Assembly: GCA_950097015.1 (NCBI GenBank)
Contig: CATNEN010000001.1
Location: 21,886,001 to 21,950,000 of the forward strand
From: Macrostomum hystrix
Lineage: Eukaryota > Animalia > Platyhelminthes
DNA: 64,000 nt
Reading direction: 5' to 3'
The notes under the pieces are model-generated. The model was not told the DNA's origin, did no database searches, and saw only the letters and a list, made by a program, of their open reading frames with translations. The position numbers were made by a program, and so were the translations under genes. Position 1 is the stretch's first letter; every line of letters begins with the position of its first letter. Below, piece after piece: positions 1-64,000 of the stretch.

Positions 1-3000
1 TCGGCTGCCTCGCCCGGCTCCAATGGCGTTGGAGTGCGCGTCACCCACCGGGTTGCCATGGCAGCCTGCCAGTGCCTGCAGACCCGCTGCGACTTGCAGC
101 TGGGCCGCGACCTGCCGGCCTGCCTTGACCTGTACAGCGGCGGCATGGCCTTCATTGTGGCCTGCCTGGCTAGCGTGGCATGCGGACATCACACCCTGCT
201 GATGCCCGCTGGTCAGTGGGAGCTCACAGCCTCGGGAGCTGCCGGGTTCCTGCAGATGCTGGCTCAGCGAACCGCTAGGGACGCCTTGTGCGGCTATGAA
301 CTGCTGGACAGATGCTGCGCCAGACTGCAGCCTGAGACTGTCAAGGTCTGTCCCGCGTGTGGCCTTGCTCGGCCTGGCTTTGGGGTGTCTGCCGGTCTAT
401 CGGGGTGTCTGTCTGTCTAATAGGGTGTCTGCCGGTCTATCGGGGTGTCTGTCTGTCTGTCTAATAGGGTGTCTGCCGGTCTATCGGGGTGTCTGTCTGT
501 CTAATAGGGTGTCTGCCTGTCTAATAGGGTGTCTGCCGGTCTATTGGGGTGTCTGTCTATCTAATAGGGTGTCTGCCTGTCTAATAGGGTGTCTGCCGGT
601 CTATTGGGGTGTCTGTCTATCTAATAGGGTGTCTGCCGGTCTATCGGGGTGTCTGTCTAATAGGGTGTCTGCCTGTCTATTGGGTGTCTGCCGGTCTATT
701 AGGGTGTCTGCCTGTCTATTGGGTGCCTGCCGGTCTATTAGGGTGTCTGCCTGTCTATTGGGGCGTCTTCCTGTCTATTAGGGTGTCTGCCTGTCTAATA
801 GGGTGTCTGCCGGTCTATTAGGGTGTCTGCCTGTCTATTAGGGTGTCTGCCTGTCTAATAGGTTGTCTGCCGGTCCATTGGGGCGTCTTCCTGTCTATTA
901 GTGTGTCTGCCTGTCTATTAGGGTGTCCTCCTGTTTATTAGGATGTCTGTCTACTCATTCTAGGCACCGGCTAGTTCTTTCTTATTCGCTCGCTTTTTTA
1001 CATGTCTATCTCTCACTTTCTTACTTTCTCGTCATTTATCGTATATTGTTTCATACATTAGTCTGATCTTCCTATTCCAAGCTTTGGATCTTAATATCAA
1101 ATGCTAAAATTAGGTCTGGTATTCTAGAATGGACCTAATAATTAGGTAGCAGCACCAATAAAGTAGATCGAGGCACTTTGGTCCTTCTAAGTATCAGTTA
1201 TTTGTGTTTAGGTCTAAAAATACTTTTTTCTTCACACGAGTTTCTACTATTGTTTATGCCACAATGACTTTAACTAGACCTTATTATTATCGAAGATTGC
1301 GCTTAAAAATATCTAAATTCTCTGTCTTGACATCAGATTTAACTGCGTTTGACTGTACTTTGTCTATCAAAATTTCATTTCGATACTAATAGCTTGGAAA
1401 CATACGTTTAGAGAAGCAGAGGTGTGTACCTGCTGTGTTAAGCCACGAATTAAAAAAATTATATAAACTTACGTTGGAAGCGCCCGATATGTATCGAAAA
1501 AAGCATTATAAATCCAATATCTTTTAATTGATCAGCAAAAGCACAGCCTGGCCAGCCTGCGCTCCCTGGTGGTTCTGGGCAACGAGCGGCCACGTGCCGA
1601 CCTGCTAGCCAAATTCGGCCGCCTCCTTGTGCCTCTGGGCCTGAGTCCCAGTGCTCTCCGCTGCTCATTTGGATGCCGCGCCGTCCCGTGCCTGACGCTG
1701 CCATCCGGCGCCACCGACTCGTCCGGCTCTGCTACCATCTACGCCGACGCCAAAGCGCTCAGAGAAGATCGCCTGGTACCAGTTGACTCGGACAGTCCCA
1801 ATGCCATTGTACTAATGGAGGCCGGACAGCCCATAGCCGATGCTCGGGTATCGCTGGCTACTCCGGCTGTGCGAGGCGCCGACGTCGGCGAGATTCTAGT
1901 GAAACTCCGCGGCAACCAGCTGGCAACCCGGACTGGCTACCTGGGCGTCATCAGACAGCTGGACGAGTCCCGGCCGCCGGCACTGTTCGTCGTCGGCTCG
2001 CTGACAGACAGCCTGACTGGGCTGGGAGGCGCCAGCGGCCTTCGCTACTATCCTGCTGATCTGGAGGCCTCCGCTATTCGCTGCCACCCTGCTGTCATTG
2101 ACTGGTGAGTGCGGCCTCCTGCTGCCTGCCTGTCTCTGGGCTGGTTAGGGGTGGGCTGTGGAGTCTGGGCTTGTTAGGGATGGGTTGTGGAGTCTGGGCT
2201 GGTTAGGGGTGGGCTGTGGAGTCTGGGCTTGTTAGGGATGGGTTGTGGAGTCTGGGCTGGTTAGGGGTGGGCTGTGGAGTCTGGGCTGGTTAGGGATTGG
2301 CTGTGGATTCTGGGCTGGTTAGGGATGGGTTGTGGAGTCTGGGCTGGTTAGGGATGGGTTGTGAAGTCTGGGCTGGTTAGGGATGGGTTGTGCAGTCTGG
2401 GCTGGTTAGGGGTGGGCTGTGGAGTCTGGCTGGTTAGGGATGGGTTGTGGAGTCTGGCTGGTTAGGGATGGGTTGTGCAGTCTGGGCTGGTTAGGGGTGG
2501 GCTGTGGAGTCTGGGCTTGTTAGGGGTGGGTTGTGGAGTCTGGGCTGGTTAGGGGTGGGCTGTGCAGTCTGGGCTGGTTAGGGGTGGGCTGTGCAGTCTG
2601 GGCTGGTTAGGGATGGGTTGTGGAGTCTTATCTGGATACCATCATTCATATTTAACTTTTCTAGCTGTCACTCAGTGCAGTTAAATGTTAGTTAACCAGC
2701 TGCTCACTGATTTTATTGGATTTTATTGAGCATGATTTCCATAAAAAGGGTTTAACTGTAGGAAAAAGAATTAAATAATCTAATAATGCTGGTTAAACTG
2801 AAACTATTTCACAGTGCCGTCTTCGCTTGCGACACTCTCTTGGCCATTGTGCTGGAGATCAACTGTCGCGAGTCTGACGCCCTGGACGCAGTGCCCCAGA
2901 GCGCGACTGCGCTGCTGCGCGAGCACCAACTGGTGGCTTCCATTGTTGTGGTGTGCGAACCTGGCGCCATTCCTACTAATAGCCGAGGCGAAAAGCTGCA

Positions 3001-3067
3001 CTCAGTTCTGCGCGATCGATTTCTCAACGACCGGCTGGACCCGGTCTATGTGGCCTACAATCTTTGA
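1..3067 (+). CDS. DIP2: Disco-interacting protein 2 (DIP2) homolog, last three coding exons (1-345, 1536-2104, 2815-3067); 5' part lies outside the window
   Basis: The spliced translation matches the second AMP-binding-like domain and C-terminus of DIP2 (VVLGNERPR, RTGYLG, LRYYPADLE, IDCAVF, PTNSRGEKLHSVLRDRFLNDRLDPVYVAYNL*; compare PINSRGEKQRMHLRDGFLADQLDPIYVAYNM). GT-AG sites at 346/1535 and 2105/2814 keep the frame. Confidence 0.9.
384..950. repeat. Degenerate ~19-23 bp minisatellite (GGGTGTCTGCC[G/T]GTCTA[A/T]TA) in DIP2 intron
   Basis: Tandem units visible directly; explains spurious ORFs 296-781 and 609-821. Confidence 0.9.
2135..2627. repeat. 29-bp G-rich minisatellite (GTCTGGGCTGGTTAGGGGTGGGCTGTGGA), ~17 copies, DIP2 intron
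   Basis: Period 29 (2161 vs 2190); each unit has TTAGGG and three GGG runs. Confidence 0.92.
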
Positions 3068-3495
3068 GGCTGCTTCGGTTGCTCATGCTTTGACAGTAGC
3101 GAGACCACGTGATATTTCAAATAGCCAACTTCACGACAGCTCCCGAACCGACTGCCCGATTTGCGTGAAAGTCCACCACATGAAGCTACATTTTCTGCCC
3201 TTTTACGATGAGCGTCGTTGTTGTCGAAGACCCTGGTGACAAGAACAAGTATAACATTGCTCTGTGTAAACCTCTATGGTTTAGATCCATATTGGCTCAG
3301 TAATATAATAATGAACAATAATAACCGACTTTGTGACATGATGAGATTTTGTGAGCAGAAAACTATGTCTATAGTTTTGCAATTCCGGAAAGTTGTTTCA
3401 TCGGATGAAGTGGAAAATTGTGGCTATTGTTCTGGATTTTTATGGCAATCGGTTGAATATTTAGCGAGATACTGAAAAAAGATGAAAATGAAACA

Positions 3496-3791
3496 GAGGT
3501 TGTAGCCTAGTGGTTAGGGCGTCGGACTCACGACTTGAAGGTCGGGGGTTCGCTCCCGACTCCACTGAAAGAATTTGTGTCCTTTAGCAAGACACTTAAC
3601 TCTGCATTGCTTCAGTTCACCCAGCTGTTAAATGGGTACCAGCACCAGCTGGGATAATTGAAGGTGGGTGTGGCGTCCCCCCAGTCCATGGACTGAACAG
3701 CTGTACGCAGCCTTCAGATGCGCCGCGCATTAGCTGCGGCTGTGCTGTCGGCTGCACATCTGGCCCGATTGCGGCAGGTGTAATCAATTAT
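3496..3791 (+). mobile_element. tRNA-derived SINE family 1 (CORE-like central domain), copy 1
   Basis: A box TAGCCTAGTGG, B box GGTTCGCTCC; body TGTGTCCTTTAGCAAGACACTTAAC...CTGTTAAATGGG resembles the MIR CORE; near-identical copies at 13384 and 56580. Confidence 0.85.
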
Positions 3792-5261
3792 AAATTAAAT
3801 TTTAATGAAAATGTGCGTATTTGAAATATCGAAATGTTTCATTAATTTTAGCGTAATTAATGAAACAAAATGTTTGTTTTCACTCATGTGTTCTTCGCGT
3901 GGCCAAATTTACCAGTTTTGTTGATATGGCGAAATTCTTACTACTTACTACTATTTAAAGACAGTAGTATGTCAAGCATAGGCGCTTTTTTTTAAGTTTG
4001 ATTTCTAGGAAATCTATTCAATGGAGATTTTTGCGTGCCTTGTTTGTCATTAATAAGCAACGATTTTTTACAGACGATCGATTGATGCACTAGTTTTTTT
4101 TTATTTGATTTAAACCAAATGTGATACTTGATTGGCAATATTTGCTGCTTATAGACTGGATTTCTAGGCCAGTCAATTTTTGCTGTGGTGTCTGGCAATT
4201 CTGGCGTAATTTTTTCCTGAGCAAATTGGAATATTCCTGAATACCTGCTTCCCATTACTATTAAAAAAAGTACAGTTTAAAATCTTTGTATTGGTTAATT
4301 TCAGTCTTTCTAGCCTTTGATCTACACAATAACAATTCTTTATAATATGATATTCATATGCCAATCTACTAATGCAGCATGGCTAACAGTTCAATTTTGA
4401 TATCAGTTTTTTATATATTGGCTGTGGCAAGTCTGTTATCAATTTGTGTCTTAACATAGTTCCTGTTGTCTTCAATTCAGTAATTTGTTATAGTTGCTCT
4501 TTTTGTGTGTGTTTTGCACGGAAATATTATACTACTACTGAGTAAGTAGTATAGTTTTACTCTATTTTTATCTGTTTTGTCTTTTTTATGACAATTTTTA
4601 ACGGTTCTAACATTCTTCGCGACAAAAATGTAACTCAATCCGGATAAGTATTTTAGCTGTAGATATTTTGCACAGCTGCTAACTGCTGTTGACCTAGTGC
4701 GTCTTTAAACCCCGATTTGAAAAAAACGTCGTTAAATAGAAAAATTACTATACTTAGAGGTACATTGTCCGCTGGATGACCAGATCAAATGACTGTTGTG
4801 AATGACTCGATTTCAACAGTCGATGACATTTGGAGTGTGCAATAAAAATAAATTAGCTCACTTTCTATTTCTCGACGTTAAAATTCATGTTTATCGAAAC
4901 AATTGAAGCCATTTTTTTCTAATTTGGTTGCAACGTCACGAATCAATGGTTTGAATGTGTTTTTGCTTTAGCTTTCTTGTGCTCAAGCTGTGTCCATTTG
5001 CAAGACTTGTAATAATAATAAAATAATTTCATTTTGTACGACCCGCAGGTACATAATATATTTGACGCAACAAACTGGTAATTGTACTAAAAGATTCCAT
5101 TGTACTGCTTTCATTGCTTTGATAAACACAGAGGGTTATTTCGCATTGTGTTTCATTTGTTTGATATTATGTAGCTTGATTTTCGTAGGGAAATTCGACA
5201 ATGTACATCAGGGAATATTAAGAAGCAAGGGGGATTCCCCTTCTAGCTCCGTCTAGATAGA

Positions 5262-5537
5262 AGTCGGTGTCCACCGAAGTCGGAGATGATGCAGGTACAT
5301 TCGGGTGACATGCTGATAAAATTTGAAGGCCTGGCAAGGCCGTACTGAGGCGCGGTGAAAATTCGTGTAGCTCTTTTGGGGGGAAATCTGACCTTTAGAC
5401 AGAACAGTTGAATATCTCGACGGTCTGAAGGGCTGGCAACTTGATTCTTGTTTCAGAAGATCAGAAGCATCAAAAGAGTTGGTCCGTGTTCTTGAGTTTC
5501 GTGTGCTTGCGTTGCTCCGTTCGGGTGCAGCACAAAA
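5262..5537. repeat. Dispersed repeat family R, copy 1 (probable non-autonomous element)
   Basis: Shares GGTGACATGCTGATAAA..GAAGGCCTGGCAAGGC, TTGAATATCTCGACG..TCTGAAG and TTGCTCCGTTCGGGTG blocks with copies at 43.3, 48.4 and 50.0 kb. Confidence 0.75.
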
Positions 5538-5906
5538 AATTAGCTTATCATTTGGTGACAGTAGACCCGCAGCCAGCGAGGTAATTCTGCCCATTCTGCT
5601 GCAACTACTGATGCAAGCAAACGCCAGTAGCCGCACGAAGGTACGCAGTCACATCATCAGGCAGTGTGCCAGCACAGACTACTTATTAAATAGTATATGA
5701 ACGTTAACTTAGTAGACCGTGTGTGTTCGTGTATCTCCATGGGCCACTCAAACCCTAGCTCTGAAAGACAAATGTACGGCACATAATGTGTCGTATCCAT
5801 CATTTTATTTGATTAAAGTAGTATTTTTCACAGTAAAGGCTTAATCGAAGGCTACTACAAGAGTGATTCAGCTTTTGTTGTTTTCGTTTTTCGCGCGCTT
5901 TGTCGT

Positions 5907-6464
5907 TTAATGTCCCGATGGCGACACGAACTCGCACAAAACATCCGAAGCAGAATATGTTTCGGCAGCATCCAGCAAATGATCCACACCTGGGAACCTA
6001 ATCACTGTATTTTCACCTGTGCCTGAGTTGCTCGGCTCTCCAGACAAACGAGCTGAAGCTGATGTTGCAGCTGATCCAGAGCCAACCACCCGCAGGCTCC
6101 GGACTGCCTGCTGGCTGGTAGCCTCCGAGCCAGAATTTTTTCACAACACTGGAGTTGAAGTATAAGGAGTCCGCGTGGCTCATCTCCGAGACGCTGGTCA
6201 CATCGGCCATGATCACCAGACCGCTCTGCGACTCGCACTTCTTTCTGCTGGGCCACCAGTAGCCGATGCCAGTGACAGTCGGTACTTCACTCCGCACTGC
6301 TCCATGCCGTAGCCAGACGGACACAGCGCGCCCGCCTCGAGTCCCGGTCGCTGCTTCACAAACACATAGCCTCTCCTTGCGCAGCCGCAGATCTTTACCG
6401 ACTTGCTGCACTTGTCGAACACGAACAGCTGACACGGACCGTCAGCCATTGTGAAGGCCTGGCA
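5907..6464 (-). pseudogene. PAN/C-type lectin pseudogene (psi): 5'-deleted, two frameshifts
   Basis: Core is homologous to the intact paralogs; 1-nt deletion near 6275 and 7-nt deletion near 6040; signal peptide and N-terminal PAN half missing; C-terminus reads SGEPSNSGTGENTVIRFPGVDHLLDAAETYSASDVLCEFVSPSGH*. Confidence 0.85.
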
Positions 6465-6717
6465 ACGCGCTTTACATGACTTTATATACTGATTTCTTTC
6501 AGTTGTCCGCAATCGTCACTGCGATTGAAGCCAAGCTTGAAAAATTGAACTGCCTTCAATTCTGGCTTCTGACACGATTCCGATTGGACAGAACCTTTCC
6601 AGAACAAGAACTACTCATTCACAGTAGTTGAACGCGAGTTTCACTTAAACTCTGTTGTGAAATCAATATGAGAGCTTAAGAATGTACCCCTTCAAATCTG
6701 TTAGGATGTGTTAGGAT

Positions 6718-6766
6718 CAGACGGACCAGCGCGCCCGCCTTGAGTCCTGGTCGCTGCTTCACAAAC
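6718..6766 (-). pseudogene. Orphan fragment of the lectin constant core
   Basis: CAGACGGAC-CAGCGCGCCCGCCTTGAGTCCTGGTCGCTGCTTCACAAAC matches the core region encoding FVKQRPGLEAGALCPS. Confidence 0.75.
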
Positions 6767-7374
6767 TAGAATAGTCTGAACAAGACGTCTCCAAACTCTT
6801 CAAATGTCTTCACAAACTATTCTTGCTATTTAGCTAGACTAGGATGAATATATAGCAGCAATCACTTGTCCATACGGATTGTTCGTTTTGGAAATATAGT
6901 CTCAAAGAGTCTCAAAAGTTCATTGCAAGCAAAGTAGCTAAGAAGTCTTACTCCAGAAAATATTGACACGAACGCAAAAACAATCTACAGCTGCATTGAA
7001 GGAATTCCTAGAAAGTCGTAAAAACCTTTCTCTAAGTCGAGATGAGTGTTGAGGCTTGAGATGTACACTAAGCAGGTTTGTCCTATCCAGTTTGTCCTCG
7101 CAGCAGAATTTTTTGTCTGGCTTCGCTTCCAAGTCATTGACAAAATACGCAATTAACGTTAGATTCCCTTCTTTCAGTACGCAATTATAGCACGTTTTTT
7201 TTAACATAAATGCAAACATCTGACTGAAATAGGCCCAAAACCTGACGACTGGGATCCGAGATCTTACAAAACCTTGTTTCTATGGCTACAACAGCAAAAT
7301 CCTCCCTTGCAGGATAAATTTGCAACAAATCGAAGTCGAAAAAGTGAGAAGCCAGAAGAGGGAACGCAGTGATA

Positions 7375-8106
7375 ATGCTCTTCATTACTTTTCAACTTCT
7401 TGCGATTCTGCAACTCGTTAATGCCAGAGAGGAGCTGTATAACAAGGTCAATGCAAGCCTCTGCGTGCAAAAGAGATACGCCGAGGAACACTTTCACAAA
7501 AACAAGCTTGCATGCGCAGCTCTGTGCAGTGGCAACCCGCGATGTCAGGCCTTCACAATGGCTGACGGTCCGTGTCAGCTGTTCGTGTTCGACAAGTGCA
7601 GCAAGTCGGTAAAGATCTGCGGCTGCTCAAGGAGAGGCCAGGTGTTTGTGAAGCAGCGACCGGGACTCGAGGCGGGCGCGCTGTGTCCGTCTGGCTACGG
7701 CATGGAGCAGTGCGGAGTGAAGTACCGACTGTACACTGGCATCGGCTACTGGTGGCCCAGCAGACAGAAGTGCGAGTCGGAGAGCGGTCTGGTGATCATG
7801 GCCGACGTGACCAGCGTCTCGGAGATGAGCCACGTGGACTCCATCTGCTCGAACTATAGTAAAGGAGCTGCAGTGTGGCTCGGAGGCTACCAGCCAGCAG
7901 GCAGTCCTGAGCCTGCGGGTGGTTGGCTCTGGATCAGCTGCAACATCAGCGTCTATGCAGCTCTGTGGGCCACAGCAGAGCCCAACGACGGATTTGGAGC
8001 TGAAAATGTAGCCGCACGATTTCATGTGAAGCAAGGCCTCATTGACGTCAATGAAACATTTTCTGTTACTGATGTGCTTTGTGAGTGCACGTCTCCGCTT
8101 AACTGA
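7375..8106 (+). CDS. Secreted PAN/Apple + C-type lectin domain protein, copy A (intronless)
   Basis: Hydrophobic signal peptide MLFITFQLLAILQLVNA; PAN Cys pattern CAALC-x5-CQAF...CQL; CTLD motifs CPSGY, WLGG, WLW, W...EPN...EN, VLCE. First ATG is at 7375 (the ORF track starts at GTG 7369). Confidence 0.88.
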   Translation: MLFITFQLLAILQLVNAREELYNKVNASLCVQKRYAEEHFHKNKLACAALCSGNPRCQAFTMADGPCQLFVFDKCSKSVKICGCSRRGQVFVKQRPGLEAGALCPSGYGMEQCGVKYRLYTGIGYWWPSRQKCESESGLVIMADVTSVSEMSHVDSICSNYSKGAAVWLGGYQPAGSPEPAGGWLWISCNISVYAALWATAEPNDGFGAENVAARFHVKQGLIDVNETFSVTDVLCECTSPLN

Positions 8107-9733
8107 TCCCTCGCACTCAATGCAAATCGACTCGGAGCTGTGCCGGACAATGCAGGCATAGTATTAAGTTGTCCAGGTGTGTTAATGAGATTTGAGTTGA
8201 ATTCCGCTCTCTTTTGTCTGTCTCCGAACACTACGGTCGTTGACTGCAATCAACGTGAAATCGAGCTTTAAAAGATGATTTGATAATTTTTCTAATTTTG
8301 CTTTTTCTAGTCGCGAAACCAAAATTTTTACATGAAGACGTTTATTTGATGTGATACTTACTCATACATACTTATACTAGAAAACATCCTTGCTAGCAGG
8401 ACTAGAACAGCAAAAATAATAAAGTCGCCTAAAAGTATTTGTTTATTATGAACAAAAGTGAATGTATATTATGTGAAGCAGCAGATCGTTTTAATAAATA
8501 GTTTCTTGCCGCGAAAGCTGTGTATTTTTAATAAGTTTTTTTCAAATTCTGTTGAATATATTCTTCTTTGTTCCAAATATACCTGTAATGTGAGTTCACA
8601 AATTAAACCTTTTATCAAATATATATTTCAGCTTCTCAAAAAAAAATTTGACTCCCTAAAAGTTAACGCCACGAGTTGGCAATTCTGTTGCTCATTTCCG
8701 CGCGGTGTGGACTTTTATGCTGAGATTTTCGAATTTCAGTTTAAATTCGATTACAGTTGCGCGAATCGGCAAATGTTGTGTTAATAACCTAGGCTTTCGG
8801 GATCTGGAGTCATTAACGTGACACCCTAGCATACACCCCAGCGCATGCCCCTGTGTTCGGTTCAACAATAAAACTCTGAGGACACATTCATAAGCAAAGT
8901 AGCGTTCACAAGCCTATAGGTGCTCAACAAGCCTCAAGCCTTCTCTCAAAAGGCGTCTCTAACTAAAAAAAGTTGCTATTTTGAAAAAAATATTACACTC
9001 TTTCGTGTCTTGAAGCAGTGAGTTTCAGCTCAGAATGGAAGCTACTACGAGTATATTGATCTTTTTATCTCACGGCCCTTCATCGTGGCTCATGAAAGCG
9101 TGACACAATACCTTTTCTAATAGCCTAAAAACTGTCTAAAAGTCATCGCTAGTCACCTGGAAAAGTCCCAGCTTTGAAGCCCTTACCTAACACAACTCAT
9201 TCTTTTTGTGGAATCTGCTGAATTGCTATGCGAGGCTAGTTATTGCCACACTAAAAGATCCCCAACCAAAAATGGTACGACAAAAGCTTGTTTGAGCTCA
9301 AATCGATGAAGTTTGTGAATAGATGCTATTATAGAAGGGGACAAAGTTCTTCTTGGTAACGAAGCAACAAGTTAAACGATCGGCTTTAAAAATCACCGGC
9401 ATCAACTTTTCTGCCAAAACAGACAATATTCGATGAATATAAAATAAATGGAGTCCAGATTTAGTCAGATCTGCTGAAAACCGATATTGCTACTTCGCTT
9501 GACCAGGGAACGTTTTAGGAACCTGGAAATTCGAATAAATCGAGTTCGTTACTCTTCAGACACTTTGCTTGCACATTTTGCCTTGAAAACATTTTTGACG
9601 TCAGCGATTTGTTATAAATTACTCTTATTTAAAGCAAACTGAGAATGATAGGCAATGCTAGGTTCTAAGATAAATCTATATCTAGTCACAGTGTCATCAA
9701 ACAGTAGCAAAAAGTCCTGATTTCGAGTTAGAA

Positions 9734-10477
9734 TCAGTCAAATGGTGACACGCACTCGCACAGGACGTCGAAGGCATTGAATCTTTCGGAAGCGTCGAGT
9801 AATTTAGTTTGGCCAGGGTACCGGATAACCTTGTTTTCAGTGGATCCGGCATTGTTGGGCTCTCCGCTTCTCCAAACGAACGAGCTGAAGCTGATGTTGC
9901 AGCCGACCCAGAGCCAACCGCCCGCTGGCTCCGGACTGCCTGCTGGCTGGTATCCTCCAAGCCACACTGTTCTTCCGACACTGAAGTTCGAGCAGATGGA
10001 GTCCACGTGGCTCATCTCCGAGACGCTGGTCACGTCGGCCATGATCACCAGACCGCTCTCCGACTCGCACTTCTGTCTGCTGGGCGACCAGTAGCCGATG
10101 CCAGTGTACAGTCGGTACTTCACTCCGCACTGCTCCATGCCGTAGCCAGACGGACACAGCGCGCCCGCCTCGAGTCCCGGTCGCTGCTTCACAAACACCT
10201 GGCCTCTCCTTGAGCAGCCGCAGATCCTCACCGACTTGCTGCACTTGTCGAACACGAACAGCTGACACGGACCGTCAGCCATTGTGAAGGCCTGGCATCG
10301 CGGGTTGCCACTGCAAATTACACTGCAGTAAAAAATGTCCTGCAAATTTGATTTAGTCTCGATGAAGTCTCCGTTGATGCACAGGTTAGCGTCAACGAGG
10401 TTGTAGATGTCTTCACTTGCACCGCAGATTCGCAAGCACAGACTCATCAGCCCAAGAGCCCTTGGAATCCAAAACAT
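9734..10477 (-). CDS. Secreted PAN/Apple + C-type lectin domain protein, copy B (intronless)
   Basis: ATG 10477, signal peptide MFWIPRALGLMSLCLRICGA, same architecture, EPNN motif. Confidence 0.88.
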   Translation of the reverse strand: MFWIPRALGLMSLCLRICGASEDIYNLVDANLCINGDFIETKSNLQDIFYCSVICSGNPRCQAFTMADGPCQLFVFDKCSKSVRICGCSRRGQVFVKQRPGLEAGALCPSGYGMEQCGVKYRLYTGIGYWSPSRQKCESESGLVIMADVTSVSEMSHVDSICSNFSVGRTVWLGGYQPAGSPEPAGGWLWVGCNISFSSFVWRSGEPNNAGSTENKVIRYPGQTKLLDASERFNAFDVLCECVSPFD

Positions 10478-11032
10478 TGCAGTAGTCTTTTATCTGGTCT
10501 TCCTTTTCTTTGTTTTAAAGTAAATCCTTCTTGCCTTATCAAGAATTCACCTGCTTCCATTCCGAACGCGCTTTACATGACTTTATATGCTGATTTCTTT
10601 CAGTTGTCTGCAATCGTCACTGCGATTGAAGCCAAGCTTGAAAAATTGAACTGCCTTCAATTCTGGCTTCTGACACGATTCCGATTGGACAGAGCGTTTC
10701 CAGAACAAGAACTACTCATTCACAGTAGTACAACACGAGTTTCACTTAAGCTCTGTTGTGAAAGCAGTATGAGAGCTTCAGAATGTACCCCTTCAAATCT
10801 GTTAGGATCTAAGTCGTCGCCTTGGAGGTGGAAATGCGATTTGTTTATTGCTGGAGACTAACAACGTAATACTTTGCTGTAAGCGTATAGTTTCTTTCCA
10901 GTATTGTTTCGGTAAAGTTCAAAGAGTTCTTGGTAGGCAAATAACCAACGTATGACTCGTCACAAGGAACCGCAGACTCCTGACAGGTGTCTCTGTCAGG
11001 AGTATTGATCTCTGATCCCTGATTTTGATCCC

Positions 11033-11193
11033 TGCTTGGCCACCAGTCGATGTCGATATCGATAGTCGATGTCCGTGTACAGTCGGTACTTCACTCCGCA
11101 CTGCTCCGCGCCGTAGCCAGACGGACATAGCGCGCCAGCATCGAGTCCCGGAGCCAGACGGACACAGCGCGCCAGCCTCGAGTCCCAGTCGCT
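11033..11193 (-). pseudogene. Degenerate orphan fragment of the lectin constant core with an internal tandem duplication
   Basis: GTGTACAGTCGGTACTTCACTCCGCACTGCTCC...AGCCAGACGGACA matches the core; a ~37-bp block is duplicated. Confidence 0.75.
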
Positions 11194-12122
11194 TCTAGTT
11201 TTAGTAAATAGTGCCTTAGAGTGGAAGCAACCAGTTTTTGCAAATTCTTTTGAATAAGTGCATCTTTGTTTTATAGAATGTCTGCAATGGGAGTTTACAA
11301 ATAGAAGCTTTTATCAAAAATAGATTTCATATTCTTTAAGTTAAATATACAAGAAAACCTATTCCGACTCCCTAAAATTACAGCCACGAGTTGAAAATTC
11401 TGTTGTTCATTTCCGCGCGCTGTGGACTTTTAATTTGAGATTTTCGAACTTAAGTTTAAATATGAGTACAGTTGCGCAAATAGGCAAATATCATGTTAAT
11501 AACCTTGACTTTCAGGATCTTGAGTCATTCACCTGACCCCTCAATCAGGAAAAGGGAGCATACACCCTTGGTATCCCTTGGTATATACGGTACAACAATG
11601 CAACAATGTATGCTTTCGTTAAAATATGTGGTTTTATCAGATCACTTAGTCTAAGTTAATTGTAAAAAGGTTTTTGAAATATATAAAAAGTCGCGACAGA
11701 AATCCACTACGTTGCAAATATACTGCTTCTATAGTAAGCCATCAAACTTCACAATTTTATTTCTCATTTACTTTAATCGTTTAAGAAAAGCTTCCAAGGA
11801 CTTCGTAAGTTGAAGTAAATGTACGAGTAAAAATAACTAATGATGAGAAAGAAGTTCAGAAGCATTCGGAAAGGATTGTCCAGAGCAATTGTGTATAAAG
11901 TACAAAGTCCTCGTAAAATGTTCCCCTAATTAACACCGTGAATAAAATCGCTTCGGCAGATAAAAATATATCAGTTCATAGTTTGTTTCTGTTGTTTCTA
12001 GTCTTTTGCAATGTTATTTTCTAATGTTTTCAGGTCTTATCTGAGTTAGATAAGACAATTAATTATTCGATTCAACCGAGTGTGAGACATCACTAGGCAG
12101 CTCCGACACGCAAAAGCTGCGA

Positions 12123-12872
12123 TCAGTCGAAGGGCGAAACACACTCGCACAGCACGTCCGAAACAGGGTATGTTTCGGGAACATCCAGTAGCTTCGTTTT
12201 GTCAAAGCGCCAGATTACCGTGTTTTCAACATCTCCGGCATTGTTTGGCTCAATATTCCTCCAAACGAACGAGCCGAAGCTGATGTTGCAGTCGATCCAG
12301 AGCCAACCGCCCGCTGGCTCCGGACTGCCTGCTGGCTGGTAGCCTCCGAGCCAGAATTTTTTCACAACACTGGAGTTGAAGTATAAGGAGTCCACGTGAC
12401 TCATCTCCGAGACGCTGGTCACGTCGGCCATGATCACCAGACCGCTCTCCGACTCGCACTTCTGTCTGCTGGGCCACCAGTAGCCGATGCCAGTGAACAG
12501 TCGGTACTTCACTCCGCACTGCTCCATGCCGTAGCCAGACGGACACAGCGCGCCCGCCTCGAGTCCCGGTCGCTGCTTCACAAACACCTGGCCTCTCCTT
12601 GAGCAGCCGCAGATCCTCACCGACTTGCTGCACTTGTCGAACACGAACAGCTGACACGGACCGTCAGCCATTGTGAAGGCCTGGCATCGCGGGTTGCCAC
12701 CGCATAAGACTCCGCAGGCAAAGTAAATTCTCTCCTGTGAGTAAGTCTCGACGAACTCATCGTTGATGCAGAGGCTGGCGTCAATGACGCTGTAAAGCTG
12801 CTCGATGCGGTCTCCGAAGACGAGACGCTGACTTAACAAAGAGATCAGGAGTGGCCAGAAGTTTATAATCAT
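12123..12872 (-). CDS. Secreted PAN/Apple + C-type lectin domain protein, copy C (intronless)
   Basis: First ATG at 12872 (MIINFWPLLISLLSQRLVFG signal-like), same architecture, EPNN motif. Confidence 0.88.
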   Translation of the reverse strand: MIINFWPLLISLLSQRLVFGDRIEQLYSVIDASLCINDEFVETYSQERIYFACGVLCGGNPRCQAFTMADGPCQLFVFDKCSKSVRICGCSRRGQVFVKQRPGLEAGALCPSGYGMEQCGVKYRLFTGIGYWWPSRQKCESESGLVIMADVTSVSEMSHVDSLYFNSSVVKKFWLGGYQPAGSPEPAGGWLWIDCNISFGSFVWRNIEPNNAGDVENTVIWRFDKTKLLDVPETYPVSDVLCECVSPFD

Positions 12873-13383
12873 ATTTTTATGCTTGCAATATCGCAACGGC
12901 TCTAAGAAGTTTACAAGCGTTTTTGTTGCAAATAATATTCAAGCGATGCCTATTTATAGCTAGTTTTATGGAAAAGTTTGTGACAATATTCTTTTTTTAA
13001 ATAACTTCCCTGAAGTTATTCGCATTAGTGCCAGCTTTGATTTTGTGTTGCCAATATTTGACAGCATGATTGACTCTGCTGTTTTAATTGCGGAGTCTTG
13101 CTTGTAGCTTTTAGGGTTGAAAAGGTGTCGGCCTTTATTAGACTAAGACTAGAAAGTCGCTTTGATCTAAAATGATCTGTGCGGCAGTTTAGTGCTACAT
13201 CCGCAAACAAAGTAATGCATCGACATTTAAAATATTTTTTTGAAAGGGCTCATTATTTTCGCTCCTGATATTTAACTTTTCGTATGAGCGCGTGAAAGAA
13301 GTTTTGCTTATTTGAGTATTTGCCTTTGTCGGCAAAAATTGTTTTTAGCTGTGCATAATCTGTGTTATTTAGCATAAGTATAA

Positions 13384-13702
13384 GAGGTTGTAGCCTAGTG
13401 GTTAGGGCGTCGGACTCACGACTTGAAGGTCGGGGGTTCGATTCCCGACTCGACTGGAACAATTTGCGTCCTTTAGCAAGACACTTAACTCTGCATTGCT
13501 TCAGTTCACCCAGCTGTTAAATGGGTACCAGCATCAGCTGGGATAATTGAAGGTGGGTGTGGCGTCCCCCCAGTCCGTGGACTGAACAGCTGTACGCAGC
13601 CTTCAGATGCGCCGCGCATTAGCTGCGGCTGTGCTGTCGGCTGCACATCTGACCCAATTGGGGAAGGTGTAATCAATTATTATTATTATTATTATTATTA
13701 TT
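13384..13702 (+). mobile_element. tRNA-derived SINE family 1, copy 2, with (TTA)n tail and 10-bp TSD
   Basis: A/B boxes (GGTTCGATTCC), (TTA)n tail, direct repeat ATAAGTATAA at 13374-13383 and 13703-13712. Confidence 0.88.
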
Positions 13703-14305
13703 ATAAGTATAACGCTTAGCAAGAGCTCATATTTGCACACAAATTTGATATCTAATTGCAATCATAATCGGCACATCACAAAACTTGCGAAATTACGAAA
13801 CCCAACAAATCTGTAATGATGACTAAGCCTGACTCGGAGATTCAAGCTTCACTAGCAACTTTTCCACATTACTCAACACAAAAATGTTTCACAGAATTCC
13901 TATTTCTTAAATTTCAATTCGATTGTGCATTCTGACATTCACTATACCTGACAACAAAGCCACGTCTGACAGGACAGTCACTTCTGACAGAACATCCACC
14001 TCTCAGAGAAAATTTTTTGTGAAATATTTTGCAAACCAGCTGCCGTTGCAAACTTTGCTGCTTCAAATGAGCTTTTTTGCTCTCTGATTTATTTAACTTT
14101 ACCTTAACAGTTTGGCTAAGTAAACTCCGCTGCGTTCAATTTAATTCAGATCGAGTGTAGAAAACGACGATTGCTTCCTATAATCCTTAGAATGTAATCT
14201 TGAAGGAGGCAAATAAATATATTCAAGACCTTTGAAGAAAATGAACTAGTTGATTTATCCCACAAAAATCACTCAGTAACGAAATGTCTCTTTTGAAAGT
14301 CGCGA

Positions 14306-15067
14306 TCAATCAAAGGGTGACACGCACTCGCACAGAACGACCAGTGCAGGGAACGTTTCGGTTGCATCGAGCAATTTAGTTTTCGTGGGGTGCCAGATAA
14401 CCGTGTTTTCATTGGATCCGGAATTGGTCGGCTCTCCGCTACTCCAAACGAACGAGCTGAAGTTGATGTTGCAGCCGACCCAGAGCCAACCACCCGCAGG
14501 CTCAGGACTGCCTGCTGGCTGGTAGCCTCCGAGCCACACTGCAGCTCCTTTACTAAAGTTCGAGCAGATGGAGTCCACGTGGCTCATCTCCGAGACGCTG
14601 GTCACGTCGGCCATGATCACCAGACCGCTCTCCGACTCGCACTTCTGTCTGCTGGGCCACCAGTAGCCGATGCCAGTGTACAGTCGGTACTTCACTCCGC
14701 ACTGCTCCATGCCGTAGCCAGACGGACACAGCGCGCCCGCCTCGAGTCCCGGTCGCTGCTTCACAAACACCTGGCCTCTCCTTGAACAGTCGCAGATCCT
14801 CACCGACATGCTGCACTTGTCGAACACGAACAGCTGACACGGACCGTCAGCCATTGTAAAGGCCTGGCATCGCGGGTTGCCACTGCATAGGACTCCGCAG
14901 ATTATATGTCTGGTCTCCTGTGAGTGAGTCTCCACAAACTCAGCTTTGATGCAGAGGCTGGCATCAATCACGCTGTAAAACTGCTCGATGCGGTCTCGGA
15001 GCGCGAGGCGCTGACCAAACAGCATGGTTGCACTAATTAAGAGTAGTGGCCAGAAGTTGATAGTCAT
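14306..15067 (-). CDS. Secreted PAN/Apple + C-type lectin domain protein, copy D (intronless)
   Basis: First ATG at 15067 (MTINFWPLLLISATMLFG), same architecture, EPT in place of EPN. Confidence 0.88.
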   Translation of the reverse strand: MTINFWPLLLISATMLFGQRLALRDRIEQFYSVIDASLCIKAEFVETHSQETRHIICGVLCSGNPRCQAFTMADGPCQLFVFDKCSMSVRICDCSRRGQVFVKQRPGLEAGALCPSGYGMEQCGVKYRLYTGIGYWWPSRQKCESESGLVIMADVTSVSEMSHVDSICSNFSKGAAVWLGGYQPAGSPEPAGGWLWVGCNINFSSFVWSSGEPTNSGSNENTVIWHPTKTKLLDATETFPALVVLCECVSPFD

Positions 15068-15624
15068 GTTTATGTTGCTTGCGTTTATGCTACCCTTCTT
15101 TCCGTCAAGATGTGCCTGCAACTCAACGCGGCATTTTAAGAGTATTAATTAAATGCCGCTGAGTAGAGAGCTTTATAGGCAGGTGATTTGTTAATATATG
15201 TGATATCTTTCCATTTTAGCTCATTCTTTAATGGAAGCTCTGATAATGCCAATCACGCGTTGAAAAATTTGTAGACTCGTCCGATTGGCCAAAGCTGCAG
15301 GCTTACACGAAAAAATACCGTTTCACAAACACTCAATCTACTAGACCTCAGCCGAACGCCTCCAATCGATTCTGATTGACAGCTGGGATTAATGGATTCT
15401 AGGAAACACGCCATGGTGATGGCCAATAATTCCGTTTCTACATGTTTCCTTTCGAGTTGGAGCAAGTTAAAGCAAGTTTCATTTGGATACGAAGTATCAT
15501 TTACAAAGCAATTTATTTAGATTTGATGAGATTGATTTTGAGACACTCCAGCACGCATCACCACAATAGCTTTGCGTTTCCTTTCTCACTCTGTCAGATA
15601 GAGTCATTGACCCATTATCACAAA

Positions 15625-16440
15625 TGTCACTCCAGACACACTGTCCCTGCCAGCACCCTAACACTCTTAACACCCATTGTCACTCCAGACACACTGTCCC
15701 TGCCAACACCCTGACACTCTTAACACCCATTGTCACTCCAGACACACTGTCCCTGCCAACACCCTAACACTCTTAACACCCATTGTCTCTCCAGACACAC
15801 TGTCCCTGCCAACACCCTGACACTCTTAACACCCATTGTCACTCCAGACACACTGTCCTTGCCAACACCCTGACACTCTTAACACCCATTGTCACTCCAG
15901 ACACACTGTCCCTGCCAACACCCTGACACTCTTAACACCCATTTTCTGTCCAGACACACTGTCCCTGCCAACACCCTGACACTCTTAACACCCATTGTCT
16001 CTCCAGACACCCACTGTCTCTCCTGACAGCCACTGTCTCTGGTGACACCCTCTGTCCCTCCTGACACTCAGTCTCTCCTGACACCCACTGTCTCTCCTGA
16101 CACCCATTGTTTCTCCTGACACCTGCACTGTCTCTTCTGACACCCACTGGCTCTCCTGACAGCCACTGTCTCTCCAGACACACTGTCCCTGCCAACACCC
16201 TGACACTCTTAACACCCATTGTCTCTCCAGACACACTGTCCCTGCCAACACCCTGACACTCTTAACACCCATTGTCTCTTCTGACACCCACTGTCTCTCC
16301 TGACAGCCACTGTCTCTGGTGACACCCTCTGTCTCTCCTGACACCCATTGTCTCTCCTGACACCCACTGTCGCTGGTGACACTCTCTGTCCCTCCTGACA
16401 CCCACGTCTTTCCTGACACCCACTCTCTCTTCTGACACCC
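15625..16440. repeat. 53-bp minisatellite (TGTCACTCCAGACACACTGTCCCTGCCAACACCCTGACACTCTTAACACCCAT) grading into ~21-bp CTGACAC subunits
   Basis: Tandem units visible directly. Confidence 0.88.
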
Positions 16441-16487
16441 AATGGGAGCAGAAACTGAACTCTTTAGGAACTCCAGTTTATAGCAGT

Positions 16488-16686
16488 TGTAAGACGCTGG
16501 TTTGTTAGGTAGCATGCACACAATTCGCGAAGAGCCATACCGGCTCGCTAGCACTATTATATTTGGCCAGAAACACTGGGGTGGGCGTACCCACCCCCCA
16601 ATCACGCCACGCAAGCACGCACGCAGGCGTGTACGCTCTACCCCCCGCAGTGTACACTGCGGGCCGCGAACTCTAAGCTGCTTACA
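16488..16686 (-). repeat. 3' LTR (199 bp)
   Basis: Identical to 21208-21406; TG...CA termini with 6-bp terminal inverted repeat. Confidence 0.96.
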
Positions 16687-16699
16687 CTACTTTCCCCCT
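16687..16699 (-). other. Polypurine tract (AGGGGGAAAGTAG)
   Basis: Purine run immediately 5' of the 3' LTR on the element strand. Confidence 0.85.
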
Positions 16700-16712
16700 A
16701 GAAGCAGTTCAG

Positions 16713-19700
16713 TCAAGCAAAGCCAGCCATGTAAAAGTCAGGAGGCCGGCGTTCTCTCGCCGAGCGTCGGAGAGCCTCGGCCGGCTCGGGCGGGGCCGCC
16801 GGCGGATCATCGGACCGCACGTTTTGGTCCGGTTCCGGCCAGCCGACCACCGCATCGCCACCCGGGTCAGCCGCTGGACTGGGCGGTCGCACGGCGAGGC
16901 CGTTGGCGTTCGTGTCGGCATCGGCGGCAGCAGGCAGCTCCAGCGACGGCCGCCGCTGAATGAAGAGTCGGAGCCGGTCGTGGTGCACCACCAGCTTGCG
17001 CCGGCGGCCTGCCTGGTCCTGGATGCGGTAGTTCACCTCGCCGAGGCGCCGCAGGATCCGATACGGCCCCTTCCATTTGTCGCTGAGGCACCGCGTCTGG
17101 CCGCGCTTGACGACGGAGTTGCGCAGCATTACCAGCTGGCCCTCTTCAAACGGCACGAATCTGGCACCCTGGTTGACTCGCTGGTTGCGCGCCGCCTGGG
17201 CGTCCCGCAGCCGGCCGTGCACCGCGTCAAAGGCGCCCTGCAGGTTCGCTTGCGTCTGCTGCAGAAAGTCGTGCGGGCTGCCGCTCGCCGCCTTGTCGCC
17301 GTCCACCAGCCAGCTGTCGAGCGCCAGCCGCGGCGGCCAGCCATGCAGGACCTGGTACGGGCTGAGGCCGGTGGTGCTGTGCACAGAGGTGTTATAGGCC
17401 CAGGTAACGTAGTGCAGCTTCCGGTCCCAGTCCTGCTGGCTCTCCGACACGACCGTCGCCAGCATGTCGCCCAGTGTCCGGTTGCCGCGCTCCACGACGC
17501 CGTTGCCGCTTGGGTGGAATGGCGATGTGCGAGTTTTCTCGATGCCCAGCTGCTCGCAGAGCCGGACGAAGACGTCGCTCTCAAACTGCCGTCCTTGGTC
17601 GCTGTGCAGCACTTGTGGGGCACCGTGCCGCAGCACAACGGCTCTGAGCAGCGCATCCGCCACCGTCACGGCGTCGATCGTCGCCAGCGCCGATGTCTCC
17701 ATCCACTTGGAGAAGGTGTCGCACATGCTGAGGATGTAGGCGTTGCCGTCTGTCGTGCGCGGCAGCGGGCCTTTAATATCGATCTGCACCTGCTGCCAAG
17801 GCGCTGTCGGCTGGCCTGTCGTCTGCAGCGGTGCCCGCTGCGGCCTGGTTGGACTCTTCTTGGTTAGGCAGGCGGCGCAGCTCGCCACCCAGTTCTCCGC
17901 GTCCCGCCGCAGGCCCGGCCACCAGCAGCGCTCCGCCAGCCTCGCCACCGTCCTGTCAACACCGAGGTGGGCGCTCTGGTCGCTGGAATGCGCCTCCTGC
18001 AGGAAGTGCGGCCGCAGGTGGCTGGGAATGACCGGCTTGCCGTGGAACAGCAGGACGCCCGCCGTACTTATTGATGCCCCGTCCAGCAGCTCGCGAACCT
18101 GCGCCGCCCAGGTGTCAGACAGATTGTCGATTCCTGTCGCTAGCGCCTGGAACGCCTTGCTCAGTAGCGTGTCCTGCCGCTGCTCCTCATGCAGGCGCGC
18201 GGCCTCCCAGCGGGGCTGCAGGCGCGTGCCGGCCACCCGGCTCAGTGCGTCCGGCACAACGTTCTCCCGGCCTGGCCGGTACAGCAGCGAGAAGGAGAAC
18301 TGCTGCAGCGTAGACAGCCACCGCGCCAGCCTGCCTTCCGGGTCCTTGGTCGCCAGCAGTCCCTGAAGCGGCCGATGGTCGGAGTAGACGGTGAAGCTGG
18401 GAACACTGAGCAAGTACGTTCTGAAGTGCTTCAAGCTCCACACCAGCGCCAGCAGCTCCCGGTCTGTCGCCGAGTAATTTCGCTCCGCCTTGTTGAGCGT
18501 GCGCGATGCGAAAGCCACAGGCAGCTCAGCGTCCCCGTGCAACTGGCTGAGCACGGCGCCCACTGCGAACTGGCTGCTGTCGCAGCTCAAAACGAACTGC
18601 TTGCTGAAGTCGGGCAGCCGCAGCACCGGGGCAGTCGTCAACTTGTCCTTCAGCTCGTTGAACGCCCGCTCGCAACTGCTGCTCCATCTAAAGTCTCTCG
18701 CTGTCTGGCTGACGTCGTGCAGCACCCTCGCAGTCTGGCTGAAGTCCTGGATGAAGCGGCGATAGAAGCCTAGCATGCCGAGGAACCGCTTCACCTCCTC
18801 TGCTGTCGTCGGGCTGGGCATGCTGCGGATGGCGTCCACCTTGCTCGGGTCTGGCGCGATGCCCTGCTCGCTGACCCGGTGCCCCAGGTACAGCACCTGG
18901 CGGTGGCCGAAGACACTCTTCGCCCTGTGCAGCTTGAGCCCGGCCCCTCGAAGCCGCTGAAGGACCTGTGCTAGCCGCGCCAGATGCTCGTTGAAGGTTC
19001 TGCTGAAGACGATGATGTCGTCGATGTAGGTCAGCACCACCTCCCAGGATAAGCCGGACATGACGAGCTCCATAAGGCGCTGAAATGTCGCTGGGGCGTT
19101 GCACATCCCGAAGCCCATCTTGCGGAACTGCATCAGGCCGCGGGTGGAGTAGAAGGCAGTCTTTGGCCGGTCTTCCTCTGCCACCTCCACCTGGTGATAA
19201 CCCTGCCGGCAATCGATGGTGGAGAACCAGGAACAGCCGACCAGTGCGTCCATGGCTTGCTGCAGATGCGGCAGCGGGTAGGCGTCCTTGACTGTGGAGG
19301 CGTTCAGCTGTCGCCAGTCGGTGCAGAGCCTGATGTCGCCGTTCTTCTTGCGCACCACCAGGAGGTTGCTGGCCCAAGGAGACATGGACGGCTCGATGAT
19401 GCCGCTGTCCAGCATCTGGCCGATCTTCTTGTCTACCTGGTCCCGCACGGACAGAGGCAGACGTCGCTGAACCTGCCTGTGCGGCCGCGTTCCGGGCTCC
19501 AGATCTATCCTGTGCTGCAGCAGCTCCGTCGTGCCCAGGTCGTACTCGTGCCTTGCGAAAAGGTCCTCGTTTTGCTCCAGCAGCTGGCGCAGCTTCTCCG
19601 CATCCGCTTCGGACAGCTCCGGGTTGATGTTCCAGCCGAGGGGGTCCTCCTGGAGATAGTCGCTCCTCCCCCCGGCCATCGCACCCTCGAACGTCCCGAC

Positions 19701-20405
19701 GGCTTTATTGGCGTACAGCAGCACAGGCTCCTCGGCCAGGTTGCACATCTTGACGGGGATTCGGCCGTCGTCCGAGATAGTCAGCACGCGCGCCGAAAGC
19801 ACCGCCGTGGCTGCTACGAAGTCCTCGCAGGGCTCGAACACTCCCTGCTCTCGGCTGGAGTCCACCCGGAGCCATACGACCTTCTCGCTCCGCGCCGGCA
19901 GCTCCGTGTTGACCGCCACGCGCGCCACCAGAACGCTTGGCACCAGGCGGCAACTGGCCCGCGGCTGCTCGCTGCTGAAAGCCACCGTATCGCTGTCGAA
20001 CCGGACGACGCCTTCCTTCATGTCGATGGTCACCGTCTGCGACACCCGGCCGATGAAGTCCATGCCGAGAATCAGTCTAGGTTGGATGCCGTCCACCACG
20101 GTAAAACTGTGCCGCGCTCGAATCGCGCTGCCGATCGCAACCTCCGCCGTCGTCAGGCCAAGGCAGCGCAGCCGCGAGCCGTCGACAGAGGTCGGCATGA
20201 CGCTGATGTCGCTGCAGTCGAGCCGGCAGTCAAGCTTGTCGTACAGCGACTTGTCCATCAGCGAAATCTGCGCGCCCGTGTCCAGCAGGGCGGGCGAGCT
20301 GTGCCTGCCGAAACGCACTGGCACAAAGATGGACGACGCTGATCTGTGGGCCCCTTGAGAGGGGGTCGGCGCTGGCCCCAGGCTGCCGACCCTCAGCAGT
20401 TTCCC
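16713..20405 (-). CDS. pol: Gypsy Pol polyprotein (aspartic protease, reverse transcriptase, RNase H, integrase), reached by -1 frameshift from gag
   Basis: LLDTGAQ protease; SPWAS/YPLP/YIDDII RT; LSCDSS...NYSATDRELLA...SDHRPL RNase H; H-H-C-C zinc finger, DDE core and WKGPY motif in integrase. ORF uninterrupted. Confidence 0.95.
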   Translation of the reverse strand, partial: GKLLRVGSLGPAPTPSQGAHRSASSIFVPVRFGRHSSPALLDTGAQISLMDKSLYDKLDCRLDCSDISVMPTSVDGSRLRCLGLTTAEVAIGSAIRARHSFTVVDGIQPRLILGMDFIGRVSQTVTIDMKEGVVRFDSDTVAFSSEQPRASCRLVPSVLVARVAVNTELPARSEKVVWLRVDSSREQGVFEPCEDFVAATAVLSARVLTISDDGRIPVKMCNLAEEPVLLYANKAVGTFEGAMAGGRSDYLQEDPLGWNINPELSEADAEKLRQLLEQNEDLFARHEYDLGTTELLQHRIDLEPGTRPHRQVQRRLPLSVRDQVDKKIGQMLDSGIIEPSMSPWASNLLVVRKKNGDIRLCTDWRQLNASTVKDAYPLPHLQQAMDALVGCSWFSTIDCRQGYHQVEVAEEDRPKTAFYSTRGLMQFRKMGFGMCNAPATFQRLMELVMSGLSWEVVLTYIDDIIVFSRTFNEHLARLAQVLQRLRGAGLKLHRAKSVFGHRQVLYLGHRVSEQGIAPDPSKVDAIRSMPSPTTAEEVKRFLGMLGFYRRFIQDFSQTARVLHDVSQTARDFRWSSSCERAFNELKDKLTTAPVLRLPDFSKQFVLSCDSSQFAVGAVLSQLHGDAELPVAFASRTLNKAERNYSATDRELLALVWSLKHFRTYLLSVPSFTVYSDHRPLQGLLATKDPEGRLARWLSTLQQFSFSLLYRPGRENVVPDALSRVAGTRLQPRWEAARLHEEQRQDTLLSKAFQALATGIDNLSDTWAAQVRELLDGASISTAGVLLFHGKPVIPSHLRPHFLQEAHSSDQSAHLGVDRTVARLAERCWWPGLRRDAENWVASCAACLTKKSPTRPQRAPLQTTGQPTAPWQQVQIDIKGPLPRTTDGNAYILSMCDTFSKWMETSALATIDAVTVADALLRAVVLRHGAPQVLHSDQGRQFESDVFVRLCEQLGIEKTRTSPFHPSGNGVVERGNRTLGDMLATVVSESQQDWDRKLHYVTWAYNTSVHSTTGLSPYQVLHGWPPRLALDSWLVDGDKAASGSPHDFLQQTQANLQGAFDAVHGRLRDAQAARNQRVNQGARFVPFEEGQLVMLRNSVVKRGQTRCLSDKWKGPYRILRRLGEVNYRIQDQAGRRRKLVVHHDRLRLFIQRRPSLELPAAADADTNANGLAVRPPSPAADPGGDAVVGWPEPDQNVRSDDPPAAPPEPAEALRRSARERRPPDFYMAGFA
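20363..20405 (-). promoter_or_regulatory. -1 programmed ribosomal frameshift signal (G GGA AAC + 6-nt spacer + 8-bp stem)
   Basis: Heptamer GGGAAAC (20405-20399) is in the gag frame two codons before the stop; pol is in the -1 frame; stem GGGTCGGC/GCCGACCC follows. Confidence 0.82.
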
Positions 20406-21187
20406 TGCGGCTGTGCAGCTGGTGTCGGGCAGACCGCCGCCGTGTGCCCCTTGCCTGAGCACCTGCTGCAGCGGGCTCCTGCCGCTCTCGGGCACTGCCT
20501 CGCGATGTGGCCAACTTCCCCGCAGCTGAAGCACTTGATGGCCCTTTGACGGCTTTCCTTGCCTGCGGCTCCCGTTCGCACACCTGCAGCCAGCTGCTGA
20601 ACCTGCTGCTCCAGACGGCTGATCCGACTGTCCTCCGCCGTCACGGCTGCTGACGTCGCTGATGACTGGCGACTCACCAACTCAATGCGGGCCGCCCGGT
20701 CAATCAGGACTGTCAACGGACAGGAGTCCGCGTCCTGGTCTTTGAGCAGCGTATCTCTTACAGCTGCTGGGAGGAGGCGCATCAAGCGGAACTTCACGTC
20801 CTTCTCCCTGGCGTCCACAGAGTCGTCTGGCCGAGCCCGGAGGTGCAGCAGCTTGAGGTTGTACGCCAGCTCTCTCAAAGACTCATTTGGCCGACGTTTG
20901 CGTTCCTCAAACTCCTCCATCGCCCGGTAGCTGCTCAGGCTGTCGCCGAAGTGCCCGATGAGCTCCACCTTAAGCTGCTCGTAGCTCACTTTCTTTTCGT
21001 CTGGAAGTTCCCACACAAAGATCTGTGCCTCTCCAGACAGCAGCAGCTTCAACTTCTTCGCCTTCTTCTTATCGTCCCAGTCGCTGTCATCGGCGAAGTC
21101 TTCAAACATGCTTAGCCACATTCTGACATTTGAGTCACTGCCGGCGCCGCTGAACTTTTGCGGCAGTAAAGATTCTTGCTTAGTCAT
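20393..21187 (-). CDS. gag: Gypsy Gag with two CCHC zinc knuckles (264 aa)
   Basis: ATG 21187 just after the PBS; PQKFSG...WLSMFE capsid-like start; CFSCGEVGHIARQC and CSRCSGKGHTAAVC knuckles. Confidence 0.93.
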   Translation of the reverse strand: MTKQESLLPQKFSGAGSDSNVRMWLSMFEDFADDSDWDDKKKAKKLKLLLSGEAQIFVWELPDEKKVSYEQLKVELIGHFGDSLSSYRAMEEFEERKRRPNESLRELAYNLKLLHLRARPDDSVDAREKDVKFRLMRLLPAAVRDTLLKDQDADSCPLTVLIDRAARIELVSRQSSATSAAVTAEDSRISRLEQQVQQLAAGVRTGAAGKESRQRAIKCFSCGEVGHIARQCPRAAGARCSRCSGKGHTAAVCPTPAAQPQGNC

Positions 21188-21193
21188 GCTGAG

Positions 21194-21206
21194 ACCGCTG
21201 CCACCA
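21194..21206 (-). other. Primer binding site TGGTGGCAGCGGT (complementary to tRNA-Leu 3' end)
   Basis: 1 nt inside the 5' LTR; complements ...ACCGCUGCCACCA, the 3' end of eukaryotic tRNA-Leu as recalled. Confidence 0.8.
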
Positions 21207-21207
21207 G

Positions 21208-21406
21208 TGTAAGACGCTGGTTTGTTAGGTAGCATGCACACAATTCGCGAAGAGCCATACCGGCTCGCTAGCACTATTATATTTGGCCAGAAACACTGGG
21301 GTGGGCGTACCCACCCCCCAATCACGCCACGCAAGCACGCACGCAGGCGTGTACGCTCTACCCCCCGCAGTGTACACTGCGGGCCGCGAACTCTAAGCTG
21401 CTTACA
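21208..21406 (-). repeat. 5' LTR (199 bp)
   Basis: Identical to 16488-16686. Confidence 0.96.
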
Positions 21407-22172
21407 CAGTAATTTAGTTATAAATAACTCCAGTTAAGATTCAAAAAAAGCAGAATCTCAGTTTAGGCCTTTCGTTTGTTAGTTTATTTTTTTGCAAGTC
21501 ACGTTTTTAAAGGCTCGTTTTCTTTAAAGCAAAATTTTGGAGTTAAGCTGACTTGTCCGAGACATATAAAGATAAGACTAGAAAATTACAGATAAAAGTT
21601 TGAATCTCGCGAGTGCTGTCAACGAAGCTGCCTTTCAGATGCCAAGCAAATTCGTTACTCGCTCTGAAATTCAGTTTATGTAATTAAAAAATTGACTTAA
21701 ACTATTATTGAAAATTTTCTAGAGAATGATGGAGCAGAGAATAGAGGCACTTACTAGACTCCTTGAGTGCGTACATGACGTTGGCATGCACAGTGCCTAA
21801 CTTTTTCAATAGAGCGTCCAGGCGACGCTTCCGCTCGCTAATATCGGTCTTGATGAGCAGGATTTCCGTCAGCTCATTCAGCAGCTGTTCAAGCAGACGC
21901 GAAGAGTCGAAATTCAAATCGGTTGAAACTTCAGCTACGATGGACATGTTGCGTAGCGTCCTCCTTGAGATTATTGGTTGGTCAAAGTTCGCTAAATTTA
22001 AGTGTTAGCGCAAGTTAAAGCAAGTCCGAAGATTCAATATTCCCAGGATGGGCCACTCTATGGCCAAAGCTCAGTTAGTCAGTGAGAGGGAACGCGACCA
22101 CGCGAATGGCAAGATATTTTTAAGAAAGCCGACAACGCTGGCTGGCAATTCTAAATTCAGTAGCTTATGCAC

Positions 22173-22761
22173 TTACTTACTTTACTTACTTTGCAGGGGG
22201 GCCTGGGGCACTTGACGCACAAACACAGGAACGGCATGCCCCCAGGCCGGCGAACTAGGCGAGAGCCGCCCATCGCGCCGCCTCCCCTGGGCAGGCACCT
22301 CACACACACAGCAGCAAGCCAAGCGGGGAAGGGGGCGGCAGCCGGAGTGCCTCTCACCCCAGGCCCGCACACGCACAGAGCAGACCAAGCCGGGGCGGAA
22401 GGCTGATAGAAATCAGTCCTCAGGGGGGGCGGGTGACGAGTGTACACTTTATCCAATCGCGCTGACGGAAATCCAGATGAGCGCGCGGCGGTGTACACCC
22501 GCCCCCCAGCCACCCCCCGCAAGGTCTAACGCCCCAGCGCCAACGCACAAACTCATACAACGCAGAACAGGCACTCAGAAAGGTAGGAGCGAAGATATTT
22601 TTCAAGCTTTGATTGCACGAAATAAGGTGCACCTCCGCCGGTCGCTACTGTCCAAACCCCCCCAACAAGTACCGAAATTAATCGTGACCTGAAGGGTGAA
22701 TCGAACTAGCGTCCTTTGGAGTGCGAGGCAGCGACGTTAGCCGCTGACCCCCCTCGCCCCT
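22173..22761 (-). mobile_element. ~590-bp GC-rich tRNA-derived SINE (family 3) with (AGTA)n-type tail and 12-bp TSD
   Basis: TAGCTTATGCAC at 22161-22172 and 22762-22773; minus-strand head has an A-box-like GGGTCAGCGG and B box GTTCGATTC; tail AAGTAAGTAAAGTAAGTAA. Confidence 0.78.
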
Positions 22762-22872
22762 TAGCTTATGCACATGGTCGTCCTTTTTTATTTTGAGGAC
22801 AGGTTTTTGTGAATTCGAGAAGAGTAGGCGCTGCAGCGCGCAAGTTGCTACTCGCTATACATGCGAGAGACC

Positions 22873-23088
22873 ATGCCGTTTAATTCTCGCTGCTGCTGTG
22901 TGCGTGGATGTGGCACGCATGTCTTCACGCCGGAGAAGAATGGCGTGCGCGTGCAACTGCACCACTTTCCAAAGGACGACGTCGCAGCTCGGCGGTGGCT
23001 CGCAGTTCTAGAGGGCCAGGATACCAGCCTTGGAACAGTTGGACAACACAAACTTAAACAGTGCAGCACCTTACTCTCGACAATCTGA
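22873..23088 (+). pseudogene. THAP zinc-finger domain relic
   Basis: MPFNSRCCCVRGC...LHHFPKDDVAARRWLAVL...QCS has the THAP C-x-C, FP.D and W motifs; the final CxxH appears frameshifted and a stop follows. Confidence 0.6.
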
Positions 23089-24099
23089 ACTACATCTGCT
23101 CATAGGCGAGGGGAGGCCAGCATTAGCGCTGCGTAATTTATTCCGACAAAACGCGTTGAGTCTACTGAACTCAGACGAATGTCGCATTTTTGGCAAAAGC
23201 ATTGAGTCTATGGCCACGCGAGTAGTCGCGAGTTGCCCTTAAATTTCCAGGATGTATATTTAACATTGACATAAAACACCGAGTTAGAATTCTCTTCTTT
23301 TTCCGGACTGTATTGTCCATTTCTCGGCACATTTTCGAGCCCCTCAAAAAATGCATGAACACGCAGGAATAACGCACGAGTGCTACTTAACAACAGTTAG
23401 GTCTGTTACAATCAGGATGGAGACACGAATACAACGGTTAGTTATGTATTAAGTATTATGTATTATGTATTATGTATTTAGTTATGTATTATCTTGGGAA
23501 TATAGGATCTGTGATCTCGTCTAACAAATATTTTTACCATAAACTAAACTGTTTGCAGACTGGTGGCTTACTTACTGGCGGTGAACATTGACTTTTCCAG
23601 CGCATTACGATATAGATAAAAAATTCGATGATAGCTACTATCTTTCTGCGTTAGTAGTCTGTGTAGTTCATAAAATAAAAAATAACGATTAGAATATATT
23701 CGTAGAGTACTCTTGTACTTAATCTTGTGCAACCATAAATAAACTAGCTAGGCGCTAGGTGCCGACAGTTAGCTTGTTAGCCCTCCGGAACTAAACTGCC
23801 AGCTCATGCAACACAGACCAGCTTTGAGCAGTCGAAAGACCAGCTCTTTGCGGTTCCAACCAAATTTCTGGCCCTCTTTGGCTGCCGCAAAATTTGAAAC
23901 AATACATTGTTATAAACTGTCGAATTTTTAGAGTTGGTGATTGGTGAGTTTTCAGTCGGTTTGCACAGTTGCATGACTGCGCATGTACTTTTATGTACTG
24001 CTAGCACCTACACTGCTGTACTACAGGCTGTTCCATCTACTGTAGAGTACAGAGCAAAATGCAAACTGTAAAATAAAAATACGAATGTGAGTGATGGAT

Positions 24100-25178
24100 A
24101 TCAGGTGAGGGACTGCCAGATACCAGTAAAGGTAGTGCCAGACATCAGGTGAGGGAGTGCCAGATACCAGTAAAGGTAGTGCCAGACATCAGGTGAGGGA
24201 GTGCCAGATACCAGTAAAGGTAGTGCCAGACATCAGGTGAGGGAGTGCCAGATACCAGTAAAGGTAGTGCCAGACATCAGGTGAGGGACTGCCAGATACC
24301 AGTAAAGGTAGTGCCAGACATCAGGTGAGGGACTGCCAGATACCAGTAAAGGTAGTGCCAGACATCAGGTGAGGGAGTGCCAGATACCAGTAAAGGTAGT
24401 GCCAGACATCAGGTGAGGGAGTGCCAGATACCAGTAAAGGTAGTGCCAGACATCAGGTGAGGGAGTGCCAGATACCAGTAAAGGTAGTGCCAGACATCAG
24501 GTGAGGGAGTGCCAGATACCAGTAAAGGTAGTGCCAGACATCAGGTGAGGGACTGCCAGATACCAGTAAAGGTAGTGCCAGACATCAGGTGAGGGACTGC
24601 CAGATACCAGTAAAGGTAGTGCCAGACATCAGGTGAGGGAGTGCCAGATACCAGTAAAGGTAGTGCCAGACATCAGGTGAGGGAGTGCCAGATACCAGTA
24701 AAGGTAGTGCCAGACATCAGGTGAGGGACTGCCAGATACCAGTAAAGGTAGTGCCAGACATCAGGTGAGGGACTGCCAGATACCAGTAAAGGTAGTGCCA
24801 GTCATCAGGTGAGGGAGTGCCAGATACCAGTAAAGGTAGTGTCAGACATCAGGTGAGGGACTGCCAGATACCAGTAAAGGTAGTGCCAGACATCAGGTGA
24901 GGGACTGCCAGATACCAGTAAAGGTAGTGCCAGACATCAGGTGAGGGAGTGCCAGATACCAGTAAAGGTAGTGCCAGACATCAGGTGAGGGACTGCCAGA
25001 TACCAGTAAAGGTAGTGCCAGACATCAGGTGAGGGACTGCCAGATACCAGTAAAGGTAGTGCCAGACATCAGGTGAGGGACTACCAGATACCAGTAAGGG
25101 TAGTGCCAGACATCAGGTGAGGGACTGTCAGATACCAGTAAAGGTAGTGCCAGACATCAGGTGAGGGACTGCCAGACA
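24100..25178. repeat. 44-bp satellite (dimer of 22-bp subunits CATCAGGTGAGGGA[G/C]TGCCAGA + TACCAGTAAAGGTAGTGCCAGA), ~24 copies
   Basis: Period 44 (24143 vs 24187). Confidence 0.95.
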
Positions 25179-27219
25179 CTAAAATACCCAGCAATTGAAC
25201 CAGACTTGCAAAGTGGTTAAAATTCCATCACCTGATAAGCTATTTCGTGTGGCAGAAAAGCCAGTACTGATATGACTGACAGATCTGCAATCACTGAGCC
25301 AGATAATGACAAATGAAAGCGAAATTGCCAATTCAAACTCCACCTATCCATAGAAATTCAACTGAAATGTTGTCAGTCTTTCCAATACTTGAAAACCTGT
25401 TGAAATGCATCGGACAGAAGGCCGCTGGTGAAGATTCTGACAGGAAAGATTTTTGAGCTGAGAAAACGCTGCGAGTAATTAGAGAGGAATCGGTGCTTAT
25501 TGAAAAAAGGCCACATTTCGGGTCTGGGGATTCTACGGGCACATTCTGAGCGGGTACTTGATGTCAGGCCGCTGAGCTGAGCTCTTTGTCTGCGAGCCAA
25601 ATCTACAAGTCAACTGCGAAACCGGGTTGGGAAAAACATATATTTTTCTATAAAAAATGCCCATTCTGCCCGCACGGCAGCCGCTTTCAGTTTGACTATG
25701 CTCCGGTCGAGTGAGACATTTTCCCATCAAATGAGACGAGAACGCGTGGGCGACTTCGCGGAGGTTTTAAGGAGGGGAAGAGGGAGAAAGTGCGAGAAAT
25801 CACTGAATCAACGAGCAGTGGGAATGGAATATTGGAAGGAGGGCGAGAGTTGGGAAGCGGCAGAGTTTCGCTGCGACTTCTCATCCCGTTTCGCCCTGAT
25901 GCATGGAAAGTACTTTTGAGCGCACAGCGGATCCGCCCGGCGCTTAGTCTGGGAGACTCGCCTCTTGCCCGCCTCTCCCGGTCTCTTTCTCCAAGCCCTC
26001 TGGCTCAGTGCTCAGTATATTTGGTCCGCTAATCTCACCCAGACCTCGACAGTTCTGGCTGCTCAGTAGTGACGCTCTCAAATCATCATGTTTCCCCTGG
26101 ACCCTCTGACTGCATGCTTTGGTGTTCCCTGTTCTGTGCGCCAGATACAGCGGCTCAACTCTAACTCCCACTGTAACGTCTCGAGGCCTCCGCCCCACCG
26201 CCCGGCCGTCTCCCCCCTCCTCTGGAGGGAGCTTCAGCTGACAGTTTTCTCCCAACCCCACCAGGACCTATCCAGTGTGCCTCTCCCTGGTGTGGTGTGT
26301 AACATTTTCTAGCCGTTCCCCCAGCGCAGACAGAGAGGGAGAAGGAAATGCTAGCTAGAGCTATCAGCTCAACTCAGAGAGCGAGAGCCATAGAGTGGGG
26401 TGGAGGAGGTGGCGTTTGAGCATTGGGCTGTTGGCTGGCTGGAGATTGGTTGCCCTATTTAGGCAGGAGCTGCGGGTAGAGGGAAGAGCAGAGACGGGCG
26501 GGCGTCTCTGAGCAGCTACTGACACGCCAAGGAGCCGAGTTAGCAGTGAGAGTGCCGCTGTGCATCCGCATTTCTGCTCCCGTTCTGTTCGCATCTCGAC
26601 GTCAGTCTTTCCCTCTTCCCTCTCCCTTCCAGTGCGTGTGTGGAATCGAGCTCAGAACCAGCGCAGGCATTCTCTCACTCACGGACTTACTCGTTCACTC
26701 TCTCTCCCTCTCTCTCGTTCGCCCTCTCGCTCTCTTTTTCTCCTGCCCACCGCACAGCCGAGCTGCCGCGCCATTCGGGGATAGCAGAGCGGCTTTGAAG
26801 GCGGCTAGAAAATATAAAACAAGCTTTCGGGTTGCCTGACAGACTGCTGACACAGGCAGGCAGCTGGCAGCAGCGGATAACAGGCTTGTAATAGCAGTTC
26901 CTGAGAGAGGGAGGGCGACAGAGTGGGAGAACAGAGAGCAGCCCCTAGTAGGGATTTGTGAGAGCGTAAAATAGAGAAATTTTATGCCAGAAGCTCGCAC
27001 GCAAGGCCTGTAACGAAGTGCAACACAGCTGCGAAGCACCGTCTGATCAACCGATTCAACAAAAATGTGAGTAGCGAGTCATTTCCTAGCTTGCTTCTAC
27101 ACGAAATCAGAGAATCATTTGAATCATAAATAGCATTCCTCTGAATTAGTTTTGCAGTTAGGTTATTCAAATGTGACAAGTGCACTTCTGTTGTTAACAA
27201 AATGTTCTGCTGTGCAAAT

Positions 27220-30200
27220 CAGTAACTTCAGTATTTGGTGTGATTGGTATGCAGTCACTTCAGTATTTGGTGTGATTGGTATGCAGTCACTTCAGTATTT
27301 GGTGTGATTGGTATGCAGTCACTTCAGTATTTAGAGTGATTGGTATGCAGTCACTTCAGTATTTACAGTGATTGGTATGCAGTCACTTCAGTATTTACAG
27401 TGATTGGTATGCAGTCACTTCAGTATTTAGAGTGATTGGTATGCAGTCACTTCAGTATTTAGAGTGATTGGTATGCAGTCACTTCAGTATTTACAGTGAT
27501 TGGTATGCAGTCACTTCAGTATTTACAGTGATTGGTATGCAGTCACTTCAGTATTTAGAGTGATTGGTATGCAGTCACTTCAGTATTTAGAGTGATTGGT
27601 ATGCAGTCACTTCAGTATTTAGAGTGATTGGTATGCAGTCACTTCAGTATTTAGAGTGATTGGTATGCAGTCACTTCAGTATTTAGAGTGATTGGTATGC
27701 AGTCACTTCAGTATTTAGAGTGATTGGTATGCAGTCACTTCAGTATTTAGAGTGATTGGTATGCAGTCACTTCAGTATTTAGAGTGATTGGTATGCAGTC
27801 ACTTCAGTATTTAGAGTGATTGGTATGCAGTCACTTCAGTATTTAGAGTGATTGGTATGCAGTCACTTCAGTATTTAGAGTGATTGGTATGCAGTCACTT
27901 CAGTATTTAGAGTGATTGGTATGCAGTCACTTCAGTATTTAGAGTGATTGGTATGCAGTCACTTCAGTATTTAGAGTGATTGGTATGCAGTCACTTCAGT
28001 ATTTAGAGTGATTGGTATGCAGTCACTTCAGTATTTAGAGTGATTGGTATGCAGTCACTTCAGTATTTAGAGTGATTGGTATGCAGTCACTTCAGTATTT
28101 AGAGTGATTGGTATGCAGTCACTTCAGTATTTAGAGTAATTGGTATGCAGTCACTCCAGTATTTGGTGTGATTGGTATGCAGTCACTTCAGTATTTGGTG
28201 TGATTGGTATGCAGTCACTTCAGTATTTAGAGTGATTGGTATGCAGTCACTTCAGTATTTAGAGTGATTGGTATGCAGTCACTTCAGTATTTACAGTGAT
28301 TGGTATGCAGTCACTTCAGTATTTGGTGTGATTGGTATGCAGTCACTTCAGTATTTGGTGTGATTGGTATGCAGTCACTTCAGTATTTGGTGTGATTGGT
28401 ATGCAGTCACTTCAGTATTTAGAGTGATTGGTATGCAGTCACTTCAGTATTTAGAATGATTGGTATGCAGTCACTTCAGTATTTAGAATGATTGGTATGC
28501 AGTCACTTCAGTATTTAGAATGATTGGTATGCAGTCACTTCAGTATTTAGAGTGATTGGTATGCAGTCACTTCAGTATTTAGAGTGATTGGTATGCAGTC
28601 ACTTCAGTATTTAGAATGATTGGTATGCAGTCACTTCAGTATTTAGAGTGATTGGTATGCAGTCACTTCAGTATTTAGAATGATTGGTATGCAGTCACTT
28701 CAGTATTTAGAATGATTGGTATGCAGTCACTTCAGTATTTAGAGTGATTGGTATGCAGTCACTTCAGTATTTAGAGTGATTGGTATGCAGTCACTTCAGT
28801 ATTTAGAGTGATTGGTATGCAGTCACTTCAGTACTTAGAATGATTGGTATGCAGTCACTTCAGTATTTAGAGTGATTGGTATGCAGTCACTTCAGTACTT
28901 AGAGTGATTGGTATGCAGTCACTTCAGTATTTGGTGTGATTGGTATGCAGTCACTTCAGTATTTGGTGTGATTGGTATGCAGTCACTTCAGTATTTAGAG
29001 TGATTGGTATGCAGTCACTTCAGTATTTACAGTGATTGGTATGCAGTCACTTCAGTATTTACAGTGATTGGTATGCAGTCACTTCAGTATTTAGAGTGAT
29101 TGGTATGCAGTCACTTCAGTATTTAGAGTGATTGGTATGCAGTCACTTCAGTATTTACAGTGATTGGTATGCAGTCACTTCAGTATTTACAGTGATTGGT
29201 ATGCAGTCACTTCAGTATTTAGAGTGATTGGTATGCAGTCACTTCAGTATTTAGAGTGATTGGTATGCAGTCACTTCAGTATTTAGAGTGATTGGTATGC
29301 AGTCACTTCAGTATTTAGAGTGATTGGTATGCAGTCACTTCAGTATTTAGAGTGATTGGTATGCAGTCACTTCAGTATTTAGAGTGATTGGTATGCAGTC
29401 ACTTCAGTATTTAGAGTGATTGGTATGCAGTCACTTCAGTATTTACAGTGATTGGTATGCAGTCACTTCAGTATTTGGTGTGATTGGTATGCAGTCACTT
29501 CAGTATTTGGTGTGATTGGTATGCAGTCACTTCAGTATTTGGTGTGATTGGTATGCAGTCACTTCAGTATTTAGAGTGATTGGTATGCAGTCACTTCAGT
29601 ATTTAGAGTGATTGGTATGCAGTCACTTCAGTATTTAGAGTGATTGGTATGCAGTCACTTCAGTATTTGGTGTGATTGGTATGCAGTCACTTCAGTATTT
29701 AGAGTGATTGGTATGCAGTCACTTCAGTATTTAGAGTGATTGGTATGCAGTCACTTCAGTATTTAGAGTGATTGGTATGCAGTCACTTCAGTATTTAGAG
29801 TGATTGGTATGCAGTCACTTCAGTATTTAGAGTGATTGGTATGCAGTCACTTCAGTATTTTGTGTGATTGGTATGCAGTCACTTCAGTATTTAGAGTGAT
29901 TGGTATGCAGTCACTTCAGTATTTACAGTGATTGGTATGCAGTCACTTCAGTATTTACAGTGATTGGTATGCAGTCACTTCAGTATTTAGAGTGATTGGT
30001 ATGCAGTCACTTCAGTATTTAGAGTGATTGGTATGCAGTCACTTCAGTATTTAGAGTGATTGGTATGCAGTCACTTCAGTATTTAGAGTGATTGGTATGC
30101 AGTCACTTCAGTATTTAGAGTGATTGGTATGCAGTCACTTCAGTATTTAGAGTGATTGGTATGCAGTCACTTCAGTATTTAGAGTGATTGGTATGCAGTC

Positions 30201-32447
30201 ACTTCAGTATTTAGAGTGATTGGTATGCAGTCACTTCAGTATTTAGAGTGATTGGTATGCAGTCACTTCAGTATTTAGAGTGATTGGTATGCAGTCACTT
30301 CAGTATTTAGAGTGATTGGTATGCAGTCACTTCAGTATTTAGAGTGATTGGTATGCAGTCACTTCAGTATTTAGAGTGATTGGTATGCAGTCACTTCAGT
30401 ATTTAGAGTGATTGGTATGCAGTCACTTCAGTATTTAGAGTGATTGGTATGCAGTCACTTCAGTATTTAGAGTGATTGGTATGCAGTCACTTCAGTATTT
30501 AGAGTGATTGGTATGCAGTCACTTCAGTATTTAGAATGATTGGTATGCAGTCACTTCAGTATTTAGAGTGATTGGTATGCAGTCACTTCAGTATTTAGAA
30601 TGATTGGTATGCAGTCACTTCAGTATTTAGAATGATTGGTATGCAGTCACTTCAGTATTTAGAGTGATTGGTATGCAGTCACTTCAGTATTTAGAGTGAT
30701 TGGTATGCAGTCACTTCAGTATTTAGAGTGATTGGTATGCAGTCACTTCAGTACTTAGAATGATTGGTATGCAGTCACTTCAGTATTTAGAGTGATTGGT
30801 ATGCAGTCACTTCAGTACTTAGAGTGATTGGTATGCAGTCACTTCAGTATTTGGTGTGATTGGTATGCAGTCACTTCAGTATTTGGTGTGATTGGTATGC
30901 AGTCACTTCAGTATTTAGAGTGATTGGTATGCAGTCACTTCAGTATTTAGAGTGATTGGTATGCAGTCACTTCAGTATTTAGAGTGATTGGTATGCAGTC
31001 ACTTCAGTATTTAGAGTGATTGGTATGCAGTCACTTCAGTATTTAGAGTGATTGGTATGCAGTCACTTCAGTATTTACAGTGATTGGTATGCAGTCACTT
31101 CAGTATTTGGTGTGATTGGTATGCAGTCACTTCAGTATTTGGTGTGATTGGTATGCAGTCACTTCAGTATTTGGTGTGATTGGTATGCAGTCACTTCAGT
31201 ATTTAGAGTGATTGGTATGCAGTCACTTCAGTATTTAGAGTGATTGGTATGCAGTCACTTCAGTATTTAGAGTGATTGGTATGCAGTCACTTCAGTATTT
31301 GGTGTGATTGGTATGCAGTCACTTCAGTATTTAGAGTGATTGGTATGCAGTCACTTCAGTATTTAGAGTGATTGGTATGCAGTCACTTCAGTATTTAGAG
31401 TGATTGGTATGCAGTCACTTCAGTATTTGGTGTGATTGGTATGCAGTCACTTCAGTATTTGGTGTGATTGGTATGCAGTCACTTCAGTATTTAGAGTGAT
31501 TGGTATGCAGTCACTTCAGTATTTAGAGTGATTGGTATGCAGTCACTTCAGTATTTGGTGTGATTGGTATGCAGTCACTTCAGTATTTGGTGTGATTGGT
31601 ATGCAGTCACTTCAGTATTTAGAATGATTGGTATGCAGTCACTTCAGTATTTAGAGTGATTGGTATGCAGTCACTTCAGTATTTGGTGTGATTGGTATGC
31701 AGTCACTTCAGTATTTGGTGTGATTGGTATGCAGTCACTTCAGTATTTGGTGTGATTGGTATGCAGTCACTTCAGTATTTAGAGTGATTGGTATGCAGTC
31801 ACTTCAGTATTTAGAGTGATTGGTATGCAGTCACTTCAGTATTTGGTGTGATTGGTATGCAGTCACTTCAGTATTTGGTGTGATTGGTATGCAGTCACTT
31901 CAGTATTTAGAATGATTGGTATGCAGTCACTTCAGTATTTGGTGTGATTGGTATGCAGTCACTTCAGTATTTGGTGTGATTGGTATGCAGTCACTTCAGT
32001 ATTTAGAATGATTGGTATGCAGTCACTTCAGTATTTAGAATGATTGGTATGCAGTCACTTCAGTATTTAGAATGATTGGTATGCAGTCACTTCAGTATTT
32101 GGTGTGATTGGTATGCAGTCACTTCAGTATTTGGTGTGATTGGTATGCAGTCACTTCAGTATTTAGAATGATTGGTATGCAGTCACTCCAGTATTTAGAA
32201 TGATTGGTATGCAGTCACTTCAGTATTTAGAGTGATTGGTATGCAGTCACTTCAGTATTTGGTGTGATTGGTATGCAGTCACTTCAGTATTTAGAGTGAT
32301 TGGTATGCAGTCACTTCAGTATTTAGAGTGATTGGTATGCAGTCACTTCAGTATTTGGTGTGATTGGTATGCAGTCACTTCAGTATTTAGAGTGATTGGT
32401 ATGCAGTCACTTCAGTATTTAGAGTGATTGGTATGCAGTCACTTCAG
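27220..32447. repeat. 32-bp satellite (CAGTCACTTCAGTATTT[AGAG/GGTG/ACAG/AGAA]TGATTGGTATG), ~163 copies
   Basis: Period 32 (27252 vs 27284); variation almost confined to one 4-nt site. Confidence 0.97.
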
Positions 32448-33196
32448 TGTGCAAATGAAATATTAGCTAGATTTATTTGAGTTGGGCCTCGCTATTAGAA
32501 GCTAAATAAATATATAGTTTGAAAATACAAACATTTCAACTGTTAAGCAGTGAAGTGGGGTAATTAAATTAAATTTTCTCATTCAGAAAAGATCGCCAAG
32601 TATACTAAGCATTAACAGACCCTGTTTGATCTTATATTTATTTGTTGCTCTACCCTTTTTTGAACGAATGCATTGTAAATTGTGCGTGCCAATAATAGCG
32701 CATATTATCTCTCATGACACGATTTGAAGATTTTTCTAAGAACCGTTTGATCTGTCGTTAGTGATATAGTGAACATTCACATGATATGTGCGCTGCCTTA
32801 AGGTCTGCGCAAGCCATTACACGAGACTTGATAAAAATGTTAAAAAAGCGATACACAATTAGGGCTTGGGGTTGGGGTTGATGTACGCGAGTTCAGATGC
32901 ACCTTTTCCTAGATTTAACTACGCTTTTAAACAGCTACACAGAGGCATGGACAGAAAAGCTGTGTGTATAAGCATTTATTTAGGTTAGCTCTGTGCTGAA
33001 ATTCGAGTCACACTAACTAAGCCTTTACATAAAAAGGCTCATCTACCATTCAAATTCGTTCATTGCACCGGATGTGCCCATGTGAGAGCTGCTGATAATT
33101 GCAGAAAAGCTAACAAGAAAGAATTGACACATTTTCCACCGCAGCAGCACTGCTGGCCCCGGAAATTGGACAGCCGCAACAGCGTTGAAGGCAAAG

Positions 33197-34770
33197 ATGC
33201 TAGCCGCCGTAGCTTCAGCCTGCAACTTGGCAGTTCTGGAAGCGCCTCAGCAGACTCTGCAGCCGACTCGTGCGCCGTCCTCCGCAGCCGCCATCCTGGC
33301 CAAGGCGTCCGAGATTCTCATCCTGTCAGCTCGGCGGATTCTGGCCCGGCGGCGCGGCGACACCCCCGGCGGTGGAGACGGCGCAACACCCAGCGAAAAC
33401 TGCCACCAGGGGTTCGCATCGGCCTCTGAAGTCGGCGGCGATGGAGGCGCCGAGAACTGCGAAGGCGGAGACAGCGGCGGCAATCCCGACGACAACGAGT
33501 ACCCTGGCGACGGAGGCTCAGGTGACGGAGGCGGCGATGGCGGCGGCGGAGACGATGGAGGTGCAGCCGCCGACGCCGCGGCAACAGTTCGTCGGCATCA
33601 TGCCATCTACGAGATTGTTGACTCAGAGGAGAGCTATGTAAACAAGCTGCGCTTCATAGCGGAGAAGTACATCCCGCTGAAGGACGACTCCGAAGCCGGC
33701 CTGCCGCCCGACTTGGCCGAGAAGTGGAGCATCGTCTGGGGCAACTGGCGCCGCCTGCTTGAGGGCCACGAAGAGATTCTCGCCAAGCTGAAGCAGGCCT
33801 TCCAGACTGACATCGACAGTGTAGCTGGCGTCTTCATCGCCAAAGAGCGCCACATGAGCAGCTGGTACTCCAAATACTGCGAGAACCATCGCAAGGCACA
33901 GCACATTGCCTGCGAGCAGCATCGGGACTTCTTCGAGCAGGTGCGCCAGACCCTGCGCGACAAGGAGGACATGAACTCGCACCTGATGAGTCCGGTACAG
34001 CGGTGCATGCGGTATAGCCTGCTAGTGGGCACCGTGATCGAGAAGGCTCGCAAAGACGGACTCGAAGGCCGCGCCTTTGCAGACTGGGAACGCATGCGGG
34101 ACATCATGCGCGAGCTGCCGATGAAGACCGAGAGCATTATGGAGGCCTCTCGGATCGACAACCTGGAGCAGGGAATTCGGGTCACCGCTCTGGGCCAGGT
34201 GCGCATCAAGGGCGTCCTTCGGCTCTGCGTCCTGCCCGGCTCCTACAATCCTTCTACCAATCCACCGCCGTCTCAATTGAAATTTGAGCAGCGCAAAATC
34301 TTTCTGTTCGACCAGATGATGCTGGTGACGGAGATCAAGCGGTCCGGTAAGGCCAAGTCTGGTGCAGACCAGTTCAGCAACCTGCAGACCATCTACATCT
34401 ACCGCAGCAAGGTGAAGATGAACAACATGCGACACTTTTCGGCCTACAAATTCGCCGACGGGAGCGGCGAGAACAGCGGCCAGCTGTTCTGCGTCGCCGA
34501 CACGACACCCAGTGCCAATGTTGTCTACGTGTTCGACCCCGTGGACCAGGAGACCCGGGCTCAATGGGTCGCCGAGCTGCGGCAGATGGAACAGCAGCAG
34601 CAGGACTTTCTCAAGGTGCTGCAGAACCCTGTGATGGCCAGCGGCGGTTCCGCTGACCAAGCCGGTGGCAGCGGCGGAGGCGCCAGCGGCGCCGGTATCG
34701 GCGGCAGCGGTGGGATCGACTCCGGCAGGAAGAGTGTCAAGGACAAAAGCAAGTCGGATGGTGGGAAAAG
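33197..34770 (+). CDS. Dbl-family Rho guanine nucleotide exchange factor (DH-PH), large coding exon
   Basis: DH motifs RHHAIYEIVDSEESYVNKL, IVWGNW, YSKYCEN, LMSPVQRCMRYSLL; PH motifs RKIFLFDQMMLVT and WVAELRQM. ATG 33197, possible acceptor at 33144; donor AG|GTGAGT at 34771, so the gene probably continues. Confidence 0.88.
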
Positions 34771-35534
34771 GTGAGTGATTGGCTGCAGTTGTTGCGCAAT
34801 ATTTTTGCTAGCTTTTCTTAGAAATTTTTAACAGTCTTTGTTTCGCGGCTGAATGAAATTCTCAGAACTAATTGTCGATAACAAACAATTGGTCTTCGTG
34901 GGCATGTAATTAGAGGCGTACCGTCATTTAAATTGAACATTGCATTTCGACATTACGGCATTTGCCTATCAAAATGTCTTGTTCTAACATATTTCGTTCG
35001 AAATAATTGACATAAAAACCCATTGAAATGCTTTGAATTAAACTGCTATTAATGATATTGCTTTTTGCGTTTTTTGTTTTTGCATTTTTTTCACCAGCAT
35101 TCACTCGGAAATCGAAACCATTTAGTTGACACCTATTTTTCGTTGACAGCAATCATGTTATCCGTGTATTTGTGTGCTATGTATATGTACTTCAACTAAA
35201 AAATGCCTCCATGTGTCACGAGCGCAGAGATTTGATCGCATGGCAGTCAAGGGACAATTTTCTGTGTTCTATAACTATGACAGATAGCAAATTGATACTG
35301 CCGGTTTCACAGTCACGGCCGAAATTGGCTACTGAAGACAAACATGTCTTTGAATTTTATTCACATTGTGACTTGCTAATGCAATATTAAGCAAGCCTAG
35401 CTATCAGATTTCCTGCAGAACTCTTTTTTAGTTGAGGAACTTCAACTTGCTGCTATGAGAGTGGGAGCGTAACTCAACTATTTTGCTCTTTAGCTGCTTG
35501 TGAATACACTCATAGGAGTCAAATGAGTCAATGG

Positions 35535-37130
35535 TATCATAGGAGCCACTTTAATATCATAGGAGACACTTTGGAATCATAGGAGACACTTTGGAATCAT
35601 AGGAGACACTTTGGAATCATAGGAGACACTTTGGAATCATAGGAGACACTTTGGAATCATAGGAGACACTTTGGAATCACAGGAGACACTTTGGAATCAT
35701 AGGAGACACTTTGGAATCATAGGAGACACTTTGGAATCACAGGAGACACTTTGGAATCATAGGAGACACTTTGGAATCATAGGAGACACTTTGGAATCAT
35801 AGGAGACACTTTGGAATCATAGGAGACACTTTGGAATCATAGGAGACACTTTGGAATCATAGGAGACACTTTGGAATCATAGGAGACACTTTGGAATCAT
35901 AGGAAACACTTTGGAATCATAGGAGACACTTTGGAATCATAGGAGACACTTTGGAATCATAGGAGACACTTTGGAATCATAGGAGACACTTTGGAATCAC
36001 AGGAGACACTTTAGAATCAAAATAGACACTTTGGAATCATAGGAGACACTTTGGAATCATAGGAGACACTTTGGAATCACAGGAGACACTTTGGAATCAT
36101 AGGAGACACTTTGGAATCATAGGAGACACTTTGGAATCACAGGAGACACTTTGGAATCATAGGAGACACTTTGGAATCACAGGAGACACTTTAGAATCAA
36201 AATAGACACTTTGGAATCATAGGAGACACTTTGGAATCATAGGACACACTTTGGAATCACAGGAGACACTTTGGAATCATAGGAGACACTTTGGAATCAT
36301 AGGAGATACTTTGGAATCATAGGAGACACTTTGGAATCACAGGAGACACTTTAGAATCAAAATAGACACTTTGGAATCATAGGAGACACTTTGGAATCAT
36401 AGGACACACTTTGGAATCACAGGAGACACTTTGGAATCATAGGAGACACTTTGGAATCATAGGAGACACTTTGGAATCATAGGACACACTTTGGAATCAC
36501 AGGAGACACTTTGGAATCATAGGAGACACTTTGGAATCACAGGACACACTTTGGAATCATAGGAGACACTTTGGAATCATAGGAGACACTTTGGAATCAT
36601 AGGACACACTTTGGAATCACAGGAGACACTTTGGAATCATAGGACACACTTTGGAATCACAGGAGACACTTTAGAATCAAAATAGACACTTTGGAATCAT
36701 AGGAGACACTTTGGAATCATAGGAGACACTTTGGAATCACCACAGGAGACACTTTGGAATCATAGGAGACACTTTAGAATCAAAATAGACACTTTGGCAT
36801 CATAGGACACACTTTGGAATCATAGGACACACTTTGGCATCATAGGACACACTTTGGAATCATAGGAGACACTTTGGCATCATAGGACACACTTTGGAAT
36901 CACCACAGGAGACACTTTGGAATCATAGGAGACACTTTAGAATCAAAATAGACACTTTGGCATCATAGGACACACTTTGGAATCATAGGACACACTTTGG
37001 CATCATAGGACACACTTTGGAATCATAGGAGACACTTTGGCATCATAGGACACACTTTGGAATCATAGGACACACTTTGGCATCATAGGACACACTTTGG
37101 AATCATAGGAGACACTTTGGTATCACAGGA
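35535..37130. repeat. 20-bp satellite (AGGAGACACTTTGGAATCAT), ~80 copies
   Basis: Tandem units in register with the 60-nt lines. Confidence 0.96.
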
Positions 37131-37132
37131 GT

Positions 37133-37477
37133 GGTATCAGATTCGGTAGTTTGGTATCAGATTCGGCAGTTTGGTATCAGATTCGGCAGTTTGGTATCAG
37201 ATTCGGTAGTTTGGTATCAGATTCGGTAGTTTGGTATCAGATTCGGTAGTTTGGTATCCGATTCGGCAGTTTGGTATCAGATTCGGCAGTTTGGTATCAG
37301 ATTCGGTAGTTTGGTATCAGATTCGGCAGTTTGGTATCAGATTCGGCAGTTTGGTATCAGATTCGGCAGTTTGGTATCAGATTCGGTAGTTTGGTATCAG
37401 ATTCGGCAGTTTGGTATCAGATTCGGCAGTTTGGTATCAGATTCGGCAGTTTGGTATCAGATTCGGCAGTTTGGTAT
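37133..37477. repeat. 20-bp satellite (TTGGTATCAGATTCGG[C/T]AGT), ~17 copies
   Basis: Tandem units directly abutting the previous array. Confidence 0.95.
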
Positions 37478-38183
37478 AGCTCATTGTGACACTCAGGTGA
37501 CCACAGGAAGCATTTTTGTACCCTAATTCTGTTACGCATGTCGATGCACGCAGTGCTAAATGAGCAATGGAATCTCCAAGGCAGGTGTTCCCGATCTTGT
37601 TCTATTTCAGTTTCGGTTCAAGCAGCATGAGGCTGCCCAGCAGGCTAGGGTAAGGCCGGCTCATTATTCCCTGCACTGCCATTGTGCCGGAGTCGTTTAT
37701 TATCGGATTGCATGCCAAGCAGCTTTTTCTTTTGATTAGAAATTGCTCTTTTTTGTGCTCACAGCTTGTCGCTGTGCTCAAATTTTATTGTCTAGATCTG
37801 CCCAGCTCCCAAACCAGGACAGCCGATACTGCATGTCTTGAGTTCCACCGAATCAATCGATATTTACCTGTAATTTGATGTCTGGAGTAATTATAGAACT
37901 GAATAATGTTGGCCGCATTTAATTAGCCCCTATCTGTGATTGAAAATAGGTTTAAAATTGCACTTTAAGACTCAATACTTGCTTTCAATGCGATTCTTCT
38001 AAGCAGTCTAGTCTTTATCACTACCACAAGCACAACAAGGATTGCTCAAGTAACCATGCAAGTCCTTGAGCACAGCACATGGCCCAAGGCCAACTTAAGT
38101 ACGTGCCTATTCCCACCTGGTACAGAGTCTTTGTCCTACTGTTTGCTACTTACGATTCTCATACGATTCAAATCCTAATCAGT

Positions 38184-38705
38184 TCCCATCCCATCCCATC
38201 CCATCCTATCCCATCCCATCCCACCCCATCCCATCCCATCCCATCCCATCCCATCCCATCCAATCCCATCCCACCCCATCCCACCCCATACCATCCCATC
38301 GCATCCCATCCCATCTCATCCCATCTCATCCAATTTCATCCCATTTCATCCCATCCCATCCCATCCCATCCCATCTCATCCCATCCTATCCCATCCCATC
38401 CCATCCCATCCCATCCCATCCCATCCCAACCCATCCCATCCCATCCCATCCCACCGCATCCTATCCCATCCCATTATATCCCATCTCATCCCATCTCATC
38501 CGATTTCATTCCATTTCATCCTATCCCATCCCATCCCATCTCATCCCATCCCATCCCATCTCATCCCATCCCATTCCATCGCATCCCATCCCATCGCATC
38601 CTATCCCATCCCATCCTATCCCATCCAATCCCATCCCATCCCATCTCATCCCATCCGATCCCATCCCATCCCATTCCATTCCATTCCATCCCATCCCACC
38701 CCATC
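38184..38705. repeat. (CCATC)n microsatellite
   Basis: Pentamer repeat; source of the spurious SHPIP ORF. Confidence 0.95.
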
Positions 38706-38852
38706 TCGATCATATTTTGAGTACGCTTTAACCGAAGAAAAGGCTCACACTCAAGTTGGTGAATGTCATTATCAACCCTGACAGCAGATCTCACAGCTTT
38801 GTCCCACCTGTGGTGATTTTAATCATTTAGTGTAAGGCCTCTGTCTTGACAG

Positions 38853-39761
38853 CCTCCCCAACCAATGCCACTCCTGCCTCCGTCCAGAGGGAAGCTGAGC
38901 TTCATCACCCGCCACCGGAAAAGTCACCGTTCGGAGGCGGCCGGTCCTTCGGCAGCGACTGCAGCCGCGGCGAGTTCTTCGGCCCGTCCGCAGAGCTCCA
39001 GGGAGCGCAAGAACTCGTGCCCGGACTCGCAGGAGGCTAGTTCAGGCGGCGGCGGCGGCGAGCGAGCCGAAGGCGCCACATCCTCCTCTACATCCGGGCA
39101 TCATCATCGCGGTGCGGCTGGAAAAGTGAGAAGCGCTCTCGCGCGTTTACATTTTTAACTATTGCAAAGTGCGCTACATGCCTACTGATTTAAGCATAGC
39201 AGTAGTGTATTTCGTCCTAATTAAACCTAAAATTAGTATTGGAATACAATTCGTTTGAATTCATCTTCTGCAAGGCTAGGCTAGCCCAGTCTAGTTCTCG
39301 TTTGAATTTAGGCTTATCATGCCCGCCTTATTCCATTCCCTACGCCTTAAATCCAAAAGCTTACGATGATCGGTCACAATGGTTTCCTATTAGACCTACG
39401 GGAATATCTTTGCACACCCACCTCACTCCATTTTCCTACACTCTAAAACCAAAGCCTATTCTGATTGGTCCTGATGGTTTTGCATTAGGATTGGTCCTTC
39501 ACAAGTGTCCAGCAAATAACTTTCTTTGTTTGTTTCAACGAAACTTTCTAGGAACTGCGAAAAATTCCGTCGGAAATCGGCTCAAGCGGCAGTTACAACA
39601 ACGACACAGACATCTCGGCGTCTGGGCAGCAGCAGCAGCAGCAGCAGCCGCAGCAGGGCATCGCCAAAAAGAAGTCCGGCATCAGTTTCAACAGTTTGCA
39701 GAGTTTCTTTAGCAACAGAAAAAGCAAAAGCCGCTCGGAGTCCAAACTCAACCCGGCCTAA
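38853..39761 (+). CDS. Two low-complexity terminal coding exons (38853-39125, 39552-39761), probably the C-terminus of the RhoGEF
   Basis: TTGACAG|CCT...GGAAAA|GTGAGA and TTCTAG|GAA...TAA splice in phase 0: PPQPMPLLPPSRGKLSFITRHRK...AAGK-ELRKIPSEIG...SFFSNRKSKSRSESKLNPA*. The link to 34770 needs further small exon(s) (candidate 37611-37649) that I could not resolve. Confidence 0.55.
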
Positions 39762-40694
39762 GCAGCCTGGCGAGAACTGTACAACTCGCACGCGGTCAGT
39801 GCTTAAAAAGAATGCGTTCTCTTTGTTCGCGAACTTTGCGAGTCTTTTATTGCCGCTTTCTTTTGAAGCGTAATTTCTGTACAATGTAACAGTAACTGCT
39901 CTGTTTGTGAAACCGGAATCTGGAGTTCAGGATTGAAGATTAAAAGTCAAAACAATGTGTCAGGGAAGGCTGTGGTGTGACAGTGAGGGCTGTGGGGTGT
40001 CAGGGAAGACTGTTTGGTGCCCCCCTTCAGAAGAAACGGGAAGCGGTTAAAATCCAAGTAATATATGTTTTTTTACTAACAATTTAGTTTGTTAAATGCA
40101 AATTTAAAAGTTTTCACCAAGGAGTCGTCGTTAATTAAAAAAGTTTTTTAACTGTGGTTAGAAAACATCCTCTTTAGTAATATTTAATGACTATGGCTTC
40201 TGACAGTTCAACATTTTTCCGGCATGTCAACTACAATAAATAAGGAATTGTGTCCGTACCGCACTACTGAATTAGTAGTCTATATTGAAAGCTGTGCTAA
40301 TTTTGTGTCCGTTTTTGGCATTCGACTTGGCGGGTTGCGGCACTGGATGCGGTATGGTGCATTCTTGTCTGGCGCCCCTACACTAGCTTTCTGTGTGTTC
40401 TTCTTACAATAGAAATGTTGCGTTTTCTTTTGCTTCGTCGCAAGTTTTTATCCTCAGTAGTTTCTGTTAGTTTGTTGCTTTTATCTCCCAATAAAGATTT
40501 TTGTTCAGCAATTTTGTGCTCAGATACTTCACTAATATTTTGTCGCCCACTCAGTACTCAATAACTTTAGCTCGTATTGTGAGCCGCTGTGCTTTTAGCA
40601 ATAGCCTTTTTAATCAATAAGGATTTAATGTGTTAAGGTTTAAGGATTTAAGGTTAAGATGTACACTTAGGTCAAGGGTATAATGCTCGCACTC

Positions 40695-41180
40695 TACATT
40701 TAGGCCCAGGCTTAAGGCTTATGCGTACATGGAGGGTAGGGTATGAGGTTCGCATGTGTACATTCAGGCCCAGGCTTAAGGCTTGTGCGTACATGGAGGG
40801 TATGGGTGAGGCTCGCATGTGTACATTAAGTCCCAGGCTTAAGGCTTGTGCGTACATGGAGGGTAGGGTATGAGGTTCGCATGTGTACATTCAGGCCCAG
40901 GCTTAAGGCTTATGCGTACATGGAGGGTAGGGTATGAGGTTCGCATGTGTACATTCAGGCCCAGGCTTAAGGCTTATGCGTACATGGAGGGTAGGGTATG
41001 AGGTTCGCATGTGTACATTCAGGCCCAGGCTTAAGGCTTATGCGTACATGGAGGGTAGGGTATGAGGTTCGCATGTGTACATTTAGGCCCAGGCTTAAGG
41101 CTAATGCGTACATGGAGGGTAGGGTATGAGGTTTGCATGTGTACATTCAGGCCCAGGCTCAAGGCTTGTGCGTACATGGA
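40695..41180. repeat. 64-bp minisatellite, ~7 copies
   Basis: Period 64 (40861 vs 40925). Confidence 0.9.
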
Positions 41181-42472
41181 GAGAAGGTGTATGAGGAGAC
41201 TTGGGTGTTCGTAGACTGGGGATATAGGTTTCAAACTAACCTCATGAAGCGTAACCTTCTTCTTTGATTTGTCCATGACCTGGTAATAAACTTTTTTGTT
41301 TAGAAAAAAACTTGTAATAGTCGTAAATATGTTCTGTTCCTTATTTAAATGTGGCCATCTAGCACATTGCGAAATATAGTAAACAAGCCTGTTTGTACTT
41401 GTTGTCAACAAAACACTGTGTGTTCCTTAATTTTTCTATCGTCCAAAAACAGAATCGCGCGCATCCGATTACAGTTTAAAAAATATTTTATTTCTTGTAC
41501 GCGTTTTACTGCTATGAAAGAAACAAAAAGTTTCGCCTTTTGCAGTCGTTTTTTGTTTGAATGTACTCGTTTCATGCGCCGATGGTCCATCGCTTTGTTT
41601 ATTCCTTTCTTGTAAAGCTCTTTGGTCGCTTTTGTAGCAAAATGTGTTCACTGTTTATTTGTGATATTTTTGTTCCTCGATAGTTCGCTGGAGAAGACGG
41701 CCTGGAATCGATAATTAATGTTTATAACAAGACTTGAAAGTCTAAACGCGCCAAGAGTTGGTGCAGGCCCGAGCATTGTTGCAATGCGCACACATTTCAA
41801 GGCCTTTTCAAGTCATTTCAAATAATTTTCTTTAGTAGTCCAGCTGCAGAATAATATTGTTGCTACTTGAAATTTTCAATACTGTTAGTAGAGTTCAATG
41901 GTCGAAGAAAAAAATTTAAGTAACGAAGAGCTATCAATAAAGAAGTCTATTTCGGATAGTTTTTATTGCCAAGAATGATATAAAATATAACTAATCTACC
42001 AAGCTCATGCTGAATGGTCCACAGAAGACAGATTTCTAATTTTACAAAAGCAGACTACACTTAATATCACAGATATCAATAGAAAACAAGCAAATGCTCC
42101 AAGGACTCATAATAAAACCCGTTTAAAACAAAGATAATTTTCATTTCATAAAAAAATGGTGAACTGTTTGTGACTTTCCGTAGCCAGCGGAACGAAGCAA
42201 ATAGAAAAGCAGTGAAAATATACCAGAATAAGATTGCAAACAAGGCAGCAGTGAGTGTTTAGCAGAACAGAACTTAAATATTGTGCTTTTAATAACGATA
42301 GAGTTTACACAAAGTCCCACTGTTCAAACACTAGAAACATCTTGCTATCAAAACAGAAGCTTCGCTTATTTACACATATTTTAAGCATGATGATTGCCTT
42401 AATGGACAATATGTCCAGAAGATTGAATGAGTCTGTGAGTTTGCAAGCGCGTGGTGGATACTTGATCTGTTC

Positions 42473-44707
42473 TCATAGCGACGGCAGCTGCTTCACTGCC
42501 GCTGTCTTCTTGATTGGACCTTTGCGCGGATCGATAACTCGCTGATCGGGCGGAATGTTTCTGAGATTTGGCGGCGATAGTGGGCAAAGATGTAGAGAAG
42601 CATCATATAGCCTTTCCTGACACACCACAGCCTTCACTGACACACCATAGCATTCCCTGACACACCACAACCTCCATTGACACACAACAGCCTTTCCTGA
42701 AACACCCCAGCCTTCCCTGACACACCACAACCTTCCCTGACACACCACAGCCTTCACACCTGACACACCTGACACCTGACACCTGATACACCTGACCCAC
42801 CGCACGTTCCCTGAACCACCACCGCCTTGCTTTAAAACTACCCCACAGCCCAGATCTCTCTGTCACCCAGAATTATTTGGCACAAGGTTGCCCTACTCAG
42901 CACTGTCGCAAGAAGACCAGCGAAGTCAAGCAATTTAAGTTCGCTCACCTCTGCCCGATGCTTCGCTTGGGCGAACCTCGCGGACTTTTCGGCCGGTTGC
43001 CGCCACCAGCGCCGCCGTCGCCTGAGGCAGCGGCTGTGAGGGCGTTGGATTTGCGAATCTCACCCAGGTTGACATTGATCTGGTTGATTTCCTCCTGGAT
43101 GTTCTTGCGCTCTTCGTTGGCTTTGTGATAGGCCTGATGAATTCGAAATGTATTTTAAATAAAAATTCATGCAAAAACTTACAGAACATATACCAATTAA
43201 GGACCCGACAAACCCGTTATTTGGAAAATCTCGTGTTTGGAAACAGATTATATGTTATATGTGGGATGTCCATAGTGGCCTAGTTTCACCAGTTTTAGCC
43301 CTTGAAGGTCCAGCAGTCCGTCTATACAAAGATGGGTGACCACCGAAGACGGAGAAGATGCAGGCACATTCGGGTGACTTCTGAGTCAGATGACGGAGAC
43401 GACCCAATTTAGTGGCTAGCCTCTAGCTTGGCCTTATACGGTCTAATTCTAGTGCTCCTGTTGAGCAGCTCTAAGCTACTAAAGCTAGTGTATTTTGGGC
43501 TTGATCCTATACAAGCAGCAGTGGTTGTGGACATAGACGATTCTCAATCTGCTTCATCGTCTCAAATAAAAGTGCACATTGCTGTAGTCCAACAGGTGAC
43601 ATGCTGATAAATATTGAAGGCCTGGCAAGGCTGCAGTGCTAATTAGTGTATAGGGGTGTATGAAATTCAAAAGTTCTCACGAGAAAAATCACACCTTCCG
43701 CCAAAACCATTGAATATCTCGACGTTCTGAAGAGCTGGCTACTTGATTATTGTTTCAGAAGATGCGCAACAAAAAGTTTGCCCTGTTCTTGAGTTTCGTG
43801 TGCTTCCGTTGCTCCGTTCGGGTGAAGCAAAAAATGGTCAGGGTGGAATTTCAACCCCTTGGTAATTTCTATTGCTAACTAACTCACCTTAGCTTCCTGA
43901 TCCACTCGCCAATCTATGTCTTTTCTCTGATTGATTAGGCCATTCTTCTCCTTCTGCAACAGTTTAATCATATTCGGTGTAGCCGATCCGAATTCAGTTG
44001 TAATAGTGTTGGACTTGACAATGCGTTGGACTGAAATGGTCATAGTGTTATAATGAACAAACCAGATACCGCTAATTCAAGGCCAATAATTAAGATACAA
44101 CTTAGCGCAACTTACTATCTTTAGAAGTTTTAGACGCTTGCATAACTTTTTCCTGCAGAATAACAATCTGTTTTCTCAGCTGTTCATTGATTTCTTGCTG
44201 AATCTCGAAGCGAGTCTTCCATTCGTTGCCTGATGAAAACATTTCGCAGTAAGTAGTTAATAGGTCTATTTAAATGATGTTTTAAATTTGATAAATGGTA
44301 ATTTTTGAACAGCGTGTCACTTACTTTCATCTTCAATGCCCTCGTATCGCTTCTCTAACTCGGCAACCGTGACAGCAAGCTCATTGCAGGATTCCTCCAC
44401 CATGTCTCTGGTCGTTTGGAAAGGGGGGATTGAAGCTTATATGAAATTGCTGAGAAGAATCATGTCAAATCTTACATTTTAATTTGCATACATTTCCCAA
44501 GCCCCTGCATGGAAAATATTTTTTATAGCTTTAGCTTACATATGCATAGCTGTGGCTGTATCCTACAGTTTTTTATTTTATAAGAAATTCTTGCATTATC
44601 TAAAAATGTGTATTGTTACATTGCGAGCGAAATACGTACTTCATCTGTGTCTCCTGCATCAGGGTGGCGCGAAGCCTTTCAAGGTCAAGGTCTTCATCAC
44701 TGAACAT
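42473..44707 (-). CDS. CCDC169: Coiled-coil domain-containing protein 169 homolog; exons 44707-44640, 44407-44325, 44229-44116, 44030-43888, 43133-42949, 42560-42473
   Basis: All five GT-AG introns are phase-consistent. Translation NEWKTRFEIQQEINEQLRKQIVILQEKV ... DQEAKAYHKANEERK ... RKGPIKKTAAVKQLPSL* matches CCDC169 as recalled ([50 protein letters not shown]). Start codon is uncertain. Confidence 0.85.
42610..42797. repeat. ~20-bp CCTGACACACCACAGCCTTC minisatellite in the last CCDC169 intron
   Basis: Tandem units; a short related reverse copy lies at ~39957-40015. Confidence 0.8.
43270..43833. repeat. Dispersed repeat family R, longest copy (CCDC169 intron)
   Basis: Contains all the blocks seen in the 5.3, 48.4 and 50.0 kb copies. 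Confidence 0.75.
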
Positions 44708-46487
44708 TTTTCAAGAAGAAAAAATCGTATAATGAAAAATGATGGCTATTTAAATGAATGTAGGTATGGCTCTTTTAAAGAAGATTTATCAGAGTGGCTG
44801 TCCCATACAATGCTTAAAATCTAATTCGGCGTGCAAAGTTGAATTACCAATAATCTGAAGACGCGCGAATAAAACAAAATATTTATCACAAAATGCAATT
44901 AATCATAGCGTTCATTCAACCAATGCTTTCGTAAATCTCTAGCTGAAAAGTTTAAAAAATAAATAATCCTAAAGATATAGGTTCTATAAGATTGAATTGA
45001 TGATGTAGCGCATGTAACGACGTATCTGATTCTCCAGTAGTCTTTTAGTCCATTTAGACATTTAGACAGGTGGATGATTATAGTAAACTTATGAACTTTT
45101 TGAGAGTTTGAGTATATAATTAAATTCGACTTGGCTATCAGCCAAAATTAAAAACTATATCTAAAGCCGACAGACAGGCTAGGCTTAGGCCAAGGCCTAA
45201 GCCTAGTCATAGGACCTAGCTTGTAGTTGTAAGTCTACCTACTAGCGACTATACTGTACTAGGGCCGACTACTAGATAGGCCCTAATAACTTTTAGGCTT
45301 GCTAGGCCTAGCTTTGAAGTTATGAATATCAGGATGGTTAATAGGCCCCTATTAATTATTGATGTTATATCATTTTTGAATTGCATGTTTTATTCTTCAA
45401 TTGGCTTAAATATTAGAAATCTAAGTCTTTTGATTTTTTTGCTAGCTTAATTGATTTATGCTATATAAATCCCTATTGGAAAAGTGGACAAGTGATGTCT
45501 AACCATACATTTCATTTTATTTGGGGTCAATAGGCCCCTACCAAAGTTTTCATATTCAATGTGGATCATGTTTTGAGATAAAAATTTTGACCTCATGTTG
45601 CATGTCCCCAGATATTTCTACTCTTATTCTAGTTGGGATTTAAATAGGTCATATTTATCAGAAAATATCTTTTTTATTCTTTTTCATGTTAAATAAGAAA
45701 GGTAGGCCTATTGAATTGATGTAAATTGAAAAAAAATGATATTTTCACTTGTTATTGTACCTAGAACTTCCTAGAAGATAGTATAGCTATATTTATCTAT
45801 TAGCTGATTTGATTTTGTTCTTAATAGTCTTATTTGGTAAACTACAAAACTAGCTAAATATTTACCTACTAGGTCCCACTCTTACTTAGGTTGGGTCAAG
45901 ATCAGAATCATGTGTTCTATGCAAGCTATTTTTGTCACAAATTTATTATAGGTGGTATACATTTCAAGCAAAAATTGTCTTAACTTATTTATAATGAACA
46001 ATACCACAAAATTTATGCACTCTTAAGCTGTCATATACTCTTAATTGTGTGAAGGGTATTTACTATTTGGGTAGGCCTATAACAAATAGTATTATTTGTT
46101 ATACCTGTTGTGCACTATGAATTTTAGGTGATTTCTAGTATATAATTCAAAATACTCAGCATATTTTACCATTAGAAATGTTTTCAGACTTCAGATTTGT
46201 GGTCACAAGTTCGAATTTGAGTTCAAGAGTGTCAATTTGTAGTATCCTAAAGCCAGACATATAATTCCCTTTTGTTTTAACTTCACCACACCTAAAATTC
46301 AAGCATCTATAGATAAGGTAGGGTCAAGAAATAGATTTCAGTTGCTAAGGAATTGTAAAGTTATTTTATATACAATGCTAGCTTCTGAGCCAAGTCAAAG
46401 GGCTACTAGAAATAGCTACTTATGCAATCACTTTAATAAAATAAAAACTTAGCAAAATCTCCTAAAATTCCAATCCTTCAGCCAGTC

Positions 46488-48215
46488 ATGCCTTCCAAAG
46501 CGAAGAAAGCTGTTGAGGAAGCTCTTGAGGAAGCCAGGATGCAGCTCGACCTTGGCAACAAAGATATCGATGACCTTTTCCGAGTTCCCTACCTGCTGAC
46601 CCACCAGTTCTTTCATGAATCACTCACCCACCTGACACTGTGTCACAACAAGATCTCCATCCTACCCAAGGAGATCACTGTCCTAGTGCAACTGGAACAC
46701 CTGAACCTGTTCAACAATCACCTCACGGACGTGTGTCCTGAGATCACCCAGCTGAACAAGCTCAGGCTGCTTAACCTTGGCATGAACCGGCTGACCCAAC
46801 TACCCAAGGGATTCGGCGGATTCCCTCAACTGGAAATTCTCGACCTAAGCTATAACAATCTGTGCGAGACTAGCCTGCCCAATAATTTCTTCGAATTGAA
46901 CTCACTTCGGGCCCTGTACCTGGGCGACAACGACTTTGAGCACATCCCGGCGCGAGTGCAAAACCTCACTAATCTGCAGGTGGTGAGTGAACCAGGATAC
47001 TGTTTCATCCATCTATCCTGTGTTTGTATTGTCCTTAGTCCATCTTCAAAATTGGTTGTTAATCTACCCCCCACAAAGTGACCCTGTCGCTCATTACCCC
47101 AACCACAATGTTATCAAATCCGCCATTACCCCATCTAAAATGTTTTTAAATCGGTCATTACCCCATATACACAATGTTATCAAATTGCCCATTGACACAT
47201 CCAAAACATTATCAAATCAGTCATTACCATCTCCGCAATGTTATGAAATCGTTCATTGCCCCATTTAGACTGTTTTTAAATCGCTCATTATCCTATCTAC
47301 ACAATGTTATCAAATCGGTCATTACCCCATCTACAATGTTTTTAATCGGACATTACCCTATCCGCAATGTTATAAAATCGGTCATTACCCCATCCACAAT
47401 GTTATTTAATCGGACATTACCCTATCCACAATGTTATAAAATCGGTCATTACCCCATCTACAATGTTTTTAAATCGGTCATTACCCGATCTACAATGTTT
47501 TTAAATCGGTCATTACCCGATCTACAATGTTTTTAAATCAGTCATTACCCCATCTACAATGTTTTTAAATCGGTCATTACCCCATCTAAAATGTTTTTAA
47601 ATCGGTCATTACCCCATCTAAAATGTTTTTAAATCGGTCATTACCCCATCTAAAATGTTTTTAAATCGGTCATTACCCCATCTAAAATGTTTTTAAATCG
47701 GTCATTGCCCTATCTACACAATGTTATCAAATCGGTCATTACCACATCCAAAACATTATCAAATCGGTCTTTACCCCATCCACAATGCTATAAAATCGGT
47801 CATTACCCCATCCACAATGTTATTTAGTCGGTCATTACCTCACTAGGGTATCATAAAACCGTCACCCACCCCACTCCGCCAGCTGTCATTCCGCGACAAT
47901 GACCTGGTTGACGTGCCCCCAGAGCTGGGCAAATGCGTGCAATTGCGGGAGGTCCACCTGCAGGGCAATCGGTTGCTGGTGCTGCCACCAGAATTCGGTC
48001 AGCTAGACCTGACTGGAGCTAGGCAGGCCGTTAAGCTGGACAATAATCCTTGGATTGAGCTGATCGCTGACCAGCTGCTTATCGGGCCTTCGCACGTGAT
48101 GGAATATCTGAAGACTGACGCCTATAGATTTCATTATCAGCGATTTCAGGAAGTGGCCCAGACCCACCCGCCCAGGGCTAACAAATCCAAGAAGACTAGT
48201 CGCAAACTGAATTAA
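46488..48215 (+). CDS. RSU1: Ras suppressor protein 1 (LRR protein); exons 46488-46982 and 47883-48215
   Basis: LNLGMNRL..LPKGFG, LRALYLGDNDFE, LQV|LSFRDNDL, LQGNRLLVLPPE, NNPW..IADQ, KSKKTSRK match RSU1. Phase-0 GT-AG intron; AATAAA at 48230. Confidence 0.95.
47085..47840. repeat. ~32-bp minisatellite (TCTACAATGTTTTTAAATCGGTCATTACCCCA) filling the RSU1 intron
   Basis: Period 32 (47585 vs 47617). Confidence 0.9.
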
Positions 48216-48354
48216 CTGCGAAGCTGTTCAATAAACTGATCCAGCGTTCAACATATTTGCCGCTTCCAATTTGTTCAATTAATTAACAATACAGTAGGAC
48301 TACCAAGCCATTTTGCCGCACGTTTTTATACCAATTTCTGAAGTTTTTTATGAC

Positions 48355-48605
48355 TGATCGGTTAACAGACTAGGCAAGGGTGTCCTGTGTTTGAGCTGCG
48401 TCTGATATTTAGGCTTGATCAGTGAAATTCGCGTCACGTCTTTTATGAGGCAAAACTGACTTTCGGCCAGAACCATTGAATATCTCGACGGTGGTCTGAA
48501 GAGCTGGCGACTTGATTACTGTTTCAGTAGATGCTTAACAAAAAAGCTGACCCTTGTTCTTGAGTTTCGTGTGCTTGTGTTGCTCCGTTCGGGTGCAGCA
48601 CAAAG
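48355..48605. repeat. Dispersed repeat family R copy
   Basis: CCATTGAATATCTCGACG...TTGCTCCGTTCGGGTGCAGCAC blocks. Confidence 0.72.
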
Positions 48606-48669
48606 AATTGTCAGCGGGAAAACCCATGATACAGTACACAGGCATATGCTCACACAGGTGTGTACATCT

Positions 48670-48843
48670 GCCCTGACTTTCTCATTGTCAAGCAGTGTAC
48701 ACTCTCACTGTGCCTTGGAGGTTGGCCCTCAAGGGCGTAAATTGCATGAAAAAACCCAATTTAATGTGGCCTCGACGCGGAATCGAACTTAGGGACCTTG
48801 GTGCGAGAGGCAAATGCGTTAGACCACTCTGCCACTCACCCCC
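48670..48843 (-). mobile_element. tRNA-derived SINE family 2 (head and part of body)
   Basis: Minus strand has TGGCAGAGTGG (A box) and GTTCGATTCC (B box); homologous copy at 59473-59660. Confidence 0.7.
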
Positions 48844-49024
48844 TTACGAAATTATGATTGAAAATGATTATTTGTGTACGAATATTAATCGATTGTCTAA
48901 TTAAAAATTTTATAATTCAATTGTCAAAAGTGTTTTTTATCTTTTAATCAGCTCTCTTATTAACTATGCACCATCACAGCTGTTTTTTATTTTTTAGGCC
49001 ATGCATGTCGGAGTTTCTCTATTT

Positions 49025-49569
49025 CAGGGGTCGGCAAACTTATCGGCTAGCGGGCCAAAGAGAGAACCTTAAAGACCACAGCAGGCCGCACTGACTTTAG
49101 AAATGTGAGACAGGGAAGAGATGAGACAGTGTAGAGATAAGACAGGGGAGAGATGAGACAGTGTAGAGATAAGACAGGGGAGAGATGAGACAGTGTAGAG
49201 ATGAGACGGGAGAGATGAGACAGGGGAGAGATGAGACAGGGGAGAGATGAGACAGTGTAGAGATAAGACAGGGGAGAGATGAGACAGTGTAGAAATGAGA
49301 CAGGGGAGAGATGAGACGGCGGGAGAGATGAGACAGGGGAGAGATGAGACAGGGGAGAGATGAGACAGGGGAGAGATGAGACGGGAGAGATGAGACAGGG
49401 GAGAGATGAGACAAGGGAGAGATGAGACAAGGGAGAAATGAGACAGGGGAGAGATGAGACGGCGGGAGAGATGAGACAGGATATTGTAGGTGTTGGAAGG
49501 GGCAACGGGCCGGATTTGGGAGCTTCGAGGGCCGTAACTGGCCCGCGGGCCGGAGTTTGCCGCCCCCTG
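49025..49569. mobile_element. Non-autonomous hAT (Charlie/Buster-like) MITE with internal GAGATGAGACAGGGGA minisatellite
   Basis: 16-bp TIRs CAGGGGTCGGCAAACT / AGTTTGCCGCCCCCTG (15/16 match); 8-bp TSD CTCTATTT at 49017-49024 and 49570-49577 with central TA; subterminal GGCCCGCGGGCC. Confidence 0.9.
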
Positions 49570-49969
49570 CTCTATTTGGTCTCTAATTAATGAATTTGCT
49601 AGTCTGTTTATGCTACTAGTATTTGTGTCCATTAAACGCAATATCTCAGCTTTTTATTCTACTTTAAGTAACACATTTTGCGAATCTTAATTGCTACTCT
49701 ATTTTTTAATCGAGTACATTTTTGCATGATTTGCTGTGTATTCTATTCGTTTTTATTGGCAATGGAATATCTATATAGAATATGCACTTTATACTAGAAA
49801 GATTCAGTTACATATGCCTTGATTAAATTTTTTAACTTTTTTTCGAATAAATACGAATACTTAGGCGATAATAACAATTCGTTTTTTTCATTGTTTTATC
49901 ATTAACAATAAGACTACTTGCCGCCCGTTTTTATACCAAGGAGGATCAAAATCCTGACATTTTTGGCAG

Positions 49970-50305
49970 CGCCTGATTGGTTGACAGACTAGGCGACGGT
50001 GTCCCGTGGTCGAGGCTTGATCAGTGAAATGGAAGAAGTTCGCGTCAAGGTGTCCATACTGGCCTAGTTCCACCTGTTGTAGTCCTTGAAGGTCCAGCAA
50101 ATCCGTCTGGATAACGGGTGACATGCTGATAAATTTTCAAGGCCTGGCAAGGCCGCACTGGGGCGCAGTGCTAAATTGTGTTTAGGGGTGTATGAAATAC
50201 ACTAGCGCTCATGGGAAAATCTAACCTTCGGCCAGAACCATTGAATATCTCGACGGTCTGAAGAGCTGGCAACTTGATTCCTGTTTCAGAAGATGCGCAA
50301 CAAAA
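49970..50305. repeat. Dispersed repeat family R copy
   Basis: Same blocks as the other R copies. Confidence 0.72.
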
Positions 50306-50508
50306 ATTGTCCATTGGGGAGGATTTTGGTAGTTCTACTGTTAAAAACACTAGGAGCTTGAAGCTTTCGAATCCTACTCGATATTTCCCTCAGTGCCTCA
50401 GTGTGTCAGTTTTGTCCAATTATAATAATTTATCCCGTCAATTCTTTCAGACTCATTGTTAGTCAAAAAATTCTCTTTGTCTAACAAAGATCAAATTCAA
50501 GCAGCAAC

Positions 50509-50748
50509 ATGCCAGCTGTGCAACCACGCGGTGGCGCACAGGGACCGTCCTGCTTCGACCGGGTCAAACTCGGCTTCTTGATGGGCTTCTCAGTCGGCGT
50601 TGCTGGCGGCCTAATTTTCGGCACCTTCGGCGGCCTGCGGATGGGCTACCGGGGCAGGGAACTCGTGCGATTGGTTGGCAGCCGCATGCTGCAGGGTGGC
50701 GGCAGTTTCGGCATGTTCTTGTCCATTGGCACTCTTATTCGCTGCTAG
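50509..50748 (+). CDS. ROMO1: Reactive oxygen species modulator 1 (ROMO1/Mgr2), intronless CDS, 79 aa
   Basis: [18 protein letters not shown]...GRELV...[20 protein letters not shown] matches the ROMO1 family. Confidence 0.95.
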
Positions 50749-50789
50749 CTAGCACACAATTAGGCTGACACTTGCGCTTGACTCGACTC

Positions 50790-51304
50790 TCTTGTCTGAC
50801 TCTCAGCGTCCTTGTCTGACTCTCAGCGTCCTTGTCTCACTCTCAGTGTCTTTGTCTGACTCTCAGTATCTTTGTCTGACTCTCAGTGTCCTTGTCTCAC
50901 TCTCAGTGTCTTTGTCTGACTCTCAGCGTCCTTGTCTGTCTCTCAGTGTCTTTGTCTGACTCTCAGCGTCCTTGTCTGTCTCTCAGTGTCTTTGTCTGAC
51001 TCTCAGCGTCCTTGTCTGACTCTCAGTGTCCTTGTCTGACTCTCAGTGTCTTTGTCTGACTCTCAGCGTCCTTGTCTGACTCTCAGTGTCTTTGTCTCAC
51101 TCTCAGTGTCTTCGTCTCACTCTCGGTGTCTTTGTCTGACTCTCAGCGTCCTTGTCTGACTCTCAGTGTCTTTGTCTCACTCTCAGTGTCTTCGTCTCAC
51201 TCTCGGTGTCTTTGTCTGACTCTCAGCGTCCTTGTCTGACTCTCAGTGTCTTTGTCTCACTCTCAGTGTCTTCGTCTCACTCTCGGTGTCTTTGTCTGAC
51301 TCTC
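50790..51304. repeat. 20-bp minisatellite (TCTCAG[C/T]GTC[C/T]TTGTCTGAC) just 3' of ROMO1
   Basis: Tandem units visible directly. Confidence 0.93.
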
Positions 51305-51730
51305 ATCTCGCCTGACAGTGTGATTCCAATAGGAAAGTATGACTCAAAAGCAAGCTTTAATGGTTGCTGGTTTGCGAGTTTGAGTCAAGCAAAAATGTCG
51401 ACCTTGATACTTATTTTAGCTAGTAATTAGTTTAATATTTGCACTTTTAAATCGACTATGATTACTTAATGATCTGTCACCAGTCAAACATGCTTTAACA
51501 TATTCAGGCGAAAAAACTGAATATTGTTGCTAGAAATTTATTGTTCCTTCATCGAAGGGCATATTTTCTATTTTATCATAGTTTATGAAGGCCGATTGTA
51601 TTTGCTTTGCTAAGATGCGATCAATAAAGTGCTAGATTTATTCTCTACCGATATCTTTCCGGTGGCACTTTTGTTTCGACGACAATTTTGTTTGTTCTTG
51701 TTTGTTCGTTTTCTTGGCAATAGCCATACA

Positions 51731-53417
51731 GAAGCTGAAGGAGACAGTAATGATCTATGCACAAGCTGAAGGAGAGAGTAATGATCTATGCACAAGCTGA
51801 AGGAGAGAGTAATGATCTATGCACAAGCTGAAGGAGAGAGTAATGATCTATGCACAAGCTGAAGGAGAGAGTAATGATCTATGCACAAGCTGAAGGAGAG
51901 AGTAATGATCTATGCACAAGCTGAAGGAGAGAGTAATGATCTATGCACAAGCTGAAGGAGACAGTAATGATCTATGCACAAGCTGAAGGAGAGAGTAATG
52001 ATCCATGCACAAGCTGAAGGAGAGAGTAATGATCTATGCACAAGCTGAAGGAGAGAGTAATGATCTATGCACAAGCTGAAGGAGAGAGTAATGATCTATG
52101 CACAAGCTGAAGGAGAGAGTAATGATCCATGCACAAGCTGAAGGAGAGAGTAATGATCCATGCACAAGCTGAAGGAGAGAGTAATGATCCATGCACAAGC
52201 TGAAGGAGAGAGTAATGATCTATGCACAAGCTGAAGGAGAGAGTAATGATCTATGCACAAGCTGAAGGAGAGAGTAATGATCCATGCACAAGCTGAAGGA
52301 GAGAGTAATGATCCATGCACAAGCTGAAGGAGAGAGTAATGATCTATGCACAAGCTGAAGGAGAGAGTAATGATCCATGCACAAGCTGAAGGAGAGAGTA
52401 ATAATCCATGCACAAGCTGAAGGAGTGAGTAATGATCCATGCACAAGCTGAAGGAGAGAGTAATGATCCATGCACAAGCTGAAGGAGAGAGTAATGATCC
52501 ATGCACAAGCTGAAGGAGAGAGTAATGATCCATGCACAAGCTGAAGGAGAGAGTAATGATCTATGCACAAGCTGAAGGAGAGAGTAATGATCCATGCACA
52601 AGCTGAAGGAGAGAGTAATGATCTATGCACAAGCTGAAGGAGAGAGTAATGATCCATGCACAAGCTGAAGGAGAGAGTAATGATCTATGCACAAGCTGAA
52701 GGAGAGAGTAATGATCCATGCACAAGCTGAAGGAGAGAGTAATGATCCATGCACAAGCTGAAGGAGAGAGTAATGATCCATGCACAAGCTGAAGGAGTGA
52801 GTAATGATCTATGCACAAGCTGAAGGAGAGAGTAATGATCCATGCACAAGCTGAAGGAGAGAGTAATGATCCATGCACAAGCTGAAGGAGTGAGTAATGA
52901 TCTATGCACAAGCTGAAGGAGAGAGTAATGATCCATGCACAAGCTGAAGGAGAGAGTAATGATCCATGCACAAGCTGAAGGAGAGAGTAATGATCCATGC
53001 ACAAGCTGAAGGAGAGAGTAATGATCTATGCACAAGCTGAAGGAGAGAGTAATGATCCATGCACAAGCTGAAGGAGAGAGTAATGATCTATGCACAAGCT
53101 GAAGGAGAGAGTAATGATCCATGCACAAGCTGAAGGAGAGAGTAATGATCCATGCACAAGCTGAAGGAGAGAGTAATGATCCATGCACAAGCTGAAGGAG
53201 TGAGTAATGATCTATGCACAAGCTGAAGGAGAGAGTAATGATCCATGCACAAGCTGAAGGAGAGAGTAATGATCCATGCACAAGCTGAAGGAGTGAGTAA
53301 TGATCTATGCACAAGCTGAAGGAGAGAGTAATGATCCATGCACAAGCTGAAGGAGAGAGTAATGATCCATGCACAAGCTGAAGGAGAGAGTAATGATCTA
53401 TGCACAAGCTGAAGGAG
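51731..53417. repeat. 31-bp satellite (AAGCTGAAGGAGAGAGTAATGATC[T/C]ATGCAC), ~54 copies
   Basis: Tandem units visible directly. Confidence 0.96.
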
Positions 53418-53985
53418 TTCGTGTAGCTGACAAACATTTATTCTGTCTACAGTACAGCCAAATTTATGCAGAATTACAATTTACTGTCACACACCTAGTC
53501 AAGTAACTTCCAAAGTACTGTCTAGATGTATTTAACATTTTTGAGTCATTATCTACTTAAAGTAGAGTGCTGAATATCAAATCAATCATTTTTTGCTCCA
53601 AAATCCTTTTGTAAGTTCTTAATTCCTTTAACCATGCTATTCGCGTTTCGTCAATAGATCAGTCAATTTTGCGTACGAATAAAAGTTTTTATCGTATGAG
53701 ATCGGACAGTTTGAGTCAGAGTGAAAATGTTCCACTTTTATTTGCCCAGAATTGGTTTGCAGAATTTGGGTTCGAGAAGCGATTTCGCATGCTAATAAGA
53801 TGCCAAAAAGCTAAGGGAGAAGGAATTTCTGGTCGATCTCTGAAATAGCTTTCTCACCTGAATTTTTACCTCAAAAGGTCTGAGTTCTAGTTCTGACAAG
53901 TACTTTTAAATAAAAGGGAGAACTTCCATCAGTTGCCGTATAACATTCCAAACTCGAAGATTAAGTATTTATGGTCCGAGATCAA

Positions 53986-56208
53986 GGATCTGGGATCTAG
54001 GATCTGGGATCTAGGATCTGGGATCTAGGATCTGGGATCTAGGATCTGGGATCTAGGATCTGGGATCTAGGATCTGGGATCTAGGATCTGGGATCTAGGA
54101 TCTGGGATCTAGGATCTGGGATCTAGGATCTGGGATCTAGGATCTGGGATCTAGGATCTGGGATCTAGGATCTGGGATCTAGGATCTGGGATCTAGGATC
54201 TGGGATCTAGGATCTGGGATCTAGGATCTGGGATCTAGGATCTGGGATCTAGGATCTTGGATCTAGGATCTGGGATCTAGGATCTGGGATCTAGGATCTG
54301 GGATCTAGGATCTGGGATCTAGGATCTGGGATCTAGGATCTGGGATCTAGGATCTGGGATCTAGGATCTGGGATCTAGGATCTGGGATCTAGGATCTGGG
54401 ATCTAGGATCTGGGATCTAGGATCTGGGATCTAGGATCTGGGATCTAGGATCTGGGATCTAGGATCTGGGATCTAGGATCTGGGATCTAGGATCTGGGAT
54501 CTAGGATCTGGGATCTAGGATCTGGGATCTAGGATCTGGGATCTAGGATCTGGGATCTAGGATCTGGGATCTAGGATCTGGGATCTAGGATCTGGGATCT
54601 AGGATCTGGGATCTAGGATCTGGGATCTAGGATCTGGGATCTAGGATCTGGGATCTAGGATCTGGGATCTAGGATCTGGGATCTAGGATCTGGGATCTAG
54701 GATCTGGGATCTAGGATCTGGGATCTAGGATCTGGGATCTAGGATCTGGGATCTAGGATCTGGGATCTAGGATCTGGGATCTAGGATCTGGGATCTAGGA
54801 TCTGGGATCTAGGATCTGGGATCTAGGATCTGGGATCTAGGATCTGGGATCTAGGATCTGGGATCTAGGATCTGGGATCTAGGATCTGGGATCTAGGATC
54901 TGGGATCTAGGATCTGGGATCTAGGATCTGGGATCTAGGATCTGGGATCTAGGATCTGGGATCTAGGATCTGGGATCTAGGATCTGGGATCTAGGATCTG
55001 GGATCTAGGATCTGGGATCTAGGATCTGGGATCTAGGATCTGGGATCTAGGATCTGGGATCTAGGATCTGGGATCTAGGATCTGGGATCTAGGATCTGGG
55101 ATCTAGGATCTGGGATCTAGGATCTGGGATCTAGGATCTGGGATCTAGGATCTGGGATCTAGGATCTGGGATCTAGGATCTGGGATCTAGGATCTGGGAT
55201 CTAGGATCTGGGATCTAGGATCTGGGATCTAGGATCTGGGATCTAGGATCTGGGATCTAGGATCTGGGATCTAGGATCTGGGATCTAGGATCTGGGATCT
55301 AGGATCTGGGATCTAGGATCTGGGATCTAGGATCTGGGATCTAGGATCTGGGATCTAGGATCTGGGATCTAGGATCTGGGATCTAGGATCTGGGATCTAG
55401 GATCTGGGATCTAGGATCTGGGATCTAGGATCTGGGATCTAGGATCTGGGATCTAGGATCTGGGATCTAGGATCTGGGATCTAGGATCTGGGATCTAGGA
55501 TCTGGGATCTAGGATCTGGGATCTAGGATCTGGGATCTAGGATCTGGGATCTAGGATCTTGGATCTAGGATCTGGGATCTAGGATCTGGGATCTAGGATC
55601 TGGGATCTAGGATCTGGGATCTAGGATCTGGGATCTAGGATCTGGGATCTAGGATCTGGGATCTAGGATCTGGGATCTAGGATCTGGGATCTAGGATCTG
55701 GGATCTAGGATCTGGGATCTAGGATCTGGGATCTAGGATCTGGGATCTAGGATCTGGGATCTAGGATCTGGGATCTAGGATCTGGGATCTAGGATCTGGG
55801 ATCTAGGATCTGGGATCTAGGATCTGGGATCTAGGATCTGGGATCTAGGATCTGGGATCTAGGATCTGGGATCTAGGATCTGGGATCTAGGATCTGGGAT
55901 CTAGGATCTGGGATCTAGGATCTGGGATCTAGGATCTGGGATCTAGGATCTGGGATCTAGGATCTGGGATCTAGGATCTGGGATCTAGGATCTGGGATCT
56001 AGGATCTGGGATCTAGGATCTGGGATCTAGGATCTGGGATCTAGGATCTGGGATCTAGGATCTGGGATCTAGGATCTGGGATCTAGGATCTGGGATCTAG
56101 GATCTGGGATCTAGGATCTGGGATCTAGGATCTGGGATCTAGGATCTGGGATCTAGGATCTGGGATCTAGGATCTGGGATCTAGGATCTGGGATCTAGGA
56201 TCTGGGAT
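53986..56208. repeat. 14-bp satellite (GGATCTGGGATCTA), ~159 copies
   Basis: Near-perfect array; dimer of the 7-mer GGATCT[G/A]. Confidence 0.97.
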
Positions 56209-56579
56209 GACGTTTACTGAGCTATGAAGAATTGAGTATATTACTCCCCTTGAAAAAGCTAGTTTCCCCTAGCAACTAAAACATGAGGCCTCATCCAATC
56301 GCTGAGTCCGCAGCCGTATCACGTATTCTCATATGAACCGATTTTTATTCACCGAAGCCTAATTTTACTTTAAAGCTGTCTGGAATTCTAGTAAAAAAAC
56401 TCCAATATTCCTTGTATTCTTAACATGCGATACCAACAAACAATTCTTCATGTATAATTCTAATAGAGCAAAATCATCTATTCAGCACCTGCTAGACGAA
56501 ATCGAGTGCCTAGTTACCGAGTTTGAGATCAGATCCGACGACTGCTGCATAGACTCAGAAATTTTACTGGTGAGTCATC

Positions 56580-56848
56580 AATTAATAATAATTGGGCCAG
56601 ATGTGCAGCCGACAGCACAGCCGCAGCGCATCTGAAGGCTGCGTACGGCTGTTCAGTCCATGGACTGGGGGACGCCACACCCACCTTCAATTATCCCAGC
56701 TAATGCTGGTACCCATTTAACAGCTGGGCGAACTGAAGCAATGAAAGTGTTTTGCTAAAGGACAGTAATTGTTTTAATTGAGTTGGGAATCGAACCCCCG
56801 ACCTTCAAGTCGTGAGTCCGACCACTCTAACCACTAGGCTACAACCTC
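56580..56848 (-). mobile_element. tRNA-derived SINE family 1, copy 3
   Basis: Reverse complement of the 3496 and 13384 copies with small internal deletions. Confidence 0.85.
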
Positions 56849-57490
56849 CTGGGTCCAAGTTTTTTATAACTCTTGTCAAGATCGATCGAGATTACACTTC
56901 TTAGAAATGAAGAAAATTTACTATTCTTCTGGCACAACTATAAAACGTGACGCGTGTACTTTTTTACCTTAAGTTTAAAAATAATGTTAATAATTTTTTG
57001 CATAATTTCAACTTTCACTTGTAGCTTCCATGGTGCCAGACAGCTCTGATAATCTGATTTCACTCATGTAAAGTAGAGTTTACGAGGCCTCTTGGGAGAA
57101 TAGTCATACAGATATATTTTGGTTCTCAGTTTTGGATTAGATGTGACACCTGACCCAATTTGCTTGGCTAATTGCTTTTTACAATGTTCAATAATTGCTG
57201 ATATATAAAGTTTGCAGATGATAATATATTATTTTAGTGTAAGAGGCTGACCGTACTACTTACTAGAAAAGTTTGAAGTAGTGCTTTGCGAATGTGTTAC
57301 TCAAATTTAGTGTCCTCATTGTTTTTTATAAAACTTAGTACATTATAGCTAGAAAACTATAACTTTTAAGTTAATCCAGTGATGGCTTGTGTCACAACTT
57401 TGTTCTGTTAGTTTTCAAAAGGCATTGTTTAGGTTTTTTAATTTTTTTTTCTATTCCGTCTGATAGAACCGTTAAGCAGTTCCAGCTCTA

Positions 57491-58031
57491 TCTAACAGGT
57501 TTGGGTGTATCTAACAGGTTTGGGTATATCTAACAGGTTTGGGTGTATCTAACAGGTTTGGGTATATCTAACAGGTTTGGGTGTATCTAACAGGTTTGGG
57601 TATATCTAACAGGTTTGGGTATGTCTAACAGGTTTGGGTATGTCTAACAGGTTTGGGTATGTCTAACAGGTTTGGGTATGTCTAACAGGTTTGGGTATGT
57701 CTAACAGGTTTGGGTATGTCTAACAGGTTTGGGTATGTCTAACAGGTTTGGGTATGTCTAACAGGTTTGGGTATGTCTAACAGGTTTGGGTATGTCTAAC
57801 AGGTTTGGGTATGTCTAACAGGTTTGGGTATGTCTAACAGGTTTGGGTATGTCTAACAGGTTTGGGTATGTCTAACAGGTTTGGGTATGTCTAACAGGTT
57901 TGGGTATGTCTAACAGGTTTGGGTATGTCTAACAGGTTTGGGTATGTCTAACAGGTTTGGGTATGTCTAACAGGTTTGGGTATGTCTAACAGGTTTGGGT
58001 ATGTCTAACAGGTTTGGGTATGTCTAACAGG
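57491..58031. repeat. 19-bp minisatellite (TCTAACAGGTTTGGGTATG), ~28 copies
   Basis: Tandem units visible directly. Confidence 0.95.
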
Positions 58032-58712
58032 CTCGATTCTGTCCACCAGTTTCTGTTCTGTCTAAAGCAGGCTATGCAAACTGCTGCACGGATACTAGAA
58101 GTGCAGTTATAGAAGTCTTTGCTCAGCACTGCCTATTGTGTAAGCTTAACAAAGAACAGCAAATCTATTTTTTTGTTCCACTTGTTAAACCTGATTGTAC
58201 CAGTATTGGAACACGATATGGCTGTGAAATTTCATAAGAAATTTCCGTACTTTGAGTCTGAGAAGCTTTCTCTGTTCAGTCTCAGTTTAAACTTTCTAAA
58301 AACGACATGAACTAACCAGGCGAGGATGCCTTTGGTCACTCATGCTAGACTAAATTGACCGCCTATAGACTGCCGTAATTCAATATTTGTGTGATATGGG
58401 GTGATATTGTGTGAACACAAACCGCTTGCATAAAAGCCTAATGATAGGCTTAAAAATTAACTCTTTTTTCGCTATAAACCCTAGGTTTTATTGGAGGTTT
58501 CTGGAGACTAAAGATCTTACTAAAGATCTCTCTCGTAAAGTGCTGAGGTTCAGGATTTTCTTAAATTTAGAGTTTTTAATAGCTGGGATTTAAGTGCTTT
58601 TTATTTGGGCAATAGCACATCATTGGTGACACTTGACCCGCAGCCAGCGGGGAGGTAATTCTGCCTATTTCGCTGACTCCTGAGACCACACGCACACAGA
58701 TACTGTACACAG

Positions 58713-59460
58713 TCCTCTCCTCTCCTCTCCTCTCCTCTCCTCTCCTCTCCTCTCCTCTCCTCTCCTCTCCTCTCCTCTCCTCTCCTCTCCTCTCCTCTCC
58801 TCTCCTCTCCTATCCTCTTCTCTGCTCTCCTCTCCTCTCCTCTCCTCTCCTCTCCTCTCCTCTCCTCTCCTCTCCTCTCCTCTCCTCTCCTCTCCTCTCC
58901 TCTCCTATCCTCTTCTCTGCTCTCCTCTCCTCTCCTCTCCTCTCCTCTCCTCTCCTCTCCTCTCCTCTCCTCTCCTCTACTCTCCTCTCCTCTCCTATCC
59001 TATCCTCTTCTCTGCTCTCCTCTCCTCTCCTCTCCTCTCCTCTCCTCTCCTATCCTCTCCTATCCTCTCCTATCCTCTCCTCTCCTATCCTATCCTCTTC
59101 TCTGCTCTCCTCTCCTCTCCTCTCCTCTCCTCTCCTCTCCTATCCTCTCCTCTCCTCTCCTCTCCTCTCCTCTCCTCTCCTCTCCTCTCCTCTCCTCTCC
59201 TCTCCTCTCCTCTCCTCTCCTCTCCTCTCCTCTCCTCTCCTCTCCTCTCCTCTCCTCTCCTCTCCTCTCCTCTCCTCTCCTCTCCTCTCCTCTCCTCTCC
59301 TCTCCTCTCCTCTCCTCTCCTCTCCTCTCCTCTCCTCTCCTCTCCTCTCCTCTCCTCTCCTCTCCTCTCCTCTCCTCTCCTCTCCTCTCCTCTCCTCTCC
59401 TCTCCTCTCCTCTCCTCTCCTCTCCTCTCCTCTCCTCTCCTCTCCTCTCCTCTCCACTCC
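58713..59460. repeat. (TCTCC)n microsatellite
   Basis: Polypyrimidine pentamer array. Confidence 0.96.
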
Positions 59461-59472
59461 TGAGAGGAGAGT

Positions 59473-59660
59473 ATGCCCTGACTTTCTCATCGTCAGGCAG
59501 TGAACACTCTCACTAGTGCATATAGGGCGCAAGTAACATTACACGACTAGTCACCAAGCCCTGTCTCGGCCTGAGGAATGTGGCGGCCTCGCCGCGGAAT
59601 CGAGCTCAGGGACCTTGGTGCGAGAAGTAAACGCGTTTAGACAGCTTTATCACCCACCTC
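59473..59660 (-). mobile_element. SINE family 2, degenerate copy
   Basis: TGCCCTGACTTTCTCAT...CGCGGAATCGA..AGGGACCTTGGTGCGAGA shared with 48670-48843. Confidence 0.65.
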
Positions 59661-60349
59661 TTGAGATGTTCGTGTGGATTTTTTGGCTGTTCAAATAGGT
59701 ACAATCTGACTGGGATATGAATTGTTGCTTGCTGACAATTTCTTGAATTATAGTTTTTTATTAGTTGTGATTTAAATTAATTTATTAAGGTTTTAAGTTA
59801 ATCATTATGTATATCCGACTAGAGCAATCAATCATTATTGTCAGAGTCAAAAACTTATTGTTCACAGCGGCAGCAGCAGCAGCAGCAGCATGATGTTAAA
59901 CTGTATAAGAAGCTGTCACTAAAGCTTTGACAATAACATCGTGTCTGACTTTATCAATCATAAAGAGTTCCTTGACAACAGAAGTAGTATGTGGTGAAAG
60001 GCACTACTAGCATTTCTGCTTTCAAAATAGCCCAACCAATCACGAGCCGAATAAGACGAGAGTACAGCTTCACCACACGAGAGCTGTTTCGTATGTTCAA
60101 ATTAAACTGATAGTACTCAGATGCAAAATAAATTTCTTTCAAGATTCATTCTGAGTGATTCTAGTCTCGACTTTACAAACCGACATTAATCATGTTTGCT
60201 AGTAAAATCTCCGGTATTTTCCAAAATATTTTCACCGGAAGTCGCATATCGCTTATTAACGGGGTGAGTTCACTTGGAAATCATTTTTATTGATAGTTTT
60301 TCCAGTTAATAAAATTGAACACTTAAAGGCTACATATAGACTGATTATA

Positions 60350-61420
60350 GATTAGATTAGCGATGAGATTAGCGATAAGATACAGATTAGACATTGGTGA
60401 GATTGGCGATGAGATGGAGATTAGACTTGAGATTAGCTTGAGATGGAGATTAGACATTGGTGAGATTGGCGATGAGATGGAGATTAGACATTAGTGAGAT
60501 TTGCGATGAGATGGAGATTAGACATTGGTGAGATTGGCGATGAGATGGAGATTAGACATTGGTGAGATTAGCGATGAGATTGGCGATGAAATGGAGATTA
60601 GACATAGGTGAGATTAGCGATGAGATGGAGATTAGACATTGGTGAGATTGGCGATGAGATGGAGATTAGACATTAGTGAGATTGGCGATGAGATGGAGAT
60701 TAGACATAGGTGAAGTTAGCGATGAGATGGAGATTAGACATTGGTGAGATTGGCGATGAGATGGAGATTAGACATTAGTGAGATTGGCGATGAGATGGAG
60801 ATTAGACGATAGGTGAGATTAGCGATGAGATGGAGATTAGACATGGATGAGATTAGCGATGAGATGGAGATTAGACATAGGTGAAGTTAGCGAAGAGATG
60901 GAGATTAGACATTGGTGAGATTAGCGATGAGATGGAGATTAGACATTAGTGAGATTGGCGATGAGATGGAGATTAGACATAGGTGAAGTTAGCGATGAGA
61001 TGGAGATTAGACATTGGTGAGATTGGCGATGAGATGGAGATTAGACATTAGTGAGATTGGCGATGAGATGGAGATTAGACGATAGGTGAGATTAGCGATG
61101 AGATGGAGATTAGACATGGATGAGATTAGCGATGAGATGGAGATTAGACATAGGTGAAGTTAGCGAAGAGATGGAGATTAGACATTGGTGAGATTAGCGA
61201 TGAGATGGAGATTAGACATAGGTGAGATTAGCGATGAGATGGAGATTAGAAATAGGTGAGATTAGCGATAAGATGGAGATTAGACATTAGTGAGATTAGC
61301 GATAAGACGGAGATTAGATATCGATGAGATTAGCGACGAGATAGGGATTTGAGATGGGTGAGATTAGCGATGAGATGGAGATTTGACATAGGTGAGATTA
61401 GCAATGAGTTGGAGATTTGA
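60350..61420. repeat. ~34-bp minisatellite (GAGATTAGACATTGGTGAGATTGGCGATGAGATG)
   Basis: Period 34 (60480 vs 60514); built from GAGAT subunits. Confidence 0.92.
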
Positions 61421-61959
61421 CTTTATATAAATGCGATAAACACGATAATAGGTCATGAGTTGCATATGACGCACCAAAAACTAAACAATGACCTTACTTT
61501 TTGTAAAAAAAACTGTAAAATTAAAAAAACGCTTAAACAAAAAGTTAGAGATCAGAGAAAAGCTAACAGAAAAATATGTTTCTCCAGCCCATCTTTATCT
61601 AGCCCCCAGGCCAACATAAAGCATGGCACGCTCGCTCTTATTCTCTAGCGACTCCGTCCCGATGTCTGAGGAGAGAAAAATAAATAGAATAGGAAATGTG
61701 ACTTGAGCAAGTGCATGAGCACAGTAGATAGCTCGTGTGTGTGGCTTAGTGAACTTTGGTTGGAAATTTGGCAAAAGGTATATCGGCCAGTGTAAAAGTG
61801 CTTTTATAGTTTTAACAGCTTCTTCCTACCTTAGTACCCGAATTAAGCCAGATGTGCAGAGAACGTAGTTTAGGGACTTACTAAAAGAAATATATTTTAG
61901 TTGTTAAGTCAGAGATTTAGCCCCGAGAAATCGAAGAGAGATGAGAAACGAGGAATGAG

Positions 61960-62161
61960 AAGAGAGGAGAGGAAAGGAGAGGAGAGGTAAGAAGAGGCGA
62001 GGAGAGGAGAGTAGAAGAGAGGAGAGGAGAGGAGATGAGAGGAGAGGAGATGAGAGGAGAGGAGATGAGAGGAGAGGAGAGGAGAGGAGAGGAGAGGAGA
62101 GGAGAGGAGAGGAGAGGAGAGCATAGGAGAGGAGAGTAGAGGAGAGGGGAGGGGAGGAGAG
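61960..62161. repeat. (GAGGA)n microsatellite
   Basis: Polypurine pentamer array; a second tract lies at 62834-62929. Confidence 0.9.
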
Positions 62162-63726
62162 AAAAACGTTTACGGAAGATAGTCATAAATTAGGCATCTA
62201 AAGCTTCGTAACCTCCGAAAAATGATATTTAATTCTTTTTTGATGAAGTTAATTTGATTACTCGAAATCTCAAGTCCTTCTATTCAGTTTTCCTTTATTG
62301 ATACTTTTCTTTGTAAATTCTAGTGTACATTAAAGCACAAACGTTATTGGGGCAGATGCTGAGCAGTTCAAGCTGTTTGGGATCTTTAAGAAGTGGCTGC
62401 ACCCACTGTGGCCAGTAATTTTTATGGCAACAAGTCCGCCTATTTCGGGAGTGAGGTCGGCATGCCTTCCTGGTCGATGCATTTTGTAATTCTTCTATAA
62501 GCAAGTGGGGATGGTGGGTGGGAACTGGCATTGCTGTGCCTGAGCTCCGGCTGGGCAACTCGCCAGCTCAACTGCGGGAATCGGTGAGTATTATCCCCAG
62601 CTAATGCCTGCTCAAGTGCTCATTCTGCCTTCTGTGAGAAGCTGCTGCTGCTGCTGTGGTAGACAGGCTTAGTTGTAGTAGAAAACATTTGTGAGAGTGG
62701 ATGAGCACTGCTGATCTGCTGGTCTGTTCGTGTGGAAGAATATTTGTCTACGGATGATTCCCAGACAGCAGTGCATTGCTGCTGAGAAACTGAACTCTGA
62801 TTAAATGACTGCATCGGCCTGAGACTGATGCTGGAGAGAAGAGGAGAGGAGAGAAGAGGAGAGGAGAGGAGAGGAGTGAAGAGGAGAGGAGAGGAGAGGA
62901 GAGGAGAGGAGAGGAGAGGTGAGGAGAGGATTATGAGAAAAATAGTTAATGTTCATTTGAGTCTATGGTGATAGCTTGTCAGTTATTTAATGCAAAGCAA
63001 CGTATCCAAAAAGTGGACCGGTCGCTCACACGGACAATCGAGAAATATAGCCGTGCAAAACTTGTACCAAGTGTCAATAAATGTCAAACTGGCGCAGAAA
63101 CAGCTTTCTCCGCTGAAATTCATACTACATGCTGCGGTGATGCGTAAGCAGCCAATTAAGACTAGCTGCAGCTCAGATACAGCTCAAACTGTGCTCAAAA
63201 TTTTGGATGGCTGTCTTGCGAGCTTGGGAATATGGATTTGAGTTATGGCAGTACTAATAGACATGTTTTTCTCGGCTAATCGATTCCTAGTTGCTGACTA
63301 AACATTTGCTGTAAAAAGTGCCCAGTTGTGCCCAGAACATCTGTCGCTTCAAGAGGAACTCACGGACTTGAGTAAGGAGTCACTGCGATCAGCCCGCATT
63401 AGCGGTGGCTGTTCATCACTCGTCCCTGAAATGCGTTTAGTTGTGGGAGCGTTTTTTAAGAATAAATACTGCGAAACACTGGGACTGGTGTAATCATCAC
63501 GGCTCTGAGTAAATACGAGGATAAAAATGACACAATTCTGCAAATAATCAGCTTATGCAATTCTCATTTATATTCATTAGTAAATTTGATTGATAAAAAC
63601 GAATGGGCTCATTTGTTTCTATAATTTCCTCCTTTTTTGGAACAAAAGCAGAGCTTACAAGCCGAGTTGGTTGAAGTTCGCACTCGAGCTAGCGAAGTTC
63701 ATGGCAGTCAAGTATCTGTCAGCTCG

Positions 63727-63777
63727 CAGCAGCAGCAGCAGCAGCAGCAGCATCAAGAACAGCAATCGCAACGCGAT

Positions 63778-63842
<65 letters not shown>

Positions 63843-63881
63843 GCATCAAGAACAGCAATCGCAACGCGATCAGCAGCAGCA

Positions 63882-63933
<52 letters not shown>

Positions 63934-64000
63934 CAAGAACAGCAATCGCAACGCGATCAGCAGCAGCAGCAGCAGCAGCAGAAGCAGCAGCAGAAGCAGC
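63727..64000. repeat. (CAG)n tracts interspersed with a repeated CATCAAGAACAGCAATCGCAACGCGAT spacer; runs off the window end
   Basis: Three copies of the 27-bp spacer separated by CAG/AAG runs. Confidence 0.9.

What the first reader, a model, noticed from the sequence alone, without database searches (positions are those of the whole stretch)
5907..15067. Constant-core / variable-ends lectin cluster: candidate gene-conversion-based diversification system
Seen: four intact intronless PAN+C-type lectin genes share a 312-bp core (A 7531-7842, B 9998-10309, C 12387-12698, D 14570-14881). By eye, B differs from A, C and D at only about 4, 3 and 5 positions, third codon positions included. Immediately outside the core, identity collapses: the last 53 residues of A and B match at ~21 positions, and the N-terminal PAN halves of A and B at roughly 30%. 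The core straddles the domain boundary (second half of PAN, linker, first two helices of the CTLD). Known: the CTLD long-loop/EPN region is the ligand-binding surface. Inference: purifying selection cannot keep synonymous sites identical in old paralogs, so the scaffold is being homogenised by repeated conversion while both ends diversify. That gives a variable-constant-variable secreted receptor repertoire, possibly for immunity, mucus/adhesion or reproduction.
Basis: partly seen in the sequence, partly recalled or inferred. Interest (0 to 1): 0.88.

Follow-up and report, generated by a model that had tools for sequence, protein, structure and literature searches.

The report
Flatworm lectin genes with homogenised core
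Four neighbouring secreted lectin-like genes of the flatworm Macrostomum hystrix, plus broken copies, are old and divergent, but their middle ~310 bases keep being copied from one gene to another; this is a very clean but mechanistically ordinary case of gene conversion in a large undescribed gene family.

Summary
Genes A-D share a 312-nt core that differs at 3-7 positions. Synonymous difference (pS) is 0.03-0.04 in the core and about 0.5 at both ends.

The genome is the M. hystrix assembly. The genes belong to a family of at least 150 single-exon PAN-like + C-type-lectin-fold ORFs. Each genomic cluster carries its own core version.

Four results point to interlocus gene conversion confined to the core:
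- Core pS stays near 0.05 whatever the divergence of the ends (0.005-0.45). In the two youngest duplicate pairs the core differs more than the ends.
- Informative sites fall into blocks with conflicting groupings (permutation p<1e-4).
- The dead copy E keeps a 96% identical core.
- Core synonymous sites do diverge between distant clusters (pS 0.5-0.63), so there is no nucleotide-level constraint.

The protein core is also under purifying selection across species. No 12-codon window has dN/dS above 1, and nothing points to a dedicated or somatic diversity machine.

This scan reached the same reading on other pieces of this genome. Read-level checks could not be run.

The parts
7375..8106 (+). 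Gene A: intact single-exon ORF (243 aa from ATG) with signal-like N-terminus, PAN-like domain and C-type lectin fold. Core at 7531-7842.
   Evidence: ORF and translation. Core differs from B, C and D at 4, 5 and 7 of 312 nt. Shares a run of 18 consecutive polymorphic sites with D just 3' of the core.
9734..10477 (-). Gene B: intact ORF of 247 aa. Core at 9998-10309. This protein was modelled.
   Evidence: AlphaFold model pLDDT 93.9, pTM 0.89. Lectin-domain matches to CEL-I, langerin and codakine at TMt 0.75-0.85.
12123..12872 (-). Gene C: intact ORF (249 aa from ATG). Core at 12387-12698.
   Evidence: At B-CDS 481-519 it shares a block with E and F that differs from the A/D block.
14306..15067 (-). 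Gene D: intact ORF (253 aa from ATG). Core at 14570-14881. Its sugar-motif tripeptide is EPT, not EPN.
   Evidence: Its N end is closest to C and its C end closest to B.
5918..6469 (-). Pseudogene E. Relative to B it lacks -87..+180 (start codon, signal peptide, first half of the PAN-like domain), with the breakpoint exactly at the core's first codon. It also has a 1-nt deletion at B-CDS 371 and an 8-nt deletion at 605-612. Its core is still about 96% identical.
   Evidence: Pairwise alignment and three-frame translation, BLAST, repeat families D2, D5 and D6.
6464..6707 (-). Upstream flank of E, 95% identical to B's upstream flank. It shows E is a chimera: B-like upstream, C-like block after the core, and a divergent C end.
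   Evidence: Repeat family D7; alignment.
10565..10808 (-). Upstream flank of B, the partner of E's upstream flank.
   Evidence: Repeat family D7.
11063..11196 (-). Orphan fragment of the core (B-CDS ~285-380, 91-95% identical, with a 37-nt internal duplication) lying in otherwise unrelated intergenic DNA between B and C.
6718..6766 (-). Second orphan core fragment of about 50 nt, 94% identical to B-CDS ~282-331.

Best explanation
A-D, with dead copies E and F, are old tandem paralogs in a Macrostomum hystrix family of small secreted proteins (PAN/apple-like domain plus C-type lectin fold) with at least 150 members.

Their central ~310 nt is repeatedly overwritten from one paralog to another by interlocus (ectopic) gene conversion. 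This stretch encodes the second half of the PAN-like domain, the linker and the first helices of the lectin domain. It therefore behaves as one shared pool with only about 3-5% standing synonymous difference.

The two ends diverge as ordinary old duplicates (pS ~0.5) under relaxed purifying selection. They include the loop region that carries the sugar-motif tripeptide.

Conversion tracts stop where homology has already been lost. The conserved, GC-rich core therefore sustains its own homogenisation. As a side effect it lets N-terminal and C-terminal modules with different histories end up in the same gene.

What is shown:
- the dip in synonymous divergence across the core;
- core divergence that does not follow end divergence;
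- the mosaic block structure;
- the shared core in a pseudogene;
- the fold.

What is inferred:
- the molecular route (repair-templated conversion);
- that edge sharpness comes from heteroduplex rejection or selection against tracts entering the ends;
- any biological role (glycan recognition).
For: 1. The core has pS 0.034 against 0.47-0.48 at the ends in this cluster. The same dip appears in 38 within-cluster pairs genome-wide: 0.3-0.4 at the ends falling to 0.02-0.03 in the middle.
2. Over 49 pairs whose ends have pS 0.00-0.45, core pS is flat (slope 0.004 +/- 0.026, intercept 0.051). By bins of end divergence, core pS is 0.057, 0.049, 0.056 and 0.051 while ends pS is 0.005, 0.106, 0.215 and 0.381. 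A fixed slow rate in the core would predict proportionality.
3. In the two youngest duplicate pairs the core is more diverged than the ends (10/534 against 4/810 nt, Fisher p=0.016). Most of those core variants are alleles also carried by other paralogs of the same cluster.
4. Core synonymous sites are free to change. pS is 0.5-0.63 between distant clusters, there is no Rfam match in the core, and the RNA-folding z-score is 0.43.
5. Mosaic structure: informative sites read AB|CD at the N end, AD|BC at B-CDS 495-558 and AC|BD at the C end. There are 13 pattern switches against 24.8 expected (none of 10,000 shuffles as low). A and D share a run of 18 polymorphic sites (none of 2,000 shuffles as long).
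6. Pseudogene E, with a 267-nt deletion and two frameshifts, keeps a 96% identical core and carries C's block.
7. Each genomic cluster has its own core version, and A-D form a clade in the N, core and C trees. The ends therefore diverged in place rather than being imported.
8. GC3 is 0.81 in the core against 0.63-0.64 at the ends, as GC-biased conversion would give.
Against: - The published assembly was Illumina-polished (PMC10468722).
- Inside the chromosome-3 array, core divergence does not rise with distance from 0 to 6 Mb (Mantel p=0.22), and one copy on another contig shares that core. This is unusual for ectopic conversion. It may mean part of that array's core similarity reflects a recent burst of duplication.
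- The cross-species test for concerted evolution is undecided for the core (AU p=0.31).
- High GC3 in the core also occurs in clusters whose cores are less homogenised (0.71-0.79), so it is weak evidence.
- Pairs in the regression share genes and are not independent.
Confidence: 0.8

Rival explanations
1. No conversion, only rate differences. Either the core evolves about 20 times more slowly at synonymous sites (codon-usage selection or an embedded nucleotide-level element), or the ends are targets of focal hypermutation, as proposed for conotoxin mature regions.
For: The protein core is strongly conserved family-wide and in M. lignano. Core GC3 is high in all clusters. End pS is near saturation for most pairs, so a constant ratio cannot be excluded from deep comparisons alone.
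Against: Core pS is independent of end pS (slope 0.004), and the core exceeds the ends in the youngest duplicates. Core pS reaches 0.5-0.63 between clusters. Pseudogene E keeps the core. Noncoding flanks are as diverged as the ends or more. There is no Rfam family and no unusual RNA fold.
Confidence: 0.06
2. Assembly or polishing artefact: short-read polishing or consensus calling made the cores of distinct copies look alike.
For: The M. hystrix assembly went through several rounds of Illumina polishing (PMC10468722). A 312-nt repeat is longer than a short read, so reads inside it multi-map.
Against: Polishing cannot turn ~40% divergence into 1%. Every copy keeps private core variants, including E's frameshift and seven unique substitutions. 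The pattern respects codons. It recurs in dozens of loci with cluster-specific cores and graded tract edges. The assembly's reported quality value is 42.8, from an inbred line.
Confidence: 0.03
3. A dedicated diversification system: the constant core is a built-in recombination hinge used, in the germline or somatically, to generate new N-module/C-module combinations and new binding loops for an immune-type or mating-type recognition repertoire.
For: N and C modules of A-D have conflicting histories. E is a chimera. The sugar-motif tripeptide varies across the family (EPN, EPT, EPD, QPD, QPS, DPN). The family is very large and lineage-restricted.
Against: No window has omega above 1. No associated enzyme is nearby; the only reverse transcriptase belongs to a Ty3/gypsy element. 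Module re-pairing is an expected by-product of ordinary conversion or crossover. No somatic or expression data exist here.
Confidence: 0.1

Closest known systems
Interlocus (ectopic) gene conversion giving mosaic divergence in tandem paralogs, for example Caenorhabditis paralogs (PMC3966223), long-lasting mammalian gene pairs (PMC2720389) and HMA4 tandem copies in Arabidopsis halleri (PMC3749932; bioRxiv 10.1101/2025.10.29.685298)
   Same: A tract of near-identity that includes synonymous sites, flanked by old divergence. Block-wise conflicting site patterns, GC-rich tract, pseudogene copies taking part.
   Different: Here the tract is short (~310 nt), sits in the middle of the coding sequence, and has the same sharp 5' edge across a family of at least 150 genes on many contigs, with cluster-specific versions.
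Animal C-type lectin domain proteins (CEL-I, langerin, DC-SIGN, codakine, mosquito mosGCTL-1)
   Same: The fold matches at TMt 0.75-0.85 and the profile matches at E 2e-5 to 5e-5. A WLGG motif, an EPN-type tripeptide and a C-terminal CEC motif are present.
   Different: No Pfam Lectin_C hit at E<=0.1. The Asn of the 'WND' calcium/sugar site is missing in A-D (LLD or LID). The domain is fused rigidly to an N-terminal PAN-like domain. Sugar binding is untested.
Uncharacterised Macrostomum lignano 'C-type lectin domain-containing' and 'Apple domain-containing' proteins (UniRef A0A1I8..., PAA63283.1, PAA58610.1)
   Same: Same two-domain architecture and length, and the same conserved core motif (CQAF..DGPCQLFVF..CSKSVR..GLVIMADV). 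These are the only named relatives found.
   Different: Only 50% identical overall. No function, expression or evolutionary analysis was found for them in the searched literature.
Conopeptide-type 'constant region / hypervariable region' gene families (comparison from general knowledge)
   Same: Conserved segment, synonymous sites included, next to very divergent segments in a large secreted-protein family.
   Different: Conopeptide hypervariability carries strong positive selection and lies in separate exons. Here omega is below 1 and the constancy is explained by conversion within one exon.

Membership tests
C-type lectin-like domain (CTLD) | CTLD fold (two helices, two sheets, long loop region) | tested here: met
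   AlphaFold model pLDDT 93.9. Foldseek against PDB: CEL-I, langerin, CD23, DC-SIGN and codakine at E 2e-8 to 1e-6, TMt 0.75-0.85.
C-type lectin-like domain (CTLD) | Sequence-profile match to known CTLDs | tested here: inconclusive
   The family profile hits PDB CTLDs (mosGCTL-1 at 1.9e-5, codakine at 5.5e-5, selectins ~1e-3). No single protein reaches Pfam Lectin_C even at E<=0.1.
C-type lectin-like domain (CTLD) | Calcium-dependent sugar site (EPN/QPD tripeptide, Glu, and Asn-Asp of 'WND') | tested here: inconclusive
   EPN in A-C and EPT in D. The Glu (EN) and Asp are present, but the Asn is replaced (LLD/LID) in A-D. It is present as LND in the C7 cluster, which has QPD/QPS. Binding itself cannot be tested here.
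PAN/apple domain | Pfam PAN model above the gathering score | tested here: not met
   PAN_4 scores 17.5 bits against a cutoff of 27; PAN_1 scores 13.2 against 21.4.
PAN/apple domain | PAN/apple fold (sheet packed on one helix, disulfide-linked) | tested here: inconclusive
   The domain model has pLDDT 79.8 with strand-strand-helix-strand-strand-strand order. The top Foldseek hits are mostly PAN/apple modules (SRK, HGF N domain, plasminogen, factor XI, MIC4, Eimeria PAN, leech antiplatelet protein), but only at E 0.1-2 and TMq 0.5-0.6. The profile hits the Eimeria MIC5 PAN module at E 4.7e-4.
Concerted evolution by interlocus gene conversion | Tract of paralog identity including synonymous sites, bounded by old divergence | tested here: met
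   Core pS 0.034 against 0.47-0.48 at the ends, with unalignable flanks.
Concerted evolution by interlocus gene conversion | Divergence in the tract decoupled from the age of the duplicates | tested here: met
   Slope 0.004 +/- 0.026 over 49 pairs. The youngest pairs have core divergence above end divergence (Fisher p=0.016).
Concerted evolution by interlocus gene conversion | Mosaic structure or conflicting genealogies along the gene | tested here: met
   13 pattern switches against 24.8 expected (none of 10,000 shuffles as low). The longest shared run test for A-D was matched by none of 2,000 shuffles. Nearest neighbours differ between the segment trees.
Concerted evolution by interlocus gene conversion | Paralogs within a species more alike than orthologs between species, in the tract only | tested here: inconclusive
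   C-end data reject the neighbourhood clade for one C9 gene in favour of M. lignano orthologs (AU p=0.0066). Core data cannot decide (p=0.31). Only proteins of M. lignano were available.
Dedicated hypervariation systems (diversity-generating retroelements, AID/RAG-type or other somatic diversification) | Linked dedicated enzyme or template/variable repeat pair | tested here: not met
   The only enzyme ORFs within the neighbourhood are Ty3/gypsy gag and pol. The repeats are whole-gene paralogs, not template/target pairs.
Dedicated hypervariation systems (diversity-generating retroelements, AID/RAG-type or other somatic diversification) | Somatic or individual-level sequence variation | not testable with these tools

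The most novel reading that the evidence does not exclude
The homogenised core may be more than a passive conversion tract. It could be a maintained recombination hinge shared by more than 150 genes on many chromosomes. That hinge would let N-terminal (PAN-like) and C-terminal (lectin-loop) modules be re-paired across the family, giving a germline combinatorial glycan-recognition repertoire. The repertoire would carry varied EPN/QPD-type motifs and might serve immunity or sperm/partner recognition in this hermaphrodite.
Probability: 0.12. Interest if true: 0.6.

Novelty: new member of a known kind. Interest (0 to 1): 0.35.

Why it matters
The locus is an unusually clean natural example of region-limited gene conversion. 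A ~310-nt coding tract behaves as one shared pool across paralogs whose ends are near saturation.

It also comes with a simple diagnostic that separates conversion from slow evolution: core divergence is flat against end divergence, and it exceeds end divergence in the youngest duplicates.

For Macrostomum biology, it flags a family of at least 150 secreted PAN-like/C-type-lectin genes with varied sugar-motif tripeptides. I found nothing on this family in the papers I searched.

There is a practical caution too. Trees, dating and dN/dS scans on this family will mislead unless the core is analysed apart from the ends.

Tried and rejected
- Nucleotide-level constraint in the core was rejected. 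There is no Rfam match in the core (the only weak hit is tRNA-like at 13387-13454, below threshold), the RNA-fold z-score is 0.43, and core pS reaches 0.5-0.63 between clusters.
- The long alternative-frame and antisense ORFs across the core are read as a by-product of high GC3, not as genes.
- No positive selection was found. Every 12-codon window has omega below 1.
- Distance dependence of homogenisation inside the chromosome-3 array was tested and not found.
- The cross-species concerted-evolution test was inconclusive for the core.
- The copy between B and C (10927-11301) was checked as a possible decayed gene carrying a conversion footprint. It is only a ~110-nt orphan core fragment in unrelated DNA.
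- The ORF at 52685-53437 is a translated minisatellite, not a family member.

Tools that gave nothing:
- Exact sequences of A-D are not in the protein collection.
Full report
WHAT IS THERE

Window 5.9-15.1 kb holds four uninterrupted ORFs. From their first ATG they are A 7375-8106 (+), B 9734-10477 (-), C 12123-12872 (-) and D 14306-15067 (-), 243-253 aa each.

There is also a fifth, broken copy, E (~5918-6469, -), and two orphan fragments of the shared core (11063-11196 and 6718-6766). A sixth, truncated copy lies 20 kb upstream of the window (L005).

The region is flanked by minisatellites and an apparently intact Ty3/gypsy element.

The last 53 residues of A and B match at 21 positions. Their N-terminal halves match at about 29%.

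A sliding-window comparison of the genomic copies shows 95-100% identity across the core. Identity falls to 20-60% within a few tens of bases on the 5' side. On the 3' side the edge is ragged and differs from pair to pair.

Within the cluster, the proportion of synonymous differences is 0.034-0.036 in the core. It is 0.47-0.57 in the N end and 0.48-0.53 in the C end.

WHOSE GENOME AND WHAT FAMILY

The whole-genome handle has 220,453,370 bases in 42 contigs, one of them 13,505,968 bases long. These are exactly the total length, contig number and N50 published for the Macrostomum hystrix assembly (PMC10468722). The closest outside proteins are uncharacterised M. lignano 'C-type lectin' or 'Apple domain-containing' proteins at about 50% identity.

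A six-frame search of the genome finds at least 150 scored matches among 267 candidates. Nearly all are stop-free single-exon ORFs of 240-320 aa, in clusters on many contigs. A profile search of 1.8 billion representative proteins finds full-length relatives only in M. lignano and in a few unnamed transcript-sized contigs. I found no paper that describes this family.

WHAT THE PROTEIN IS

A model of mature B built on 60 family members is confident (pLDDT 93.9, pTM 0.89). Its C-terminal ~140 residues match solved C-type lectin domains (CEL-I, langerin, DC-SIGN, codakine) at TMt 0.75-0.85. The family profile hits PDB C-type lectins at E about 1e-5, although Pfam Lectin_C is not reached.

The N-terminal ~80 residues give only sub-threshold Pfam PAN hits. 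They give a profile hit to an Eimeria PAN module (E 4.7e-4). Their weak structural matches are almost all PAN/apple modules. I therefore call this domain PAN-like.

The core covers the second half of that domain, the linker, and the lectin domain up to the middle of helix 2. The variable parts are the first half of the PAN-like domain and the lectin loop region.

The sugar-motif tripeptide varies across the family: EPN, EPT, EPD, QPD, QPS and DPN.

THE PATTERN IS FAMILY-WIDE AND CLUSTER-SPECIFIC

I aligned 57 intact members from seven genomic clusters. Each cluster has its own near-constant core version, flanked by variable ends.

Within clusters, core pS against end pS:

| Cluster | Core pS | End pS |
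|---|---|---|
| This cluster (C1:21.9) | 0.034 | 0.47-0.48 |
| C1:26.75 | 0.06 | 0.08 (N end), 0.45 (C end) |
| Chromosome-3 array (spans Mb; one copy on another contig) | 0.10 | 0.61-0.68 |
| Other four clusters (C9, C7:8.8, C7:2.5-2.9, C25) | 0.20-0.35 | 0.24-0.71 |

Between distant clusters, core pS reaches 0.5-0.63. Synonymous sites in the core are therefore free to change. An embedded RNA element or second reading frame is not the cause. The absence of any Rfam match in the core and an RNA-folding z-score of 0.43 agree with this.

CONVERSION OR A SLOW CORE?

This is the key question, because deep comparisons are saturated at the ends.

I binned all pairs by the divergence of their ends:

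| Ends pS | Core pS |
|---|---|
| 0.005 | 0.057 |
| 0.106 | 0.049 |
| 0.215 | 0.056 |
| 0.381 | 0.051 |

Over the 49 pairs with ends pS below 0.45, the regression slope is 0.004 +/- 0.026 and the intercept is 0.051. A fixed rate ratio predicts proportionality. A pool homogenised by conversion predicts exactly this plateau.

In the two youngest duplicate pairs the core is more diverged than the ends (together 10/534 against 4/810 nt, Fisher p=0.016). Most of those core variants are alleles that other paralogs of the same cluster also carry.

Within the local cluster, parsimony-informative sites form blocks with conflicting groupings. C groups with D at the N end, A with D at B-CDS 495-558, and B with D at the C end. 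There are no informative sites at all between positions 105 and 495. I counted 13 pattern switches against 24.8 expected, and none of 10,000 shuffles gave as few. A and D share a run of 18 polymorphic sites, matched by none of 2,000 shuffles.

Pseudogene E is also telling. It lacks the start codon, signal peptide and first domain half, and it has two frameshifts. It still has a 96% identical core. It combines a B-like upstream flank (95%), C's block just after the core, and a divergent C end.

A-D form a clade in the N, core and C trees, so their ends diverged in place rather than being imported from sampled clusters. Core GC3 is 0.81 against 0.63-0.64 at the ends. This fits GC-biased conversion, but it is weak evidence, since less homogenised clusters also have a GC-rich core.

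WHAT IS NOT SUPPORTED

No 12-codon window has omega above 1; the range is 0.06-0.9, and 0.3-0.65 in the variable ends. The ends look like old copies under relaxed purifying selection, not actively diversified ones.

The protein core is also conserved across species. It is 61-69% identical in the listed M. lignano homologs and about 90% in the closest one, P0006. Purifying selection on a scaffold at the domain interface therefore contributes to the constancy at the protein level.

There is no linked dedicated enzyme. Nothing here speaks to somatic variation, expression or function.

CAVEATS

Polishing could erase a few true core differences. It cannot create the pattern, because every copy keeps private variants and the signal recurs with graded edges in dozens of loci.

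Inside the chromosome-3 array, homogenisation shows no distance dependence. Part of that array's similarity may therefore reflect recent duplication.

The cross-species test is one-sided. C-end data reject the neighbourhood grouping for one gene (AU p=0.0066), but the core data are too short to decide (p=0.31). The groups were also named after seeing the tree.

Gene pairs in the regressions are not independent.

RELATION TO EARLIER WORK IN THIS SCAN

Notes on other pieces of the same genome describe the same family, and their follow-ups reached the same reading: region-limited conversion, no positive selection, M. hystrix, at least 150 genes. I treated these as leads. The species identity, family size, conversion evidence and lack of positive selection reported here all rest on my own calls.

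VERDICT

It is a textbook-quality but mechanistically familiar case of interlocus gene conversion confined to a conserved core, in a large, lineage-restricted and undescribed lectin-like family. The 'diversification system' reading is not excluded but has no positive support.

Noticed in passing
window 16713-21334 (-): Apparently intact Ty3/gypsy retrotransposon right next to gene D. It has a 1273-aa pol ORF (protease, RT, RNase H, integrase) and a 313-aa gag ORF with a zinc knuckle. GC is about 64%, against about 45% around it.
   Followed up: partly
window 372-949, 2135-2628, 15625-16441, 24100-25176, 27220-30000+, 52685-53437: Many long minisatellite arrays with periods of 19-53 nt. One runs for about 87 copies of a 32-nt unit. 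The one at 52685-53437 reads as a 250-aa repeat 'ORF'. The arrays bracket the lectin cluster.
   Followed up: partly
window 33185-34774 (+): ORF of 529 aa with RhoGEF and PH domains. It is probably one exon of an ordinary signalling gene and is unrelated to the cluster.
   Followed up: no
window 13387-13454 (+): Weak tRNA-like Rfam match (26.6 bits, below the gathering score of 29) between genes C and D. ARAGORN finds no tRNA. It may be a SINE or tRNA relic.
   Followed up: partly
window 6464 (junction in pseudogene E): E's 267-nt deletion ends exactly at the first codon of the family-wide conserved core (TGCCAGGCC...). The 5' edge of homogenisation is equally sharp across the whole family. 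Why this edge is so fixed is not explained.
   Followed up: partly
G000 C7:2.71 Mb and C7:2.907 Mb (L034, L036): A recent segmental duplication carries several family members with identical ends but different cores. This is a good place to date single conversion events.
   Followed up: partly
G000 C7:2.5-2.9 Mb cluster (L031-L036): This subfamily has QPD, QPS or QPT instead of EPN and keeps the Asn-Asp of the 'WND' site. This suggests a different (galactose-type) sugar preference from the window's genes.
   Followed up: no
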